In this document: positions 1 through 64,000 of the stretch, piece after piece
Layout: the number at the start of each line of letters is the position of its first letter
Position numbering within the stretch: the stretch's first letter is position 1
Source: an uncultured Armatimonadetes bacterium
GTDB lineage: Bacteria; Armatimonadota; Hebobacteria; Hebobacterales; Hebobacteraceae
Assembly: GCA_963716175.1 (NCBI GenBank)
Contig: OY970296.1
Coordinates: 4,416,001-4,480,000, forward strand
Direction: 5' to 3'
DNA: 64,000 bases
Translations under genes and position numbers: made by a program
The notes under the pieces: generated by a model
What the model was told of the DNA's origin: nothing
Database searches by the model: none
The model's input: only the letters and a program-made list of their open reading frames with translations

Positions 1-2
1 GC

Positions 3-1382
3 ATTGCCGAGCTGGCCCAGGCGCTGCCCGCGGCAGGTGAGGCGGAGCCCCTGTGGGCCGAGTCGGCCCTATTCCGGTCAGCCAGCGAGGCCGAGTTTCA
101 TCGCTTCCTGCGCGATGTGGCGCGGGAGGGGGACTCCGACTTCATCATGGCCGGCAACTTCTGGGGCGCCCCAGGCTTCCAGGCCTCGGCCCTCAACGGG
201 CGAGACGTCCAGTTCGCGGGCATGGTTGACAGCTTCCTCTACAGCGAGATGGTGATGGGGACGGAGAACCCGGAGATTGGCCAGGCCAACCTGCCAGGCA
301 CCCGCGGGGGAGTGCGCATCTCGGCCGGACCCGCCATCAGAGAGCTGAGCGCGTCCAGCCGGAACGGGGCCGCCACCAGCTACACCTACTATCCCCAGAC
401 GCCCAACCCGATTCCGAGCGAGCAGGCGATGTTCAATGTCCATCGCCTGGCGATGGCGGACGCCCTTCTCAACCATACCGCCTTCCGCCGCATGGAACCG
501 GGCCAGGTGGAGGCGGTCAAGCGCGCGACCAAGACCGTCTACGACCTGCTGCGCAGCATCGAGCCCAAGATCATGGGCGCCCAGATGGCCGCCAATGTCG
601 CGGTGGTGGCATCCTTCCAGCCGTGCTACTACCAGCGGTACAGCTATCACCTCGAGGTCTCCCGGGCGCTGGCCGATGCCGGCATCGCCCACGAGATGCT
701 GGCCCCCCGCAGCTTGTGCGCGGAGAAGCTCGCCCAATACCGGGCCGTGGTGCTGCCGAACACGGCCGTGATGGGCGACGAAGCTTACCGGGCTCTGCTC
801 GCTTATGCCAAGGGCGGCGGCACCGCGATCGCCTTCGGGGAGGTCGGGACGCTCAACCTTCGAGGCGACCCGGGTCCGGCCGCCAAGAGCCGCGAGGCCA
901 CGGGATTCGTGAAGGTCGAGATAGACCCACACAAGCTGGCCGCGGACGGCGCGAACATCAGCCGAGATGCCGAGTCCGCGCGCCATGCGGCCTGGGCCCG
1001 CGGGCAATGGCCCGATTCGCTATGGCCGACGATGGCGGGCGTGGTGTCCGCAGTCGAGCAAGCGGTCGGCGATGACCTCACCGCCCGGCGCCACCAACCT
1101 GACAGCGTCGAGATCAGCGCCATGCGCCGGCCCGGAAGCGATGACCTAATCGTCAATGTGGTGAGCTACGGCGTGGACATAGACGGCTCAGTGACGCCGG
1201 CCAAGGACATCCGCATCTCGGTCCATGCTCCTAAGGGGAAGAAAGTAGGCCGCGTCTCGTGGCACGCGCTGGACGGAGTGGCGGAGACGCTGCCCACCAA
1301 GCAGATGGGCGAGCGCACCGAGTTCACCATCCCGACACTGGATATCTACGGCATCGCGATCGTGGAGATGAAGACCGGCTAG
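3..1382 (+). CDS. 5'-truncated glycoside hydrolase-like protein with a beta-galactosidase trimerisation (GH42-like) C-terminal domain
   Basis: Frame is open from nt 3 to the TAG at 1380-1382. The segment 'LADAGIAHEML...LAQYRAVVLPNTAVM...LLAYAKGGG' resembles the GATase1-like trimerisation domain. Confidence 0.6.
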   Translation: MAELAQALPAAGEAEPLWAESALFRSASEAEFHRFLRDVAREGDSDFIMAGNFWGAPGFQASALNGRDVQFAGMVDSFLYSEMVMGTENPEIGQANLPGTRGGVRISAGPAIRELSASSRNGAATSYTYYPQTPNPIPSEQAMFNVHRLAMADALLNHTAFRRMEPGQVEAVKRATKTVYDLLRSIEPKIMGAQMAANVAVVASFQPCYYQRYSYHLEVSRALADAGIAHEMLAPRSLCAEKLAQYRAVVLPNTAVMGDEAYRALLAYAKGGGTAIAFGEVGTLNLRGDPGPAAKSREATGFVKVEIDPHKLAADGANISRDAESARHAAWARGQWPDSLWPTMAGVVSAVEQAVGDDLTARRHQPDSVEISAMRRPGSDDLIVNVVSYGVDIDGSVTPAKDIRISVHAPKGKKVGRVSWHALDGVAETLPTKQMGERTEFTIPTLDIYGIAIVEMKTG

Positions 1383-1561
1383 ACCTCGCGAACACGTCCT
1401 CCGCCGCGAGCACGGGGCCCGTGACCAGATGCTGGCACGGGCCCCGCGATTAGCTGGCCCGGCACGGCCAGGGGGCAGTAACCCTCCCCGAGAACGACAG
1501 CTCTGCGCCAGGGAGGAAGGCCGCCGCGCCATGACGAAGCAGAGCCGAGCGGGGACAGCAG

Positions 1562-3553
1562 ATGCAAGACCAGGCGACAGCGAAGGGCGAGTCACAGCCG
1601 GGGCGCGTCGCCTTCATCACCCCGCGTGCGGTGCTGGTGGGCGCGCTCAGCGCGGCCTTCCTTGCCGTGGTGAACCCCTATCTCGCCTTCGTCCGGCGCA
1701 CCTGGGACGTGGGCTCGGGCTCGCTGCTCAGCGGTCCCGTGCTGGTCCTGTTTGCCCTCGTGGTGATCAATGGCCTGGTGATGCGCCTGCTGCCGCGGCG
1801 CGCTTTCACCCGCGCCGAAGTGCTCACCGTCTACGGGATGCTGATGCTCTCCCTGGGGCTGACCATGCAGGGCGGGCTGCCCTACATCGTTTCTGCCACC
1901 ACCTACCCCTTCTACATGGCGAGGCCGGAGAACGGCTGGGAGCATATGATGCTGCCCTACGTGCCGCTGTGGCTGCGCCTCGCCAACCCCGAGGTGGTGC
2001 CCTGGTTCTGGGAGGGGTCACCCCAGGGGTACGGCGTGCCCTGGCACGACTGGCTGGCCCCCATGCTCGCCTGGGGCGGGTTCACGGTGGCCCTCATGGC
2101 CGCCATGTTCTGCCTGGGAGCCCTGCTGCAGAAGGACTGGATCGAAAGACAGCGCCTGGCCTTTCCCCTGGTGGATGTCCCGCTGGCGATTGCGGGCGAG
2201 CGCTCCCGCCCGACTCTCCGCGCCAGCGCCCTCACCAGCCGCATCTTCTGGATCGGCTTTGCTATCCCGGCGGCCATCGCCGCGCTCTCCTGGTTCCACC
2301 GGCTCTTCCCCGCCCTGCCGACTTTCGATCTCTATGACATCCGGGTAGGTCGCTACTTCGCGGGCATGGGGCTTCCCTGGCGAGTGCTCGGCGATATGAG
2401 CGTCTCCATCATCTTCCCGGTCATCGGCATCACCTGTCTGCTGCCCGGTGAGGTGTCACTGAGTCTGTGGGCTTTCTACATCTTCTACCGGCTCCAGTTG
2501 CTGGTATGGGCGAGCTTCGGCGTGGCCGAGGAGGGAGCCACCGCGGCAGTCGGCATCAACCCCCGGCTCTTCGTGGGCTTTCAAGAGGCCGGTGGCTTCA
2601 TCGCCCTCAGCGCGGTCATTCTCTACCAGTCGCGGGCCGCGATCCGCGCTGCCTGGTGGAGCCTCTTCCGGCGCGCCCGCGTGGAGCCGGACCCCTACGC
2701 GCCCCTCAGCGGCCGCGCGGCGCTGCTGGGTTTCGTTCTCGCCAATGGGGCCATGCTCTGGTGGGCGCTGCAGGCCGGTATGTCATGGTGGGCCTTCGCC
2801 GGCCTCCTCGGCGTCTTCTATGCGGTTCTGCTGGGGGCCTCGCGGTTGGTGGCCGCGGGCGGGGTGATGTTCGTTGACACCGGCTTCTTCCCCCGGCAGA
2901 TCATGCTGCGGAGCGTGGGCGCACTGCCTATCGGTTATACCTCGCTCACCTTGTACAGCTACCTCTCAGTCATCTACATGTACGATCCCATGAATCTGGC
3001 CCTGCCCCAGATGATGAACAGCTTCAAGCTGGTCCACAGCAGCGGCCTGCAGGGCCGCATTTTCACCCTGGCGGCGGCCCTGGCTGTGATCGTGGTGATC
3101 GGTTTCGGATTGGCCGCGCTGCTCCGGATGCTGCACACCTACGGCGCCACCTCGCTGGGCTTCTGGCCTTTCACCGACTACCCGGAATGGGCCTTCGGCG
3201 AGCTCGATGCCACCCTGCGCACTCCCGAGGCGCCCGACAACTGGCTCCGCCTCGCCCTCGCGCTCGGCGGCGGCTTCACCCTGCTGCTGGTCTGGCTGCA
3301 CACGCGGTTCGTGTGGTGGCCGGTGAGCCCAGTGGGCTTCCTCATCGCCAGCTCCTACGAGACCAACCGCTCGCTGTGGGTGAACGTCTTCATCGCCTGG
3401 GTCCTGAGCACTCTGGTCCGCCGCTACGGAGGGTTGCGGCTCTTCCGCACGCTCCGCCCCGTCTTCCTCGGCCTGGTCCTGGGAGACTTGCTCACGAAAG
3501 GAGCGCTGGCCATCGTCTCCTCTATCTTCGGGATCACGCAGACCATGAGCTGA
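1562..3553 (+). CDS. Polytopic membrane protein, DUF6785/DUF6784 family (putative transporter)
   Basis: 663 aa with many TM segments. Motifs 'W..RQRLAFPLV', 'WWPVSPVGF' and 'RYGGLRLFR..RPVFLGLVLGD'. Paralog at 38731-40745. Confidence 0.75.
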   Translation: MQDQATAKGESQPGRVAFITPRAVLVGALSAAFLAVVNPYLAFVRRTWDVGSGSLLSGPVLVLFALVVINGLVMRLLPRRAFTRAEVLTVYGMLMLSLGLTMQGGLPYIVSATTYPFYMARPENGWEHMMLPYVPLWLRLANPEVVPWFWEGSPQGYGVPWHDWLAPMLAWGGFTVALMAAMFCLGALLQKDWIERQRLAFPLVDVPLAIAGERSRPTLRASALTSRIFWIGFAIPAAIAALSWFHRLFPALPTFDLYDIRVGRYFAGMGLPWRVLGDMSVSIIFPVIGITCLLPGEVSLSLWAFYIFYRLQLLVWASFGVAEEGATAAVGINPRLFVGFQEAGGFIALSAVILYQSRAAIRAAWWSLFRRARVEPDPYAPLSGRAALLGFVLANGAMLWWALQAGMSWWAFAGLLGVFYAVLLGASRLVAAGGVMFVDTGFFPRQIMLRSVGALPIGYTSLTLYSYLSVIYMYDPMNLALPQMMNSFKLVHSSGLQGRIFTLAAALAVIVVIGFGLAALLRMLHTYGATSLGFWPFTDYPEWAFGELDATLRTPEAPDNWLRLALALGGGFTLLLVWLHTRFVWWPVSPVGFLIASSYETNRSLWVNVFIAWVLSTLVRRYGGLRLFRTLRPVFLGLVLGDLLTKGALAIVSSIFGITQTMS

Positions 3554-3579
3554 CGCAGACCTGCGAGCGTCGGAGGGCG

Positions 3580-5619
3580 TCACTCCCTCTCACTTGCTCT
3601 GCCGGCCGCGCTCATCTCCAGCATCTGGAGCATGCAGTCGAGCGATTGCTCTCCCATGTACACCGTGCCCAGGGAGTTGAAGTCAGCGGGCTCACCGTAG
3701 TCGCGGCGGGCCAGCCAGGGATCGGCGATCCGCTCATGGGTGGCTCCCATCAAATCCCCTGCCACCACCTGTGTCCAGAAGATGCCCTGCAGCACTCGCT
3801 GGTAGAGCGAACGGAAGAAGCGATCACCAGTGCCCTGGTAGAGTCGCCACAGGCACTCCATCTTGCGATTCTGATAGCAGTAGATCGAGTACTGCAGGAA
3901 ATGCTGCTGCTCGGCCGAGGCCAATTGCGTCGGGTTCTCGACCCAGCTCAGCTGCTTCGGGCACCACCACAGGAAAGCCAGGTAGGCATCGGCTACCGCG
4001 CGCTCGAGGCATTCCTGGTCGCGAGTGCGCTCGTACTTGTCGAGCCAATACTCGATCACACCCCAGATGCTGGCCTCCTCCAGCTCATCGGGCGGTAGGT
4101 CGGGATGGTGCCCGGCGAAACGGAATCGCGCCTCGACATGCTCCCGCACGTACTGCTCAAGCTGCTCTGCGAGATCCCTATACCTGGCGTCGCCAGTGAT
4201 CTCTGCTATCACCTGCAGGGCGGGAAGCGCTCGGCCGGGAGTAGATGACGCGGACTTCCGTCCGGGTTCGCCGGCGCTCACAGCCGCGGCATCGGCGCTC
4301 AGATCGGTGGCGACCTTCTGCGGGAGCCCACCGTCGGGGTTGCGCTGTCGCATGGCCCAGTCAACCGCGCGCAGCGCAGCCTCGCGCCATTCCCGGCGGT
4401 CAATCCCCTCGTGGTCCCTGACTCGCTTCCAGGTCTGGAGTATGTAACGAGCCATGTAGACGTTGAGGTCCGGCTTGTAGCCGACATTCCGGCCTCGGTC
4501 ATTGCTGTCAAAGGCCCGTCTGCCGAGATCATAGGCGGTGTGCATGGCGCCGAAGTGGATGCTCGACACCTCCGCGTTCTGCGCTCCCAGCACGAAGTCC
4601 ATCTGCTCGAAGCACCGCTGCCGCCACAGCAGATCGCCAGTGATCTGGTAGAGAAGGTATTCGAAGTAAGCGCTCAACGGCTGCTCGCCCATGTAGACGA
4701 AATCGGAATCCGGGTCGCCCTCCTCCAGCTTGTACCCGATGCCCGGATTCCACAGCGTCGTCTGGCGCCGGCCGGACACGAACAGCTGCAGCGCTTGCTC
4801 GGGCTCTCGCACATACAGCGGCTCGACCGCGAACGAGTTGAGCGCGATCCACTGCTTCACCAGCGAAGTGATGGCCCCCGGGCCATCGCCCGCGTCACTG
4901 AAGACGAGCTGCAGGGGCCAGATGTAGTCAACACCCGCGCGCAAGGAACCTCCGCCCACCCGGAACTGAGCCGCAACCGCGCCATCGGTGAAGAAGAAAC
5001 CGCAAGCCGCCGTCCAAGTGGTAGGGTTCAAGTAGTCGAAGTGGGGGTCGAGCCCAAACAGGAGAGCCACCTTCAGATCGTCCCGGTAGAGCAGCGCGGC
5101 GGGAACGCCAACATAGGTCAACCAGGGTTCAGCAACAGCCCCGGAGTCTTCTGCAAATGGATAGAGGTGACACCGCCAGCTATGAGCATAGCCCGCATGG
5201 TAGGCGAGAACCACCTCCCAGCCGGATAGGTCTTTGTCTACCGCGAACCGGCATTCGACCCGGACGGCCTGGATGTCCTCCGCCAGCGAGACCGTGACGT
5301 GGAATGCGAGCATGGCGCCATCCACCTCCGCGCGCCCGCGGAAGTGAGCACTGGTGTCGGTGACGCGCTCGCCAGTGGAGGCACGAAGCCAGCGCTCTTC
5401 ACCCGTCAGGCTATTCCTGAGGGCAAGGAGACCCGGGCACGGAGAAGCTTCCACCAGGACATCATTGACCTGGATGAAGCCCAGGCCATAGCCATCTCGC
5501 GGTTCCGGGAAAACCCACTTCAGGCCCGCCTTGTTCTGGAGGACGAGCCCGTGCGCGGGAGCCTCCTCGACTTCCCCACACTGGCGGTCTGAGTGCTCGC
5601 AAGGTGGTCCGGTGGCCAT
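3580..5619 (-). CDS. Hypothetical protein with a probable (alpha/alpha)-toroid glycosidase-like C-terminal half
   Basis: Long ORF with ATG at 5619 preceded by GAGGAAG. Helical repeats such as 'LYQITGDLLW', 'QRNPDGG' and 'ITGDARYRDLA'. Confidence 0.55.
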   Translation of the reverse strand: MATGPPCEHSDRQCGEVEEAPAHGLVLQNKAGLKWVFPEPRDGYGLGFIQVNDVLVEASPCPGLLALRNSLTGEERWLRASTGERVTDTSAHFRGRAEVDGAMLAFHVTVSLAEDIQAVRVECRFAVDKDLSGWEVVLAYHAGYAHSWRCHLYPFAEDSGAVAEPWLTYVGVPAALLYRDDLKVALLFGLDPHFDYLNPTTWTAACGFFFTDGAVAAQFRVGGGSLRAGVDYIWPLQLVFSDAGDGPGAITSLVKQWIALNSFAVEPLYVREPEQALQLFVSGRRQTTLWNPGIGYKLEEGDPDSDFVYMGEQPLSAYFEYLLYQITGDLLWRQRCFEQMDFVLGAQNAEVSSIHFGAMHTAYDLGRRAFDSNDRGRNVGYKPDLNVYMARYILQTWKRVRDHEGIDRREWREAALRAVDWAMRQRNPDGGLPQKVATDLSADAAAVSAGEPGRKSASSTPGRALPALQVIAEITGDARYRDLAEQLEQYVREHVEARFRFAGHHPDLPPDELEEASIWGVIEYWLDKYERTRDQECLERAVADAYLAFLWWCPKQLSWVENPTQLASAEQQHFLQYSIYCYQNRKMECLWRLYQGTGDRFFRSLYQRVLQGIFWTQVVAGDLMGATHERIADPWLARRDYGEPADFNSLGTVYMGEQSLDCMLQMLEMSAAGRASERE

Positions 5620-5810
5620 AGCAGCTTCCTCGTGGTCATCATGCCGAGTCCACAGACCATTCGCCCTGCAACTGCGGTAGCCTCGCGCAGCCGGCGTGTT
5701 CACGCGTGCTGTGGGTGCTCCATCTCGCGGGAGGGCGAACGAGAACGGGGGTCGGCCTGAGGCCAACCCCCGTTCATGAGATATCAGGCGCGGCGAGAGG
5801 CCGCCCCGCT

Positions 5811-6311
5811 CTACCTATACCGAAAGTCCGTGTAGTGGCTCTGGATCGGCTCGGTAGAGCTGCCGAAGGCGACGATATACCAGTCCGAGCCCAGCTTACG
5901 CATCCGATAGGACAGGTACAAGGTGTGCCGGGCGTCATCCGGATCCTTGAACACCTGGCCACCGGCATAGAAGACCTCGTTGCTGGAGATCCAGATCGGG
6001 TTGCCGAAGGTGATCTCACTGGTCTGGGTGGTAGTCATCGTGTCCGCGGTCATGGCGTAGTAGTCGTCCGTGGACGTGGTGTAGGAGTACCCGCCATTGA
6101 AGTACACCTGGACGTCGAGCTGATTCGTCAGGTGCGCAGAGAACAGCGCTGGATTGTCCTCGATCCAGGCGTGGCGGATGTCGTTGATGGCGCGCTCCGC
6201 GCCCTGAGAGTCAAGCCTGATGCCAGGCCGGTATGACACTGGCGCATACACGTATTCGTAAGGATCGTAGGGCCCCGCCCCCACACCGCGGAGCCTACCC
6301 CTGGCGGGCAT
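5811..6311 (-). CDS. Hypothetical NTF2-like protein, probably a C-terminal fragment
   Basis: Natural-looking Tyr/Thr-rich sequence from about 6270 downward. The 5' end is GC-hairpin DNA with no convincing RBS. Confidence 0.45.
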   Translation of the reverse strand: MPARGRLRGVGAGPYDPYEYVYAPVSYRPGIRLDSQGAERAINDIRHAWIEDNPALFSAHLTNQLDVQVYFNGGYSYTTSTDDYYAMTADTMTTTQTSEITFGNPIWISSNEVFYAGGQVFKDPDDARHTLYLSYRMRKLGSDWYIVAFGSSTEPIQSHYTDFRYR

Positions 6312-6343
6312 AGCTACGCCCGCCGTCCAACTCCAGGGGGGTG

Positions 6344-6396
6344 TTGACAGATAGGACTGTTTAAGTCATTTTGATATTGCATCCTTCTTAAGTATA
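6344..6396 (+). promoter_or_regulatory. AT-rich promoter/operator region of the RND operon
   Basis: TTGACA at 6344-6349 overlapped by an ACAG-N6-CTGT palindrome. TTAAGT occurs twice (6361, 6388). The operon ends in a MarR gene. Confidence 0.45.
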
Positions 6397-6405
6397 GGGG
6401 ACTCC

Positions 6406-7728
6406 ATGAAGGCCCGTCTCTATGTTCTCGTCCCACTGTTGGTGTTGGTGTGCCTGATCGGCTATCGATTGGTGCAGAAGCGAATCGCGATCAACCTGCA
6501 GACCCAGCAGCGAGCGGCGCGGACGAAGGCAGCGCCGGCCGTAAGCTTCGCCGTCGCCCGCAGGCAGGACATCTCGCACACGCTCGATAGCGTCGGCTCT
6601 GTCGAAGCGCCGCTGAGCGTCAGGATCGCGGCCAAGGTCACTGGACGCATAGACTTCCTGGAAGCTCACGAGGGTGATCGGGTGACCAAGGGCCAGGTCC
6701 TGGCGCGCATTGATCCTGCTCAGGTCGAAGCTCAGGTCCGCCAGGCAAAGGCGTCCCTGGCGGAGGCGCAGTACCGCCTGGCCCAGGCGAAGATCACCCA
6801 GAACCCGACGAACGTCTCCGTCGCCACCCAGGTGCAGCAAGAGGAGGCGGCGGTCCGCAGTGCCGAGGCCAACTTGGCCAACGCCACCGCCAAGTATAAC
6901 CGGGCGAACGGGCTGTACCAGAAGGGGTTCATCGCGGCTCAGGAGGTGGATGACGCCAGGACTGCAGTCGGGGTTCAGCAGGCAGCCCTCGAGCAGGCCC
7001 GCGCGGCCCTTGATTACGCGCGGGCGAACACGGCTCAGACGCCCGCTTACGAGCAGAGCCTGGCCGCGCTCGAAGCCGCGGTGGCGGCCGAGGAGGCCGG
7101 GCTGAGGAATGCGGAATCGCTGCGCGCCGATACTGTGCTGGCGGCCCCCTTCGACGGGTTCGTGACCGGCCGCTACATGGACCCGGGAGCGGTGGTCACC
7201 GCAGGCCAGCCGATCCTCACAGTCCAGTACATGCGGCAGGTGTGGGTCACGGTGAGCATCCCTGAGGAGGCCAGCGGCCAGGTGCAGCTTGGGCAGTCGG
7301 CAGAGGTGAGCCTGGACGCGATGCCGGGAGCGAGGTTCATAGGCAAGGTCACCCAGATCAACCCGTCTGCGGACCCGCAGAGCCGCCAGTTCTCGGTTCG
7401 TGTTACCCTCGATAACCCCAGCTACGCCATCAAGCCCGGCACCTTCGCCCACGTCCTGATCGAGACCGGCAAGGTGCGCGACGCCGTGGTCGTTCCGAGA
7501 GAGGCCGTGCAGGTGGACAAGGCGGGCAGTTACGTGATGGTGATAGACGATAAGGATGTCGCCACCAGGCGGTCGGTGAGCTTGGGCGCCTCGAGTAGCG
7601 ACGTCATCGCCATCGCCAGTGGCCTGCGCCCCGGGGAGAAGGTCATCACTCTGACCGCGTTCCCTCTCAAGGACGGTCAGGCCGTAAGCGTGGGTGGCAA
7701 AGGGGGACAGCGAGGCCGCCGGCGATGA
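6406..7728 (+). CDS. RND efflux periplasmic adaptor (HlyD/MFP family)
   Basis: N-terminal TM, biotinyl-lipoyl-like 'AAKVTGRI..EGDRVTKGQVLARID', coiled coil, 'APFDGFVT' and 'GLRPGEKVI'. Confidence 0.92.
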   Translation: MKARLYVLVPLLVLVCLIGYRLVQKRIAINLQTQQRAARTKAAPAVSFAVARRQDISHTLDSVGSVEAPLSVRIAAKVTGRIDFLEAHEGDRVTKGQVLARIDPAQVEAQVRQAKASLAEAQYRLAQAKITQNPTNVSVATQVQQEEAAVRSAEANLANATAKYNRANGLYQKGFIAAQEVDDARTAVGVQQAALEQARAALDYARANTAQTPAYEQSLAALEAAVAAEEAGLRNAESLRADTVLAAPFDGFVTGRYMDPGAVVTAGQPILTVQYMRQVWVTVSIPEEASGQVQLGQSAEVSLDAMPGARFIGKVTQINPSADPQSRQFSVRVTLDNPSYAIKPGTFAHVLIETGKVRDAVVVPREAVQVDKAGSYVMVIDDKDVATRRSVSLGASSSDVIAIASGLRPGEKVITLTAFPLKDGQAVSVGGKGGQRGRRR

Positions 7729-7826
7729 GCGAGGATTCCGGGCATGATGCTACTGCGGGACTGAAGTCACGAAGCACCGACCAGGCCCCTATCGCGCGGT
7801 CCCTGCTATTGGTCAGGTAAGCGGTC

Positions 7827-10800
7827 ATGAATATAGCGAAGTTTGCGGTGAGCCGTCCTGTCGCTGTCACCATGCAGATCGCGGCGCTGGTGCTGCTGGG
7901 CGCCATCTGCCTCACTCGCCTTCCGGTTGACCTGCTGCCGAAGGTCTCTGTGCCCACGGTCGCGGTGGTGACCTCGTGGCCCAACGTGGCGCCGGAGGAG
8001 ATGGAGGCGCAGGTGACCCGGCCCATCGAACAGGCCGTCTCGTCTGCGACCAATCTCTACCAGGTGAGTTCCAGTACCACCGAGGGCAGTTCCTCTGTCC
8101 GCATCCAGTTTCAGTGGGGCACGGACATCGGGCAGGCCGCGGTCGAAGTCATGCAGTTGGTGCAGCGCGCGACCGGCAAGTTCCCCACCGATCCGACTCT
8201 CCAGCCACCACTGGTGTTCAAGTTCGACCCGAATCAGATACCGATCCTGATCTTCGGCGTCTCCGGTGAGAAGGATCCGGTGAAGCTCAGGATGCTGCTC
8301 GACAACCAGATCTCGCCCATGGTCGAAGGCGGCCAACGGGGTGGCGTCGGCGACGGTAACTGGCGGCCAGCAGCGGGCGATGATCATTGACGTTGATCCT
8401 GATCGGCTGCGCGCTCACAACCTCACCCTCGACGATGTCATGCGGCGCATCGCCCAGGAGAACCTGAACCTGCCCGCCGGCATCGCCAAGCAAGGCAACA
8501 CCGAGTACACGATCCGCAGCCTCGGCTGGTTCACCAGCTCCGACGAGTTGGGCCAGATTCCCGTGGGCTCCTTCAACGGCCAGCCTGGTGGCACTGCGCG
8601 ACATCGCCACGGTGCGTGATGAGCACCCGGAGGTGCGGCTGCTTACTCGACTGAACGGCGAACCCTCAGCCGGTCTCACCGTCAGCAAGCAGAGCGGGGC
8701 GAACACGGTGGCCACCGCGCAGGGCGTGTTTGAGAGGATAGAACGGGTCGAAGAAGCTCTACCCGAACCTCAAGTTCGCGGTGGCCTACGATCAGTCGAA
8801 GTTCATCAGCAGCTCCGTCAGGGACGTCAAGGTGAACGCGCTGATCGGCGGCCTGCTGGCCATTCTCATCCTGCTCTTCTTCCTGCGCAACTTCCGCAGC
8901 ACCCTGGTGGTCGCGCTCTCCATCCCCACCTCCATCATCGCTACCTTCGCCCTGCTCTACCTGTGCGGGTTCACCATCAACACCATGTCGCTGGGGGGTC
9001 TGGCGCTGGCCACCGGCCTGATCGTAGATGATGCGGTGGTGGTGCTCGAGAACATCTTCCGCCACATCGAGCGCGACAGGAAGACGTCCATTGACGGAGC
9101 CATCGAGGGCACCAACGAGATCCTGTCCGCGGTGATCGCCTCCACCTGGACGGTGATGGTTGTCTTCCTGCCCCTGCTGCTGATCAAGGGGCCAGGCGGG
9201 CCAGATGTTCACCCAGTTCGCGCTGGTGGTGATCTTCTCGCTGGCCGTCTCCCTGCTCGATGCCACCACCGTCGTACCCATGCTGGCGACGCGCGTGATC
9301 CATGGAGAGGCCCACCGCGAGAGCCTGGAGAACGGGCGCAACAGCGGCCTGGTGGGCAGGGCCTTCGTGCGGTTCGGCCAGTGGTTCAACGCCCTGGACG
9401 CCGCCTACCGGCGCGCCCTGCAGTGGGCGATCCACCATCGCCCCCTGACCATCGGGGGCGCGGTGGCGATCACGGCTCTCAGCCTCTCGCTGCTGCCCCA
9501 GATCGGTACCGAGCTGATGCCGGCGACCGACAGCGGCGACTTCACGGTGAGCGTCAAGCTGCCTGTCGGCACCGCCCTCTCCAAGACGGATGAAGTCATG
9601 CAGCGGGTCGAGCAGAGCATCGCGAGCAACCCGAACGTGGCGACCGTATTTGCCACCGTTGGTTCGCGAGGTGGGATGGGTGGCGGCCAGGCGCTCACTC
9701 CCTACCAGGGCGGGGTCAGTGTCAAGCTGAAGGATGACCGGACGCAGTCCACACTGGAGGTGATCTGCGACCTCCGCCGCCAGCTCTCGGGTCTGCCGGG
9801 CGTGCAGGCCCGGCTCTTTCAGATGGACCTGGTCACTAACCTCATGACCGGTGGCAATCCGAATCTCGAGGTAGATATCTTCGGGGATGATCTCGCCACC
9901 CTCTCGGCCATCGCGCGTGACGTGATGAGCCGGGTGCGCGGCCTGCCGGGCTTCGAGAACGTGGACGTGAACTGGCAGGAGGCGATGCCCGAAATCCAGT
10001 GGCAGCGTGGACCGGCAGAAAGCGCTCCAGCTGGGCGTGAGCTTCGCCGATATCGCCAACACCCTTAACACCGCCACCAACGGCACCATCACCACCTACT
10101 ACCAGGAGAAGGGGTTCCAGTACCCCATCATCGTGCAGATGCCGGAGGCCACCCGCAAGACCGTCCCCGAGCTTCAGAACCTGGTGGTCAACCCTAGTAC
10201 CGCGGGCAGCGGTTCACATCCGATCTTGCTGGGCCAAGTCACCCAACCTGTCTACGCGATGGGCCCCAGCCAGATCACCCGCCTGGACCGGCAGCGCTAC
10301 ATCGCCGTGACGGGCACGCCGCAGGGCCGTTCCCCGGGCGAGATCCAGGCCGACCTGCAGAGGATCATGGCCGACGTGAAGCTGCCCTCCGGCTTCTACT
10401 GGGACTGGGGCACTGACCAGAGGCGCAGGGCGGAGGAGTTCAGCGGCATGTGGCTGGCCGTGGTGCTGGCGATCTGCCTGATCTACATGCTGCTGGCGGC
10501 GCAGTTCGAGTCCTTCGTGCATCCGCTGGTGATCCTGATGTCCGTGCCGCTGTCGGTAACCGGGGTGATGCTCGCGCTATTCCTCACGGGACGCTCCTTC
10601 GGACTGACCGCCTTCATCGGGCTACTCATGCTGGTGGGCATCGTAGTCAAGAACGGCATTCTGCTGGTGGACTATACCAATGTGCTGCGCAGGCGCGGCC
10701 TGGCGCGAGAGGAGGCGGTGCTGACCGCGGGCCCGACCCGGCTGCGCCCGATCCTGATGACGGCGTCGGCCGCCATCCTGGGCATGCTGCCGCTGGCGAT

Positions 10801-10960
10801 GGCGCTGGGCAAGGGATCGGAAGTGCAGGCGCCGATGGCCACCGCGGTGATCGGCGGACTGGCCACCTCCACGCTGTTGACGCTGCTCGTGGTGCCCACC
10901 GTCTACACGGTGTTCGATGACATCGCGGTACGACTGCGCAGAAAGGGCGGCGAGGGATGA
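7827..10960 (+). CDS. RND efflux permease (AcrB/AcrD/AcrF family), split by five +1 frameshifts
   Basis: Six collinear ORF pieces (7827, 8341, 8588, 8781, 9205, 10007), each shifted +1. Motifs 'GLIVDDAVVVLENI', 'GIVVKNGILLVD' and 'RLRPILMT'. Confidence 0.9.
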
Positions 10961-11430
10961 CAAACAGCCTACTGGGGCAGCAAGCTGCGGAACTGACGAA
11001 CGCGCTGTCGCGGTTGATGCGCGCTATCTTCACTCTCGATAGCGATGATCCGACGATGGACCTACCGGTGGCGCAGCTTCGCGCCTGCAACCTCCTCAGC
11101 GAGGGCCCTCGCACTATCTCGAGGCTGGCGCGGGATCTCGGGATCACGGTGAGCGCGGTCACTCAGATCGCCGACCGCCTGGAGTCCGCGCACATGGCCG
11201 CGCGACTTCCCGGAACAAGAGACCGTCGCACCAGGACCCTACGGCTGACCGACCACGGCGAGCGGGTGCTACGGTCGCGCAGGCAACAGCGCGTCTCGCG
11301 TGCCTCCGAGGTGCTCAGTGAGCTCTCCCCTCCCGCCCGGCGGAACGTGCTCAAGGCCCTTTCCGCGCTCCTCGATGCCAGCACCGGCGTCGCTCCCGGG
11401 ATCGCCGGCGATGGGGTCACAACCCTCTAG
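10957..11430 (+). CDS. MarR-family transcriptional regulator
   Basis: Winged HTH 'ISRLARDLGITVSAVTQIADRLE...DRR..LRLTDHG'. ATGA overlap with the permease stop. Confidence 0.9.
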   Translation: MTNSLLGQQAAELTNALSRLMRAIFTLDSDDPTMDLPVAQLRACNLLSEGPRTISRLARDLGITVSAVTQIADRLESAHMAARLPGTRDRRTRTLRLTDHGERVLRSRRQQRVSRASEVLSELSPPARRNVLKALSALLDASTGVAPGIAGDGVTTL

Positions 11431-11642
11431 CAGCAGCGGCCGAGGGGCCGCGGTGCCGCCGCCCGATGGCGCTGCGTGCACACGAAGGCGCGCGCAAGCG
11501 CCCCCAACCTCTGCAGCTTGACTCAGTCCCACTGATGCCAAGGAAAAAGGACAGCCGGCCTGAGGGCAGAATGCCGAGCGTCTGAGACTGCCTGGGCAGG
11601 GCAGTCAGGCCCACGCAAACTGACAGTGGCAGGAGGAGTAGG

Positions 11643-12782
11643 ATGAGGCGCAGGACGTTCGGACTGATGTTGGCGTGCGGGCTACTCTTGCTGGCAGCCA
11701 CGGCCGCATCCGCCGGCAAAGTGCGAGCACTGTCCATAGTCAAGGGCCCCTATCTGCAGAACGTCACCACCGATTCCATTACCGTCATGTGGCAGACCAG
11801 CCTGGCGAGCGACTCTCGGGTGAACTACGGCCTGGATTCGAGCTACGGCGGCCACGTGTCCGACGCCACTCAGGTGACCGTGCACGAAGTGCACCTCAGC
11901 GGTCTGAGCCTCGATACGGTGTACCATTACGGCGTCACCTCTACCGCCACTAGCAAGGCGGGAACTCAGACCATCTCCAGCGCCGATGGCACCTTCCAGA
12001 CCGCGGTATCTCCGACCACCACCTCGTTCCGCTTCGCGGCTTACGGCGACTCCCGCACCCAGTCGGCGGTGCACGCCGCGGTGGTGAGCGCGATCCTCGC
12101 CAGCGCGCCGCGATTCGTGCTCCACACCGGTGATTTCGTGAGCAGTGGAAAGAAAGACAGCTATTGGCAGACGGAGTTCTTCGACCCGGCCCAGCCCATG
12201 ATCTCACGCCTCACGCTGTTCCCCATCCAGGGCAACCACGAGGGCAACTCTGCCCTCTACTACCAGTACTTCGACCCGCCGGACGGGGGAGGCGACTACA
12301 ACGAGCGCTGGTACTCTTTCGACTACGGGAACGCCCATTTCGTGGCGGTTGACACGCAGACGAGCTTCTCGCCCGGGAGCGCGGAGTACAACTGGCTGGT
12401 CAGCGACCTGGCGTCCAATAGCGCGAAGTGGCTGTTCGTGTTCCAGCACTACCCGGCCTACAGCTCCGGCGACCACGGGGGAGACGCGAAGGTCCAGACC
12501 TATCTGGTGCCGCTCTACGAGCAGTACGGCGTGGACATGGTGTTCTGCGGCCACGACCACATCTATGAGCGGAGCCTGAAGGACGGTGTCCAGTACGTGG
12601 TCACGGGAGGCGGTGGCGCGCCGCTCTATGAGGTGGACCTGAGCCCCAACCCGTATCAGGTCTACGCGCACTCCCTCCACCACCACTGCACCATAGACAT
12701 CAGCGGCAGCACCGCTACCTTGCGCGCGGTCGCGAACGACGGTAGTGTCTTTGATACTGTGACCATGACGCATAGCCCTTAG
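11643..12782 (+). CDS. Secreted purple acid phosphatase-like metallophosphoesterase with N-terminal FN3 domain
   Basis: Signal peptide, 'KGPYLQ', and metal motifs GDS, HTGD, GNHE and GHDH. Confidence 0.88.
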   Translation: MRRRTFGLMLACGLLLLAATAASAGKVRALSIVKGPYLQNVTTDSITVMWQTSLASDSRVNYGLDSSYGGHVSDATQVTVHEVHLSGLSLDTVYHYGVTSTATSKAGTQTISSADGTFQTAVSPTTTSFRFAAYGDSRTQSAVHAAVVSAILASAPRFVLHTGDFVSSGKKDSYWQTEFFDPAQPMISRLTLFPIQGNHEGNSALYYQYFDPPDGGGDYNERWYSFDYGNAHFVAVDTQTSFSPGSAEYNWLVSDLASNSAKWLFVFQHYPAYSSGDHGGDAKVQTYLVPLYEQYGVDMVFCGHDHIYERSLKDGVQYVVTGGGGAPLYEVDLSPNPYQVYAHSLHHHCTIDISGSTATLRAVANDGSVFDTVTMTHSP

Positions 12783-12926
12783 CCCACACCACCACTCCCG
12801 AGCGGTGGGCCGGCTCCGCTCGCCGGGTAGCACGCGGCCACACCCGCCCCGTTCTCCGGCAAGGGATGACAGGTTCATGTGCGGAAGAGGACTGCCGGTA
12901 CACCGCGGGCACTGAGGGGAGGAACC

Positions 12927-14297
12927 ATGGCCGGTGATAGAGAGCAGATGCAGGGTTCGCTGCAGAGTAGCCTGAAGGCGGTCTCGCGAAGGGGCGAACC
13001 GAAGATCGGTGTGGAAGAGTTCATGTCAGTCGCCGAGCGGTTCGGCTTCTCGGGCTCCACGCTGCAGAAGATCCGGGAGGCGGTGGAAGAGGAGGATTGG
13101 GGCGAGGGGCCCTTCCTCGCGAACTACTACTCGGGACTGAAGCAGACGAAGGTGCAGGCCTTCGAGGAGACGGCACGCGGGATCTTTGGCCTGCCATATG
13201 CCATCGGGGTAAGCTCTGGGACGGCCGCACTGCACAGCGCCTTCGTGGCGGTCGGTGTCGGGCCGGGCACAGAGGTCATCTGCCCGGCGATCGGCTTCTT
13301 CGCGACGGCCGCGGCCGTGGTCACCTCGGGCGGGGTGCCAGTGTTCTGCGATGTGGACGAATCGCTGGGTATGGACCCGGCCAAGATCGAGCCGCTCATC
13401 AACGAGAGAACGGTGGCGCTCGCGCCCACCCACGTGATGGGGAGTGTGTGCGCGATGGACCGGATCATGGAGGTCGCCCGCAAGCACCAGCTCAGGGTGG
13501 TGGAGGACTGCGCGCAGTCGTGCGGCGCGAAGTTCAGAGGGCAGTATGTCGGCACCTTCGGCAACCTGGGATGCTTCAGCATATCAGCCTACAAGATAGT
13601 CGGCGGCGGCGAAGGCGGCCTCATCGTGACCAACCAGGAGCGACTGTGGGAACGCGCGAGCTGCCTCGCCGAGTGCGGCGGCCTGTGGCGCCCCGATCGG
13701 TTCGCTCCCCCGCGATACGAAGGCGAGCTCTTCTGCGGCACTAACTACCGGATGTCAGAGCTGGAGGCGGCGGTGGATGTCGTCCAGCTGCACAAGATGG
13801 CCCGCACGGTCGAGCGCGCCCGCATGGTCAAGCATCAGGTCCTCGGCAGGCTGAAGCGCTTCCGGGGGATCGTGCCGCAGAAGCTCAATGACGCGGAGGG
13901 CGAGATCGGCTATCTGCTGCGCTTCTACCCCGAGACCTTCGAGCTGGGTTGGCAGATCGTTGACGGCCTGAAGGCGCGCGGAGTGGGCTGCGGGATGCGC
14001 GGCAAGGACGCTCCACCCGACTGGCACGTCTACGCGTACATGTACCCCATCCTGCTCAAGGGCGGCGCCACCGAAGCCGGGTTCCCCACCGAGCATCCGC
14101 GCTACAAGCAGCGCGGGGGCCGGGTGGACTACCGGCGCGGCGACTGCCCGGTGGCCGACGACCTGTTCGACCGGATGATCTCGATCGGCCTCAACCAGTG
14201 GCACTCGGAAGATGACTGCGAGCGCATGGCCCAGACCATCAACGAGGTGCTGTCCGAGGCCTGCGGAGAGGACCAGCAGGGGCCGCGGTGGCTGTGA
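12927..14297 (+). CDS. DegT/DnrJ/EryC1/StrS PLP-dependent aminotransferase
   Basis: 'SSGTAAL', 'EDCAQS.G', 'FSISAYK..GGEGG' and 'NYRMSEL'. GGAGG RBS before ATG 12927. Confidence 0.9.
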   Translation: MAGDREQMQGSLQSSLKAVSRRGEPKIGVEEFMSVAERFGFSGSTLQKIREAVEEEDWGEGPFLANYYSGLKQTKVQAFEETARGIFGLPYAIGVSSGTAALHSAFVAVGVGPGTEVICPAIGFFATAAAVVTSGGVPVFCDVDESLGMDPAKIEPLINERTVALAPTHVMGSVCAMDRIMEVARKHQLRVVEDCAQSCGAKFRGQYVGTFGNLGCFSISAYKIVGGGEGGLIVTNQERLWERASCLAECGGLWRPDRFAPPRYEGELFCGTNYRMSELEAAVDVVQLHKMARTVERARMVKHQVLGRLKRFRGIVPQKLNDAEGEIGYLLRFYPETFELGWQIVDGLKARGVGCGMRGKDAPPDWHVYAYMYPILLKGGATEAGFPTEHPRYKQRGGRVDYRRGDCPVADDLFDRMISIGLNQWHSEDDCERMAQTINEVLSEACGEDQQGPRWL

Positions 14298-14362
14298 TGA
14301 CCCCCTGTTCCTGACGGGGGATGCGTTCGCGGCGGTTCCCGCACCCAAGAGGAGGAGCAACC

Positions 14363-14911
14363 ATGGATGCAACCATCACCTACTTCGAGGAGACCGGACC
14401 GGCCAATACCGCGGCGGTGTTGGCACTAGTGAAGAAGCGCGCCATCGAAGCCGGCATCGGGAGTGTGGTGCTCGCCTCGACGAGGGGCGACACCGCGCGC
14501 CAGGCGAGCCAGGTCTTCGCCGACACCGACATCAAGCTGGTGGTGATCCCTCACCAGCACGGCTTCGGTGACACCCCGAAGTTCGATATGGACCTGGCGA
14601 AGGAGTTGGAGGCCGCCGGCCACCGGGTGCACTGGGCGACCATGTTGTTCCACGCCGACGACTTCTACGGCACCCATGCTCCCACCGCGCTCGCCAACCT
14701 GTTGCGCACCTTCGGTCAGGGCACGAAGGTCTGCCTCGAGATCCTCCTGATGGCGGCCGACGGTGGGCTAGTGGGCAGAGGCGAGCAGGTGATTGTGGTG
14801 GCGGGCAGTGGTCGCGGTGCGGACACGGCCTTGCTGGCCACCGCCTCCACCAGCAACCGACTGAAGGAGGTCCGCATTCACGAGATCCTGTGCAAGCCCC
14901 TGCTGCGTTGA
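14363..14911 (+). CDS. Pyruvate kinase alpha/beta-domain-like protein (COG1751/MTH1675-like)
   Basis: 'YFEETGPANT', 'VVLASTRGDTA', 'GQGTKVCLEI..MAADGG', 'GRGADTA' and 'EILCKP'. Confidence 0.8.
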   Translation: MDATITYFEETGPANTAAVLALVKKRAIEAGIGSVVLASTRGDTARQASQVFADTDIKLVVIPHQHGFGDTPKFDMDLAKELEAAGHRVHWATMLFHADDFYGTHAPTALANLLRTFGQGTKVCLEILLMAADGGLVGRGEQVIVVAGSGRGADTALLATASTSNRLKEVRIHEILCKPLLR

Positions 14912-14975
14912 AGGGAGCGGGCGACTCGTCACCAGTCACCACAAGCATGTGCCTGCTACCAGTGTTAGCCCCACC

Positions 14976-16440
14976 TTATCCCGGCGGCGCCGAAATCAGG
15001 AAGGGAGGGTGAGGCTGCTGCTCCAGGTCGAGGGTCTTGAGCAGGCTGTTGGCATGCCGGTCTCGCGAGGTCAAGGCCGGAAGCTCGAACCGCTCCTCGA
15101 TCATCCGCAACACGGAGGTGAAGTCGTACTGGGTGTGGTCAAGGTGGCCGCGGCGGGCGTAGGGTGAGATCACGATGGTGGGAACGCGGGGGCCATACCC
15201 GTAGCGATCCACCTCCGGCGGAGGCAGGTGGTCGTAGAAGCCTCCATAGTCGTCCCAGGTTATCACCAACACGGTGTGCCGCCAGTAGGGGCTCTTCATC
15301 AGCGCGTTCACCACATCGGTCACGTACCACATGCCCACCTGGAGATCGTGAGGCGGATGCTCGCTCTCGGGCATGTTCGGTATGATCCAGGCCACGGCCG
15401 GCAGCATACCATCGCGCAGGTCCTTGAAGTACTCCACATTCGGCACCAGGTGAGCCCTGAGGCTAGGGTCGTTCATGAAGGTCTTGAAGCCCGGCAGCGG
15501 GTTCCACAGGCCGAATGTCTTCGGCCCTTTGGTGCCGTCGTAGTACCTCCAACTGATGTCGGACTTCCCCAGTAGCTCTGCTATGGTCGGGAAGTCGAAC
15601 CCCCCTTCCGGGGGCTGGCTCAGATTCTTGACTACGCCCCCAGACTGGGCGGCGACAGTATAGAGATGGTTGGGCAGGGACGGGCCGGCAAGGGAGGAGA
15701 AGAACCGATCGCAGAGGGTGAAGCTCTCGGCGTAGGCCCAGTAGTTCGGGAGATCGGACCGATCATAGTAGCCCATGGTGCTGGGGCTGCTTTCAGCGCT
15801 GACGAAGCCGTCCATCTTGCCGCCGTTCATTGCCGCGCGGGCTGCTTCCCAGGTGTGGGTCAGATCGTGGGTCAGGGGCGAAGTGAAATGGAAAGGCGAG
15901 AGCGTGGGCGCGCCACCCGGAGAGGTCGGCACGCGGAGGCCACGGGGAAGCCCGTCCGCCCCGGGATAGGTGCCGAAGTAGTTGTCGAAGGTATGATTCT
16001 CCTGGATCACAAAGAGGATGTGCTCGATCGGGTCGGTAGACGGCCGAGGTGCCCTCGGTGGAGGCCAGGCTTCTCCCCCCGTGACTTCGATCTGGTGCAT
16101 GTAGATGAGGCCTTTGCTGAAGGCGCCGCGAGCAATCACGGTCTTGCCCGGCGCCACCGCCGCAGGAACCGGCCCCGGCACATACACGGTGCGGATAGTG
16201 TTGTTGCTTTCCGCCTGCACCGCGACCAGAATGACCCGTCACATCGAGCACCGTGCCAACGACGTGATTCGGCGGCTGCAGGAGCTGCATCAGCGGTCTC
16301 GCCGACTGGCCCCTCCCCTGCCCCCGGGCCTCTCCCCGTGAACTCGATCTTGGCCCCACACCCGCGAAGCAGCAGCTCAGCGAGACGAGGACAGCAGCGG
16401 CAGACCAAACGGCTCTGACACGGTCGCGGTTGGGGTGCAT
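14976..16440 (-). CDS. Secreted phosphoesterase (phospholipase C / acid phosphatase family), one +1 frameshift near 16230
   Basis: '[19 protein letters not shown]', 'GPSLPNHLY', '[11 protein letters not shown]' and '[12 protein letters not shown]'. The signal-peptide N-terminus lies in the 16440 frame. Confidence 0.85.
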
Positions 16441-16475
16441 CTGTGGGCTCCTCTCGCATGGCGTGACTTTCAGTT

Positions 16476-16504
16476 AGTCTACAGTGACTTGCACGCCTGT
16501 TCAA
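16476..16504 (-). promoter_or_regulatory. sigma70-type promoter of the phosphoesterase
   Basis: Minus strand TTGAAC-N17-TAGACT, overlapped by AAGTCAC direct repeats 22 bp apart. Confidence 0.5.
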
Positions 16505-16636
16505 GCCAGGAGTTAGACCCCGTGGGAGGCCGGACAGACGCGCGCCCTCGGCCAGTCCCGCCTTTCTTGGCGCGGGTCATCCCTTCTGGTACACTACGGG
16601 TCCGGGTTGGGCTATGCCGATGTCCAGAGGTGCAAC

Positions 16637-17626
16637 GTGGCCACGATTGACGTCCACACACATGTGCTGCCCCCATATGCGGAGCTGGCGATCCAGGTCA
16701 TGGACGCATGCGCGATAGAACGAGTAGTGACCCTCGAGTGGCACGACGGCTTCGGGGATGCGCTGCGCGAGCACCTTGCGAGCTTTGGTGCGTATCCGGG
16801 CCGGTTCATCGTCTTCGGAAATGTTGACTTCCGGCGGATCAACGAGCGCGGCTTCGGCGAGACCTCCGCTGCCCAGATGGAGGCAGACGTCGAGGCCGGC
16901 ATGCGGGGCCTGAAGGTCTACAAGGCCCTGGGCCTGGAATACCGCGACGCCAAGAGGGAGCTCTGGCGTGTCAACGACGAGCGACTCGACCCGATATGGG
17001 CGAAGGCCGGCGAGCTCGGCATCCCGGTCCTGCTTCACACCGCCGATCCACCTGACTTCTGGGAGCCGGTCAACGATTTCAACTTCTGGGGCATCGAGCT
17101 CGCTGGCGAGTCCACCGGCTGGAGCTATTATCGCAAGGGCTTGCCCAGCCCGGACGAGCTTCTGGGCGAGAGGAACGAGGTGATCCGGCGTCATCCCGAC
17201 ACCGTCTTCATCTGCCCTCATGTCGGCAGCAAGGCCGAGTGCCTCGACTCGGCTGCAGACGACCTCGACGACATGCCGAACTTGCATTACGACATCTCTG
17301 CGCGGGTATCCATCATGGGCCGGTCAACGCGGCGCGCCGCTCACTCCCGCGAGTTCCTGATCGAGCGCCAGGACCGCGTCCTGTTCGGCACCGACTTCAT
17401 CTGCGATGAAGCTCCCGGGGATGCCGATTCCAGGCGGGAGTACATGGCGGCCGCGGCCGTGTTCTACCGGTCGTACCTGGACTTCCTCACCACCAGCAAA
17501 GTGCAGACCGAGCCGCCGTTCGAGCAGAGCGTACGCGGCTACTCGCTTACCGGCCTTGGCCTGCCGCAGGAGGTCTGCAACAAGATCCTGCGTGAGAATG
17601 CCCGCCGGCTTCTCGGGCTGATCTGA
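16637..17626 (+). CDS. Amidohydrolase_2 family metallo-hydrolase
   Basis: 'IDVHTH', 'GLKVYK', 'PVLLHTADP' and 'RVLFGTD'. Confidence 0.85.
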   Translation: MATIDVHTHVLPPYAELAIQVMDACAIERVVTLEWHDGFGDALREHLASFGAYPGRFIVFGNVDFRRINERGFGETSAAQMEADVEAGMRGLKVYKALGLEYRDAKRELWRVNDERLDPIWAKAGELGIPVLLHTADPPDFWEPVNDFNFWGIELAGESTGWSYYRKGLPSPDELLGERNEVIRRHPDTVFICPHVGSKAECLDSAADDLDDMPNLHYDISARVSIMGRSTRRAAHSREFLIERQDRVLFGTDFICDEAPGDADSRREYMAAAAVFYRSYLDFLTTSKVQTEPPFEQSVRGYSLTGLGLPQEVCNKILRENARRLLGLI

Positions 17627-17687
17627 CCAGCATCGCGCGAGCTTCGTGAGTCCGGCAGAGGCTTCCCCTCCTCGCCACCATGGCGGA

Positions 17688-18724
17688 TCAGGCGCCGAAC
17701 GTGCCGCTCTCCGCCTCTGCTGATCTCGGCGCCTGGCAGAAGGCGCGGAACACGTCATCCGCCACGCCCGCGGGGATCTCGCAGCCGGCGCTGAGCATGA
17801 AAGGAGTGGCCCTGGCCAAGCGCAGGCGCTCCAGGGCGCGCTGGCGGCAGTGGTCCGGGGTAGCCTGCAGCAAATCGGTCACCGGGTTCAGATTCCCCTT
17901 GTAGCACTTGCCGGCTGCGCGGTAGACATCGCGCGCCCGCTGGAAGTCTACCATGTGATCAACGTTGAAGAGATCGCACCCCGACTCTACCATGGCCTCG
18001 AGCAGGAGGGAGGTGTTGCCACAGATATGGAGCTTCACCAGGCCGCCCACGTTGTGAACTGCCGAGGCCACCTGCTGCTCATAGGGCAGCGCGAACTCGC
18101 CGTACATAGCGGGGGAGATGAGGGAAGCGGCCGCGTCGCCAGCCCCGATCATGGGTGCGCCGGCCTCTACCTGGGCGAGCGCGAACTCGATCACGAGTCC
18201 GGTCAGAAACCGGAGAATCCTGTGGGCGAGCGCCGGCTCCAGCACCAGCATCAGCAGGAACTCGGAGACCCCGCAGATGGAGCAGGCTTCGGCGAAGGGC
18301 ATGTCCACCCAGCCGACGACTAGGCACTCCTGCCCCGCGGCCCGGTGCATTTCCGCAACCGCTGCCACCCGGTCGGCCATCCGGCTACCGGCGCTACTCG
18401 GGTCCGGCCGAGGAAGGCGCAGCAGATCGCCCGCCTCCGTCACCAGCGGCCTCAGCCAGAGGGCGGGGTCTCCTCCGGGTAGGCCATCTCGGCGCCCAGA
18501 TCCGCAGTGATGCGGAAGGCGTCCGAGCACGCGGTGACGGCGTCGAGGTCGAACTGGTCGCGCACCTGCAGCTGGGCCCGGGCCAGAGCGCCCGCACTCG
18601 TGGCGTACTCGCGATAGGCGATCCTCGCCCTATCGGCCGCCAGCAGCATCAGCAGCGGGAAGACCGGCGCCCGATCAACCTGCTCGCCTCGTACCGCAGC
18701 CAGGCAGCGTTCCCGGCCATTCAC
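17688..18724 (-). CDS. Uroporphyrinogen decarboxylase / MtaA-CmuA family protein, frameshift near 18465
   Basis: N-terminal 'ERCLAAVRGEQVDRAPVFP' in one frame, then 'LHICGN', 'GNLNP' and 'LSAGCEIP' in the next. Confidence 0.85.
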
Positions 18725-18740
18725 ATTCGCCCACCTCGCA

Positions 18741-20027
18741 TCACTGCTTCAGGAACAGCTCGATCACCGGCACGCTGACATCGGGTGTGGCCACGGGCAG
18801 CTCGAGGCTGAGCTGCTGCGATTTCCGCATTTCGCTGTGGGCGCCGTAGCTGCCCTCCGGGATCTCCCCAAGCATCCTCACTTCCGAGGCGTCGTTGAGG
18901 AGCTGCGCGTACGCCACGCGGCCGGCCATCCCATCGAGGTTCAGGTACTTGTACGGCCAGGCGAAGACGTGCACATAGAGGCGGCGTGTCTTCGGGTTGT
19001 AGGTGAGACGACAGTCCGACGGGACAGGGAATTCCGCGGGCGCCTGGGTGCACCCATAAATGGAGCGGCCGTGGCGCTTCATCCACTCGCCGATTCCGGC
19101 CAGGCGGTCGAGGGCGCGCTGATCGAACTCGCCCCGCGCCGTCGGGCCCACGTTCAGAAGCAGGTTCCCGCCTTTGCTCACCGTATCAATGAGCATCCGC
19201 ACCAGTTGCTCGACGCTCTTCCAGCTCGCCTCGTCGCGGTGATAGCCCCATGAACCCGAGAAGGTATGACACACCTCCCAGGCCACCGGCTGGCCATCAA
19301 CAGTAAGGCCCTCTCGCGGCTGGAACTGCTCCGGGCACCGATAGTCCCACCCGCCCTCCTCGATGAGGTCGAGACGATCGTTGACGACGATGGCCGGCTG
19401 CAGCTCCCGCGTCATCTTGAGCAGCTTCTCGCTCTCCCAGACATCGCGGCCCTTCTCGTAGCTGAAGTCGTAGAAGAGCATGTCTATCTTGCCGTACCCC
19501 GTCAGCAGCTCGCGCATCTGCCCGTGCAGATACTCTGTGTACTTGCTCTGGTCTCGCCCCTGATTCAGCTTCTCGCGCTCGGGGTGGTTGCGCATGGGAT
19601 GCACGTCGTCAATGGTGAAGTGCGGGTGGTGCCAGTCCAGCAGGGAGTGGTAGAAGCCCACTCGCAGGCCGCGGCTGCGGAACGCCTCCACCATGGGGCG
19701 GATCAGATCGCGCCCGGCCGGCGTATTGGTGGCCTTATAGTCGGTGAGCTTGGAGTCCCACAGGCAGAAACCGTCGTGGTGCTTGGTGGTGATGACGAAG
19801 TACTTCATCCCGGCCTCCGCGGCGACCCGCGCCCACTGATCGGGGTCGTAGCGGTCGGGATCGAAGTAGCTGAGGTACCGGTCATAGGCCTGGTCCGGGA
19901 TCTCCTCTCTCTGCTTGACCCACTCATGGCGGGCGAGCAGCGCGTACACGCCCCAGTGTATGAAGAGGCCGAAGCGGGCCTCCAGGAACCAACTGATGTC
20001 GCCGTGGCCCAGCCCAGATTTCCTCAT
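18741..20027 (-). CDS. Alpha-L-fucosidase (GH29)
   Basis: 'ARFGLFIHWGVY', 'TKHHDGFCLWDS' and 'VSKGGNLLLNVGP'. Confidence 0.95.
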   Translation of the reverse strand: MRKSGLGHGDISWFLEARFGLFIHWGVYALLARHEWVKQREEIPDQAYDRYLSYFDPDRYDPDQWARVAAEAGMKYFVITTKHHDGFCLWDSKLTDYKATNTPAGRDLIRPMVEAFRSRGLRVGFYHSLLDWHHPHFTIDDVHPMRNHPEREKLNQGRDQSKYTEYLHGQMRELLTGYGKIDMLFYDFSYEKGRDVWESEKLLKMTRELQPAIVVNDRLDLIEEGGWDYRCPEQFQPREGLTVDGQPVAWEVCHTFSGSWGYHRDEASWKSVEQLVRMLIDTVSKGGNLLLNVGPTARGEFDQRALDRLAGIGEWMKRHGRSIYGCTQAPAEFPVPSDCRLTYNPKTRRLYVHVFAWPYKYLNLDGMAGRVAYAQLLNDASEVRMLGEIPEGSYGAHSEMRKSQQLSLELPVATPDVSVPVIELFLKQ

Positions 20028-20052
20028 GGTATCTCCTTTCGCGATGCTTCAA

Positions 20053-20083
20053 GGGCGGGCCTACAGAGGGATGCCCGCCCTAC
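20053..20083 (-). repeat. GTAG-type REP-like palindrome
   Basis: Intergenic; minus strand reads GTAGGGCGGGC-ATCCCTCTGTAG-GCCCGCCC. Confidence 0.45.
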
Positions 20084-20101
20084 AGGCTTCCCGCTCACAG
20101 T

Positions 20102-20854
20102 TCACGAAAACTGCCGGTAGTAGGCCTCGACGTTCTCGAAATCCACCGTTTCATCCGGCGGCAGGCCGAGCCGTTTGTAGAGGCCGCTGCGGGCGCGCAT
20201 ATCGTCCAGCAGGACGGCGCGGGCGTGGACGGCCACTTCCTCGGCGACGTGCGCGGGCACCACCAGCACGCCGTCGTCGTCGCAGCCGACCATATCGCCC
20301 GGGTTCACCTGGACTCCGCCGCAGCCGATCTTGCACTGGACCTCCGCCACCTCGATGCGGCCCGGGATGATGGTGCGACCGCGGAGGCGCGCCGCGATCG
20401 GGGTCTTCTGAAGCGCGACCTCAGCCGTGTCTCGCACATAGCCGTCCGTGACAATACCAACCGCGCCGGCCGCCATCATGCCCATCGAGTTCGCTGACCC
20501 CCAGAAACCAACCTCGCCCGCGCCGCCGGTGTCAGTCACAATCACATGACCTGGGCGCACCACATCGCCCACTCCGATGTGGCCCATTTCCTTGAACCAG
20601 ATGCCGTGGGCATCTACGATCTCCTCCGTGGTCTTGAGAGGCCACATGGGCCGGTTTACGGGGACGCATCGGATGGTGAGCGCGACGCCCCAGAACTTCA
20701 TGCCCAGCCAGAGCGGCCTGATCTCAGGCCACATGCGGCCAATCTCGAAGTAGCCGATGCCGTCGAGCGCATCGCAGACATCCACAACGCGCAGGTGCTT
20801 GTAGAGCTTCGCCACCTCGAACGCATCCTTCGCCTTCTTCCGTTTGGAACCCAT
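20102..20854 (-). CDS. RraA / HMG-CHA aldolase family protein
   Basis: 'LRVVDVCDALD', 'WG', 'GIVTDGYVRDT' and 'VNPGDMVGCDDDGVLVVP'. Confidence 0.85.
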   Translation of the reverse strand: MGSKRKKAKDAFEVAKLYKHLRVVDVCDALDGIGYFEIGRMWPEIRPLWLGMKFWGVALTIRCVPVNRPMWPLKTTEEIVDAHGIWFKEMGHIGVGDVVRPGHVIVTDTGGAGEVGFWGSANSMGMMAAGAVGIVTDGYVRDTAEVALQKTPIAARLRGRTIIPGRIEVAEVQCKIGCGGVQVNPGDMVGCDDDGVLVVPAHVAEEVAVHARAVLLDDMRARSGLYKRLGLPPDETVDFENVEAYYRQFS

Positions 20855-20988
20855 GTCCAGACTCTCTCCTTGCTGTCTAATGGGGCCGCGCGATTCCGCA
20901 CGGCCCGGCCCGCGGGCGAAAGCACGCGGATACGACGGCCCTTGCCGGAAGCTCCCGCGAAGGACAAGCCGCGTAGGTCCTCTCAGCC

Positions 20989-22125
20989 TCAGACGTAGTT
21001 CATGCCGGGCAGGGGCAAGGGCACAGGGAACAGCGATGCGAGCACGCGGCCCAGCTCGCCGCTGACACTCACCGCGCCGCGGCCGCCGAGGCAGAGCCGC
21101 GCGGACTGACCCAGATCAAGGCTGATGCGATCGTCGCCGTATCCGAAGACGCAGGTTTCCGCCTCCTGCGCGAACAGCAGCTGCCGGACCACGGCCGGCG
21201 CCAGCCGGGCCCGGAGGTAGGGCCGAAGGCTGCGCATGAGAGTCGGCAGATGGAGCAGCCGGATGGTGTGGTCCGCGATGGTAGCGGCCTTCCGCTCCAG
21301 GCCTTCACTCGCGAAGATGTAGGCCAGCTCTTGGTCGTGCCGGGGGAAGCAGAAGTCAAGCTGGCCGATGCCGCCGGCCTTCAGCATGCTGGGCAGCGCG
21401 CCAACCAGCGCGGCGCGCGCCCCCGCATACTCCACCACGCTCCGCCAGGGGCGGTCGTGCTCCCTTCCCCAGCCGCGGCCGAGCCTGATGTAGGCCACCA
21501 TGCCCCCGCGAGATTCAACCACCCAGGCCTCCCGATGCCAACCCGTTGTCAGCGAGCGGCGGAAGAAGTCGGCGGAGCGTATGAACCGCACCGGCTCGGC
21601 CTGGTAGAGGCGCGCGCAGGCCGACCAGTCCTCGGATTGCACGGGCCGGACGGAGTGCTCGCCTTCGGCCCGGATGGATCCCGGCTCCACGGTCACCTCG
21701 AAGGTGCCGCCGGCATTCACCGCGGAGGCCCTCCGGTACAGCCCCCGCTGCCCGGAGATCAACATAAGAGCGGCGCCGGCCCTGGTCGCCTCGTTGAGGC
21801 AGTGCTCCAGTAGGGTAGTTGCGAGACCCTGGCCGCGGTAGTCCGGATCCGTGCCCACCCCGCCGATGCTCGATATCTTCAGGCGGCAACCGAAGATGGA
21901 GAGGTGATTGTAGACGAGCTTGATGTGCGAGACCAGCTTGCCATCGCGCTCCAGCACCCACGAACCGCGCACGCCGTGCCGGTGCCGTGGTCGGCGCCTC
22001 TGGGGCCGCGCCTCCCGGTGCTGGTGGAAGCCGAACGATCGCGACATCAGCTCCCCGAGCTGATCAGACTCAGCGGGCGTGGCCAGGCGCGGCCCCTCCC
22101 CACTCCCTCTCACCCGTCTAGACAT
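20989..22125 (-). CDS. Eis-like GNAT acetyltransferase
   Basis: Acetyl-CoA motif A 'IGGVGTDPDYRGQGLATTLL'. Confidence 0.8.
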   Translation of the reverse strand: MSRRVRGSGEGPRLATPAESDQLGELMSRSFGFHQHREARPQRRRPRHRHGVRGSWVLERDGKLVSHIKLVYNHLSIFGCRLKISSIGGVGTDPDYRGQGLATTLLEHCLNEATRAGAALMLISGQRGLYRRASAVNAGGTFEVTVEPGSIRAEGEHSVRPVQSEDWSACARLYQAEPVRFIRSADFFRRSLTTGWHREAWVVESRGGMVAYIRLGRGWGREHDRPWRSVVEYAGARAALVGALPSMLKAGGIGQLDFCFPRHDQELAYIFASEGLERKAATIADHTIRLLHLPTLMRSLRPYLRARLAPAVVRQLLFAQEAETCVFGYGDDRISLDLGQSARLCLGGRGAVSVSGELGRVLASLFPVPLPLPGMNYV

Positions 22126-22542
22126 CGCCGCGGCACTCCGGCCCGCAGGCCTTGATCTGCGCCAGCAAGCGGCTGGCGTCCTCCTTGATGCACGCGCTCG
22201 ATGCGGTCATGTGGTAGCGGGTGATGCGGATCAGGTAGCCGCGCACGGGCACCTTGTCAGAAGCAGGCATGGGGACTCCCTTCCGTCCGATGCGCCATTC
22301 ACCGCCTCGCCACAGATACCAGCAGTCGGCACCCGGCTCGCGGTGTCCCCAAAGACTTCCATTCCCCGGACAGGTTCCCTCTTGTCGCGGGGCTGCCAGC
22401 GGCAGGCAGCAGGGCTCCGGCTGAAGCCAGCGAATCACCAATATAGCTTCGGATGCTGCTGTGGCAGGAGCTTTCGGTCCTGCCCGACGCGGCCGCGCTG
22501 GAGTCCGGCGGCGCTGGCGTGGCGGCAGGTGCGGGTGAGCGG

Positions 22543-25500
22543 ATGCTTCGACTGGCGGTTACTGCAGTGCTCCTGATGATCGTCGCGCCCGGCGCATTGG
22601 CCGCTCCCGGTTGGCCCCATCCCCTCTACCTCGCCAATGGCGGCTACTGGAGCAAGCGCGTGCGAGTAGACGTGCATAGCGCCACGGCCGCCGATGTCGC
22701 GGGGGCGCCGGTGGCAGTGAAAGTGGGCAAGGGGCCGGGCCAGGCCGACCTCGTGGGCGCAGCGGCCCAAGCGGTGCGCGTGGTGGATACGAACGGGGTC
22801 GAGGTGCTCTTCGCCATCCGCACCCCGGCCGGCGAGCTGCTCGCCAAGGGGCCGATTCCCGAGCAAAGCGACCTTGTCATCCCGGCCGTCTGCTCGGCTG
22901 GCAAAGACGCGGCCTGCTACATCTACTTCGCCAACGCCGCGGCGTGGCCGGTTCCTGATTTCCTGGAAACGTCGTTGGCCATCCGCAACGGCGGGATGGA
23001 AGAGGGCTCCGGCGCTTCCCCGGCCGGCTGGCAGCACGACGAGGGTGACGCGGAACACCGGGCCTCGTGGGGCACAGAATGCGCTCACACCGGCACGCAC
23101 AGCCTCAAGCTGGCCGTGTCTCCTGGTGCGCAGCCGGCCTGGATATCCACGCGCCAGGCCGATATCTACATCCAGCCGGGAGCGCACTACCTCCTGCGCG
23201 GCTGGGTGAAGGCGGAGAATGTCAGCTCCGACGGCTGGGCTGGTTGGTACATCCACGTCGGCAACGCCTCGGACCCAATGCTGTTGAACGCGGACGCAAG
23301 CGGCGGCAGCGGCAGCTACGACTGGAAGCAGGTCAGCGCCGAGTTCACCGCGCCGCCGGGCGTAGACCGCGCCGATATCGGCACCGTGCTGTGGGGCGCC
23401 GGTGCGGCCTGGTTTGACGATGTCACGCTCGCATGCTCGTCGCCGCCCGCGCTGACGGCGACTGCAGGCCCGCCGGAGACACGCGTGCTGACAGAACTCG
23501 GCGCGACCTCGGACTGGTATGACGGCGAAGCCGACAGCGATGCCCATTGGGAGTGGCGCTTTCCGGTAAGAGTGATGAACCTCTCCGGGGCGACGCTGAC
23601 TGGACTCGCGCAGGTGGACATCAGCCCCGCGTGGGAGCGGTTCAGCCCGAGTATCAACGAGAACAGCATTCGCGTCACCCGCGGCTCGACCCTCATCCCC
23701 TGCTACCGCATCGGCAGCAACGTCTTGTTCGAAGCGCGCACGGAGCCGGACACCGCCCAGACCTACTACCTCTACCTGTCGAGGGATGGGCGTATCCCGG
23801 CCGGCCCTGGCTCCGACTACGCCGCGCTCATAGGCACCAGCAGCAACCTGGTCAAGAACCCCAGCTTCGAGCTGGGCCAGCCGCTGCCGGAGCACTGGTC
23901 CTCACAGGCCGCCCCTGGCGTTGTGCTCAGCCTGGATACGCCCGGCCTCTTCGGCGGCCGCGCCGCCAGGATAGATGTGCCGCCGACTGCTCGGGCCAAC
24001 TGGTCGGGCTGGCAACAAGACGTCCCCGTGCAGCCTGGCAAGACCTACCTCTACTCCGCCTGGGTGAAGTGCCAGGAGGTAAGCGGCGACGCGGTTGCGA
24101 TCTACGCTCACTACCTCAACCCCGCCGGCGAGCTGTGCCGGACGAGCCAGTACGCGGATGCCGGCCAGCCCATCAGCGGGACCCATGATTGGGCGCTGAT
24201 GTCCGGCGTGTTCCCGATGCCACCGGACTGCATCACCTTCCAGCTTCACCTCACGACACCCGCGCGCGGCACCGTGTGGCATGACGGCGTGGTGCTGACC
24301 GAGATTGTGCCTGCCACCTTGGGCCAGCTCGAGACACGTTCGGCCCGGCCCTCCGGGCTGAACGTCTGGTCGGTCAACCCGATTGTCAAAGTGTTCCAGG
24401 ACGACTCGCCTCCGACGCAGCCTCCGCGGGCCCGCATCTCTGCCGCCCGCAATGAGAAAGAGCCTCTGCAGCTTGCTGTCCGCAGCTCCGAACCCCTGAA
24501 TGGTGTCACGGTCGAGGTTGAACCTCCCACCAACGCCGCTGGTGCACGGCTTACGGATATCACCGTCAACATCGTCGGGTACGTCCCAGTTGACCATCCC
24601 AGCGGCTACTATCGGACCGCGGTTCCCTCTTGGCAGCGCAAGTATCCCATCGAAGCAGGCCAGTCCGACGGCTGGCCTGGGTGGTGGCCCGATCCGCTGC
24701 TGCCGGGAAACAGGTTCGACCTCGCGGCCAACACGACGCAGCCGGTGTGGATCACGATTGGCATTCCGAGGAAGGCGGCGGCGGGAGACTACGCTGGCAA
24801 GGTGAGGGTCGCGGCGGGAACGTCACTCCTCCGGGAGGTCCCGTTCACCGTACACGTGTGGGACTTCGCGCTCCCCGATGAGCGTCACCTGCCCGCGATC
24901 TACGACATCAGGTTGAACGACCTCTGGCAGACCGCGGGCAAAACGATGGATCAGGTGCGAAGCGACCTGGAGGCCGCGATGTCCGACCATCGCCTCTGCC
25001 CCGACGCCGTCTACCCCGATCCCGTCATCAGCTACAAGAACGGCGTCGTCTCCGCTGACTTCACCGCCTACGACCAGGCGGCCGAGCGCTACTTCGGCGA
25101 CCTCAAGCTGCCCCACACCTATGCCCCGTCGCGCTTCTACGGCTTCACCTGGGGCAATCCGCCCGGCGAGTTCAACGGGGAGAAGCCCTATCCGGGCGAC
25201 TACCCCTACACGTCGGCCGACCCGGGCCGGCTGCGGCCCGAGTACAAGGCCGCCTATCAGGCCTGCCTCCGCGCCTACTGGGATCACATGAAGGCGAGAG
25301 GCTGGGACAAGCAGGTAGTGCTCTACCTCGCGGACGAGCCCTTCGACTCAGACCCGCGGATCATCGCCCAGCTCAAGGCCCTGGCCGACATGGTGCATGA
25401 GGTGGACCCGGCGATCCCGACCTATGTCAGCACCTGGCGCTACATCCCGGCCTGGGACGGCTGCATAGACATCTGGGGGATCGGTCACTATGGAACGGTG

Positions 25501-26079
25501 CTGCCGGAGGAGATGGCGCAGATGAGGGCCAAGGGCGCGCGCCTGCGCTTCACCACCGATGGGCAGATGTGCATTGACACACCCTACCTCGCGGTCGAGC
25601 GGCTGCTGCCTCATTACTGCTTCAAGTACGGGGTCGAGGGCTACGAGTTCTGGGGCATCTCCTGGCTAGTCACCTACAATCCCTACCAGTTCGGCTGGTT
25701 CCCCTATATCCATCAGAGCGACCAGCCTGGAGTTTCCTACTACGTCCGCTATCCCAATGGCGATGGCTTCCTCGCCTACCCCGGCGGCCTCATCGGCTGC
25801 GGCCAACCCGTCAGCTCCATCCGACTCGAGCAAGCGCGAGAGGGAGCGGAAGACTACGAGTACCTGTACCTCCTGAGGGACCTTGTGGCCGAGGCCAAAG
25901 CCGCGGGCGTGAGCACAGGGGCAGTGGAAGCAGCGCTGCGAGCCGCAGACGAGCTGGTCGCAATCCCCAACGCGGGCGGGAAGTACTCTACGAAAATCCT
26001 CCCCGACCCCAGCGCCATCTTAGCGGTGAGAGAGAAGGCGGCCGCGGCGATTGAGGGCCTTTCAGCCCCCGCGAAGTAG
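22543..26079 (+). CDS. Secreted multidomain glycoside hydrolase: two CBM4/9-like modules plus a GH123-like (DUF6067/DUF4091) catalytic region
   Basis: Signal peptide from ATG 22543. CBM repeats 'NGGME' and 'NPSFE'. Also 'AARNEKEPLQLAV', 'YLADEP', 'NGDGFLAYPG' and 'SSIRLEQAREGAEDYEY'. Confidence 0.8.
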   Translation: MLRLAVTAVLLMIVAPGALAAPGWPHPLYLANGGYWSKRVRVDVHSATAADVAGAPVAVKVGKGPGQADLVGAAAQAVRVVDTNGVEVLFAIRTPAGELLAKGPIPEQSDLVIPAVCSAGKDAACYIYFANAAAWPVPDFLETSLAIRNGGMEEGSGASPAGWQHDEGDAEHRASWGTECAHTGTHSLKLAVSPGAQPAWISTRQADIYIQPGAHYLLRGWVKAENVSSDGWAGWYIHVGNASDPMLLNADASGGSGSYDWKQVSAEFTAPPGVDRADIGTVLWGAGAAWFDDVTLACSSPPALTATAGPPETRVLTELGATSDWYDGEADSDAHWEWRFPVRVMNLSGATLTGLAQVDISPAWERFSPSINENSIRVTRGSTLIPCYRIGSNVLFEARTEPDTAQTYYLYLSRDGRIPAGPGSDYAALIGTSSNLVKNPSFELGQPLPEHWSSQAAPGVVLSLDTPGLFGGRAARIDVPPTARANWSGWQQDVPVQPGKTYLYSAWVKCQEVSGDAVAIYAHYLNPAGELCRTSQYADAGQPISGTHDWALMSGVFPMPPDCITFQLHLTTPARGTVWHDGVVLTEIVPATLGQLETRSARPSGLNVWSVNPIVKVFQDDSPPTQPPRARISAARNEKEPLQLAVRSSEPLNGVTVEVEPPTNAAGARLTDITVNIVGYVPVDHPSGYYRTAVPSWQRKYPIEAGQSDGWPGWWPDPLLPGNRFDLAANTTQPVWITIGIPRKAAAGDYAGKVRVAAGTSLLREVPFTVHVWDFALPDERHLPAIYDIRLNDLWQTAGKTMDQVRSDLEAAMSDHRLCPDAVYPDPVISYKNGVVSADFTAYDQAAERYFGDLKLPHTYAPSRFYGFTWGNPPGEFNGEKPYPGDYPYTSADPGRLRPEYKAAYQACLRAYWDHMKARGWDKQVVLYLADEPFDSDPRIIAQLKALADMVHEVDPAIPTYVSTWRYIPAWDGCIDIWGIGHYGTVLPEEMAQMRAKGARLRFTTDGQMCIDTPYLAVERLLPHYCFKYGVEGYEFWGISWLVTYNPYQFGWFPYIHQSDQPGVSYYVRYPNGDGFLAYPGGLIGCGQPVSSIRLEQAREGAEDYEYLYLLRDLVAEAKAAGVSTGAVEAALRAADELVAIPNAGGKYSTKILPDPSAILAVREKAAAAIEGLSAPAK

Positions 26080-26171
26080 CGGCGCCGAACTGGACCGGGA
26101 AGGGCGCCCATGTCGCCGTTGGCGTTCTGTGGTTAGCCACGGGCCAAAGGGTGCACCGGACGCGGCTGGGC

Positions 26172-26280
26172 AAAAAAGCGACGCCCCCGCGTAGGAGGGC
26201 GTCTGGGCGCTCCGTAGAGCGGAGCCTGCGGACGAAAGTCCTTGCTGCAATTAGCCGGACAATCGCCGCTCTGGTACAAT
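26172..26280 (-). ncRNA. tracrRNA (~109 nt)
   Basis: Minus strand starts ATTGTACCAGAGCGGCGATTGTCCGGCTAATTGCAGC. The first 20 nt are a perfect anti-repeat and the rest pairs the repeat with five G:U wobbles and one bulge. Then a nexus hairpin GGAC-TTTC-GTCC (26230-26241), hairpin GCTCCG/CGGAGC (26209-26225), and a terminator hairpin (26180-26203) with U6. Confidence 0.9.
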
Positions 26281-26287
26281 GTGCTTC

Positions 26288-26316
26288 AGGATAGCACATA
26301 GCACTGGCTCGGTCAA
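26288..26316 (-). promoter_or_regulatory. tracrRNA promoter
   Basis: Minus strand TTGACC-N17-TATCCT with extended -10 TG. Predicted start falls at the first anti-repeat base (~26280). Confidence 0.75.
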
Positions 26317-26326
26317 GGGGGAAGCG

Positions 26327-29300
26327 ATGGAAATCGTCGCTGACGGAGGGCAGGACCAGAGCGGATTCATACTCGGGCTCGATATCGGTGCAGCTTCGAT
26401 TGGCTGGGCGCTCGCGGGATTGCGCGATGGTCGGCCGCAAGGGTTGAGGGCCGCAGGCGTGCGCGCCTTTGCAGCCGGCGTCGAAGGTGACATCGAGCGC
26501 GGGTCGCGACCAATCACGCGCCGCCAAACGCCGAGAGGCGCGCCTCCGCCGCCGAATGCTGGCCCGCCGCCGTCATCGCTTGACGAAGCTCGCCGGGGTG
26601 CTCCAGCGCGGCGGGCTGCTCCCGCCCGGCGCGCTCGACACTCCCGAGGCCATAGATGCCTTCTTTGCCACCCTTGACCGCGACCTGTTCCCGCAGGACC
26701 TGCGAGCTCGCGACCCCCACGTCATGCACTACCGCCTGCGCGCTCGCGCGCTCGATGAGAAGCTCGCACCCTACCAGGTAGGCCGCGCTATCTATCATCT
26801 TGCGTAGCGCCGAGGCTTCCTCTCGAATCGCAGAGAGACAACGCGGCCCCGACGAGACGATGACGAGGGCGTGGTGAAGAGGGCCATCGGCGAACTCGAA
26901 CAGGAGATGCAGGAGGCCGATGCGCGCACACTCGGTGAACACCTTTCCCGGACCATCCCCGAGCAGAAGCGCCTGCGCAACCGTTACATCTCACGCGGCA
27001 TGATCGAACATGAGTTCACCGCCATCTGGCAGGCGCAGGCCCAGCATCACGCCGACCTGATGCGGGAGGACCTGCGCAAGCAGCTTCACTATGCCATCTT
27101 CCATCAGCGCCCCCTCAAGTCCCCGAAGCGCTTCATCGGCTTCTGCGACCTGGAGCGGGACCGCCGCCGCGCCCCACTCGCGGTGCTCGCCGCCCAGCGT
27201 CACCGCCTCCTCCAGAAGGTCAACGACCTCAGGTTCATCTCGAATCGCGGCGAGGTGCGCGACCTCAGCCGCGAGGAGCGGGCGAAGCTCGCCCTGGCCC
27301 TGGAAACCAAGGGCGAGATGACCTTCGCCGCGATTCGCAGGCTGTTGTCACTGAAGGACGGCCGCCTGAACTTCGAGACCGAAGGGGAGAAAACCCTCGT
27401 CGGCAATCGAACCGCCGCGAAGCTGGTGACCGTGTTCGGGGAGGCGCGCTGGGCCGAGCTCACGCCGGCGCAGCGCGACCAGGTCGTCGAGGACCTGCGC
27501 ACCATTCACAACCCCGACGCGCGCAGACGCCGAGCCGCCAATGCATGGGGACTTGATGAAGGTGCCGCTGCCCGCTTCGCCGACATCGTCCTGGAGGACG
27601 GCCATCACAGCCTATCGCGCCAGGCCCTCGCCCGAGTCCTGCCGCTCATGGAGCAGGGCGAGCCCTACGCCACCGCCCGCAAGGCCTGCTACCCCGACCG
27701 GGCGGAAGGGAACCCGCGCGATCTCCTGCCTCCGCTGGACGATGTCATGGAGGTCCGCAACCCCACCGTCCAGCGGGCGCTCACTGAGTTGCGCAAACTG
27801 GTGAACGCGGTCGTGCGTCAGTACGGCAAGCCATCCTACATCCGCATCGAGCTCGCCCGCGACCTCAAACGTAACCGCAAGCAGCGCCAGGACATTCACT
27901 TTCGGAACATCGCCAATCGCAAAGACCGCGAGACAGCCGCGGCGGCATTGCTGAAAGAGCGCGGGATCACCAGTCCCCGCCGTTCCGATGTAGAGAAGTG
28001 GCTGCTCGCGGAGGAGTGTCGCTGGATCTGCCCCTACAGCAGCCCCGAGCGCCACATCAGCGTGGAGGCGCTCTTCGGGGACGCGCCTCAGTTCCAGGTC
28101 GAGCACATCATCCCGTTCCCGCGGTGCCTCGATGACTCGTTCCTGAACAAGACCCTCTGCCATGTAGACGAGAACCGCCGCAAGGGCAACCGCACCCCCT
28201 GGGAGGCCTATCACGGCACCCCTCAGTGGGACGATATCATCGGCCGCGTCAAGGGCTTCTCCGGCGGCGGCCGCGGCAGAGCCGCCCGAAACCCCAAGCT
28301 GCGGCGTTTCCAGATGGAGGAGATAGACAGCCTCGACGACTTTGTCAGCCAGCAGCTCAACGACACCCGCTACGCCTCCCGCCTCGCCGTCACGTTCGTG
28401 GCCCAGCTCTACGGCGCGGGCGCCGACGGGGTTGATCCCCACGGCCGCCGCTGCGTCCAGGCCAGCCGTGGCCAGGTGACCGCACACTTGCGCGACCAAT
28501 GGCTTCTGAACTCCATCCTGGGCGGGGGTGAGAAGACGCGTGAGGATCACCGCCACCACGCCATTGATGCCGTGGTCGTCGCCCTTACCGATCCGGGGGC
28601 TATCAAGCACCTCAGCGACGCCGCGGCGCAGGCCGAATCCGCCCGCCGCCGGCGCTTCGCCCCCCTGTCCCCTCCGTGGCCCGCGTTCCTCGATGACGTG
28701 CGATCCGCCGTGGACACGATGGTGGTCTCCCACCGCGTCTCGCGCAAGGTGGCAGGGCCGATGCATGAAGAGACCATCTACGGTCGGCCGCGTCCTGACG
28801 ACGACGGCCGTCCCCAGGTGCATATCCGCAAACCCATCGAGGCCCTTTCGGCGAAGGACGTTTCGACCATCGTGGACCCCGCGGTGCGCCGCTGTGTGGA
28901 GGAGAAGCTGGCCGCGCTCGGTGAGAGCGACCCTGCCAAGGCCTTCAAGACTCCCGACACCCACCCGACCCTGCGTGCCCGAGATGGCCGCGACGTTCCT
29001 ATCCACAAAGTGCGCATCCGCAGGAGCGATGCGACGCAGCAGATTGGCCTCGACGCGCACCCTCGCCAGGTCAAGCTCGCCAACAACCACCACGTCGAGA
29101 TCATCGAGCCCACTGACGCCAGGGGCCGCGTCAAGTGGGAGGGCGTGGTCGTCAGCACCTATGAGGCCATGCAGCGCCTGCGCAACGGAGCCCCCGTCAT
29201 ACAGCGAGATCACGGCCCGGGCAAACGCTTCCTCTTCTCCCTGGCCCCCGGCGAAGTGGTGGAACTCGATGACGGGACGGAAGGCGACAGGCGCTTCTAC

Positions 29301-29510
29301 GTGGTCAGGAAAGTTACACGGCGAGGAGAGGGCAACCGGCAGCGTGTCACCATCGGGATTGTCGGGGTGAATGATGCTCGCATGAGCACCGCCCGTGGGG
29401 AACAAGAGGCGAGAGAGCTGAAGGAACCTTCAGCGGAAGTGCTTCACACGCTGCACTGCCGCAAGGTCCTCGTCACTCCGCTCGGGGAGGTGCGCGATGC
29501 CAGGGATTGA
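26327..29510 (+). pseudogene. cas9: Type II-C Cas9 (~1060 aa reconstructed), disrupted by a +1 G at 26501-26503 and an in-frame TAG at 26805-26807
   Basis: RuvC-I 'ILGLDIGAASIGWA', bridge helix 'RREARLRRRMLARRRHR', 'IYHLA*RRGFLSNR', RuvC-II 'IRIELARDL', HNH 'VEHIIPFPRCLDDSFLNKTLCHVDENRRKGNRTP' and RuvC-III 'HRHHAIDAVVVA'. Confidence 0.95.
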
Positions 29511-29869
29511 ATTGTACCAGAGCGGCGGTTCCCGACCAACTACAGTCCCCACGCCACGCAGCTTCTCCTCCCGGTCATTGTACCAGAGCGGCGATTCCCG
29601 ACCAACTACAGTGCCTCGAACCCGCCACACCGGAGTCGGTACATTGTACCAGAGCGGCGATTCCCGACCAACTACAGTTCAGAGCGGGTTGGAGCCCTGC
29701 CGAGAAGGATTGTACCAGAGCGGCGATTCCCGACCAACTACAGTCTGTTGATGGGCTACCCCTTCGTGCCGAAATTGTACCAGAGCGGCGGTTCCCGACC
29801 AACTACAGTCAGCTTCGCCACTGCAGTAATCAGTGCCAATTGTACCAGAGCGGCGGTTCCCGACCAACT
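29511..29869 (-). CRISPR. Type II-C CRISPR array: 5 full 36-bp repeats, a truncated 6th, and 5 spacers (30, 30, 30, 29, 29 bp)
   Basis: Plus-strand repeat ATTGTACCAGAGCGGCGRTTCCCGACCAACTACAGT at 29511, 29577, 29643, 29709, 29774 and 29839 (31 bp). On the minus strand it ends in TGGTACAAT, the II-C repeat-embedded extended -10, and is complementary to the tracrRNA. Confidence 0.97.
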
Positions 29870-30203
29870 GGGCTATCTGGTGCAGAACGGCAAGCCTGGT
29901 GCATTCGAGGGGGGAGGGAGACCACTCCCCCCTCGATTCTCCCCCCACCTGGAATCGTGCCAGAGCGGCGGTTCCCGACCAACTGGGCTATCTGGTGCAG
30001 AACGGCAAGCCTGGTGCATTCGAGGGGGGAGGGAGACCACTCCCCCCTCGATTCTCCCCCCACCTGGAATCGTGCCAGAGCGGCGATTCCCAACCAACTG
30101 GGCTATCTGGTGCAGAACGGCAAGCCTGGTGCATTCGAGGGGGGAGGGAGACCACTCCCCCCTCGATTCTCCCCCCACCTGGAATCGTGCCGGAGCGGCG
30201 ATT
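29839..30203. repeat. Three tandem 115-bp units (31-bp degenerate CRISPR repeat plus identical 84-bp segment) and a final 20-bp partial repeat
   Basis: Repeat parts start at 29839, 29954, 30069 and 30184. The 84-bp segments at 29870-29953, 29985-30068 and 30100-30183 are identical and contain a 12-bp stem TCGAGGGGGGAG-N8-CTCCCCCCTCGA. Confidence 0.95.
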
Positions 30204-30223
30204 GCGACCGGTGTGCTGGTCGC

Positions 30224-30252
30224 TTGACAGGCAGCGCGGCGCGGGCTAGGCT
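30224..30252 (+). promoter_or_regulatory. sigma70-type promoter for the GNAT leader
   Basis: TTGACA (30224-30229)-N17-TAGGCT (30247-30252). The -10 lies inside the palindrome GGGCTAG-G-CTAGCCC (30243-30257). Confidence 0.65.
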
Positions 30253-30401
30253 AGCCCAAGTCAAGCGAATGCTCGAAGGAAGGGAGGTGGGCACGATTCC
30301 AGAGATGGCATGCGTGGCGCAGGGGGAAGGTCGTCGCCCACGTCCCAGGCCTTGGGCTGGCTGATCTGCTCGCGGTAGTCGTGAGCGGAGAGTGCAGGTC
30401 G

Positions 30402-30432
30402 CGCCACGGGCCAGGAGGCCCGTGGCGTTTCT
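30402..30432 (+). terminator. Intrinsic terminator/attenuator-like hairpin in the GNAT 5' leader
   Basis: CGCCACGGGCC-AGGA-GGCCCGTGGCG followed by TTTCT; the U-tract is short. Confidence 0.5.
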
Positions 30433-30497
30433 GCGGCCCATCCCCCAGCCCCGCGGCTATGAACGGAAAGCCGCACCAATCACGGAGGATGAGCGCA

Positions 30498-31583
30498 ATG
30501 ATCTCTGAGTTGGAGGCGATCGGGTTTGAGCGGATACGCCCGCTTCTGCAGGAGGTACAGCACAACCTTACCATTGCGGCCGTGGTCGAAGGAACCTGCC
30601 CTGGCAGAATCTGGGTAGACAATGCCGCTGCTCCCCGCAGCGCGTTAGTATCAACGCCAGAGGGACACTTCCTGGTGGGACAGAGGCCCGAAGGGGAGCT
30701 CGCGGCCTCTCTCAAGGAGCTGATCACTGAGACCATCTACCCGCGCGGTAAAGCGCAGGGATGGTTGTGCTTTCTTCTGCATTACCCCGACCCGGACTGG
30801 AAGCCTGCCATCGCCGACCTCGTGGCGGCGAAGTGCCCAGTGTGGGACCATCAGCAGTACTTCGTTCTCAAGCATCTCAGGCGCGATTGGCGCGAGGGGT
30901 TCCCCGACGGGTTCTCCCTGCAGCGCGTGGACCGCGGTTTGCTGGAGAGAGCGGACCTCGCCAACGTGCAGCACCTGAGAGGCTGGGCGACCGGGAACTT
31001 CGGGTCACTCGCAGGATTTCTGGAACATGGCTTCGGTTTCTGCATCACCCGCGGGAGTGAGATCGTCAGCTGGTGCCTCTCGGACTGCGTCAGCGGGTGC
31101 TGCTGCGAGATCGGCATCCACACCGCGGAGGGCTATCGCAGGCGGGGCCTGGCGGCTCGCACCGTGGCCGCAGCCGTGGAGCATTGCCTCGCGAGTGGGC
31201 TGACACATGTTGGCTGGCACTGCTGGAGCAGCAATCTGGCCTCCGCGGCGACGGCGAGAGCAGTCGGGTTCGAGAAGGTGCTCGACCACTACGGCGTGCA
31301 GGTCTGGTTCAACGAGTTCGACGGCCTCCTGGTCAACGGGAACCTCTGTCTCCTGCAGAGCCGTTACGCCGATGCCGCCGAATGGTACGAGAAGGCCTTC
31401 GCGATGGCGGCTATGGGGGCCCCGGAGGTGGAGGCATCGAGCGTCATCGGCACCGCGGCGGACTGGGGCCGGTACTACCATAAGGCGGCGTGCTCGTGGG
31501 CTCTGGCCGGGAACCGGGAGGCAGCGCTGAGGTGTCTGGATAGAGCCATTGACACAGGCGGCGACCGCTGGCGGCTGTTCTAG
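30498..31583 (+). CDS. GNAT acetyltransferase (GNAT_acetyltran-like) with C-terminal TPR
   Basis: GGAGG RBS. 'EIGIHTAEGYRRRGLA' and 'NLASAATARAVGF', then TPR-like 'YADAAEWYEKA...YYHKAACSWALAGNREAALRCLDRAI'. Confidence 0.85.
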   Translation: MISELEAIGFERIRPLLQEVQHNLTIAAVVEGTCPGRIWVDNAAAPRSALVSTPEGHFLVGQRPEGELAASLKELITETIYPRGKAQGWLCFLLHYPDPDWKPAIADLVAAKCPVWDHQQYFVLKHLRRDWREGFPDGFSLQRVDRGLLERADLANVQHLRGWATGNFGSLAGFLEHGFGFCITRGSEIVSWCLSDCVSGCCCEIGIHTAEGYRRRGLAARTVAAAVEHCLASGLTHVGWHCWSSNLASAATARAVGFEKVLDHYGVQVWFNEFDGLLVNGNLCLLQSRYADAAEWYEKAFAMAAMGAPEVEASSVIGTAADWGRYYHKAACSWALAGNREAALRCLDRAIDTGGDRWRLF

Positions 31584-31605
31584 CCAGGCTGGGAGCCTGG
31601 GCTAC
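31581..31605 (-). repeat. GTAG-type REP-like palindrome
   Basis: Minus strand GTAGCCCAGGCTCCCAGCCTGG. Shares the 15-bp core CAGGCTCCCAGCCTG with 57334-57355. Confidence 0.55.
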
Positions 31606-31706
31606 GAAGCAGGAATGTCATCTTGCCGGAATCAAGAACAGGCGGCAGGGACTGGTGGCGACCGCAGGCTGGGACGCTGCCCTGTCCGGCAGTCTAGGAG
31701 AGTAAC

Positions 31707-33629
31707 ATGCGGACATCCATTGCGCTGACGCAACCGGGCGAGTTCGTGGTCGGCTGCAACTACTGGGCCTCGCACGCCGGAACCTTCATGTGGCGCGACT
31801 GGCGGCCGGAGGTGGTGGACCGCGATCTCCGGCTGCTGAGCGAAGCAGGGCTGCAGGTGCTGCGAGTGTTCCCCCTGTGGCCGGATTTCCAGCCCCTCAC
31901 GAACCTGCTCGGCGGCGGCGGTTCTTCGCGGGAGTTCCGCCACGGTGAAGCGCCACTGCCGGATGACGACTGCGGACAGGCTGGCCTGTCGGCGGAAATG
32001 CTGGACCGTTTCGCTCACTTCCTCGATCTGGCGGAGAAGCACAAGCTCAAGCTGATTGTTGGCCTGCTGACTGGCTGGATGAGCGGCCGCCTGCACCTGC
32101 CTCCGGCCTTCGAGCGGCTCAACCCGCTGACGGATGCTCGCGTGATCCGGTGGGAATTGCGGATGATCCGTCACTTCGTTCATCGCTTCAAGGACCACCC
32201 GGCAATTGCGGGATGGGACCTGGGCAATGAGTGCAATTGCATGGGCCAGGCGAACCGCGAGCAGGCCTTCATCTGGACCGCGACCATCGCCAACGCGATT
32301 CGCGTCGCTGACCCGTCCCGGCCGGTGGTCTCGGGGCTGCATGGTCTGACGCCGCAGGGAGAGTGGACCATGCAGGACCAGGGAGAGCTGACCGACCTGC
32401 TGACCACACATCCCTATCCAGTATTCACCCCGCACTGCGACCAAGACCCGGTCAACACCATCAGGACGATCATGCACAGCACGGCGGAGTCGCGGTTCTA
32501 TGCAGACATCGGCGGCAAGCCCTGCCTCTGCCAGGAGATCGGCACGCTGGGGCCGATGCTGGCGAGCGAGAGGATCGCGGCGGATTTCGCCCGGAGCTGC
32601 ATGTTCTCGCTGTGGGCAAACGACTGCCACGGGCTCGTGTGGTGGTGTGCGTTCGACCAGACGCACCTCACTCACACCCCTTACGACTGGAACCAGATGG
32701 AGCGCGAGCTGGGCCTGATACGAGTGGATGGATCGGCGAAGCCGGTGCTGGAGACGATGGGCGCGTTCCGCAGGATGCTGGCGTCCATGCCCTTCGATGC
32801 GCTGCCCCCGCATACGCGAGAGGCGGTGTGCATCCTGACCGAGGGTCAGGACCATTGGGGCGTGGCCTACAGCACCTACCTTCTCGCCAAGCAGGCGGGC
32901 TTCGATATCGAGTTTCAGTACGCGCAGCAGCCAATCCGCGAGGCGCGCTTGTACCTGATGCCGTGCCTGGCCGGGCACAGCATGGTCTCGGGCCGCCGCA
33001 TGCGGGAGCTGCTGGCGAAGGTCGAGGCCGGCGCCACGCTCTACCTCTCCCTCGATACGGGCCTGCCGGCGGAGTTCAGGGAGCTGGTCGGCCTGGAGGC
33101 CCAGACCCGTGAGCGGCGGCGCGAGCTCAATACCATCCGACTCGGCGGTCTCGAGGGGGTTCCGAGCATCCCGTGCGCCGGCGGCTACAAGGTGCGCTTC
33201 ACACCAGTGCGCGCACAGGTGCTGGGAGAAGAGGACGATGGCAGCCCAGCCTTCACGGTCGCAAGCTATGGTCGAGGGAAAGTGTTCTTCCTGAACACCC
33301 CGATGGAGCTGACCGTGAGCCGCACGCCGGGGATTCTGCACACACCCGAGGCGCCGCCGTGCTGGTCGGTCTACCGACACGTGGCGGCCGATGTCATACG
33401 GAACCGCGTGGTGAGCAAAGAGCACCCGATGGTGGGGGTCACAGAACACCCGCGCGATGCCGGCAGCCGCGTCATCGTCGCCATCAACTACTCACCTGAG
33501 AAGATCAACACCAGGCTCACGCTAGCGAGGGGTTGGGCCCTCGGGGATGTCCTCTACGGAGCGGTGGAACCGAACGGAGAGTGCGCGCTGCCGGCCAACG
33601 ACGCAGCGGTGTTCCTGGCGAAGGCCTAA
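31707..33629 (+). CDS. Clan GH-A glycoside hydrolase (GH5 mannanase-like / GH42-like)
   Basis: 'GCNYW', 'LRVFPLWPDFQP', acid/base motif 'WDLGNECN' and nucleophile 'QEIG'. Confidence 0.8.
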   Translation: MRTSIALTQPGEFVVGCNYWASHAGTFMWRDWRPEVVDRDLRLLSEAGLQVLRVFPLWPDFQPLTNLLGGGGSSREFRHGEAPLPDDDCGQAGLSAEMLDRFAHFLDLAEKHKLKLIVGLLTGWMSGRLHLPPAFERLNPLTDARVIRWELRMIRHFVHRFKDHPAIAGWDLGNECNCMGQANREQAFIWTATIANAIRVADPSRPVVSGLHGLTPQGEWTMQDQGELTDLLTTHPYPVFTPHCDQDPVNTIRTIMHSTAESRFYADIGGKPCLCQEIGTLGPMLASERIAADFARSCMFSLWANDCHGLVWWCAFDQTHLTHTPYDWNQMERELGLIRVDGSAKPVLETMGAFRRMLASMPFDALPPHTREAVCILTEGQDHWGVAYSTYLLAKQAGFDIEFQYAQQPIREARLYLMPCLAGHSMVSGRRMRELLAKVEAGATLYLSLDTGLPAEFRELVGLEAQTRERRRELNTIRLGGLEGVPSIPCAGGYKVRFTPVRAQVLGEEDDGSPAFTVASYGRGKVFFLNTPMELTVSRTPGILHTPEAPPCWSVYRHVAADVIRNRVVSKEHPMVGVTEHPRDAGSRVIVAINYSPEKINTRLTLARGWALGDVLYGAVEPNGECALPANDAAVFLAKA

Positions 33630-33670
33630 CAAGCGCCGAACCTGCGTAGGCGAGGCAGTGGGCTGGCCCG

Positions 33671-35788
33671 CTAGTTCCCAGAGCCCGAGTTGCCGCCCAA
33701 CTCGACCAGCACCGGCGAGCGAGCGTCGGGCCGGTTCGGCTGAAGGGAAAACCGCCGGGTGCGGTCGGGCGCCGCCAGAGTCAGGATCTTCTGCCCGCCT
33801 CGCTCCGCGATCTCCGGCTTGGCGCCAGGTGTGCTGGCGGCCGGATAGGCCTCCAACACGGTCACGAAGGTGAGCTGTTGGCGAGCATCGCGGTTTGACA
33901 CCTTGAGGGCTTCGATCTCCCCGGCCGGATTGCCGCTGGTGCCAATCAGCGGCTGACGCCAGCTCTCTGCAGCCACCTCCGCAGGCGCCAGCACCGTCAA
34001 GCGCAGCGCCCCGTTCTTCCCCTGCACAGTGAACCGGTTCCCCTCCTGCTGCTGGAAGGGGAAGTCGGCGTGGAAGTAGAGCTCGAAGGTGGAGGGTGAG
34101 ACCGCCTCCAGCTCATCCACGATGACCCAGCAATCCGGCCGCAGGTAGAAGACGTGCCGCAAGAACTTCTTCAGCCCGGCCTCGCGCTTGTAAGCCGCGG
34201 TCACGTCTCCGATGATGTAATCGTGATCCTGCGCGTGATCGGCACGAAGGATCCTGGCCCCACGCTTCTCGGCGCACAGCTGATCCCCCTGAAACCACGC
34301 TTCTCCCTCACCTTCCTGCCCCACGCCGTTGACCAGGGCCGTGTTCTGAAAGGCGGTGGTCTTGAAGGTGTAGCCGTCATCCACGATCAGCCAGTCGCCA
34401 TGGGCGAAGAGCTGAAAGGACCCAGCATCGGGATGCACGTGGCCTCCGCCCGGGTCATAGGAGTACTTGGCGAGCGCATGGTGGCCGATGTGCGGGCCGC
34501 ACTTGAACGCCATCAGCGCCTCATCGCCGTCCCACGATGAACGCATGAAGACAAGGTCGAGATCATCGAAATGCTTGAACGTGGGAAGGTCCGTCGGCGG
34601 CCGCGCGGGCACGGATGGATCCGCCCAGAGCAGGTTCAGGAATGCGGCGGCATCGTTGCAGAGGTCGGCCCCTCTGAGCGCGTTTGCCAGCCATTGCGCG
34701 TGCCCGTCCCGGTACTCCGCCGCCAGCTTTCGCAGCATGTAATCAGGCCCGTACCAGTCGTACCTGGGCCCATCGGCGAAAGTCATCAGGTCCGATTGCT
34801 GAGTCCACGATTGCTGTGGCAGCATGGAGTAAAGACGAAACGACGCGGTGTGTTGGAACCACGGGTTGTTCGCGAACAGGTCCCTGTCGAGCAGGCCACG
34901 CGAGAGCTCCATCAGTTTCAGCAAGTACTCCAGGCCATAGGACCAGTAGGGGACGCCCTCATGGGAGGCGCCGTCCGGCCCCAGAGAGCCCATCGTGATC
35001 TCGAGCTTCTCCAGCGGCAGCAGCACCCAGCCGTCCACTCCCTCGACTTCGCCGAATAGAGACAGGCCGGCCGCCGCCAGCCCGGTCATATCCACCCACT
35101 GATGGTTCTGCAGGTAAGCGTTGTGCCACCAGACCCGCTTGTTCAGCAAGGCCTGGTACATGCGCTCCCCGCGCTGCCGCAGGCATGCTCGCACCGCGGC
35201 GCGAGCGTCTGCGTCGAGATCTTGATATAGCCAGTCATACCCCAACGCCAGACCATAGAGCTGATGTCCGGCGGCGAGGTCCATGCCATCGATCTCACCC
35301 AGGCCCCAGGTCGGGTAGCCGGCGGAAGCAAGCATCCAGGCCTGCGCCGCAGCGAGGTACTTCCTCTCGCCAGTGAGCACATAGACCAGAGCCAGGTTGG
35401 GGATCGCGCTCCCCACCTCGCGCTGGTAGAGCTGCTCTTCGCCCGACCATCTATCATCCTTGCGGTAGGCGGGCGGGCCGTCGCTGGCGAGCCGGTCGGC
35501 TACACCCCGAAGTTGCTGAAAGAGGGAAGCGTAGGGCTCACGCTTGAGTTCAGCCTTCAGCTCCTGAACGCGCTCGTCTGTCAGATAGAGCCGCGGGTGC
35601 ACGCCCTGCAATCGGGCCAGCGGGGCCGGTATGGTCGTGAAGTGGTACTGCTCTCCGGCCGTGAAGCGTTCTGTCTCCATGACAGGCACCTCATCCAGAC
35701 GGGTATCGAGCTCGCTCGCACAGGAGGCGGATAGAAGAACGGCAAGCAGGACAACAGACAGGACGATCGCCCGGGGCCAGTCAATCAT
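33671..35788 (-). CDS. Heparinase II/III-like polysaccharide lyase (DUF4962 N-terminus), likely lipoprotein
   Basis: 'HPRLY', 'QNHQW', 'DGASHEGVPYWSYG', 'GHVHPDAGSF' and 'NTALVNG'. Signal peptide ends LSASC. Confidence 0.8.
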   Translation of the reverse strand: MIDWPRAIVLSVVLLAVLLSASCASELDTRLDEVPVMETERFTAGEQYHFTTIPAPLARLQGVHPRLYLTDERVQELKAELKREPYASLFQQLRGVADRLASDGPPAYRKDDRWSGEEQLYQREVGSAIPNLALVYVLTGERKYLAAAQAWMLASAGYPTWGLGEIDGMDLAAGHQLYGLALGYDWLYQDLDADARAAVRACLRQRGERMYQALLNKRVWWHNAYLQNHQWVDMTGLAAAGLSLFGEVEGVDGWVLLPLEKLEITMGSLGPDGASHEGVPYWSYGLEYLLKLMELSRGLLDRDLFANNPWFQHTASFRLYSMLPQQSWTQQSDLMTFADGPRYDWYGPDYMLRKLAAEYRDGHAQWLANALRGADLCNDAAAFLNLLWADPSVPARPPTDLPTFKHFDDLDLVFMRSSWDGDEALMAFKCGPHIGHHALAKYSYDPGGGHVHPDAGSFQLFAHGDWLIVDDGYTFKTTAFQNTALVNGVGQEGEGEAWFQGDQLCAEKRGARILRADHAQDHDYIIGDVTAAYKREAGLKKFLRHVFYLRPDCWVIVDELEAVSPSTFELYFHADFPFQQQEGNRFTVQGKNGALRLTVLAPAEVAAESWRQPLIGTSGNPAGEIEALKVSNRDARQQLTFVTVLEAYPAASTPGAKPEIAERGGQKILTLAAPDRTRRFSLQPNRPDARSPVLVELGGNSGSGN

Positions 35789-35924
35789 GGCGGCCTCTCC
35801 AACTACCGCGCCGCGAGGAGGGGACCCACGCAGTGCGCGCCGATAGAGCTGTTTTCGTGGTCGAGCTCGCGCGTTCCTTGCCGTGACCGGTCGGATATCC
35901 GCGCGGACCCGCCCCTGCGCTACC

Positions 35925-38255
35925 TCAGTATCGCAGGCGGAAGGGCCGCCCGGGGTCGAGCTCTGAGGCGGCCTTGACCAGCTTCTGCCTCGGCTGGTAA
36001 GCGAACGGCACGCTCCGGCTTCCGCAGGTCAGCTCGCGGGGACGCGCGGGAGAGATGATCGCCATCTCGGTCTCAGCGTGGGCCGGGCCCTGAAGCGACC
36101 ACTCGAAGACCCGCCCCGCCCGGTCCCAGCACGCGGAGGCCAGCCCATCCGCGCCCAGAGCGTAGACCAAGTCCGGAGCGTCCTTGGTCGCTTCTCTTAT
36201 GTAGAGCAAGGCATGTCCGTGGGCCGGCAGAGAGACTGGAAGCTCCTTGAGCTGGGAGCCGGTGAAAGTCCCAATCAGCTTGCCCCGCGCCGGCTCGTAG
36301 ACGAGGTAGGAGCGCCGGGCAGCGAGACCGAGCTGAGGAAGTGACCGGATGCTGAGAGTGGTGCGCACAGGCCTGGCGTTCATGTTGACGACAGTCAGCA
36401 GAAGCTGGCTGCTGTCCTCTCTCCGCAGCACATTCACGTACACTTCTCCGGTCGAAGCAGAGGCCAGCTGTTGATCAGCCAGGGCGGGATGCAGCGAAGC
36501 CTTCTCCACACCGAAGAAGCGTAGGATATCCCGGTAGCGCCGGAAGGCGGCGACATCCTCCTCGCTGTACGCTCTGCGATTGCCCAGGTCATAGGGGTGG
36601 CGAGGCAGGAGCGAGCAGATGAGCAAGCCGAGGGAGAGCTTCTGCTCGGTAGTGAGATCGCTGCCATAGGTAGACCACGCCGTCTGCGAACCAAGGCGAT
36701 AGGAGAAGTAGAGGAATGAGCGAGCCAGAGGTTCGAGCCCCATGACGTCCATGGACTCGCCCACCAGCCGGATGTCCGAGAGGGAGGTGATATAGGCGAT
36801 GGGCAGGACATTGGTGTTGTTGAAGATGATGGCGTCCGGCTTCTTCGACTTGATGCGATTATAGGCGTAAGCCAGCATATCACGGAGGCCCAGGAAGCTG
36901 ACATGCCGGAACCGGCCATCGCCGTGGGCCGGGTTTTCGCAGGCCATCTGGCCATACCACATGTCTATATAGATCCCGTCGAAGTCGTAGTTGTCTACGA
37001 CCCTGTCTATCAGCCGTTTGAAGTGATCGCGCCATCCCTCGGCCCAGGGGCACATTCCCGACGAACGGTACTGGAAAGAGTATCCGGGCTGGAGGCGCCA
37101 TTCGGGTCCATGCTCGTCGTAGGCACTGCTGTTGTGTCTCAGATCGGTCGCCGAAACATATGGGACGACCTTGATGCCGCGCTCGTGAAGTCGCGCGACG
37201 TTCTGGGCGATCTCCTCGCTCTCCGTCGCGCTCGGAGGATTCGCGCTGAACCCAGTCAGGCTCTCGAGGTAGTTCGCGCCCCGGCGAGCTGCCTGCTCGA
37301 TCTGCTCTCCGGGCATCCCGTAGCGGCCCTCCACCGGCCGCAGGCCGAGCAGAGCGGAACGATACGGCTTGGCCGGGGTGACGGCAAGTGCGAAGGCCCC
37401 CTCCGTGGACCACCCGGCCTTCAGCGGGAGATAGACATTGCGCACCGCGAAATTCTCCCAGGAGACCTCCCGGCCACGGCGGGAGATGACGAACATGGAC
37501 TGCGATCTCCCCGAAAGCGAGTCGCCCCATCCGCGGCCATCAGGGAAGCGGAACTCGGTGGGCTGGTAGTGCTGCGGAGTGACCTCCCAGGTCGTCACCT
37601 CCACCCCGGTGCGTTGATTCCCCAGCCAGAACCAGGGCAGGAAGAGGCCAGTGAGGAACTCGCCATCTTCGTCGGGGAGGCGAGCGAAGTGGTAATCATC
37701 CGTCACCTGGCGCAGCGCCTGATCCGGCAGATTCGCGTGCAGGGAGCAGAGGGAGGCGGGAAGAGTGGCCCGGGAGAGACACAGCCAGCGGAGCTCGCAG
37801 TCGGACTCCGCTTGGTTCTGGATGGTGATGATGTCGAGCCCATCTATGTAGATGCGGTGGGTGATAGTGTAACGGATAGGGAACGGCTCCCCGGCTTCGG
37901 AGCGGTAGTGACCCGAGGCGCGCAGCATCACCCGCTCCGGGCTGGTCTCCACCACCGTGAACTCGGCCGCGCCTTCGTGCCGCATGGCGAAGCGCTTCTC
38001 GCGGGGGTCGCGTTCTGGGCTGAGGTAGGCGTCGGGGAGGGCGAAGCTTTTCCTCGCCGAGAAGTCGTCCGAGAGCACCTGGAGGCCGGTCATCAGGCCG
38101 TTGGCCTTGGAGAAGGTGTAGGCAAAGGTCTGCCCGGCAACGACGAAGAGGCCCCCCTCATCCCGCGCCTGCAACGCCTCCTCGGGCCTCATGGGGAGCT
38201 TGGGCACCGGCTCGAAAGGCAGCAAGCGACTGGGACCAGAATAGGCGGTTGACAT
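35925..38255 (-). CDS. Putative glycoside hydrolase (beta-sandwich plus TIM barrel, DUF6067-like)
   Basis: AAGGAGG RBS before ATG 38255. 'HERGIKVVPY' and 'YDFDGIYIDM'. Confidence 0.6.
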   Translation of the reverse strand: MSTAYSGPSRLLPFEPVPKLPMRPEEALQARDEGGLFVVAGQTFAYTFSKANGLMTGLQVLSDDFSARKSFALPDAYLSPERDPREKRFAMRHEGAAEFTVVETSPERVMLRASGHYRSEAGEPFPIRYTITHRIYIDGLDIITIQNQAESDCELRWLCLSRATLPASLCSLHANLPDQALRQVTDDYHFARLPDEDGEFLTGLFLPWFWLGNQRTGVEVTTWEVTPQHYQPTEFRFPDGRGWGDSLSGRSQSMFVISRRGREVSWENFAVRNVYLPLKAGWSTEGAFALAVTPAKPYRSALLGLRPVEGRYGMPGEQIEQAARRGANYLESLTGFSANPPSATESEEIAQNVARLHERGIKVVPYVSATDLRHNSSAYDEHGPEWRLQPGYSFQYRSSGMCPWAEGWRDHFKRLIDRVVDNYDFDGIYIDMWYGQMACENPAHGDGRFRHVSFLGLRDMLAYAYNRIKSKKPDAIIFNNTNVLPIAYITSLSDIRLVGESMDVMGLEPLARSFLYFSYRLGSQTAWSTYGSDLTTEQKLSLGLLICSLLPRHPYDLGNRRAYSEEDVAAFRRYRDILRFFGVEKASLHPALADQQLASASTGEVYVNVLRREDSSQLLLTVVNMNARPVRTTLSIRSLPQLGLAARRSYLVYEPARGKLIGTFTGSQLKELPVSLPAHGHALLYIREATKDAPDLVYALGADGLASACWDRAGRVFEWSLQGPAHAETEMAIISPARPRELTCGSRSVPFAYQPRQKLVKAASELDPGRPFRLRY

Positions 38256-38730
38256 GGACACCTCCTTCTCCGACAGCCTGTGAAGGCCCGCCCGCCACCC
38301 GGCCGGCGGGCAAGCCTGCAGCGCCAGAGTTACTGGAACGACTGCGGCCACGGCGACACCGGCCTGGGCTTCACTTCCGCCTCTGTCTCCGACCTCCTCT
38401 CGCCATCGCCATCATCTTGCCCGTTTGTCTTTCGCGAGTTCAGCGGCCAAACCGCCGCGCTGCCCCCGGCGGCCCATGCTCCTCTGCCTACAGGACCACC
38501 TGCATCCGCTCTTTCACCGTCGCCCGCGGCTTACCCCGGCTCGCTACTTTCCGCCTCAGGTGATCTCGGGTGCTCCCTCCTGGAGTTACAGCTTCGTCCA
38601 GCCCTGACTTACACTGCCTGAGAGGTCCCGCAGGGCGCGACCGCTCTCTGGCAGAAATAGGCCTGCACTCCCGCCATGGCGGCCTTGGTCGCGCCCGGCA
38701 GTCACGGGGATTCCCGGACCTCGCGGGTGG

Positions 38731-40745
38731 TTGATGCTGAAGAGAGCGCCCCAGGAAGCAGGCACGTCGGCCAGCCGCGCCTCCCTCAAGGAAGACGCGC
38801 CTGCCAGCGCTATCAGCGCGCGCTGCATCCTGCTCGGCGCACTCAGCGCTGCCCTTCTCGGCATCGTGAATCCCTATCTGAGTTTCGTCTTCCACACCTG
38901 GGACGTCGGCTCGGGCCAGTTGATGAACGGCCCCGTGCTAGTGCTTTTCATCCTGGTGATCTTCAACACGCTGCTGGTCCGCCTGTGGCCTGGCCGGGCC
39001 TTCACTCGCACCGAGCTGCTGGTCGTCTATGGCATGCTGACCGTCTCGTTGGGCCTTCTGATGCAGGGCGGCCTCCCCTACCTGGTGGCGCTCACCACTT
39101 ATCCCTTCTATGCCGCCACCCCTGAGAATCAGTGGCAACACCTGATCTGGCCCTACATCCCGCTGTGGTTTCGCGTGAGCAGCGCGGCTGCCGTGGACTG
39201 GTTCTGGGAGGGCATGCCCCGCGGGGCAGCGATCCCGTGGCACGACTGGCTCCAGCCGGTGCTGGCGTGGGGGGCATTCACCTGCACGCTGATGACAGCC
39301 ATGTTCTGCCTCAGCGCGCTCCTGAGCAGAGACTGGATCCATCGCCAACGCCTCACTTTCCCGTTGGTGGAAGTGCCGCTTGCCATCACCGGCGACAGGC
39401 GCTGGCCTACGCTCGGCAGCAGCCTGCTGGGCAATCGCGTCTTCTGGATCGGCTTCGCCATCCCCAGCGTCATCTCCACCTCCTCCTGGCTGCACCGTTT
39501 CTGGCCGAACTTCCCGGCGCCGCAGCTCTGGGGCCTCGATATCGGCCGCACCTTTGCCGGCATGGGCCTCCCCTGGAGCGCGCTGCAGGACACCCATTTC
39601 TCCATCCTGTTCTCCGTCATCGGAGTGATGTGTCTGCTGCCCACCGAGGTGGCCCTCAGCCTCTGGCTGTTCTACGTGCTCTACAAGGTGCAACTGCTGG
39701 TCTGGGCCACCTTTGGTGTGGGGCAAGGCGGGGGCCCGGCATTCGTGGATCCCCGCACGTTCGTGATGTACCAGGAGGCGGGGGCCTTCATCGGGTTCAG
39801 CGTGATCTTGCTCTACGAGTCACGGCAGTTCATCCGGAAAGCGTGGCTGGGCCTTTGGGGGGCCCTCGCGAGGAGGACGGCCCCTACGCCCCGCTCTCCG
39901 GCCGCGCCGCCTTGCTCGCGCTCATCGCCTCTGTCATCTTCATGCTCTGGTTCGCAGTCAATGCCGGCATGTCGTGGTGGTCCTTCTCGCTTCTCTTTGG
40001 GGTGTTCTTCACCGTGCTGCTGGGCTCCACGCGGTTGGTGGCTGCGGCTGGAGTCATGTACCCGGATACCGGGCGTTACGGCTACTCCTTCGTCATCAAC
40101 ATGCTGGGTTCCCAGCCAATCGGGACCCCCTCTCTGGTGATCTACACCTACTTCGCGTTCATCTACATGCAGGACCCGATGAACGTCGCCATGCCTCAGA
40201 TGATGAACAGCTTCAAGCTCACCGATAGCGGAAGGATCAGGGGACGACCTTTCTCAGCGGCTGCCGCGGTGGCGGTGGTGACCGTGATCGTGGCCGGCAC
40301 CGCCGGTCTGCTGAACATGCTCTACCACCAGGGGGCAAGCCAGTTGGAGCGGTGGCCCTTCTTCAACTGGGCCGACTGGGCTTTCACGGATCTCAGCAGC
40401 AGCCTGCGCAACCCTGAGGCCGCAAGCAACTGGCTGCGCCTGGGGGTGGGTGTGGGGGCGGTGGTCGCTACTGCGCTCGTGCTGCTTCACACCTACGTGG
40501 TCTGGTGGCCCGTCAGCCCCATCGGCTTCCTCATCGCCAGCACCTATACCTCGGACTGGATCCTCTGGAACAACGCGCTCGTCGCCTGGCTGCTCACCAG
40601 TCGGATCAGGCGGTACGGCGGCCTCCGTCTCTACCGCTCCTTCCGCCCCGCCTTCCTTGGCCTCATCCTCGGCGACTATCTCACCTCAGCTCTCTTCGCC
40701 ATCCTCAACACCATGCTCGACTACCGGAGGATGCTGGGCGGCTAG
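38731..40745 (+). CDS. DUF6785/DUF6784 membrane protein paralog, frameshift in the G-run near 39860
   Basis: Collinear with 1562-3553 ('TWDVGSG.L..GPVLVLF', 'MQGGLPY', 'PQMMNSFKL', 'RYGGLRL'). Confidence 0.8.
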
Positions 40746-40838
40746 ATCGCATCCCGGTGGCAAAGAGCCTGACAGCGACCCCGGTCCTGTGCTATGCTGG
40801 GCAGACTCGGCCGACAGTGACATCAGGAGTGTGAACCC

Positions 40839-42734
40839 ATGGCTCCCTTCACGCTGCAGCACCGCGATACCGTCCTGCGCTACGAACCCGAATCCGGCGG
40901 CCTCTCCATCACCGTTGGCGGCGTCCGCACCCCGTGGCTGGTTGATCTCACCAAGACTGCCACCATCGAAGTGCGGCCCCTTGGCGCTGCGACCACCGAG
41001 ACGCACCGACTCCCCCTGGACGATCTCACGCTGCGCATGCTGGGCCCGCATCATCTCCAGTGGGTGGGTGCCGTCGCGGGTGCGGAGTGCGCCTTCGAGA
41101 TAGAGCTTGCGGAAGATGCCATCGTCTTCACGGTCACCCCGCTGGGGAGCGCGGAGGCGGACCTAGTGTCCGCGGTGTGGCCGGGCGGAATCTCCTTCCG
41201 CGATGAGGTGCGGGAGGTCTGCTGGTCCAACTACCAGCAGGGCGCGCTCTTCCGTGCAGACGGGCGGCCCTGGCACAAGCAGGAGGACGTGGGCCATGTG
41301 GCGATGCGGTTCTGCGGGCTGACCTCAGCCCGCTCTTCCCTGGCGATGATCGCCGAGACCTCTGCAGACGCGCGGTGGCACTTCGCGGACGACGGCCAGC
41401 ACACCATGTCCGCCCGCGTCGAGTTCCTGCCCTCCATGGGATCGCTGGCCTATGCCAGGAGGGTGCGCCTGGCGCCGCTGCGGGAGCCAGGTTACGTGCA
41501 GGTCGCGCAGGCCTTCCGCGCCTACGCCCAGCAGCACAGCTTATGGATAAGCTGGGAGGAGCGCGCTGCGCGCAACCCCTTGGCCCAGAAGCTGCAGGGC
41601 GCTTTCGTCGCCTGCGCCGGCTACTGGTTCGACGCCGGCGCAGACCAGGTAGGGGTGATGCGGCGAATGCGGGAGTACGGGTTCGAGCGAGGTTACCTGT
41701 TCTCGCCCAAGCTGCTCGTGCCCGGCGTGGCGTGGACAAGCTGGCTGGGGGTCGAGCCGAACCGTCTCACGGACGCCCAGCTTGGTGAGATCCAGTCGCT
41801 GGGCTATATCGCCGCGCCCTTCCTGCAGGTCGAAGAGGTGGACGAGAGCTTCCAGGGAGGCCGGTACTTCGCGCGCAGGGCAGACGGCGACAAGGTCAAG
41901 CGCTGGCAGATCGGGGAGTGCAGCTTCTATGAGATTGCGAAGTGGCACGTGCGCGCGACTCTTCCCCACTACGACGATCAACTGCAGACCTGTCACGGAA
42001 TCCACTTCGATACCCTCACTGCCATGCCTCTGATCGAGCATCATGGCGAGCGATCGTATGATCGGCGCGGAGACATCGCCCTGCGCTTAGAGGTGGCGGA
42101 CTACTACCGGGAGCGGGGGAAAGCCGTGGTTGCGGAGAGTCTGCGCGACTGGTCTGTGCGCATGATTGACATGGGCACCTCCAAATCCTTCTGCCCCGTA
42201 GAGGTGGGGGATCGGCGGGTGTGGATCGTGCCCCTCTCCGACCTGGTCTACCACGATTCCTGCATCCGGGTGTCGTGGGAGCACCACCCCTACGACGATG
42301 ACCGCTGTGTCCACTCGCGGCTGGAGAAGCGCTTCCATCCCTTCGGCCCCCACCTCATGAACCTGCTGACCTGTTCGCCGCCGGTGCTGTTTCCGGAGGG
42401 CATGCTCTATGAGTTCGAGCACCGCGAGGTGGTGCGGGAGGACGGAGAGAAGGAGTGGGAGGTGGTGTGGGAAAGAGCGGCTCCCTACCGCAAGCGCTTC
42501 ACCGACGAGGCCACCCAAGCAGCGCTTCCCAAGGCTCTGGAAGCCTGTCGCCTGCACGAACGCCACGGCGCTGCCAGGATGCTGTCTCACCACTTCCCGG
42601 ATACGGGCTACCGCTACCTCCAGGAAAGCGAGTTCTCCACCGGACTGCACGTCACCGCCAACTTCGGCGATGAGCCCTACACCCTCCCCGACGGGCGCAC
42701 GGTCGGGCCGCGCTCGGCGCTGGTGGAGGAGTGA
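40839..42734 (+). CDS. Putative glycoside hydrolase (GH129/GH101-like)
   Basis: 'GYVQVAQAFRAYA', 'GIHFDT', 'VPLSDLVYHD' and C-terminal 'VTANFGDEP'. Confidence 0.55.
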   Translation: MAPFTLQHRDTVLRYEPESGGLSITVGGVRTPWLVDLTKTATIEVRPLGAATTETHRLPLDDLTLRMLGPHHLQWVGAVAGAECAFEIELAEDAIVFTVTPLGSAEADLVSAVWPGGISFRDEVREVCWSNYQQGALFRADGRPWHKQEDVGHVAMRFCGLTSARSSLAMIAETSADARWHFADDGQHTMSARVEFLPSMGSLAYARRVRLAPLREPGYVQVAQAFRAYAQQHSLWISWEERAARNPLAQKLQGAFVACAGYWFDAGADQVGVMRRMREYGFERGYLFSPKLLVPGVAWTSWLGVEPNRLTDAQLGEIQSLGYIAAPFLQVEEVDESFQGGRYFARRADGDKVKRWQIGECSFYEIAKWHVRATLPHYDDQLQTCHGIHFDTLTAMPLIEHHGERSYDRRGDIALRLEVADYYRERGKAVVAESLRDWSVRMIDMGTSKSFCPVEVGDRRVWIVPLSDLVYHDSCIRVSWEHHPYDDDRCVHSRLEKRFHPFGPHLMNLLTCSPPVLFPEGMLYEFEHREVVREDGEKEWEVVWERAAPYRKRFTDEATQAALPKALEACRLHERHGAARMLSHHFPDTGYRYLQESEFSTGLHVTANFGDEPYTLPDGRTVGPRSALVEE

Positions 42735-42896
42735 AGGCGACACACCGCACTGAACGCGATCACAGCCCTGACGGGGCCACCTGGGATCAGCTCTGGGGGA
42801 TCAGTCACAAGGGCATTGGATAGGCATAGGCGCGTGGGCCCAGAGGCGGCCGATGCTCTGGTAATCGCTTGCCGTGGCGAGTAGAATAGGGCCCGT

Positions 42897-44471
42897 ATGA
42901 GACCGGGTCCGCGTGCAGTTGAGCGTTACGGTTATCTGATCGCGGCTGCTTCGGTAGTGGCCGCTACCGCGGCGTTCTACCCCGGGCGCGCGCACTTCGC
43001 GAAGGGGCAGTGGGCGCTGCTATATCTGCTGATCGTGGGCGTCGTGGCCGGCGTGAGCGGGGTCAGGCCGGCGCTCGCCGCCGCGATGCTCTCCTTCCTG
43101 GCCTGGAACTACTTCTTCTTGCCGCCTTACGGCACATTTCGCGTGGCCGATCCGAGAGACTGGCTGTCTCTCCTGGTGTTCCTGGCCGTAGGTGTGGCGA
43201 TCGGGCTCCAGACCGGCAGGCTCAGGGAGAGGGAGGCGGAGGCGCTGGCGCGAGAGCGCGAGGCCGGCCTGCTGAATCGCTTCAGCGCCCAACTCGTCTC
43301 CGATATCTCGGTGGAGGAGATGTCCAGGCGGCTGATCGCGGAAGTAGACGCCATCAGCGGCGCCAGGTGCACTGCACTGTTCCTCTGCGGCGAGCAGACA
43401 GCGCTCCAAGAATGCATCTCCTCGCCAGGAGCCGACTGCGCTCAGTTGCCCGAGGTCACCGAACTGGTGGCCTGGGTGCAGCGCCAGTCGAAGGCGATAG
43501 GCCTGCCGACACCCCCACGCAATCTGCCCGCGCAGAGGCAGGAGTGGCCGATCACGGTGGGCCACCGGGAGGCGGGAGCGCAGGGCGAAAGGCGCGATAT
43601 GTTCCTGCCGCTTCAGACCGCGACGCGACAGTCCGGTGTGCTCTACGTGGGCGAGCGCAAGGATGGCACGGCCTACACCTTCCACGATGCTCGACTGGTG
43701 GTCGCCCTCGCCTACCAGGCTTCGGTGTTCCTGGAGCGGACCTATCTCCGCTCGGTGGCGGTGCAGGCGGACGCATTGCGGGAAGCCGACCGGCTCAAGT
43801 CCACCTTGGTGTCCGCGGTCTCTCACGAGCTGAAGACGCCGCTGGCCTCACTGGAGGCAACCCTCACCAACCTGCTGGAACAGGATATGCCGCTGGAGGC
43901 GCAGCGCGTCCGGGTGGAGCTGCAGGCAGTGAAGCAGGACCTGGACCGGCTCGACAGCAGCATAGACTCGCTCTTGGACTTGTCGCGGCTGGAGGCCTCC
44001 GCCTGGGGGCCTGAGCTGGAATGGCACGAGCTGGGCGACATCGTGGGGGCCGCGCTGTCCCGCCTGGCCGAGTCCGCCGGAGTGGCCCGGGTGTCGGTGT
44101 CCTTCCCGCCTGACCTGCCGCTTATCCGCGTGGACTTCGCCCAGTGGGTGCGGGTGCTCGAGCATCTGCTGCGCAACGCGCTCGCCTACAGCGGGCCCAG
44201 CAGCCCGGTCCGTGTGGGCGCATCGCTGACCGCCACGGAAGTGCGGGTGTGGGTGGAGGACGAAGGCCCAGGGATCGCGCCGGACGAGCGGGAGCAGATC
44301 TTCGCCAAGTTCTACCGGGGCCAGTCGGCCCGCCTGGGGCGGGCCCCTTCGGGAACTGGGTTGGGACTGGCGATCACCCGCGAGATCGTCCGCTTCCACG
44401 GGGGCAGAGTCTGGGTGGAGGACGTAGTCCCGCACGGGGCGCGTTTCGTGATCGCCATCCCCAGAGAGTAA
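42897..44471 (+). CDS. kdpD: KdpD membrane histidine kinase half (DUF4118 TMs, GAF, HisKA, HATPase)
   Basis: 'WNYFFLPPYGTF', 'VSHELKTPL', 'DEGPGI' and 'GTGLGLAI'. Lacks the N-terminal sensor domain. Confidence 0.88.
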   Translation: MRPGPRAVERYGYLIAAASVVAATAAFYPGRAHFAKGQWALLYLLIVGVVAGVSGVRPALAAAMLSFLAWNYFFLPPYGTFRVADPRDWLSLLVFLAVGVAIGLQTGRLREREAEALAREREAGLLNRFSAQLVSDISVEEMSRRLIAEVDAISGARCTALFLCGEQTALQECISSPGADCAQLPEVTELVAWVQRQSKAIGLPTPPRNLPAQRQEWPITVGHREAGAQGERRDMFLPLQTATRQSGVLYVGERKDGTAYTFHDARLVVALAYQASVFLERTYLRSVAVQADALREADRLKSTLVSAVSHELKTPLASLEATLTNLLEQDMPLEAQRVRVELQAVKQDLDRLDSSIDSLLDLSRLEASAWGPELEWHELGDIVGAALSRLAESAGVARVSVSFPPDLPLIRVDFAQWVRVLEHLLRNALAYSGPSSPVRVGASLTATEVRVWVEDEGPGIAPDEREQIFAKFYRGQSARLGRAPSGTGLGLAITREIVRFHGGRVWVEDVVPHGARFVIAIPRE

Positions 44472-44490
44472 GCCGCCGCTGAGCGCACAG

Positions 44491-45189
44491 ATGGGTGCTC
44501 CGGAGAAGCCAGCCAGAATACTGGTCGTTGACGATGAGGCCCAGATCCGCCGCGCCCTGGGCTCGATCCTCTCCACGCGGGGATACGAGGTGCTCTTCGC
44601 CTCCCAGGGCGCGGAGGGACTCGACCTCGCCATCGAGCATAATCCCGACCTGGTGATACTCGATCTGGCCATGCCCGAGATGGGAGGGCTGGAGTTGTGC
44701 CGCGAGCTGCGCACCTGGTACACCGCCCCCATCCTGGTGCTCAGTGTGAAGGGCAGCGAGGCCGACAAGATCGCTGCTCTTGACCTGGGGGCCGATGACT
44801 ACGTCACCAAACCCTTCTCGGCCGGCGAGTTGCTGGCCCGCGTCCGCGCCCTGCTGCGGCGCGCCGCCGGCCAGACCGCGCCCCGGCCGGTGATCGCTGC
44901 CGGCGACCTGGAGATAGACATCGCACAGCGGCGAGTCAGGCGCGCCGGACAGGAGATCGAGCTCACCCGGATTGAGTTCGATATCCTGGCCTACCTGGCC
45001 CAGAACGCTGACTGCGTCGTCACCTCCAAGATGATACTGGAGCGAGTCTGGGGCCCAGAGTACAGCGCGGACACCCAGACCCTGCGGGTCCATATCAGCC
45101 ATCTGCGCAAGAAGATCGAACCCCACCCCTCCGTCCCCCGCTACCTCCTCACCGAGCCGGGCGTAGGTTTCCGCCTCTCCACCTCCTGA
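44491..45189 (+). CDS. kdpE: KdpE response regulator
   Basis: Receiver domain plus OmpR wHTH; 'ALDLGADDYVTKPF' and 'PRYLLTEPGVGFR'. Confidence 0.92.
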   Translation: MGAPEKPARILVVDDEAQIRRALGSILSTRGYEVLFASQGAEGLDLAIEHNPDLVILDLAMPEMGGLELCRELRTWYTAPILVLSVKGSEADKIAALDLGADDYVTKPFSAGELLARVRALLRRAAGQTAPRPVIAAGDLEIDIAQRRVRRAGQEIELTRIEFDILAYLAQNADCVVTSKMILERVWGPEYSADTQTLRVHISHLRKKIEPHPSVPRYLLTEPGVGFRLSTS

Positions 45190-45248
45190 TCCCATCACCC
45201 TACAAGCCGCCGACACTACACAGTATCTTAACGGCGGCCGCTCCTGCC

Positions 45249-45270
45249 TTCATGCCGCCTTTACACCCCG
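45249..45270 (+). promoter_or_regulatory. KdpE-box-like direct repeat
   Basis: TTCATG-N5-TTTACACCCCG, with half-sites 11 bp apart. Resembles the E. coli kdpFABC site TTTATA-N5-TTTACACCCCG. Confidence 0.6.
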
Positions 45271-45301
45271 AGGGGTAGTATCCGGAAGACGGTAGGGAGG
45301 C

Positions 45302-45817
45302 ATGAAAATGGCATCACCAGCACACCCTTCTCTTGACGGGGCATTGCTCGCCCTGGTGTTCGCCAGCGTCCTGTTCGCGGCGCTGTGGATGTTGAGGACG
45401 TCCCAGGCGTCGGCAGAGGCAGAGGGCGCCGGCCGATCGCCGGACAGGGCCAGTGTGATCCTGGTGCCAGTCACGAGTTCTAGCGAGTCGCAGCGCCGGG
45501 TGGAGCTGGCCTGCCAGTTGGCCCGGGAGCGGCGCGCCACGCTCCTGCTCGTGTACCTGATTGAGGTCCCGTGGACGCTGCCATTGGATGCTACGCTGGA
45601 GCAGGCGGACCAGGAGGCGCGAGCGGCGCTGGAGACCGCTCGGGAAGTGGCGGCGCGACACACGGTGCCAGTTGAGACCGTGGTCCAGCGAACCCGGGTA
45701 GCGCGAGACGGCATTGCAGCGGCCGCAAAGCGCCATCAGGTTGATCTGGTTTTCGACGGTCGCGGCCCGCGAGAGAGGCGCTGGCGTCCTGCCTGGGGGC
45801 GGCCGGGGCCAAGGTAG
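45302..45817 (+). CDS. Universal stress protein with N-terminal TM (C-terminus possibly degenerate)
   Basis: 'ILVPV...VELACQLARE..ATLLLVYLIEVPWTLPLDA...VDLV'. Confidence 0.7.
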   Translation: MKMASPAHPSLDGALLALVFASVLFAALWMLRTSQASAEAEGAGRSPDRASVILVPVTSSSESQRRVELACQLARERRATLLLVYLIEVPWTLPLDATLEQADQEARAALETAREVAARHTVPVETVVQRTRVARDGIAAAAKRHQVDLVFDGRGPRERRWRPAWGRPGPR

Positions 45818-45822
45818 ACATC

Positions 45823-45918
45823 ATGGCCGACGCCGGCTTGCTGCTTCTGACTTTCGCGTTCCTGGGCTTCAGCCTCTGGTACGTGCGCGCCCTGGACAGG
45901 CTATCGCGGGGAGGCTGA
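45823..45918 (+). CDS. 31-aa single-TM protein preceding kdpF
   Basis: Translated by hand as MADAGLLLLTFAFLGFSLWYVRALDRLSRGG; below the ORF-track length cut-off. Confidence 0.65.
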   Translation: MADAGLLLLTFAFLGFSLWYVRALDRLSRGG

Positions 45919-45919
45919 C

Positions 45920-46009
45920 GTGAACGTCGAGTACCTGGTCAACGGGGCGATTGCATTGGGTCTGCTCCTCTACCTGGGGTACGCACTGCTGAAGCCTGAG
46001 CGGCTGTAG
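45920..46009 (+). CDS. kdpF: KdpF small subunit
   Basis: GTG start after GGAGG. MNVEYLVNGAIALGLLLYLGYALLKPERL matches the YL.YALL.PE.F/L signature. Confidence 0.9.
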   Translation: MNVEYLVNGAIALGLLLYLGYALLKPERL

Positions 46010-46031
46010 CACTGCTGAGTGGTGGGATGAG

Positions 46032-47759
46032 ATGCGCACGGGCGATATCCTGCAGTTACTCCTGTTCCTGGTTCTCCTGCTCCTGCTGACCCGGCCCCTG
46101 GGCCGCTATATGGCGCGGGTCTTCTCGGGGGAGAGGACTCTTCTCAGCCCCATCCTGGGTCCGCTCGAGGGCTTGATTTACCGGCTCTGCCACATTGATC
46201 CAGCGAGCGAGATGCGCTGGACCACCTACACCGCGACCATGCTGCTGTTCAACTTCTGCGGTCTGTTCTTGCTCTACCTCATCCTCAGGTTGCAGCAGTT
46301 CCATCCCTGGAACCCGCAGCAGTTCAGGGGAATGCGCCCTGACCTCGCGTTCAACACCGCGGTCAGCTTCGCCACCAACACCAACTGGCAGGCCTATGCC
46401 GGGGAGAGCACCGTCACCTACTTCACGCAGATGGCCGGGTTAGCCTACCACAACTTCGTGTCCGCAGCCACGGGGATCGCGCTGGCCGTCGCCCTCATCC
46501 GCGGCCTCACCCGCCGCAGCGGCCGGGAGATCGGCAACTTCTGGGTGGACCTCACGCGGTGCTGCGTCTACCTCCTTCTGCCGCTCTCGATCCTGGGAGC
46601 GCTGGCACTGGTGTGGCAGGGCTGCATTCAGAACCTATCCCCCTATGTCACTGTCACTACCCTGGAAGGCGCCCGGCGGCTCATCGCGCAAGGGCCTGTG
46701 GCCTCCCAGGAAATCATCAAGGAGCTGGGCACGAACGGCGGCGGCTTCTTCAACGCGAACTCCGCCCACCCATTCGAGAACCCGACTCCTCTGACCAACT
46801 TCATCGAGATGCTGGCCATCTTGTGCATCCCAGCAGCGCTGACCTACACGTTCGGCCTCTACGCGCGGAACCAGCGGCAGGGCTGGGCGCTGTTCGCCGC
46901 CATGGTGGTGCTCTTCCTGACCGCCTTTGCCGTCGTCTACACCAGCGAGCAGGCTGGGAACCCCATCCTGTCCCACCTCGGCGTGAACCAGGTCGCGAGC
47001 ACGACTCAACCGGGCGGTAACATGGAGGGGAAAGAAGTGCGCTTCGGCATCCTCAACTCCGCCCTGTGGGCAACCACCACCACCGACACCTCTTGCGGCG
47101 CGGTGAACGCGATGCACGACAGCCTGACGCCACTGGCGGGCGGCATGGTGATGCTCAACATCGCCCTCGGCGAGATCGTCTTCGGCGGCGTCGGCACCGG
47201 ACTGATGGGCATGCTCGTCTTCGCCATGCTCGCGGTCTTCATCGCCGGGCTCATGGTCGGGCGCACCCCCGAGTACCTCGGAAAGAAGATTGAAGCGAAG
47301 GAGATGAAGCTGGCGATGCTCGCGGTGCTGGTGCTGGAGGCGAGCATCCTCTGCGTTGGCGCGCTGGCCGTGGCGATGCCGGCCGGGCTCGCGGGCCGGC
47401 TCAACTCCGGGCCGCACGGATTGAGCGAGATCCTCTACGCCGCCAGTTCGGCCACCGGAAACAATGGCAGCGCCTTCGCCGGGCTCAACGCCAACACGCC
47501 CTTCTACAGCATCACCCTGGCGCTGGCGATGCTGGCGGGGCGGTTCTTCTTCATCATCCCGGTGATGGCCATTGCCGGGTCCGTGATCGAGAAGAAGACC
47601 GTGCCGGAGTCCAGCGGTACTCTTCCGACGACCGGGTGGCTGTTCGTAGCGCTGCTGGTCGGAGTGATCCTGATTGTCGCAGCGCTGACCTTCTTCCCGG
47701 CCTACGGCCTCGGCCCGGTGGTCGAGCACCTGATGATGCAGACCGGCAGGCTGTACTAG
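46032..47759 (+). CDS. kdpA: K+-transporting ATPase subunit A
   Basis: 'FNTAVSFATNTNWQAY', 'LGTNGGGFFNANSAHPFENP' and 'NNGSAFAGL'. Confidence 0.97.
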   Translation: MRTGDILQLLLFLVLLLLLTRPLGRYMARVFSGERTLLSPILGPLEGLIYRLCHIDPASEMRWTTYTATMLLFNFCGLFLLYLILRLQQFHPWNPQQFRGMRPDLAFNTAVSFATNTNWQAYAGESTVTYFTQMAGLAYHNFVSAATGIALAVALIRGLTRRSGREIGNFWVDLTRCCVYLLLPLSILGALALVWQGCIQNLSPYVTVTTLEGARRLIAQGPVASQEIIKELGTNGGGFFNANSAHPFENPTPLTNFIEMLAILCIPAALTYTFGLYARNQRQGWALFAAMVVLFLTAFAVVYTSEQAGNPILSHLGVNQVASTTQPGGNMEGKEVRFGILNSALWATTTTDTSCGAVNAMHDSLTPLAGGMVMLNIALGEIVFGGVGTGLMGMLVFAMLAVFIAGLMVGRTPEYLGKKIEAKEMKLAMLAVLVLEASILCVGALAVAMPAGLAGRLNSGPHGLSEILYAASSATGNNGSAFAGLNANTPFYSITLALAMLAGRFFFIIPVMAIAGSVIEKKTVPESSGTLPTTGWLFVALLVGVILIVAALTFFPAYGLGPVVEHLMMQTGRLY

Positions 47760-47774
47760 CAGGAGTTGCCTCCG

Positions 47775-49886
47775 ATGACCGCTACCCATGACTCCCCACG
47801 TGGCCATCTTGTCGAGGAGCACGCGCTGACGCCAGTGCACGCTACGCCCTCCGCGCGCAGGCCGCGGCGCCAGTTCTCCATCGCGCACCTGATCAAGCAG
47901 GCGGCCATTGACAGCTTCAGGAAGCTGCATCCGGCGGTGATGATCCACAATCCGGTGATGTTCGTCACCGAGGTGGGAAGCATCATCTCCAGCTACTACT
48001 TCCTGGCTTCTCTGCTCTCTGGATCGGCTGAAGCGGGCTTCTTAGGAGGCATTGCCGCCTGGCTCTGGTTCACGGTGCTGTTCGCCAACTTCGCCGAGGC
48101 GATGGCGGAGGGACGCGGCAAGGCTCAGGCCGACACCTTGCGCAAGATGAAGACCGAAACCGTGGCCAATCGCGTGGTTGACGGCAGGACGGAGAGAATC
48201 CCGGCGGCGAAGCTGCGCAGAGACGACGTGGTCTTGGTCTCGGCGGGCGAGATCATCCCGGGCGACGGCGAGGTGATCGCGGGCATTGCCTCGGTGGATG
48301 AGTCCGCCATCACCGGCGAGTCCGCGCCTGTGATCAGGGAGAGCGGGGGAGATCGGAGCGCAGTCACTGGCGGCACCAAAGTCCTGTCTGATGAGATCAA
48401 GGTGCGCATCACTTCGGAGCCCGGACAGACGTTTCTCGATCGCATGATCGCGCTGGTGGAGGGCGCCTCCCGTCAGAAGACGCCCAACGAGATCGCCCTC
48501 AGCATCCTGCTCGCCGGTCTCACCATCATCTTCCTGCTGGTGGTGGTAACACTGCTGCCCTTCGCCATCTACTCCGGCCGCCCGGTGCCCATCACCATAC
48601 TGATCGCGCTGCTGGTGTGTCTGATGCCCACCACCATCGGCGGCCTGCTCTCCGCCATTGGCATCGCCGGCATGGATCGGTTGGTGAAGCACAACGTCCT
48701 CGCTATGTCCGGCCGTGCCGTGGAGGCGGCAGGGGATGTGGACACCTTGCTGCTGGACAAGACGGGAACCATTACGCTGGGCAACCGTCAGGCCGCTGAG
48801 TTCATCGCAGTTGACGGATATACGCAGGCGGAGGTGGCCGATGCTGCTCAGCTCGCCTCCCTCAGTGACGAGACCCCGGAGGGCCGTTCGGTGGTGGTGC
48901 TGGCAAAGCAGTTCGGCATCCGGGAGCGACATCTCCATCCCGCGGAGGCCGAGTTCATACCATTCTCCGCTCACACGCGCATGAGCGGTATTGACCTGCG
49001 CGGGCACAGGATCCGGAAGGGAGCCGCCGACGCCGTCCGCGCCTGGGTGGAGGCGCAGGGCGGAGCCATGCCCACTGGCTTGCAGCCTATCGTCGCCAAC
49101 ATCGCCAACCGCGGCGGCACGCCATTGGCCGTGGCCCGGGATAAGCAAGTCCTGGGCGTCGTTCACCTCAAGGATGTGGTCAAGGGAGGGATTCGCGAGC
49201 GGTTCCAGCAACTGCGTGCCATGGGCATCCGCACCGTCATGATCACGGGCGACAACCCCCTCACGGCGGCCGCCATCGCGAAAGAGGCCGGGGTGGATGA
49301 CTTCCTGGCCCAGGCCACTCCGGAGAACAAGATGGACCTGATCAAGCGCGAGCAGTCGCAGGGGAAGCTGGTCGCCATGACCGGCGACGGCACCAACGAC
49401 GCCCCTGCCCTGGCGCAGGCTGACGTGGGAGTGGCCATGAATACCGGCACCATGGCGGCGAAGGAGGCCGGCAACATGGTTGACCTGGACTCGAACCCCA
49501 CCAAGCTGATCGAGGTGGTGGCGATCGGGAAGCAACTGCTGATCACGCGGGGCGCGCTGACCACGTTCAGCATCGCCAACGACGTCGCCAAGTATTTCGC
49601 CATCCTCCCGGCGATCTTCACCCGCGCCTATCCCGCGCTGGCCGCGCTCAACATCATGCGCCTGCATTCCCCCCACAGCGCCATTCTGTCCGCGGTCATC
49701 TTCAACGCGCTGATCATCGTGGCCTTGATCCCGCTGGCGCTAAGGGGGGTGAAGTATCGGCCGGCGCGCGCCGAAGCACTGCTGCGGCATAACCTGTTGG
49801 TATATGGGCTCGGCGGGCTGATGGCGCCCTTCTTCGGCATCAAACTGCTAGACCTGATTCTGATTGCGACGGGGCTTGGGAGCTGA
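47775..49886 (+). CDS. kdpB: K+-transporting ATPase subunit B
   Basis: 'TGES', 'DKTGT' and '[14 protein letters not shown]'. Confidence 0.97.
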
Positions 49887-49899
49887 AGAGGTGAGCAGC

Positions 49900-50487
49900 A
49901 TGTGGCGACATACACTCGTGGCAATCCGTCTGGTGCTGGTGACCACGGCGCTGCTCGGGCTGATCTATCCGCTCCTCATCACCGGCCTGGCTCAGCTCAT
50001 CTTCCCGCGCCAGGCCAATGGCAGCATGATCACTCTGGGCGGGCGCGTGATCGGCTCGCAGCTGATCGGCCAGCAGTTCACCCGGCCCGAGTACTTCCAC
50101 CCTCGCCCCTCGGCGGCGGGCAGCGGGTACGACCCCACTGCTTCAGGCGGCTCGAACCTGGGCCCGACCAGCAGGAGATTGGCGGCACAGGTGGCCGCCC
50201 GCGTGGCCGAGCAGGCAGAAGAGAATCCAGGGCTGAGGCCCGGTAATATCCCTGCGGACATGGTGACGACCTCCGCCAGCGGCCTTGACCCCGACATCTC
50301 GGCGGCAAACGCCTACTCGCAAGTGAGAAGGGTGGCCGAAGCCCGGCACATGAACCAGGATAGGGTGGCGAAGCTGTTGGCGTCCCACTTGATCGGGCGG
50401 CAGTTCGGCTTACTCGGCGAGCCACGGGCGAATGTGCTCCGGCTCAACCTCGCGCTCGACGCCGCCAGTGGAGACAGTCGGCGATGA
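49900..50487 (+). CDS. kdpC: K+-transporting ATPase subunit C
   Basis: 'GSQLIGQQF', 'YFHPRPSA', 'SGGSNLGP' and 'SASGLDPDIS'. Confidence 0.95.
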   Translation: MWRHTLVAIRLVLVTTALLGLIYPLLITGLAQLIFPRQANGSMITLGGRVIGSQLIGQQFTRPEYFHPRPSAAGSGYDPTASGGSNLGPTSRRLAAQVAARVAEQAEENPGLRPGNIPADMVTTSASGLDPDISAANAYSQVRRVAEARHMNQDRVAKLLASHLIGRQFGLLGEPRANVLRLNLALDAASGDSRR

Positions 50488-51626
50488 CGCAAGAGGAAGC
50501 GATAGCCACGGAGAGCAGCCCCGCCAGACCGCGGGGGAAGCTCAAGATCTTCCTCGGCGCGGTTGCGGGCGTGGGCAAGACCTACCGCATGCTGGCGGAG
50601 GCCCACCGGCGGGTGTCCCGGGGCGAGGACGTGGTGATCGGCCTAGTGGAGACACACGGGCGGTCCGCCACCGAGGAACTCCTCCGGGGGCTGGAGCAGG
50701 TCCCCCGGAAGGCCATCGCATACCGGGACAAGACCTTCTATGAGCTCGACGTGGAGGCCGTGCTCGGGCGCAGGCCCGAGTGGGTGCTGATAGACGAGCT
50801 GGCCCATACCAACGTGCCCGGCATGACTCCGCCGAAGCGCTGGCAGAGCGCGGAGCAGATCCGGGACGCTGGTATCAGCGTGATCTCAACCCTCAACATC
50901 CAGCACTTGGAGAGCCTGAACGACGCAGTTTTCGAGATCACCGGCGTGCGGGTGCGCGAGACGATCCCCGACGCGATTGTGGACACCGCCGAGGAGGTGG
51001 AGCTGGAGGATCTCACTCCGGACGCACTCATCAACCGTCTCAAGCGCGGCGACATCTACCGCGGGGAGAAGATCCCGCAGGCCCTGGCCAACTTCTTCCG
51101 CAAGGGGAACATCGTGGCGCTCCGCGAGCTGGCGCTGCGCAAGACCGTAGATGAAGTGGACACAGAGCTCCACGACTACATGAGAACCCACCACATGGGC
51201 CAGGGCAAGGCCGCCCACGAGCATATCACCGTCTTGGTCGGCCCCCGTCCATTTGCGACCAGGCTGGTTCGCCGCGGGTACCGACTGGCAAAGCGGATGC
51301 AGGGCACCTTCAGCACCGTCCATGTACGCGTGCCCGGGGCCACCTTGAGCAAGGGCGAGGAGGCCCTGTTAGACGAGGCCTACGATCTCACCCGGAACCT
51401 GGGGGGCCAGGCGGTCGAGCTCTACGGCGACTCGGTCGCCGATGAGATCATCCGGCACGTCAAGGACGCCGGAACCACATTCATTGTGATGGGCCAGTCA
51501 GCTCGCAGCCGCCTGGAGGAGATCATCCGCGGCTCCATCATCAATCGCATCATGCGCGAGACCAGAAGCATGGATATCGTGGTCGTGGCTGACGCGGCTG
51601 AGGGCAGCCCGGAGGCAGCGGAGTAG
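50484..51626 (+). CDS. kdpD: Stand-alone KdpD N-terminal sensor plus Usp domain
   Basis: 'RGKLKIFLGAVAGVGKTY', 'DELAHTN' and 'NIQHLESLND'. No TM or kinase domain. Confidence 0.92.
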   Translation: MTQEEAIATESSPARPRGKLKIFLGAVAGVGKTYRMLAEAHRRVSRGEDVVIGLVETHGRSATEELLRGLEQVPRKAIAYRDKTFYELDVEAVLGRRPEWVLIDELAHTNVPGMTPPKRWQSAEQIRDAGISVISTLNIQHLESLNDAVFEITGVRVRETIPDAIVDTAEEVELEDLTPDALINRLKRGDIYRGEKIPQALANFFRKGNIVALRELALRKTVDEVDTELHDYMRTHHMGQGKAAHEHITVLVGPRPFATRLVRRGYRLAKRMQGTFSTVHVRVPGATLSKGEEALLDEAYDLTRNLGGQAVELYGDSVADEIIRHVKDAGTTFIVMGQSARSRLEEIIRGSIINRIMRETRSMDIVVVADAAEGSPEAAE

Positions 51627-51801
51627 CCTGGGCGCCCGTTCGCCGTCGGCGGCAACTCGCGGCGCTTCCGACCGCATGTATCCTCGAGGAAAACGCTCTG
51701 GCGTCGAACCCCCGGACCCCATCGACGTTTTCGCAGTTTCGATGGCAGGTCAGTTTCCTCCACCACTGCTCTCAGGTGGAACTCTCTCTGTACGTTTTCA
51801 G

Positions 51802-52806
51802 GCGTTCTCGGACATCGCCAACACCCTCAACACGGCCACCAACGGGACGATTGCCAGCTACTACCAGGAGGGCGGATTTGAATACCCGATCATCGTGCAG
51901 TTGCCGGAGGCGGACCGGAAGACGGTACCGGAACTGCGGGACCTGATCATCAATCCAGGCGCGTTGACGGCCGCCTCCCAGGCCGCCTTGCTGTCCGCTG
52001 CTACTGGCGCAGCCGCACCCACAGCATCCTCCCGCGCCTCGGCATCGGGGGCCAGCGCCTCCCAAGCGGTCCTGCTGCGGCAGGTGGCCGAGCCCGTCTA
52101 CGCGATGGGTCCCAGTGAGATCACGCGCCTCAACCGCCAACGCTACATCGCGGTCACGGGCACCCCGCAGGGACGTTCCTCCGGAGCGATCCAAGACAGC
52201 ATTCAGCGCGCGCTGGCCGGCTTTCGCCTTCCCGCCGGCTACTATTGGGATTGGGGCACGAACCAGAAGCGCCGCGCCCAGGAGTTCGCGAACCTGGGAA
52301 TCGCCGTAGCCCTCGCGGTGGGGCTGATCTACATGCTGCTGGCATCGCAGTTCGAATCTCTGGTCTACCCCCTGATCGTGCTGCTGTCCGTGCCGCTGGC
52401 GGGAACCGGGGTCATCCTCGCCCTCTTCTTGACCGGCCGCACTTTCGGGCTCACCGCGTTCATCGGGCTCCTGATGCTGGTGGGCATCGTGGTCAAGAAC
52501 GGGATCCTGCTGGTGGACTACACGAATCGGCTGCGCCGGCGCGGTATGCCCAGAGATGAGGCCGTGCTCACCGCCGGCCCAACGCGGATGCGGCCGATCC
52601 TGATGACCGCCTCCGCGGCCATGCTCGGCATGTTGCCTCTGGCGCTGGCCTTGGGGCGAGGCTCCGAGGTGCAGGCTCCGATGGCCACCGCGGTGATCGG
52701 TGGGCTCGCCACCTCCACCTTCCTCACGCTCTTCGTCGTTCCCACGGTCTACACTGTCTTCGATGACCTCGCGCAGAAACTGCGAACGAGGCGTGCGGGC
52801 AGGTAG
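51802..52806 (+). pseudogene. C-terminal third of a second RND permease
   Basis: Close paralog of 10040-10960 ('DIANTLNTATNGTI', 'GIVVKNGILLVDYTN'). Homology starts abruptly at about 51802 with no N-terminal part upstream. Confidence 0.8.
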
Positions 52807-52812
52807 CGCCCC

Positions 52813-53763
52813 CTAGTGAGGCCCTTTCACATCCTGCATGATCTCCTTCGCCCAGCGCACGTACTCCGGCCTCTCGACGAGCTGACACGCGCAGTAGATC
52901 CTGAGGCCCGATAGCTTTCCGGCGTTGATGTGATTTACGTAGAGCCGCAGCAGGTCCTTGTACTCCTGCTCCGTCAGCCAGTGCCCGTGGCGGGCGCCGC
53001 TGTTCAGATACAGGCTGCCCAGCACGATCTTGCCCTTGTGCTGGGCTTCTGCTTGCGTGAGGTAGCGCTCGGCCTGCGCGATGTTCGTGGGGTCCCATAT
53101 GTTGAAGGTCACGCCCTGGTAGTCAATGTCGTAGGTCCGCTGCTCATTGCCCCGGTGGGGATAATGCGGCACCCACAGGGCGAGATTGGGATTGACGCCC
53201 TTGGCCGCAGCGATGATCTCCCGCCACTGGTCCATGGTCCGATGGCCTTCCTCAATCTCGTCGTAGAAGTCATTGAGATAGAGGCCGATGATCTCCTTGT
53301 GCTGGAGCGACAGCTCTGCGATCCATCGGGCAGTCTTGAGCGACCCTTCCTGAGTCCAGCCCCAGGCGGCGCGGTCTATCTTGGGGATAACGTACTTGAT
53401 CCCCGGGACCTGGAGCGCGTGGTACATCTGCGTTTCCTCCCAGCCCTGGCCGCTGTACTCCGGATCGTCCGTCCAGACGGTGTTGAACCCCAGCTCCTTC
53501 ACCACGGGTGCGCTGTCCACTTGCGGCTCATGCTGCCAGAGGCAGATCAGCGGCGCACCTGAGGGGTTCGCAGCTCCCGCCATAGTGCCGCTGCCCGCCG
53601 AGGCCTGTGCGGGCGGAGCCGCCTGCTCGCCGCCCGGCCTGCTCTCGGCCCGGCCGGCGCTTGGGGTATCCTCGACGGCACGGCAGCCCTGGGGCGTCGC
53701 CGCGCAGGCCAGCGCCAGCAGCGCAGATGCGATCATGACAACCGCGCGCCACGATATCATCAT
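52813..53763 (-). CDS. Exported hypothetical protein (possible TIM-barrel GH-like)
   Basis: Signal peptide, low-complexity linker and 'IIGLYLNDF'. Confidence 0.55.
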   Translation of the reverse strand: MMISWRAVVMIASALLALACAATPQGCRAVEDTPSAGRAESRPGGEQAAPPAQASAGSGTMAGAANPSGAPLICLWQHEPQVDSAPVVKELGFNTVWTDDPEYSGQGWEETQMYHALQVPGIKYVIPKIDRAAWGWTQEGSLKTARWIAELSLQHKEIIGLYLNDFYDEIEEGHRTMDQWREIIAAAKGVNPNLALWVPHYPHRGNEQRTYDIDYQGVTFNIWDPTNIAQAERYLTQAEAQHKGKIVLGSLYLNSGARHGHWLTEQEYKDLLRLYVNHINAGKLSGLRIYCACQLVERPEYVRWAKEIMQDVKGPH

Positions 53764-54034
53764 CAGGATCTCCTCTCGTCCTTCCTCATCACGGCTTTCC
53801 CCGCTCCCGGCTTCGCCTCCTTCCGAGGCACGGCGGGAAGCGAAGGTGCTAGCGGAGCACTGGCGAAGACACTGCGCCGCGGCCCAAGTGCAGACCTGGT
53901 CGGGCTATGCGCGGCCGACGCCGAGACCTATCTGGTTCTGGCCCCATGACTGGCAGCGGACCGCGATGTCGGCCTCGAGACTGAAGTTGCAGGTGGTCGT
54001 ACTGAAGGGAGCAGGTCACCTGTAGGAGCGGTGC

Positions 54035-57000
54035 ATGTTAGGGATACCTCTGTCGAGGCGTGCGCGGATTCTGTACTTCACAGTCGCCGTGTTGGTGATG
54101 ACCATCGCAGTCACGTGTTCCGCTCAGAGTATAGCCCAGGAGAAGAGCGCGATGCCCAGCCGTAAGCAGGACAGCAGGTCGCTGGTCCGGATCTGCCGCT
54201 GGTCTGGCGGCAAGAAAGCCGCCCTCAGCCTTCGGTTCGATGATGCACACCCCACGCATATCAAAATCGCGGTGCCGCTATTGGACAAGTATGGCCTGAT
54301 CGGTACCTTCTTGGTCAACCCAGGCAACCGCAGTTACCAGCAGAACAAGGCGGCCTGGGAGGCGGCCGCCCAACAAGGCCACGAGCTTGGCGACCACACC
54401 CTGAACCACAGTGGCGCCAAGACCGATGCGGAGGCCGAAGAGCAGATAGGCCAGGCCGCGGAGCACATCCGCATCCTCCAGCCACGGGACACGCTACTGG
54501 CGTTCGATCCCGGCGGCGCCACCCTGTGGCTCCAGCGCAAGCCGTTCGCGTTCTTCGACGCCAAGTACCACCTGTATGACCTCGACGCGCCGGGCAACCG
54601 CGGGCGCAATGTCATGTCGTGTTCTGTCGTCTACTCCTTCTTCAGTGTCGCGGCCTTCAAGCGGAAGCTCGAACAGGTCATCGCGGAGGGCGACTGGTTC
54701 CAGCCTCACTTCCACCAGATAGACGAGGAAGGCCAACTGCGCATCCCGCCGCCCGTGTTCGAGCAGGTCCTGCAAGTGGCCCATGCGCATCGCTCTGACC
54801 TCTGGCAGGCCGGCGTGGCCGCCATCCACGAGTATGACCAGGAGCGCGATCAGGCCGAGCTCTGGGCTCGGCCCGCTGACGACGACACCCTGGTGCTGGA
54901 CCTCGCCTGCGCCACTGACGCGGCGCTCTACGCGCAGCCGCTGACCCTGGAAGTGGATCTGCCGACGGGCGCCGACTCGGCAGAGGTGACAGACTCCTCC
55001 GGCAGCACCGTGCCGTGTCGCATCGAGTCGGCCGAAGACCGACACGTCGCGCGCTTCGATGTGGCTCCGGTCGACGCGACCTACATGGTTCGCGCGCCAG
55101 GCATCGGGGCCGCCTATCGCCGCGAGCGCGGGACCGACCTCCCGGCGCCAAGCCAGCACCCCTACGTCTTCTTCACTCAAACCGATGTCGCCGCCCTGCT
55201 GGCCAAGACAGACGATGCTCAGGCGAAGCTGATGTGGCAGCGCATTGTGGCGGAGGCCGACCGGGTGGCGGGCGAGGAGCCAAACCTCGACCCGCAGAGA
55301 AGTGCCAGGCGGCACCGCCCCAATCGGCTGCGGGTGCTTGCCTTCGCCTACGCACTCACTCACAATCCGGCCTATGCCAAGCGTGCGATCCCCGAGATCG
55401 AGTGGCTGATGAAAGACGACTCCTGGCACGTGGACCACTCCGAGGCGCTGGTGATGGCTGGTACCATGAGCACTCTCGGCCTGGTCTACGACTGGATGTA
55501 CGACGCGCTTTCCGACGACCTGCGCAGAGAGATTCGTGGTGCTATCACCGAGCACGGGATCAAAGCGATAGCAGACATCATCGCCAAGGGTGACTTCTGG
55601 ATCAGTTGGTACCGCTGCAACTGGGGAGCGGTGATCTACGGCCAGGCCGGCCTTGCGGCTCTTAGCATCCTGGGAGAAGAGCCACAGGCCGCGGACTTCG
55701 TGCGCCTCGCCGAGCGCAAGATCTGGCACTACACGCAGTCTCTCACGGACGACGGCGGGTGGGGGGAAAGTGGCAGCTATGGCGCCTATGCCTGGTCGAA
55801 TGCCATGCTGTTCATGGATGCGCTGTCCCACGTCACCGGTGGCCGGGCCAACCTCTTCGCCGGCCCGCGGCTGCGCCAGTTCCCGCAGTGGTTCCTCAAC
55901 CTGCTGCAGCCCGACATGTCGAGATTCGTGCCGTTCGCGGACTGCACCCAGAGCGGCGATGCCGCGTCCATCCTGTATCGCCTAGCGCGCGAATACCGCG
56001 ACGGATACGCGCAGTGGACTGCCCACCGCATGACCCAGAGCCGAGACCACGCCGACATCATGAGCTTCCTGTGGTACGACCCGTCGCTGGAGTCGAGGAG
56101 CCCAACAGACCTGCCGGCCACCAAGCTCTTCCCGGGCCTGAGCTGGGCCTTCCTGCGCAGCCGCTGGGATGACCCTCAAGCGATCCTCTTCGCCTTCAAA
56201 GGCGGGCAGTGCGACTGGGACCACCATCACCACGACGGCAACAGCTTCGCGCTCTACGCCCATGGACAGCCGCTCCTGGTGGACTTCTTCTACCCGCGGA
56301 CGACCTGGGGGATCACCGCCGAGGCCCACAACACCATCGTGGTCAATGGCAAGGACCAGCGCGGGCACGTTAAGGTGGCCGGAGCCCACGGCCGCCCGGA
56401 TCACCGCACTGTCCTGGGCGACCTCGTCGAGGCCTCTTGGTACGCCCGCCTGGTGGGAGACGCCTCCCTGGCCTACGACCAGGACGATGTCAGGAGCTTC
56501 GTCCGTGAGGTGATGTACCTGCGCAAGACGGACCCGCAAGGCCCGCCGGACTACTTCCTGGTCTTCGACAATGTCGAGGCCACCGGCCCGATGCGGATGG
56601 ACTGGCTGCTACACAGCTACGGCGATTTCGAGGTGAACCGGAATCATGTCACAGTCACCCAGGGCGACGCCAGCGCGGATGTGACCATGATCGCCCCTGG
56701 CGAGCTGGCGCACGAGATCCGCAAGATGACCTTCGAGGAAGCCGGCGTGGAGCAGCCGCCTGGTTTCGACAGCATCAGCATGCTGAAGCTGCGCTCCGCC
56801 GAGCCCAACCAGCGCGGGTACTACCTCTCGGTGATCGTGCCGCGTCGCACGTCTGAGGCCCCGCCAATATCCGTGACCTCTATCCTTGAGCCGAACGCTC
56901 TCGGCGCAACCATGGCCGACGGCCACAGCACGGACATCGCGCTCTTCGCGCTGGATGCCCCGGAGGCGTCGGCCGCAGGTCTGGCGCTGACCGGTCGCTC

Positions 57001-57313
57001 CTGCTTTGTGCGCCGGTCGGCGGGCCGCTTCTTGGCCGCCGCTCTGCATAACGGGCAGCGTCTCTTGGCCGATGACGAGCTGCTGTTCGAGACCGATAGC
57101 TGGGGCCACGCCGCGCTGACGTTCGGCAATGACGCGATTGACGCTCGGCTCGCGGTCTACGACCCGCGGTGGGTCAAAGTCCACGTCCCCATGAAACCGG
57201 AGAAGTTGCTGGTGAACGGCAAGGAGCGTGAGTTCGAGTACGAAGCTGAGACTCGCTGCGTCAAGTTCAGTGCTTCGGCGAGCACGCGCGAGGTGCATAT
57301 CGCGCTGCACTGA
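54035..57313 (+). CDS. Fusion of a polysaccharide deacetylase (CE4/NodB-like) and a heparinase II/III-like lyase
   Basis: N-terminal 'ALSLRFDD', 'GTFLV' and 'HELGDHTLNH'. C-terminal 'HPYVFF', 'CNWGAV', 'DGGWGESGSY', 'HHHHDGNSF' and 'AHNTIVVNG'. Confidence 0.8.
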   Translation: MLGIPLSRRARILYFTVAVLVMTIAVTCSAQSIAQEKSAMPSRKQDSRSLVRICRWSGGKKAALSLRFDDAHPTHIKIAVPLLDKYGLIGTFLVNPGNRSYQQNKAAWEAAAQQGHELGDHTLNHSGAKTDAEAEEQIGQAAEHIRILQPRDTLLAFDPGGATLWLQRKPFAFFDAKYHLYDLDAPGNRGRNVMSCSVVYSFFSVAAFKRKLEQVIAEGDWFQPHFHQIDEEGQLRIPPPVFEQVLQVAHAHRSDLWQAGVAAIHEYDQERDQAELWARPADDDTLVLDLACATDAALYAQPLTLEVDLPTGADSAEVTDSSGSTVPCRIESAEDRHVARFDVAPVDATYMVRAPGIGAAYRRERGTDLPAPSQHPYVFFTQTDVAALLAKTDDAQAKLMWQRIVAEADRVAGEEPNLDPQRSARRHRPNRLRVLAFAYALTHNPAYAKRAIPEIEWLMKDDSWHVDHSEALVMAGTMSTLGLVYDWMYDALSDDLRREIRGAITEHGIKAIADIIAKGDFWISWYRCNWGAVIYGQAGLAALSILGEEPQAADFVRLAERKIWHYTQSLTDDGGWGESGSYGAYAWSNAMLFMDALSHVTGGRANLFAGPRLRQFPQWFLNLLQPDMSRFVPFADCTQSGDAASILYRLAREYRDGYAQWTAHRMTQSRDHADIMSFLWYDPSLESRSPTDLPATKLFPGLSWAFLRSRWDDPQAILFAFKGGQCDWDHHHHDGNSFALYAHGQPLLVDFFYPRTTWGITAEAHNTIVVNGKDQRGHVKVAGAHGRPDHRTVLGDLVEASWYARLVGDASLAYDQDDVRSFVREVMYLRKTDPQGPPDYFLVFDNVEATGPMRMDWLLHSYGDFEVNRNHVTVTQGDASADVTMIAPGELAHEIRKMTFEEAGVEQPPGFDSISMLKLRSAEPNQRGYYLSVIVPRRTSEAPPISVTSILEPNALGATMADGHSTDIALFALDAPEASAAGLALTGRSCFVRRSAGRFLAAALHNGQRLLADDELLFETDSWGHAALTFGNDAIDARLAVYDPRWVKVHVPMKPEKLLVNGKEREFEYEAETRCVKFSASASTREVHIALH

Positions 57314-57333
57314 CATGCGGCGTCGCTTCGATG

Positions 57334-57355
57334 CTAGCACAGGCTCCCAGCCTGT
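57334..57355 (+). repeat. REP-like palindrome
   Basis: Intergenic CTAGCACAGGCTCCCAGCCTGT, with the same core as 31581-31605. Confidence 0.5.
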
Positions 57356-57381
57356 CAATGAAACGGAGTGTGATTGCCAAG

Positions 57382-58338
57382 ATGCGGATTGCCGAGCTAT
57401 CCGAGAAGAATCTTGCGCAGGTGGTGGCCGCCTGGAACGCGACCCTCGTCCACGACCCGCTGACCGCGTCCCGCTTCCGCGAGGTCTTCCTCAACGACCC
57501 GAACTACCAGCCCGACGGCGTCTCGGTGGCAGAGGGCAACCACGGCGCTGTGCTGGGCTTCAGCGCCTGCTACGTGCGAGAAACCGTCGCGGGCAAGGAT
57601 GGCCTGGGGGGGCAGTGGGAGTTCAACTGGGGTTACCTGAAGGGCTTCTTCGTCGTGGAGGGTGACGAGGAAAGCGCGGTCGCGGCCTCTCTGCTGGCCG
57701 CCGCCGAGGCTTACTGCGCGGGCGCCGGGAAGGAGGAGATCCGGGTGACAGAGTACGCCTGGGCGTACGTTTTCCCGGGACTGGACATCCGCTATGAGCG
57801 GCTGCGCGCCATCCTATGCGAGCGTGGCTACCGCGACCTGCGCACCCTGGAGGACGTGGCGGTAGACCTCCGCGATCCCGGGCTGCCATCTCGTCTCGCC
57901 CGCGCGCAGCGGCGGGTGGGGACATCGGCCGAGGTGGTGACTTGGCGACCCGGGCTGCTTCCGGCAATGCAGGCGTTCGTCGCGCAGAGCTACGAGCCGC
58001 AGTGGTTTCCCAGTGGCTGGGAGGAAGGGCTAAGTCGCCCGCTGGACCACGTGCTCATCCTGAGGCGTGGAGAGGAGATCGTGGGTTGGGCTCAATACCA
58101 CCCCTCCCGGCCACGCGCCAGCTTCGGCCCGATTCTTGTCCTTGACCCGATGCGCGGCCATGGGTATGGATCCCTGCTGTTGCTGGAATGCATGGTGCGG
58201 GCGCGGCAGGCGGGTGCCGAGAGGATGGCGGCAGGCTGGGCGAACACGGGCTTTTATGTGGCGAACGGCTGGCAGATCACTCGCCGCTACGCGGTGCTGG
58301 CAAAGAGGTTGTCTGGCGAGTCTCGCCGAGAGGCGTGA
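57382..58338 (+). CDS. Tandem-domain GNAT acetyltransferase
   Basis: 'FGPILVLDPMRGHGYGSLLL' and 'GFYVANGW'. Confidence 0.8.
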   Translation: MRIAELSEKNLAQVVAAWNATLVHDPLTASRFREVFLNDPNYQPDGVSVAEGNHGAVLGFSACYVRETVAGKDGLGGQWEFNWGYLKGFFVVEGDEESAVAASLLAAAEAYCAGAGKEEIRVTEYAWAYVFPGLDIRYERLRAILCERGYRDLRTLEDVAVDLRDPGLPSRLARAQRRVGTSAEVVTWRPGLLPAMQAFVAQSYEPQWFPSGWEEGLSRPLDHVLILRRGEEIVGWAQYHPSRPRASFGPILVLDPMRGHGYGSLLLLECMVRARQAGAERMAAGWANTGFYVANGWQITRRYAVLAKRLSGESRREA

Positions 58339-58398
58339 GAGCCCGACTTACCGGCTGGGGTGCCGAGACGCCGTCAGGTCTCACGCGTTGAGCACGGC

Positions 58399-58641
58399 CT
58401 AGGGTTTGCCGGCCGCCGTCTTCCTGCGCAACTCCAGGAGGCCGCTGAGCACCAGCAGCAGCATGATGGCGCCGGCGACGATGAAGGGCAGGAACAGCTC
58501 CGGGATGGCCTGGCTTCGGATCAGCAGAACGGACGCGACCAGCACCACTGCGACACCTGCCGCCAGCTCCCAGCAGTCGCCCACGATGAAGTCGTACCAG
58601 AAGACAAAGAAGCCTCTTACCAGGCCAATCAGGAATCGCAT
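58399..58641 (-). CDS. Small membrane protein coupled to the upstream gene
   Basis: 'FWYDFIVGDCWELA' plus two TMs. Stop/start overlap at 58641. Confidence 0.7.
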   Translation of the reverse strand: MRFLIGLVRGFFVFWYDFIVGDCWELAAGVAVVLVASVLLIRSQAIPELFLPFIVAGAIMLLLVLSGLLELRRKTAAGKP

Positions 58642-59483
58642 TACCGGCCCCCCGCCGTCTCCGACAGCAGGGCCGCCGACTCGCTCTCCACCTCGGTCGG
58701 GCCTGCGCGGCGTCTCAGAAGCCGAAGCACCATGACCATCCCACGCGAGACCACGATCCAGGCCACCAGCACCCCAATCAGCGCCCAGATATCACCAGGC
58801 CATTCCAGGCTCTCCCGCCGCGGTCCGAAGAACCCCAGCCCCTCGACCGACCAGTAGACCCCGAATGTGGACAGCAGCAGGCCTACCGCATACTTCATGG
58901 TGTTCTCTGGAACGGCCGACAGAGGCCTGCGGGCGACGGCCCCGACAATCGTCACCAGGACCACCGCCGCCAGAGCCCCGGCGGAGGCATGGAGCATGGC
59001 GTTGGGGTCAACGGACCGGGCTTTTAGCCCGAAGGTGATGACGATGAAAACGACCTCGAGGCCCTCCAGCAGCACTCCCTTGAATGAGACCACAAACCCG
59101 AACCAGTCCAGCCCCAGGCGAGTCTGCCTGCCCGCGCTGGCTGCCGCCTGCTGTTCCTCGAGGAAGGCTTTGTCCTCGTCGTGGATCGCGATCAGGCCGG
59201 ACGAGCGCAGAACTGACTTGCGCAGCCACTGCAGGCCGAAGACCAGCAGCAGCGCCCCGATCACGAACTGGAGCAGGGACCTGGAGACATAGTGGGTCAG
59301 CATGATCCCGACCAGTGCGGTAAGAGCTGCCAGGGCCGCCAAGGCCGTGACTGCTCCGCAGATCGCCGCCTTCCAGCTCCGCGTGAGCCCCATCGCCAGC
59401 ACGATGGTGAACGCCTCCACCGCCTCTACCGCGGAGGCTACAAACACGGCCGTGATCAAGGTGATGCTAGCTGCGGTGAACAT
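58641..59483 (-). CDS. COG4280-type membrane protein (LysE superfamily / FTR1-like, putative cation transporter)
   Basis: Internally duplicated acidic motifs 'VEAVEAFTIVLA' and 'FKGVLLEGLEVVFIV'. Confidence 0.75.
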   Translation of the reverse strand: MFTAASITLITAVFVASAVEAVEAFTIVLAMGLTRSWKAAICGAVTALAALAALTALVGIMLTHYVSRSLLQFVIGALLLVFGLQWLRKSVLRSSGLIAIHDEDKAFLEEQQAAASAGRQTRLGLDWFGFVVSFKGVLLEGLEVVFIVITFGLKARSVDPNAMLHASAGALAAVVLVTIVGAVARRPLSAVPENTMKYAVGLLLSTFGVYWSVEGLGFFGPRRESLEWPGDIWALIGVLVAWIVVSRGMVMVLRLLRRRAGPTEVESESAALLSETAGGR

Positions 59484-59817
59484 GTCTGTTGTTGCTGCCT
59501 GCTCCGAGTGCCGCCGCCCTCATTCCGCCTGGAGCGCGGCGGCAAAGCGATGCGCCCTCCTGGGCCCGTCACCAGGGAAGCTCGCCCTGGCGGTCAGATC
59601 CGGCCCGGCAAGGTAGTCTTTCGCCTTTCTGCTAACCGGTCCTTCCTGCAAAGGGCTTTCGGTAGGTGCGGGGCCGACGAAGGCGAAATCTCTATCCATA
59701 TGGGCTGGGGCTTCGCCCCAGCTTCTACTCCGTCCGCGGTGAGCAAGCAGGGCACAGCGCTGCGCTCCGCCGCCATAGCATGGAGCGTCGGCAACATGAG
59801 TCGGCGGTGAGACCGGG

Positions 59818-61197
59818 ATGCTCTTCCACTCGTGGCAGTTCGCCATTTTCGCTGCCGCAATTTACCTAGGATACCTGCTGGTCTCCAGGAGGGCGCTGGG
59901 CACCCACTGGCTTCTTGCCGCGTCTCTCGTCTTCTACGCGTGGGCCGGCCCGCGATTCGTGCTGCTTCTGCTGTACGCGACTGCTGTCAACTTCGCTGCC
60001 GGGGTAATGCTGGAGCGCAGCTCGCGGAGGAAGGTCTGGCTGGGCGCGGCCGTCGTCGCCACCCTGGCGCCACTGCTCTATTTCAAGTACGCCGGGTTCA
60101 CGGCCGAGAGCCTGAACGCCGCGCTTCCACACCTTGGGTTCGCGGCCCGCCTGGTGACGCCAACCGTGCTTCTCCCCATGGGCCTATCGTTCTTCACCTT
60201 CCGCGTGCTGGGCTACACCATTGACTGCTACCGAGGGCACGTGGCGCGCGAGAAGAGCTTCCTCCGATTCGCCACCTTCGTCGCCTTCTTCCCGACCCTG
60301 CTCGCCGGGCCCATCGAGCGCGCCTCCCACTTCCTGCATCAGATCACTGGCAGGCCTAAGGCCCCCAGCAAGGGCGATCTTGCCGACGGCCTCTCGCTCT
60401 TCGTGGTCGGGCTCTTCAAGAAAGTCGCGCTCGCCGATTACCTTTCCCTCTATGTGGACAAGGTTTACTCGGCCCCCGCGAGCTTCGACGGGCTCACCCT
60501 CGCCGCCGCCACCTTCGCCTTCGCCTGGAAGATCTACTTCGACTTCAGCGGCTATACCGACATGGCCAGGGGCGTCGCCAGGGCCCTGGGCTTCGACGTC
60601 GTGCTCAACTTCAACCACCCCTATCTGGCGACCAGCCTGGGCGATTTCTGGAACCGTTGGCATATCAGTCTCTCCTCCTGGTTCAAGGATTATCTCTACA
60701 TCCCCCTCGGGGGAAACCGAAAGGGCACCTTCAACACCTACCGGAACATGCTGCTGACCATGGTGATATCCGGCCTCTGGCATGGCGCGGCGTGGACCTT
60801 CGTGCTCTGGGGGCTGCTGCACGCTCTCGGCAGGTTCGCCACGCGGGAGCTGGAGCGGACTCGGATCTACCGGGAGCGAGTGCCCACACTGGTCAAGCAG
60901 CTCTGGGTCTTCTCATTCGTGGGCTTCTGCTGGATCTTCTTCAGGGCGAGCAGCCTGTCCGATGCGGTTCTCATCGTGAAGCGGATCGGCAGCGCCAGCC
61001 TGGCCGACCCCAGGTTCCCAGTCGCTATGCTCGTGTTCTGTCTCGTCATCTGGATCTACCAGTTCTGGTACGAATCCAAGGCGAAGCGCCTGTTGGCCTG
61101 GGCTCCCATCAGGGTGGGGGCCGTATGTTACATGCTGGTTCATCTTGTGCTGTTCAGCGGCGGCGGCAGTCAGCCGTTCGTCTACCTGCAGTTCTGA
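59818..61197 (+). CDS. MBOAT O-acyltransferase (AlgI/DltB-like)
   Basis: 'LPMGLSFFTF', 'IYFDFSGYTDMA', 'FWNRWHISLSSWFKDYLYIPLGG' and 'GLWHGA'. Confidence 0.93.
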   Translation: MLFHSWQFAIFAAAIYLGYLLVSRRALGTHWLLAASLVFYAWAGPRFVLLLLYATAVNFAAGVMLERSSRRKVWLGAAVVATLAPLLYFKYAGFTAESLNAALPHLGFAARLVTPTVLLPMGLSFFTFRVLGYTIDCYRGHVAREKSFLRFATFVAFFPTLLAGPIERASHFLHQITGRPKAPSKGDLADGLSLFVVGLFKKVALADYLSLYVDKVYSAPASFDGLTLAAATFAFAWKIYFDFSGYTDMARGVARALGFDVVLNFNHPYLATSLGDFWNRWHISLSSWFKDYLYIPLGGNRKGTFNTYRNMLLTMVISGLWHGAAWTFVLWGLLHALGRFATRELERTRIYRERVPTLVKQLWVFSFVGFCWIFFRASSLSDAVLIVKRIGSASLADPRFPVAMLVFCLVIWIYQFWYESKAKRLLAWAPIRVGAVCYMLVHLVLFSGGGSQPFVYLQF

Positions 61198-61212
61198 AGG
61201 GATAGGGCGCAC

Positions 61213-62337
61213 ATGCAGCCGACGAGTGTCTACAGCTCCAACTCGATCCGGCTCTCCTGGCGGGAGTGGGCGGTGGCGGCGCTGGTCTGTGTTGGTGTGC
61301 TCTGTCTGCTCCCAGCGCTGTGGCCAGCTACAGGAACAAACCTGTCCCGCCCGGATTACCGGCTGCCGGGGGAATTGAGCGAAGATTACTGGATGTTCGG
61401 GAGCTGGTCCAAGTACAGCCGCGCTAAGTACCAGGCCGTGGTGCTGGGAGATTCCGTGGTCTGGGGCCAGTATGTGAGGAGCGATGACACGCTGACACAC
61501 CACCTGAACGAGCTGGCCGGGCAGACCGCGTTCGCGAACCTGGGCGTGGATGGCCTGCACCCGGCCGCCATGGCAGGGATGATCGCCTACTACGGCAGGG
61601 AAGTTGAGAACGAGCCCGTCCTGCTCCATCTCAACCCACTGTGGATGAGCTCCTCGAAGCAGGACCTGCAAGCCCAAGGGGAAGCGCGCTTCAACCACCC
61701 GAAGCTGGTGCCGCAGCTCCTCCAGCGCCCCACCTCCTACCGCCCGACGCCGGCGGAGGTGATCGGCGCCGTCTTGCCGCGGCATGTACCCTTCCTCAAC
61801 TGGAAAGAGCACGTGAGGATCTCCTACCTGGAGGGAATGGGGCCGCAGGAATGGACCCTCGAGCATCCTTACAGCCTCTTTCCGGAGAGCCGCGGACCGG
61901 ACGCCTTCTCTGGCGATGAGCCCGGCAGCCAGCCACAGAGCTGGCGGGAGAAGGGACTTGCTCCCCAGAACCTACCCTGGGTGGAGGCCGCGCGGTCCTA
62001 CCAATGGCGGTCCTTCAAGAGAGCCGTCGCGCTGCTCAGATCGCGGGGCAACGACGTATTCGTGGTAGTCGGCCCGTTCAACAGCTATGCGCTGACCGGG
62101 GAGAGCCAGACGCGCTACCAGGCGTTGACATCGGCGATCGGGAAGTGGCTGGAGCAGGAGAAGGTCCCGTATTGCGCGCCACGTCTTCCCTCCACCGACA
62201 TGTACGCCGATGCCAGCCATCCCTTGGGAGGCGGATATCGCGAGCTAGCCAAGGAGCTGTTCCGCTCGCCAGCGTTCCGGGCGTGGATGAGGAGCTGGGC
62301 GGGCGCTGGCGACCGGCCTGCGCGCCGGAATAGATGA
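61213..62337 (+). CDS. SGNH-fold periplasmic acyltransferase partner (AlgJ/DltD-like)
   Basis: N-terminal TM, 'LGDSV', 'NLGVDG' and 'YADASH' (DxxH). Confidence 0.7.
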   Translation: MQPTSVYSSNSIRLSWREWAVAALVCVGVLCLLPALWPATGTNLSRPDYRLPGELSEDYWMFGSWSKYSRAKYQAVVLGDSVVWGQYVRSDDTLTHHLNELAGQTAFANLGVDGLHPAAMAGMIAYYGREVENEPVLLHLNPLWMSSSKQDLQAQGEARFNHPKLVPQLLQRPTSYRPTPAEVIGAVLPRHVPFLNWKEHVRISYLEGMGPQEWTLEHPYSLFPESRGPDAFSGDEPGSQPQSWREKGLAPQNLPWVEAARSYQWRSFKRAVALLRSRGNDVFVVVGPFNSYALTGESQTRYQALTSAIGKWLEQEKVPYCAPRLPSTDMYADASHPLGGGYRELAKELFRSPAFRAWMRSWAGAGDRPARRNR

Positions 62338-62369
62338 CGAGAGGAGAAGCGGAAGCCGTGACCATCGCC

Positions 62370-64000
62370 ATGAATCGCAGGAAACACGCATGGACGGTCG
62401 TCTCGATCGCACTGCTGCTGGCAGGCGCCGCGGCGGTATGGGCCCAGCATGAGAGCATAGATGACGCCACGCGGGTGCCGCCTGGACTCCGCGCGCCGGC
62501 TGCGGTTCGCCTGTGGGACACCGTGACTCCCCTTCACGGGCAGGCTGACGTGAGGCACAGAAGCAAGTGGCGGCCGCTCGGGGCTGGCGCGCAGGGCCGC
62601 CTCCGCGGCGATCTCGTGATGGAGACAGATGCGCTGGCCGCGGCCTTCGCCTCCCGGCTCGGGAAGGTGCTGGTGTACGCGCCGGCGCGGCCGGCAGAGA
62701 CCAGAGCCACAGTCGTTCCCAGTGGATTCCGCGGCAAGGGGGCCGCTCTCGCCAGCACCAAGATCACCGCATCGAAGGCCGGCGCGGCGATGGTGCAAGC
62801 TGATTTTCGCGCACCGGGCGGGAAAGACCTCCCCATCGCGTTCTCGTTCGTCGGCAACCGCATTCTCACCATCACAGCAGAGGGAAGCACGCGCGGCATC
62901 AGCCTCCTCGCCCCGATCGAGGTGGCCCTCGTGCCCAGCTTCGTCGGAGACGACCTCATCTACGATCTCCGCGACTACCCCTCGGCCAAAACCATCTCCC
63001 CGCCCTCAGAGCACCTCCTCCTCGGTCTCCTTGGGGGCGAGAGCAGCATGCTGGTCATGACCTGGCAGGACGACGCCCCTTCGGTTCGGCTAGCGCTGGG
63101 CAAGTCCAGCCCCAGGAGCGCGAGCATCAGAGCGCTTGACGTAGTGGGCGCGCGCAGCCTGTCGCTGGCCGTGCTGGACGCTCCGGGCATCTGGCACCGG
63201 GAGAAGCTGAAGCCCTCCTTCCTGGAGCGCAACACTGCCATCCTCTGGAAGCCGCCGTTCCCGGCGCTGTGGCTGACGCAGCTCTACGAGGACGAGGTCA
63301 AGACGACCTACGAGTTCAGAGACGCGAAAGAGGAGACGTGGCGGGGTGGAGTAGGTGATTACACCTATCCCGCCTGGTTTTCGCGGGGAAAGACCATGCT
63401 CTCCCTGGGCAAGAAGATCCCGCCTGAAGGCGAAGCGATCATCTACTTCCTGGAGAGAAGCGAGGGCACGCCCCAGCAGGTGCTGGCCCCGATAGATGTG
63501 GTGAGGCGCACGTTGGCAGGTCCGGCATTGGCCAGCGTGCTGGAGGAGGGAGAGAGGCCAACCCGACCAGTCCAGCGGGCCGACGCGGTGATCGGCGGAG
63601 CAACTTGCCACGTCACCGATGTGTTCAAGGAGGTCTTCGACGAGGGCCGAGAGGTGGAGAAGAAGGAGTACATCAAGAGCGGCGTGGAGGATATGCTCTT
63701 CTACCTCGACGTGATGTTCGAGCGCGACGCGCGGTACTATCCCTTCGGCCAGGACATGATCAAGTTCCTGGACGCCCAGGGGAGGCGGCGGCCGGACCTG
63801 GCCCCGTTCATCCACGAAATGCGAACGATTACGGCGGAGATCGTGACCACCTACGACAACGCACGCGATACCATCAGGAATATGGACTACGCGCGCGAGC
63901 TGGCGCAGAAAACCGAGGCCCTCGCGGCCGAGAGAAGGCCGGACAACCCCCAGCGGATGGTCGAGCTGAAGCAGGACTGGACCAGCATGGGGGGCGCGCT
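62370..64000 (+). CDS. Exported hypothetical protein, 3'-truncated by the window end
   Basis: Signal peptide MNRRKHAWTVVSIALLLAGAAAVWA. The frame appears open to the end; it is absent from the ORF track because it has no stop. Confidence 0.65.
   Translation, partial: MNRRKHAWTVVSIALLLAGAAAVWAQHESIDDATRVPPGLRAPAAVRLWDTVTPLHGQADVRHRSKWRPLGAGAQGRLRGDLVMETDALAAAFASRLGKVLVYAPARPAETRATVVPSGFRGKGAALASTKITASKAGAAMVQADFRAPGGKDLPIAFSFVGNRILTITAEGSTRGISLLAPIEVALVPSFVGDDLIYDLRDYPSAKTISPPSEHLLLGLLGGESSMLVMTWQDDAPSVRLALGKSSPRSASIRALDVVGARSLSLAVLDAPGIWHREKLKPSFLERNTAILWKPPFPALWLTQLYEDEVKTTYEFRDAKEETWRGGVGDYTYPAWFSRGKTMLSLGKKIPPEGEAIIYFLERSEGTPQQVLAPIDVVRRTLAGPALASVLEEGERPTRPVQRADAVIGGATCHVTDVFKEVFDEGREVEKKEYIKSGVEDMLFYLDVMFERDARYYPFGQDMIKFLDAQGRRRPDLAPFIHEMRTITAEIVTTYDNARDTIRNMDYARELAQKTEALAAERRPDNPQRMVELKQDWTSMGGA

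What the first reader, a model, noticed from the sequence alone, without database searches (positions are those of the whole stretch)
29839..30203. CRISPR array turns into a tandem of degenerate repeats with one constant, structured 84-bp pseudo-spacer (best candidate for an undescribed system)
Seen: after spacer 5 the period changes from 65-66 bp to 115 bp. The last 5 bp of the repeat (ACAGT) are replaced, and the same 84 bp recurs three times with a perfect 12-bp GC stem and a CTGGTGCA duplication. Repeats 7-9 change the embedded -10 from TACAAT to CACGAT but keep the central tracr-pairing core. They differ from one another (G/A at position 18, CCCG/CCCA, CAG/CGG) while the inserts are identical, which argues against a simple assembly duplication. 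Established: degenerate-repeat RNAs can redirect Cas9 (Francisella scaRNA), and repeat-mimic RNAs can inhibit other CRISPR types. Inference: (a) a non-canonical guide or tracrRNA-decoy RNA, (b) a REP/MITE-like element that entered a repeat and was amplified by repeat-repeat recombination, or (c) plus-strand 'anti-repeat plus hairpin' RNAs mimicking tracrRNA. The replaced bases would disrupt the lower repeat:anti-repeat stem, so normal guide function is doubtful.
Basis: partly seen in the sequence, partly recalled or inferred. Interest (0 to 1): 0.8.

Follow-up and report, generated by a model that had tools for sequence, protein, structure and literature searches.

The report
Dispersed hairpin repeat triplicated in decaying CRISPR array
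The constant 84-bp "pseudo-spacer" is a copy of a small hairpin repeat that is scattered around this bacterium's genome; it sits at the old, worn end of a CRISPR array whose cas9 gene looks broken and was copied three times, so it is most likely ordinary decay and not a new CRISPR mechanism.

Summary
Six 36-nt repeats with a 65-66 bp period are followed by three 115-bp units (29838-30203) whose 84-bp inserts are identical.

- The insert belongs to a dispersed structured repeat of about 72-80 nt. There are 22 other loci in the same 4.56-Mb genome.
- Ten of these 22 loci lie 0-90 nt after the stop codon of an unrelated, co-oriented gene.
- The hairpin shows covariation.
- The core also occurs in 5 of 14 sister genomes of the same family, none of which gave a Cas9 match.

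The real tracrRNA lies upstream of cas9 on the minus strand (about 26284 to 26172). It is conserved in a sister genus. crRNAs are therefore minus-strand, and the tandem sits at the oldest, cas-distal end of a type II-C array.

The locus is decaying. As assembled, cas9 has a frameshift and an in-frame TAG. No Cas1 gene was found in the genome.

Repeats 7 and 8 read as mosaics of the canonical and the degenerate terminal repeat. This fits unequal repeat-repeat recombination.

No self-target seed was found for the pseudo-guide. No RNA data and no spanning reads were available. Interest is low.

The parts
26172..26284 (-). tracrRNA gene. It has a 37-nt anti-repeat (26280 to 26244), an AAGG plus small nexus hairpin, a second hairpin, and an intrinsic terminator with a U6 tract.
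   Evidence: The anti-repeat was read. It pairs with the minus-strand repeat at -35.5 kcal/mol over the first 24 nt. The terminator at 26203-26180 was called. The homologous gene in sister genus G008 is 80% identical.
26288..26316 (-). Promoter-like site for the tracrRNA (TTGACC, 17 nt, TATCCT, with TG before the -10).
   Evidence: This is the only sigma-70-like site found in 26000-30600. The -35 region is conserved in G008.
26328..29510 (+). cas9, disrupted as assembled. The RuvC-I N-terminus is in one frame, there is a frameshift near 26500-26515, an in-frame TAG lies at 26805-26807, and the remaining 879 codons (26871-29510) are open.
   Evidence: Three-frame translation. Pfam hits RuvC_III, HNH_4 and Cas9_a. 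tblastn with the intact 1067-aa G008 ortholog shows two frames and a stop inside the conserved YHLA-RRGF stretch.
29511..29838 (-). Ordinary part of the type II-C array: repeats 1-5 (36 nt) and spacers 1-5 (29-30 nt). In crRNA sense each repeat ends in an extended -10 (TGGTACAAT).
   Evidence: The repeat is one mismatch from that of the G008 cas9-cas1-cas2 array.
29839..29869 (-). Repeat 6. Plus-strand positions 1-31 are canonical and the last 5 nt are replaced (GGGCT).
   Evidence: The duplex with the tracrRNA weakens from -31.0 to -26.9 kcal/mol.
29873..29953 (+). Copy 1 of the dispersed hairpin element, which makes up the bulk of the 84-bp 'pseudo-spacer'. The 12-bp stem is at 29905-29936.
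   Evidence: nhmmer E = 9e-20 against a profile of the family. The family has 22 other loci. Covariation.
29954..29984 (-). Repeat 7. It is a mosaic: the 5' ATCGTGCC matches the terminal repeat and the rest matches repeat 6 (G at position 18, CCCGACC).
29988..30068 (+). Copy 2 of the dispersed hairpin element, identical to copy 1.
30069..30099 (-). Repeat 8. It has ATCGTGCC, A at position 18, and CCCAACC.
   Evidence: CCCAACC is also seen in an ordinary repeat of a related strain (record 22).
30103..30183 (+). Copy 3 of the dispersed hairpin element, identical to copy 1.
   Evidence: A related strain's contig (about 93% alike) covers 30077-30229, which is this unit plus the terminal repeat and flank (record 23).
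30184..30219 (-). Repeat 9. This is the degenerate terminal ('extra', oldest) repeat, recognisable for about 27 nt.
   Evidence: It has the weakest duplex with the tracrRNA, -24.7 kcal/mol.

Best explanation
This is the worn, cas-distal end of an orphan, decaying type II-C CRISPR-Cas9 locus in an Armatimonadota genome. A copy of a lineage-specific dispersed hairpin repeat (REP-like or 3'-UTR-like, about 72-80 nt) lies between the last repeats of the array.

Shown:
- The 84-bp 'pseudo-spacer' is a member of that dispersed family.
- The real tracrRNA is encoded elsewhere in the locus, upstream of cas9 on the minus strand.
- crRNAs are therefore minus-strand, so the tandem is at the transcription-upstream, oldest end of the array.
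- cas9 carries two lesions as assembled, and cas1 is not found in the genome.

Inferred:
- The element came to lie between a repeat and the degenerate terminal repeat before this strain split from a related one.
- The unit 'element plus repeat' was then amplified to three copies. The mechanism was unequal recombination, slippage or gene conversion between the 31-nt repeat stretches that flank it, and this produced the mosaic repeats 7 and 8.
- The resulting RNAs, if made at all, have no dedicated CRISPR function. [quoted passage not shown]
For: 1. Dispersed family.
- blastn and three rounds of nhmmer against the whole genome gave 28 hits at E <= 1e-4. These are the 3 CRISPR copies, 22 other loci, and 3 reverse-strand self-hits of the palindrome.
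- The profile covers window 29873-29953, which is nearly the whole insert.

2. Structured, extragenic element.
- In 17 full-length copies the stem pairs are kept in 15-17 of 17 sequences.
- Pairs covary: one pair is G-C in 8 and A-U in 7 copies, the next is G-C in 12 and A-U in 3.
- 10 of the 22 loci lie 0-90 nt downstream of a co-oriented ORF. Pfam shows these ORFs to be ten unrelated genes: xylose-isomerase-like, MlaD, poly(A) polymerase/CCA, TldD, MgtC, MFS, DNA methylase, molybdopterin oxidoreductase, T2SS ATPase and Pol IV.

3. Independent of Cas9.
- The hairpin core occurs at 87-91% identity in 5 of 14 other genomes of the same family.
- All five gave no Cas9 match.

4. True tracrRNA.
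- It has an anti-repeat, nexus, hairpin and a terminator with U6 on the minus strand upstream of cas9, with a promoter-like site.
- It is 80% identical to the homologous RNA gene next to the intact cas9 of G008.

5. Decay.
- cas9 has a frameshift plus TAG.
- No Cas1 (PF01867) was found in the single-contig genome, while the same search hit 7 of 14 control genomes.
- The ortholog G008 has cas9-cas1-cas2-array.

6. The structure is not conserved.
- The G008 array with the same repeat ends differently and has no such element.
- The repeat occurs in no other species representative.

7. Mosaic repeats.
- Repeat 7 is the terminal-repeat 5' end joined to the repeat-6 remainder.
- G/A at position 18 is already polymorphic in repeats 1-6.
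- A related strain's contig shows CCCAACC in an ordinary repeat, the same repeat-element junction, and the canonical A where repeat 9 here has G in CGG.

8. Known background.
- In type II-C arrays the first transcribed repeat is the oldest and 'extra' repeat. It is mutated in 60% of systems, mostly in its first 15 nt (PMC12080349, sections 4, 15 and 20 read).
- Duplicated spacers make up 1-11% of spacers in the arrays studied in PMC4524480 (passages read).
Against: - The three inserts carry no difference in 3 x 84 nt, while the repeats carry two changes that are not obviously inherited (CCCA, CGG). If both arose after duplication, the chance that both fall in the 93 of 345 repeat bases is about 0.07. 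This is suggestive but not significant, and hints that both states are older or lie outside the duplicated part.
- The exact order of recombination events cannot be reconstructed.
- The 10 nt (GGGCTATCTG) between the truncated repeat and the start of the element have no identified origin.
- No transposase or RAYT lies next to any element copy: 5 Y1_Tnp-like ORFs exist, none adjacent. How the family spreads is therefore unknown.
- The two cas9 lesions could not be checked against reads, because the metagenome contigs do not cover 26394-26540 or 26805. They could be assembly errors, and the locus would then still be interference-competent.
- A hairpin just upstream of mutated 'extra' repeats is also what a published mechanism for silencing extraneous crRNAs looks like (PMC12080349). 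A modest function is therefore not excluded.
- A sister-genus array also carries structured insertions in its two terminal repeats, so a recurrent theme at this end is possible.
Confidence: 0.72

Rival explanations
1. Co-opted insulator or silencer of extraneous crRNA. Here the hairpin element and the mutated repeats at the transcription-upstream end are retained, and even multiplied, for a purpose. That purpose would be to stop outside transcription from entering the array, or to sequester the 'guide' of the extraneous crRNA so that it does not occupy Cas9.
For: [quoted passage not shown]
- All three have a look-alike here. Five 5' nt of the crRNA-sense repeat are replaced. The tracrRNA duplex is weakened from -35.5 to between -24.7 and -29.4 kcal/mol. 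A 12-bp helix lies about 50 nt upstream of each repeat.
- A related strain also has the element at this junction.
Against: - In crRNA sense the hairpin has no U-tract, and the terminator scan called no site in 29839-30203.
- Apart from the element's own stem, the fold is not better than shuffles (z = -1.3 to -1.5 on the minus strand).
- The neighbouring gene on that side (GNAT, 30381-31583, plus strand) points away from the array, so no obvious outside transcription needs blocking.
- One copy would do, and three are not explained.
- In the related strain's contig the right arm of the stem carries a 2-nt deletion and a substitution, which looks like neutral decay. This rests on a single contig at depth 2.
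- cas9 is disrupted here.
Confidence: 0.1
2. Non-canonical guide or regulatory cr-like RNA (scaRNA-like or tracr-L-like). Here minus-strand RNAs made of the constant insert plus a degenerate repeat pair with the tracrRNA and direct Cas9 to a partially matching chromosomal site in order to repress it.
For: - The units keep 26-31 nt of repeat that can still pair with the tracrRNA (-26.9 to -29.4 kcal/mol).
- Degenerate-repeat RNAs with regulatory roles are documented in other systems. This rests on the search listing and abstract of 10.1101/2023.03.03.530964 only; the Francisella and S. pyogenes cases are recalled.
Against: - No match of 14 nt or more to the 3' end of the pseudo-guide exists in the genome at either repeat boundary. 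The 12-13-nt matches (3 and 1) share no PAM, and none lies near cas9 or the tracrRNA.
- The 'guide' is simply the antisense of a dispersed element.
- The -10 of the driving repeats is weakened.
- cas9 is broken as assembled.
- The feature is not present at the orthologous locus.
Confidence: 0.03
3. Plus-strand tracrRNA mimic or anti-crRNA decoy. Here read-through from cas9 would yield three 'anti-repeat plus hairpin' RNAs that pair with crRNA repeats and titrate them, or compete with the tracrRNA.
For: - The plus strand of each unit carries 31 nt perfectly or nearly complementary to the crRNA repeat, followed by a strong hairpin.
- The element is in the same orientation as cas9, which is the orientation it has behind other genes.
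- The plus-strand fold has z = -2.6.
Against: - A canonical, conserved tracrRNA with its own promoter and terminator exists.
- The units have nothing like its nexus or its second hairpin.
- No plus-strand promoter-like site was found in 26000-30600.
- The hairpin belongs to a family found mainly behind unrelated genes.
- The structure is absent from G008.
Confidence: 0.04
4. Assembly artefact. Here the true locus has one unit and the tandem was inflated by the assembler.
For: No read or contig spanning the tandem could be obtained. Tandem repeats are error-prone in assemblies.
Against: - Repeats 6, 7, 8 and 9 are all different and each borders an insert, which a simple over-expansion of one unit would not give.
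- The whole tandem is only 365 bp, within reach of single reads or read pairs.
Confidence: 0.05

Closest known systems
Degenerate 'extra' (oldest, first-transcribed) repeat of type II-C CRISPR arrays and its upstream hairpins (Feussner et al. 2025, PMC12080349)
   Same: - It occupies the same position, cas-distal and upstream in crRNA sense.
- Mutations fall in the 5' part of the repeat and weaken tracrRNA pairing.
- A stable helix lies upstream.
- Promoters embedded in the repeats are present.
   Different: - Here there are four affected repeats, not one.
- The upstream helix belongs to a dispersed genomic repeat.
- The unit is triplicated.
- The cas genes are lost or broken.
REP / BIME-type extragenic palindromic repeats, and terminator-like 3'-UTR hairpin repeats
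   Same: - It is short (about 72-80 nt) and present in many dispersed copies.
- It has a G+C-rich imperfect palindrome with compensatory changes.
- It lies mostly right after stop codons or between convergent genes.
- It is lineage-restricted.
   Different: - No RAYT gene lies next to any copy.
- About 25 nt of conserved non-palindromic sequence precede the stem.
- No Rfam family matches.
- Mobility has not been shown.
Duplication of repeat-spacer units within CRISPR arrays (Kupczok et al. 2015, PMC4524480)
   Same: A unit bounded by repeats is present more than once in the same array. The likely cause is repeat-mediated recombination or slippage.
   Different: The duplicated 'spacer' is not invader-derived but a chromosomal repeat element, and the flanking repeats are hybrids of two diverged repeat versions.
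Francisella scaRNA, long-form tracrRNA, and CRISPR repeat-like regulatory RNAs
   Same: A degenerate repeat lies next to a constant non-spacer sequence inside a cas9 locus.
   Different: There is no target-matching seed, no conservation at the orthologous locus, and no intact Cas9 here. The constant part is a dispersed element. The features of these systems are recalled, or known here only from an abstract.

Membership tests
Type II-C CRISPR-Cas locus | Cas9 with RuvC and HNH domains | tested here: met
   Pfam hits RuvC_III, HNH_4 and Cas9_a and a RuvC-I motif in the N-terminal frame. However, the gene has a frameshift and a TAG as assembled.
Type II-C CRISPR-Cas locus | cas1 and cas2 only, with no csn2 or cas4, next to cas9 | tested here: not met
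   The array starts at the cas9 stop codon and no PF01867 match exists in the whole genome. The 56%-identical ortholog in G008 does have cas9-cas1-cas2-array. This locus is therefore a remnant of a II-C system, not a complete one.
Type II-C CRISPR-Cas locus | tracrRNA with an anti-repeat complementary to the repeat, plus a nexus and a terminator | tested here: met
   Minus strand, 26284 to 26172. It is conserved in G008.
Type II-C CRISPR-Cas locus | Promoter inside each repeat, array read towards the cas genes, oldest repeat first | tested here: inconclusive
   An extended -10 (TGGTACAAT) lies at the 3' end of every canonical repeat in crRNA sense. The orientation follows from the anti-repeat and the degenerate repeats are at the far end. 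No transcript data were available. The rule itself is taken from PMC12080349, section 4.
REP-like or MITE-like dispersed repeat | Many dispersed copies in one genome | tested here: met
   There are 22 loci outside the array at E <= 1e-4.
REP-like or MITE-like dispersed repeat | Conserved palindromic stem-loop | tested here: met
   A consensus hairpin with 15-17 of 17 sequences paired at each position, and two covarying pairs.
REP-like or MITE-like dispersed repeat | Extragenic location | tested here: met
   10 of 22 loci lie 0-90 nt after Pfam-verified co-oriented genes. For the other 12 the context was judged only from raw ORFs. At least 3 of them abut a gene end in the opposite orientation, and the rest are unclear.
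REP-like or MITE-like dispersed repeat | Associated RAYT (for REP), or terminal inverted repeats with target-site duplication (for MITE) | tested here: inconclusive
   Five Y1_Tnp-like ORFs exist, the nearest about 4.5 kb from a copy and none adjacent. Terminal inverted repeats and target duplications were not examined systematically.
Rho-independent terminator | G+C-rich stem followed by a U-tract | tested here: not met
   The stem is present, but the tail has too few T. The scan, which requires at least 5 T in 8, called no site in 29839-30203 on either strand.
cr-like regulatory RNA (scaRNA, tracr-L, repeat-like regulators) | A guide segment with a PAM-flanked partial match to a regulated promoter | tested here: not met
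   The longest matches are 12-13 nt, at chance level, with no common PAM and none near cas9.
cr-like regulatory RNA (scaRNA, tracr-L, repeat-like regulators) | Conservation with the cas9 locus in relatives | tested here: not met
   It is absent from the only other species representative with this repeat. The Planctomycetota locus, at 43% Cas9 identity, ends cleanly.
cr-like regulatory RNA (scaRNA, tracr-L, repeat-like regulators) | Expression and Cas9 binding | not testable with these tools
   No RNA run was listed.

The most novel reading that the evidence does not exclude
A chromosomal hairpin repeat was captured at the oldest end of a type II-C array and multiplied because it is useful there. 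In this reading the three 'hairpin plus crippled repeat' units form a buffer that blocks transcription entering the array. They would also soak up tracrRNA or Cas9-incompetent extraneous crRNAs, or on the plus strand give anti-crRNA decoys. This would be a previously undescribed, domesticated-repeat route to the control of extraneous crRNA reported for type II-C systems. The sister-genus array, with structured insertions inside its last two repeats, would be a second and independent solution to the same problem.
Probability: 0.07. Interest if true: 0.5.

Novelty: new member of a known kind. Interest (0 to 1): 0.2.

Why it matters
As it stands this is a clean negative. A feature that looked like a new class of Cas9-associated RNA is explained by three ordinary processes: a dispersed hairpin repeat, degeneration of the oldest repeats, and repeat-mediated duplication in a locus that has lost cas1/cas2 and probably cas9.

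It has practical value as a warning for CRISPR annotation. Constant 'spacers' and long periods at an array end should first be checked against genome-wide repeats.

By-products of modest value:
- A type II-C Cas9 and tracrRNA pair from Armatimonadota, with an intact 1067-aa ortholog in a sister genus.
- An apparently undescribed, lineage-restricted structured repeat family sitting just behind stop codons.
- A sister array whose two terminal repeats carry homologous internal insertions.

Tried and rejected
- **Rfam.** A scan of 20000-36000 at E <= 1 gave no match, so neither the element nor the tracrRNA is a curated family.
- **Spanning reads.** Only four metagenome runs hold parts of the stretch, all as low-depth contigs. 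None of the listed pieces spans the tandem, the cas9 frameshift or the TAG (4 further pieces were not shown). No RNA holder was listed, so expression is untested.
- **Junction search.** A 20-mer across the repeat-element junction was scanned in the metagenome and genome collections. This gave 1 and 3 hits. All lie in unrelated coding sequence encoding a (D/N)QLGYLV motif, and none extends into the element. I rejected them as chance.
- **Repeat search.** Among the species representatives only G008 carries the repeat, so no closer locus was available for comparison.
- **Other Cas9 relatives.** The Sumerlaeota contig (51% identity) shows no array in the DNA held. The Planctomycetota locus (43% identity) has a normal array end followed by an unrelated palindrome.
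- **G008 terminal-repeat insertions.** They are not dispersed in that genome. Folding them gave no consistent, significant structure (z from -2.1 to +0.9).
- **Self-targeting seed.** The search for a seed of the pseudo-guide found nothing above chance.
- **RAYT association.** None was found.
- **Earlier findings of this scan.** Nothing was recorded near this place or for this sequence.
- **Terminator idea.** I considered that the 84-mer is the terminator of cas9 or of the array. It is not called as a terminator but remains possible as a weak or atypical one.
- **Supplements.** The supplements of PMC12080349 were not opened. They may list systems with several degenerate repeats.
Full report
**1. 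The observation**

- 36-nt repeats start at 29511, 29577, 29643, 29709, 29774 and 29839, separated by 29-30-nt spacers.
- The period then jumps to 115 bp, with further repeat starts at 29954 and 30069. A degenerate ninth repeat starts at 30184.
- Tandem Repeats Finder gives period 115, 3.2 copies, 97% matches and no indels for 29838-30200.
- The three inserts are identical over 88 nt.
- In repeats 6-8 the last five plus-strand bases are replaced. In repeats 7-9 ATTGTA reads ATCGTG.
- The 12-bp G+C stem is the only structure that folding predicts robustly.

**2. The locus and its orientation**

The large ORF at 26871-29510 carries RuvC_III, HNH_4 and Cas9_a domains.
- Its true N-terminus, with the RuvC-I motif, starts at ATG 26328 in another frame. 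It is separated from the rest by a frameshift near 26500-26515.
- An in-frame TAG lies at 26805-26807.
- tblastn with the intact 1067-aa ortholog of a sister genus (G008, 55-56% identity) confirms two frames and a stop inside a conserved stretch. The C-terminus is complete.
- The flanks are a GH123-type glycosidase upstream and a GNAT acetyltransferase downstream.
- The array begins at the cas9 stop codon. No Cas1 gene is found anywhere in the single-contig 4.56-Mb genome, although the same search hit 7 of 14 control genomes.
- The repeat core occurs only at this locus (8 of 8 hits).

In G008 the order is cas9-cas1-cas2-array, and its repeat differs from ours at one position. Its contig title names it Armatimonadota, and it is in the same family as the window's genome. 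The window therefore holds a remnant of a type II-C system.

**3. The real tracrRNA**

It lies just upstream of cas9 on the minus strand.
- A 37-nt stretch (26280 to 26244) matches the plus-strand repeat. All but one of its differences are transitions that keep wobble pairing.
- It is followed by AAGG and a small hairpin, then a second hairpin, then a canonical terminator with six U (26203-26172).
- The only sigma-70-like site found in 26000-30600 lies just upstream on that strand.
- The same RNA gene, 80% identical and with a conserved -35, anti-repeat, nexus and terminator, sits at the end of a G008 contig. That contig's last bases match the sequence upstream of G008 cas9.

This settles the orientation. 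crRNAs are minus-strand. In crRNA sense each repeat ends with an extended -10. The tandem lies at the cas-distal, transcription-upstream end. According to PMC12080349 (sections 4, 15 and 20 read), this end holds the oldest and 'extra' repeat of type II-C arrays. That repeat is mutated in 60% of systems, mostly in its first 15 nt.

**4. What the 84-mer is**

- A whole-genome search with the insert found partial matches at 82-94% identity elsewhere in the genome.
- blastn and three rounds of nhmmer gave 28 hits at E <= 1e-4. These are the three CRISPR copies, 22 other loci, and three reverse-strand self-hits of the palindrome.
- The profile covers window 29873-29953, which is nearly all of the insert. 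Only about 10 nt (GGGCTATCTG) after the truncated repeat and about 3 nt before the next repeat are unaccounted for.
- In 17 full-length copies (one of them a CRISPR copy) the stem is kept in 15-17 of 17 sequences at each pair. Two pairs covary: G-C 8 with A-U 7, and G-C 12 with A-U 3.
- Ten of the 22 loci start 0-90 nt after the stop codon of a co-oriented ORF. Pfam shows these to be ten unrelated genes. For the remaining 12 the context rests on raw ORFs only. At least three abut a gene end in the opposite orientation, and several lie between convergent ORFs.
- The hairpin core also occurs, in several copies, in 5 of 14 other genomes of the family. All five gave no Cas9 match.
- It was not found in 192 genomes of other families of the phylum at E <= 1e-5.
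- No Rfam family matches. The terminator scan does not call it. None of five Y1-transposase-like ORFs is adjacent to a copy.

It is therefore a lineage-specific, structured, extragenic repeat. It is REP-like by analogy, and its function and mobility are unknown.

**5. How the tandem arose (inference)**

- Repeat 7 equals the 5' end of the terminal repeat (ATCGTGCC) joined to the remainder of repeat 6 (G at position 18, CCCGACC, then the junction with the element). This is the product expected from unequal crossing-over between repeat 6 and the terminal repeat across one element copy.
- Repeat 8 has the terminal-repeat 5' end through position 18-20, followed by the junction.
- G/A at position 18 is already polymorphic among repeats 1-6.
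- A contig of a related strain (about 93% alike) covers 30077-30229 without rearrangement. The junction 'repeat with CCCAACC, then element, then terminal repeat, then flank' therefore predates the strain split.
- A second contig of the same run shows CCCAACC in an ordinary repeat followed by a normal spacer. The related terminal repeat has the canonical A where ours has G in CGG.
- So most 'variation among repeats with identical inserts' is inherited from the parental repeats and did not accumulate after duplication. At most two changes remain, and the chance that both fall in the repeats is about 0.07.
- In the related contig the right arm of the stem carries a 2-nt deletion and a substitution. 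This would fit neutral decay, but it is a single contig at depth 2.
- Duplicated repeat-spacer units are a known feature of arrays (PMC4524480, passages read).

**6. Tests of the functional readings**

*Guide or regulator*
- The 3' end of the pseudo-guide has no match of 14 nt or more in the genome at either possible repeat boundary.
- The 12-13-nt matches share no PAM, and none lies near cas9.

*tracrRNA mimic or decoy*
- A canonical tracrRNA exists, and the units have no nexus-like part.
- No plus-strand promoter-like site was found.

*Pairing of the first 24 nt of each crRNA-sense repeat with the tracrRNA*

| Repeat | Duplex energy (kcal/mol) |
|---|---|
| 2-4 | -35.5 |
| 1 and 5 | -31.0 |
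| 6 and 7 | -26.9 |
| 8 | -29.4 |
| 9 | -24.7 |

This weakening is in line with that reported for extra repeats in PMC12080349.

*Conservation*
- The G008 array ends differently. Its last two repeats each carry a homologous 38-40-nt insertion in the middle of the repeat.
- That insertion is not dispersed in its genome and has no consistent predicted fold.
- No other species representative carries the repeat.

**7. What remains open**

- Copy number and the two cas9 lesions could not be checked with reads.
- There are no RNA data.
- A modest role as an insulator or silencer of extraneous crRNA, of the kind described in PMC12080349, is not excluded. I give it about 0.1.

**8. Verdict**

The feature combines known processes in a decaying type II-C remnant. 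I rate interest at 0.2.

Noticed in passing
window 26172-26316 (minus strand): A complete tracrRNA gene with a promoter-like site, a 37-nt anti-repeat, a nexus, a second hairpin and a U6 terminator lies divergent from cas9. It is conserved at 80% identity in the sister genus G008 (L035, minus strand, about 600-470).
   Followed up: yes
window 26328-29510: cas9 is disrupted as assembled by a frameshift near 26500-26515 and an in-frame TAG at 26805-26807. cas1 and cas2 are missing from the locus, and Cas1 is missing from the whole genome. Whether the two lesions are real or assembly errors could not be checked with reads.
   Followed up: partly
L034 207-282 and 311-400 (G008 contig C163, cas-distal end of its array): The last two repeats of the intact sister-genus II-C array each carry a homologous 38-40-nt insertion in the middle of the repeat (after ...GCGGCGAT). 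The insertions are not dispersed in that genome and their folds are not clearly significant. They may be another form of crippled terminal repeat.
   Followed up: partly
G000:C1, 22 loci (for example 1305163-1305233, 1696648-1696719, 3771725-3771795): A structured repeat family of about 72-80 nt, apparently undescribed (no Rfam match). It has a 12-14-bp G+C stem with covariation and often starts 1-4 nt after a stop codon. It is restricted to this Armatimonadota family among the genomes searched.
   Followed up: partly
L037 8600-8850 and 9540-9626 (Sumerlaeota contig, downstream of a 51%-identical cas9): Clusters of 26-nt hairpin repeats flank an ORF with an HxH-type transposase-like look, possibly a REP/RAYT pair. 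No CRISPR array is present in the DNA held for that locus.
   Followed up: no
window 30221-30264: A 7-bp inverted repeat (GCTTGAC ... GTCAAGC) encloses a plus-strand TTGACA, 17 nt, TAGGCT promoter-like sequence just beyond the terminal repeat. It points towards the GNAT gene. The consensus scan did not call it.
   Followed up: no
window 29870-29879: The 10 nt GGGCTATCTG between the truncated repeat and the start of the dispersed element match nothing informative. They may be a remnant of an old spacer or of the insertion event.
   Followed up: partly
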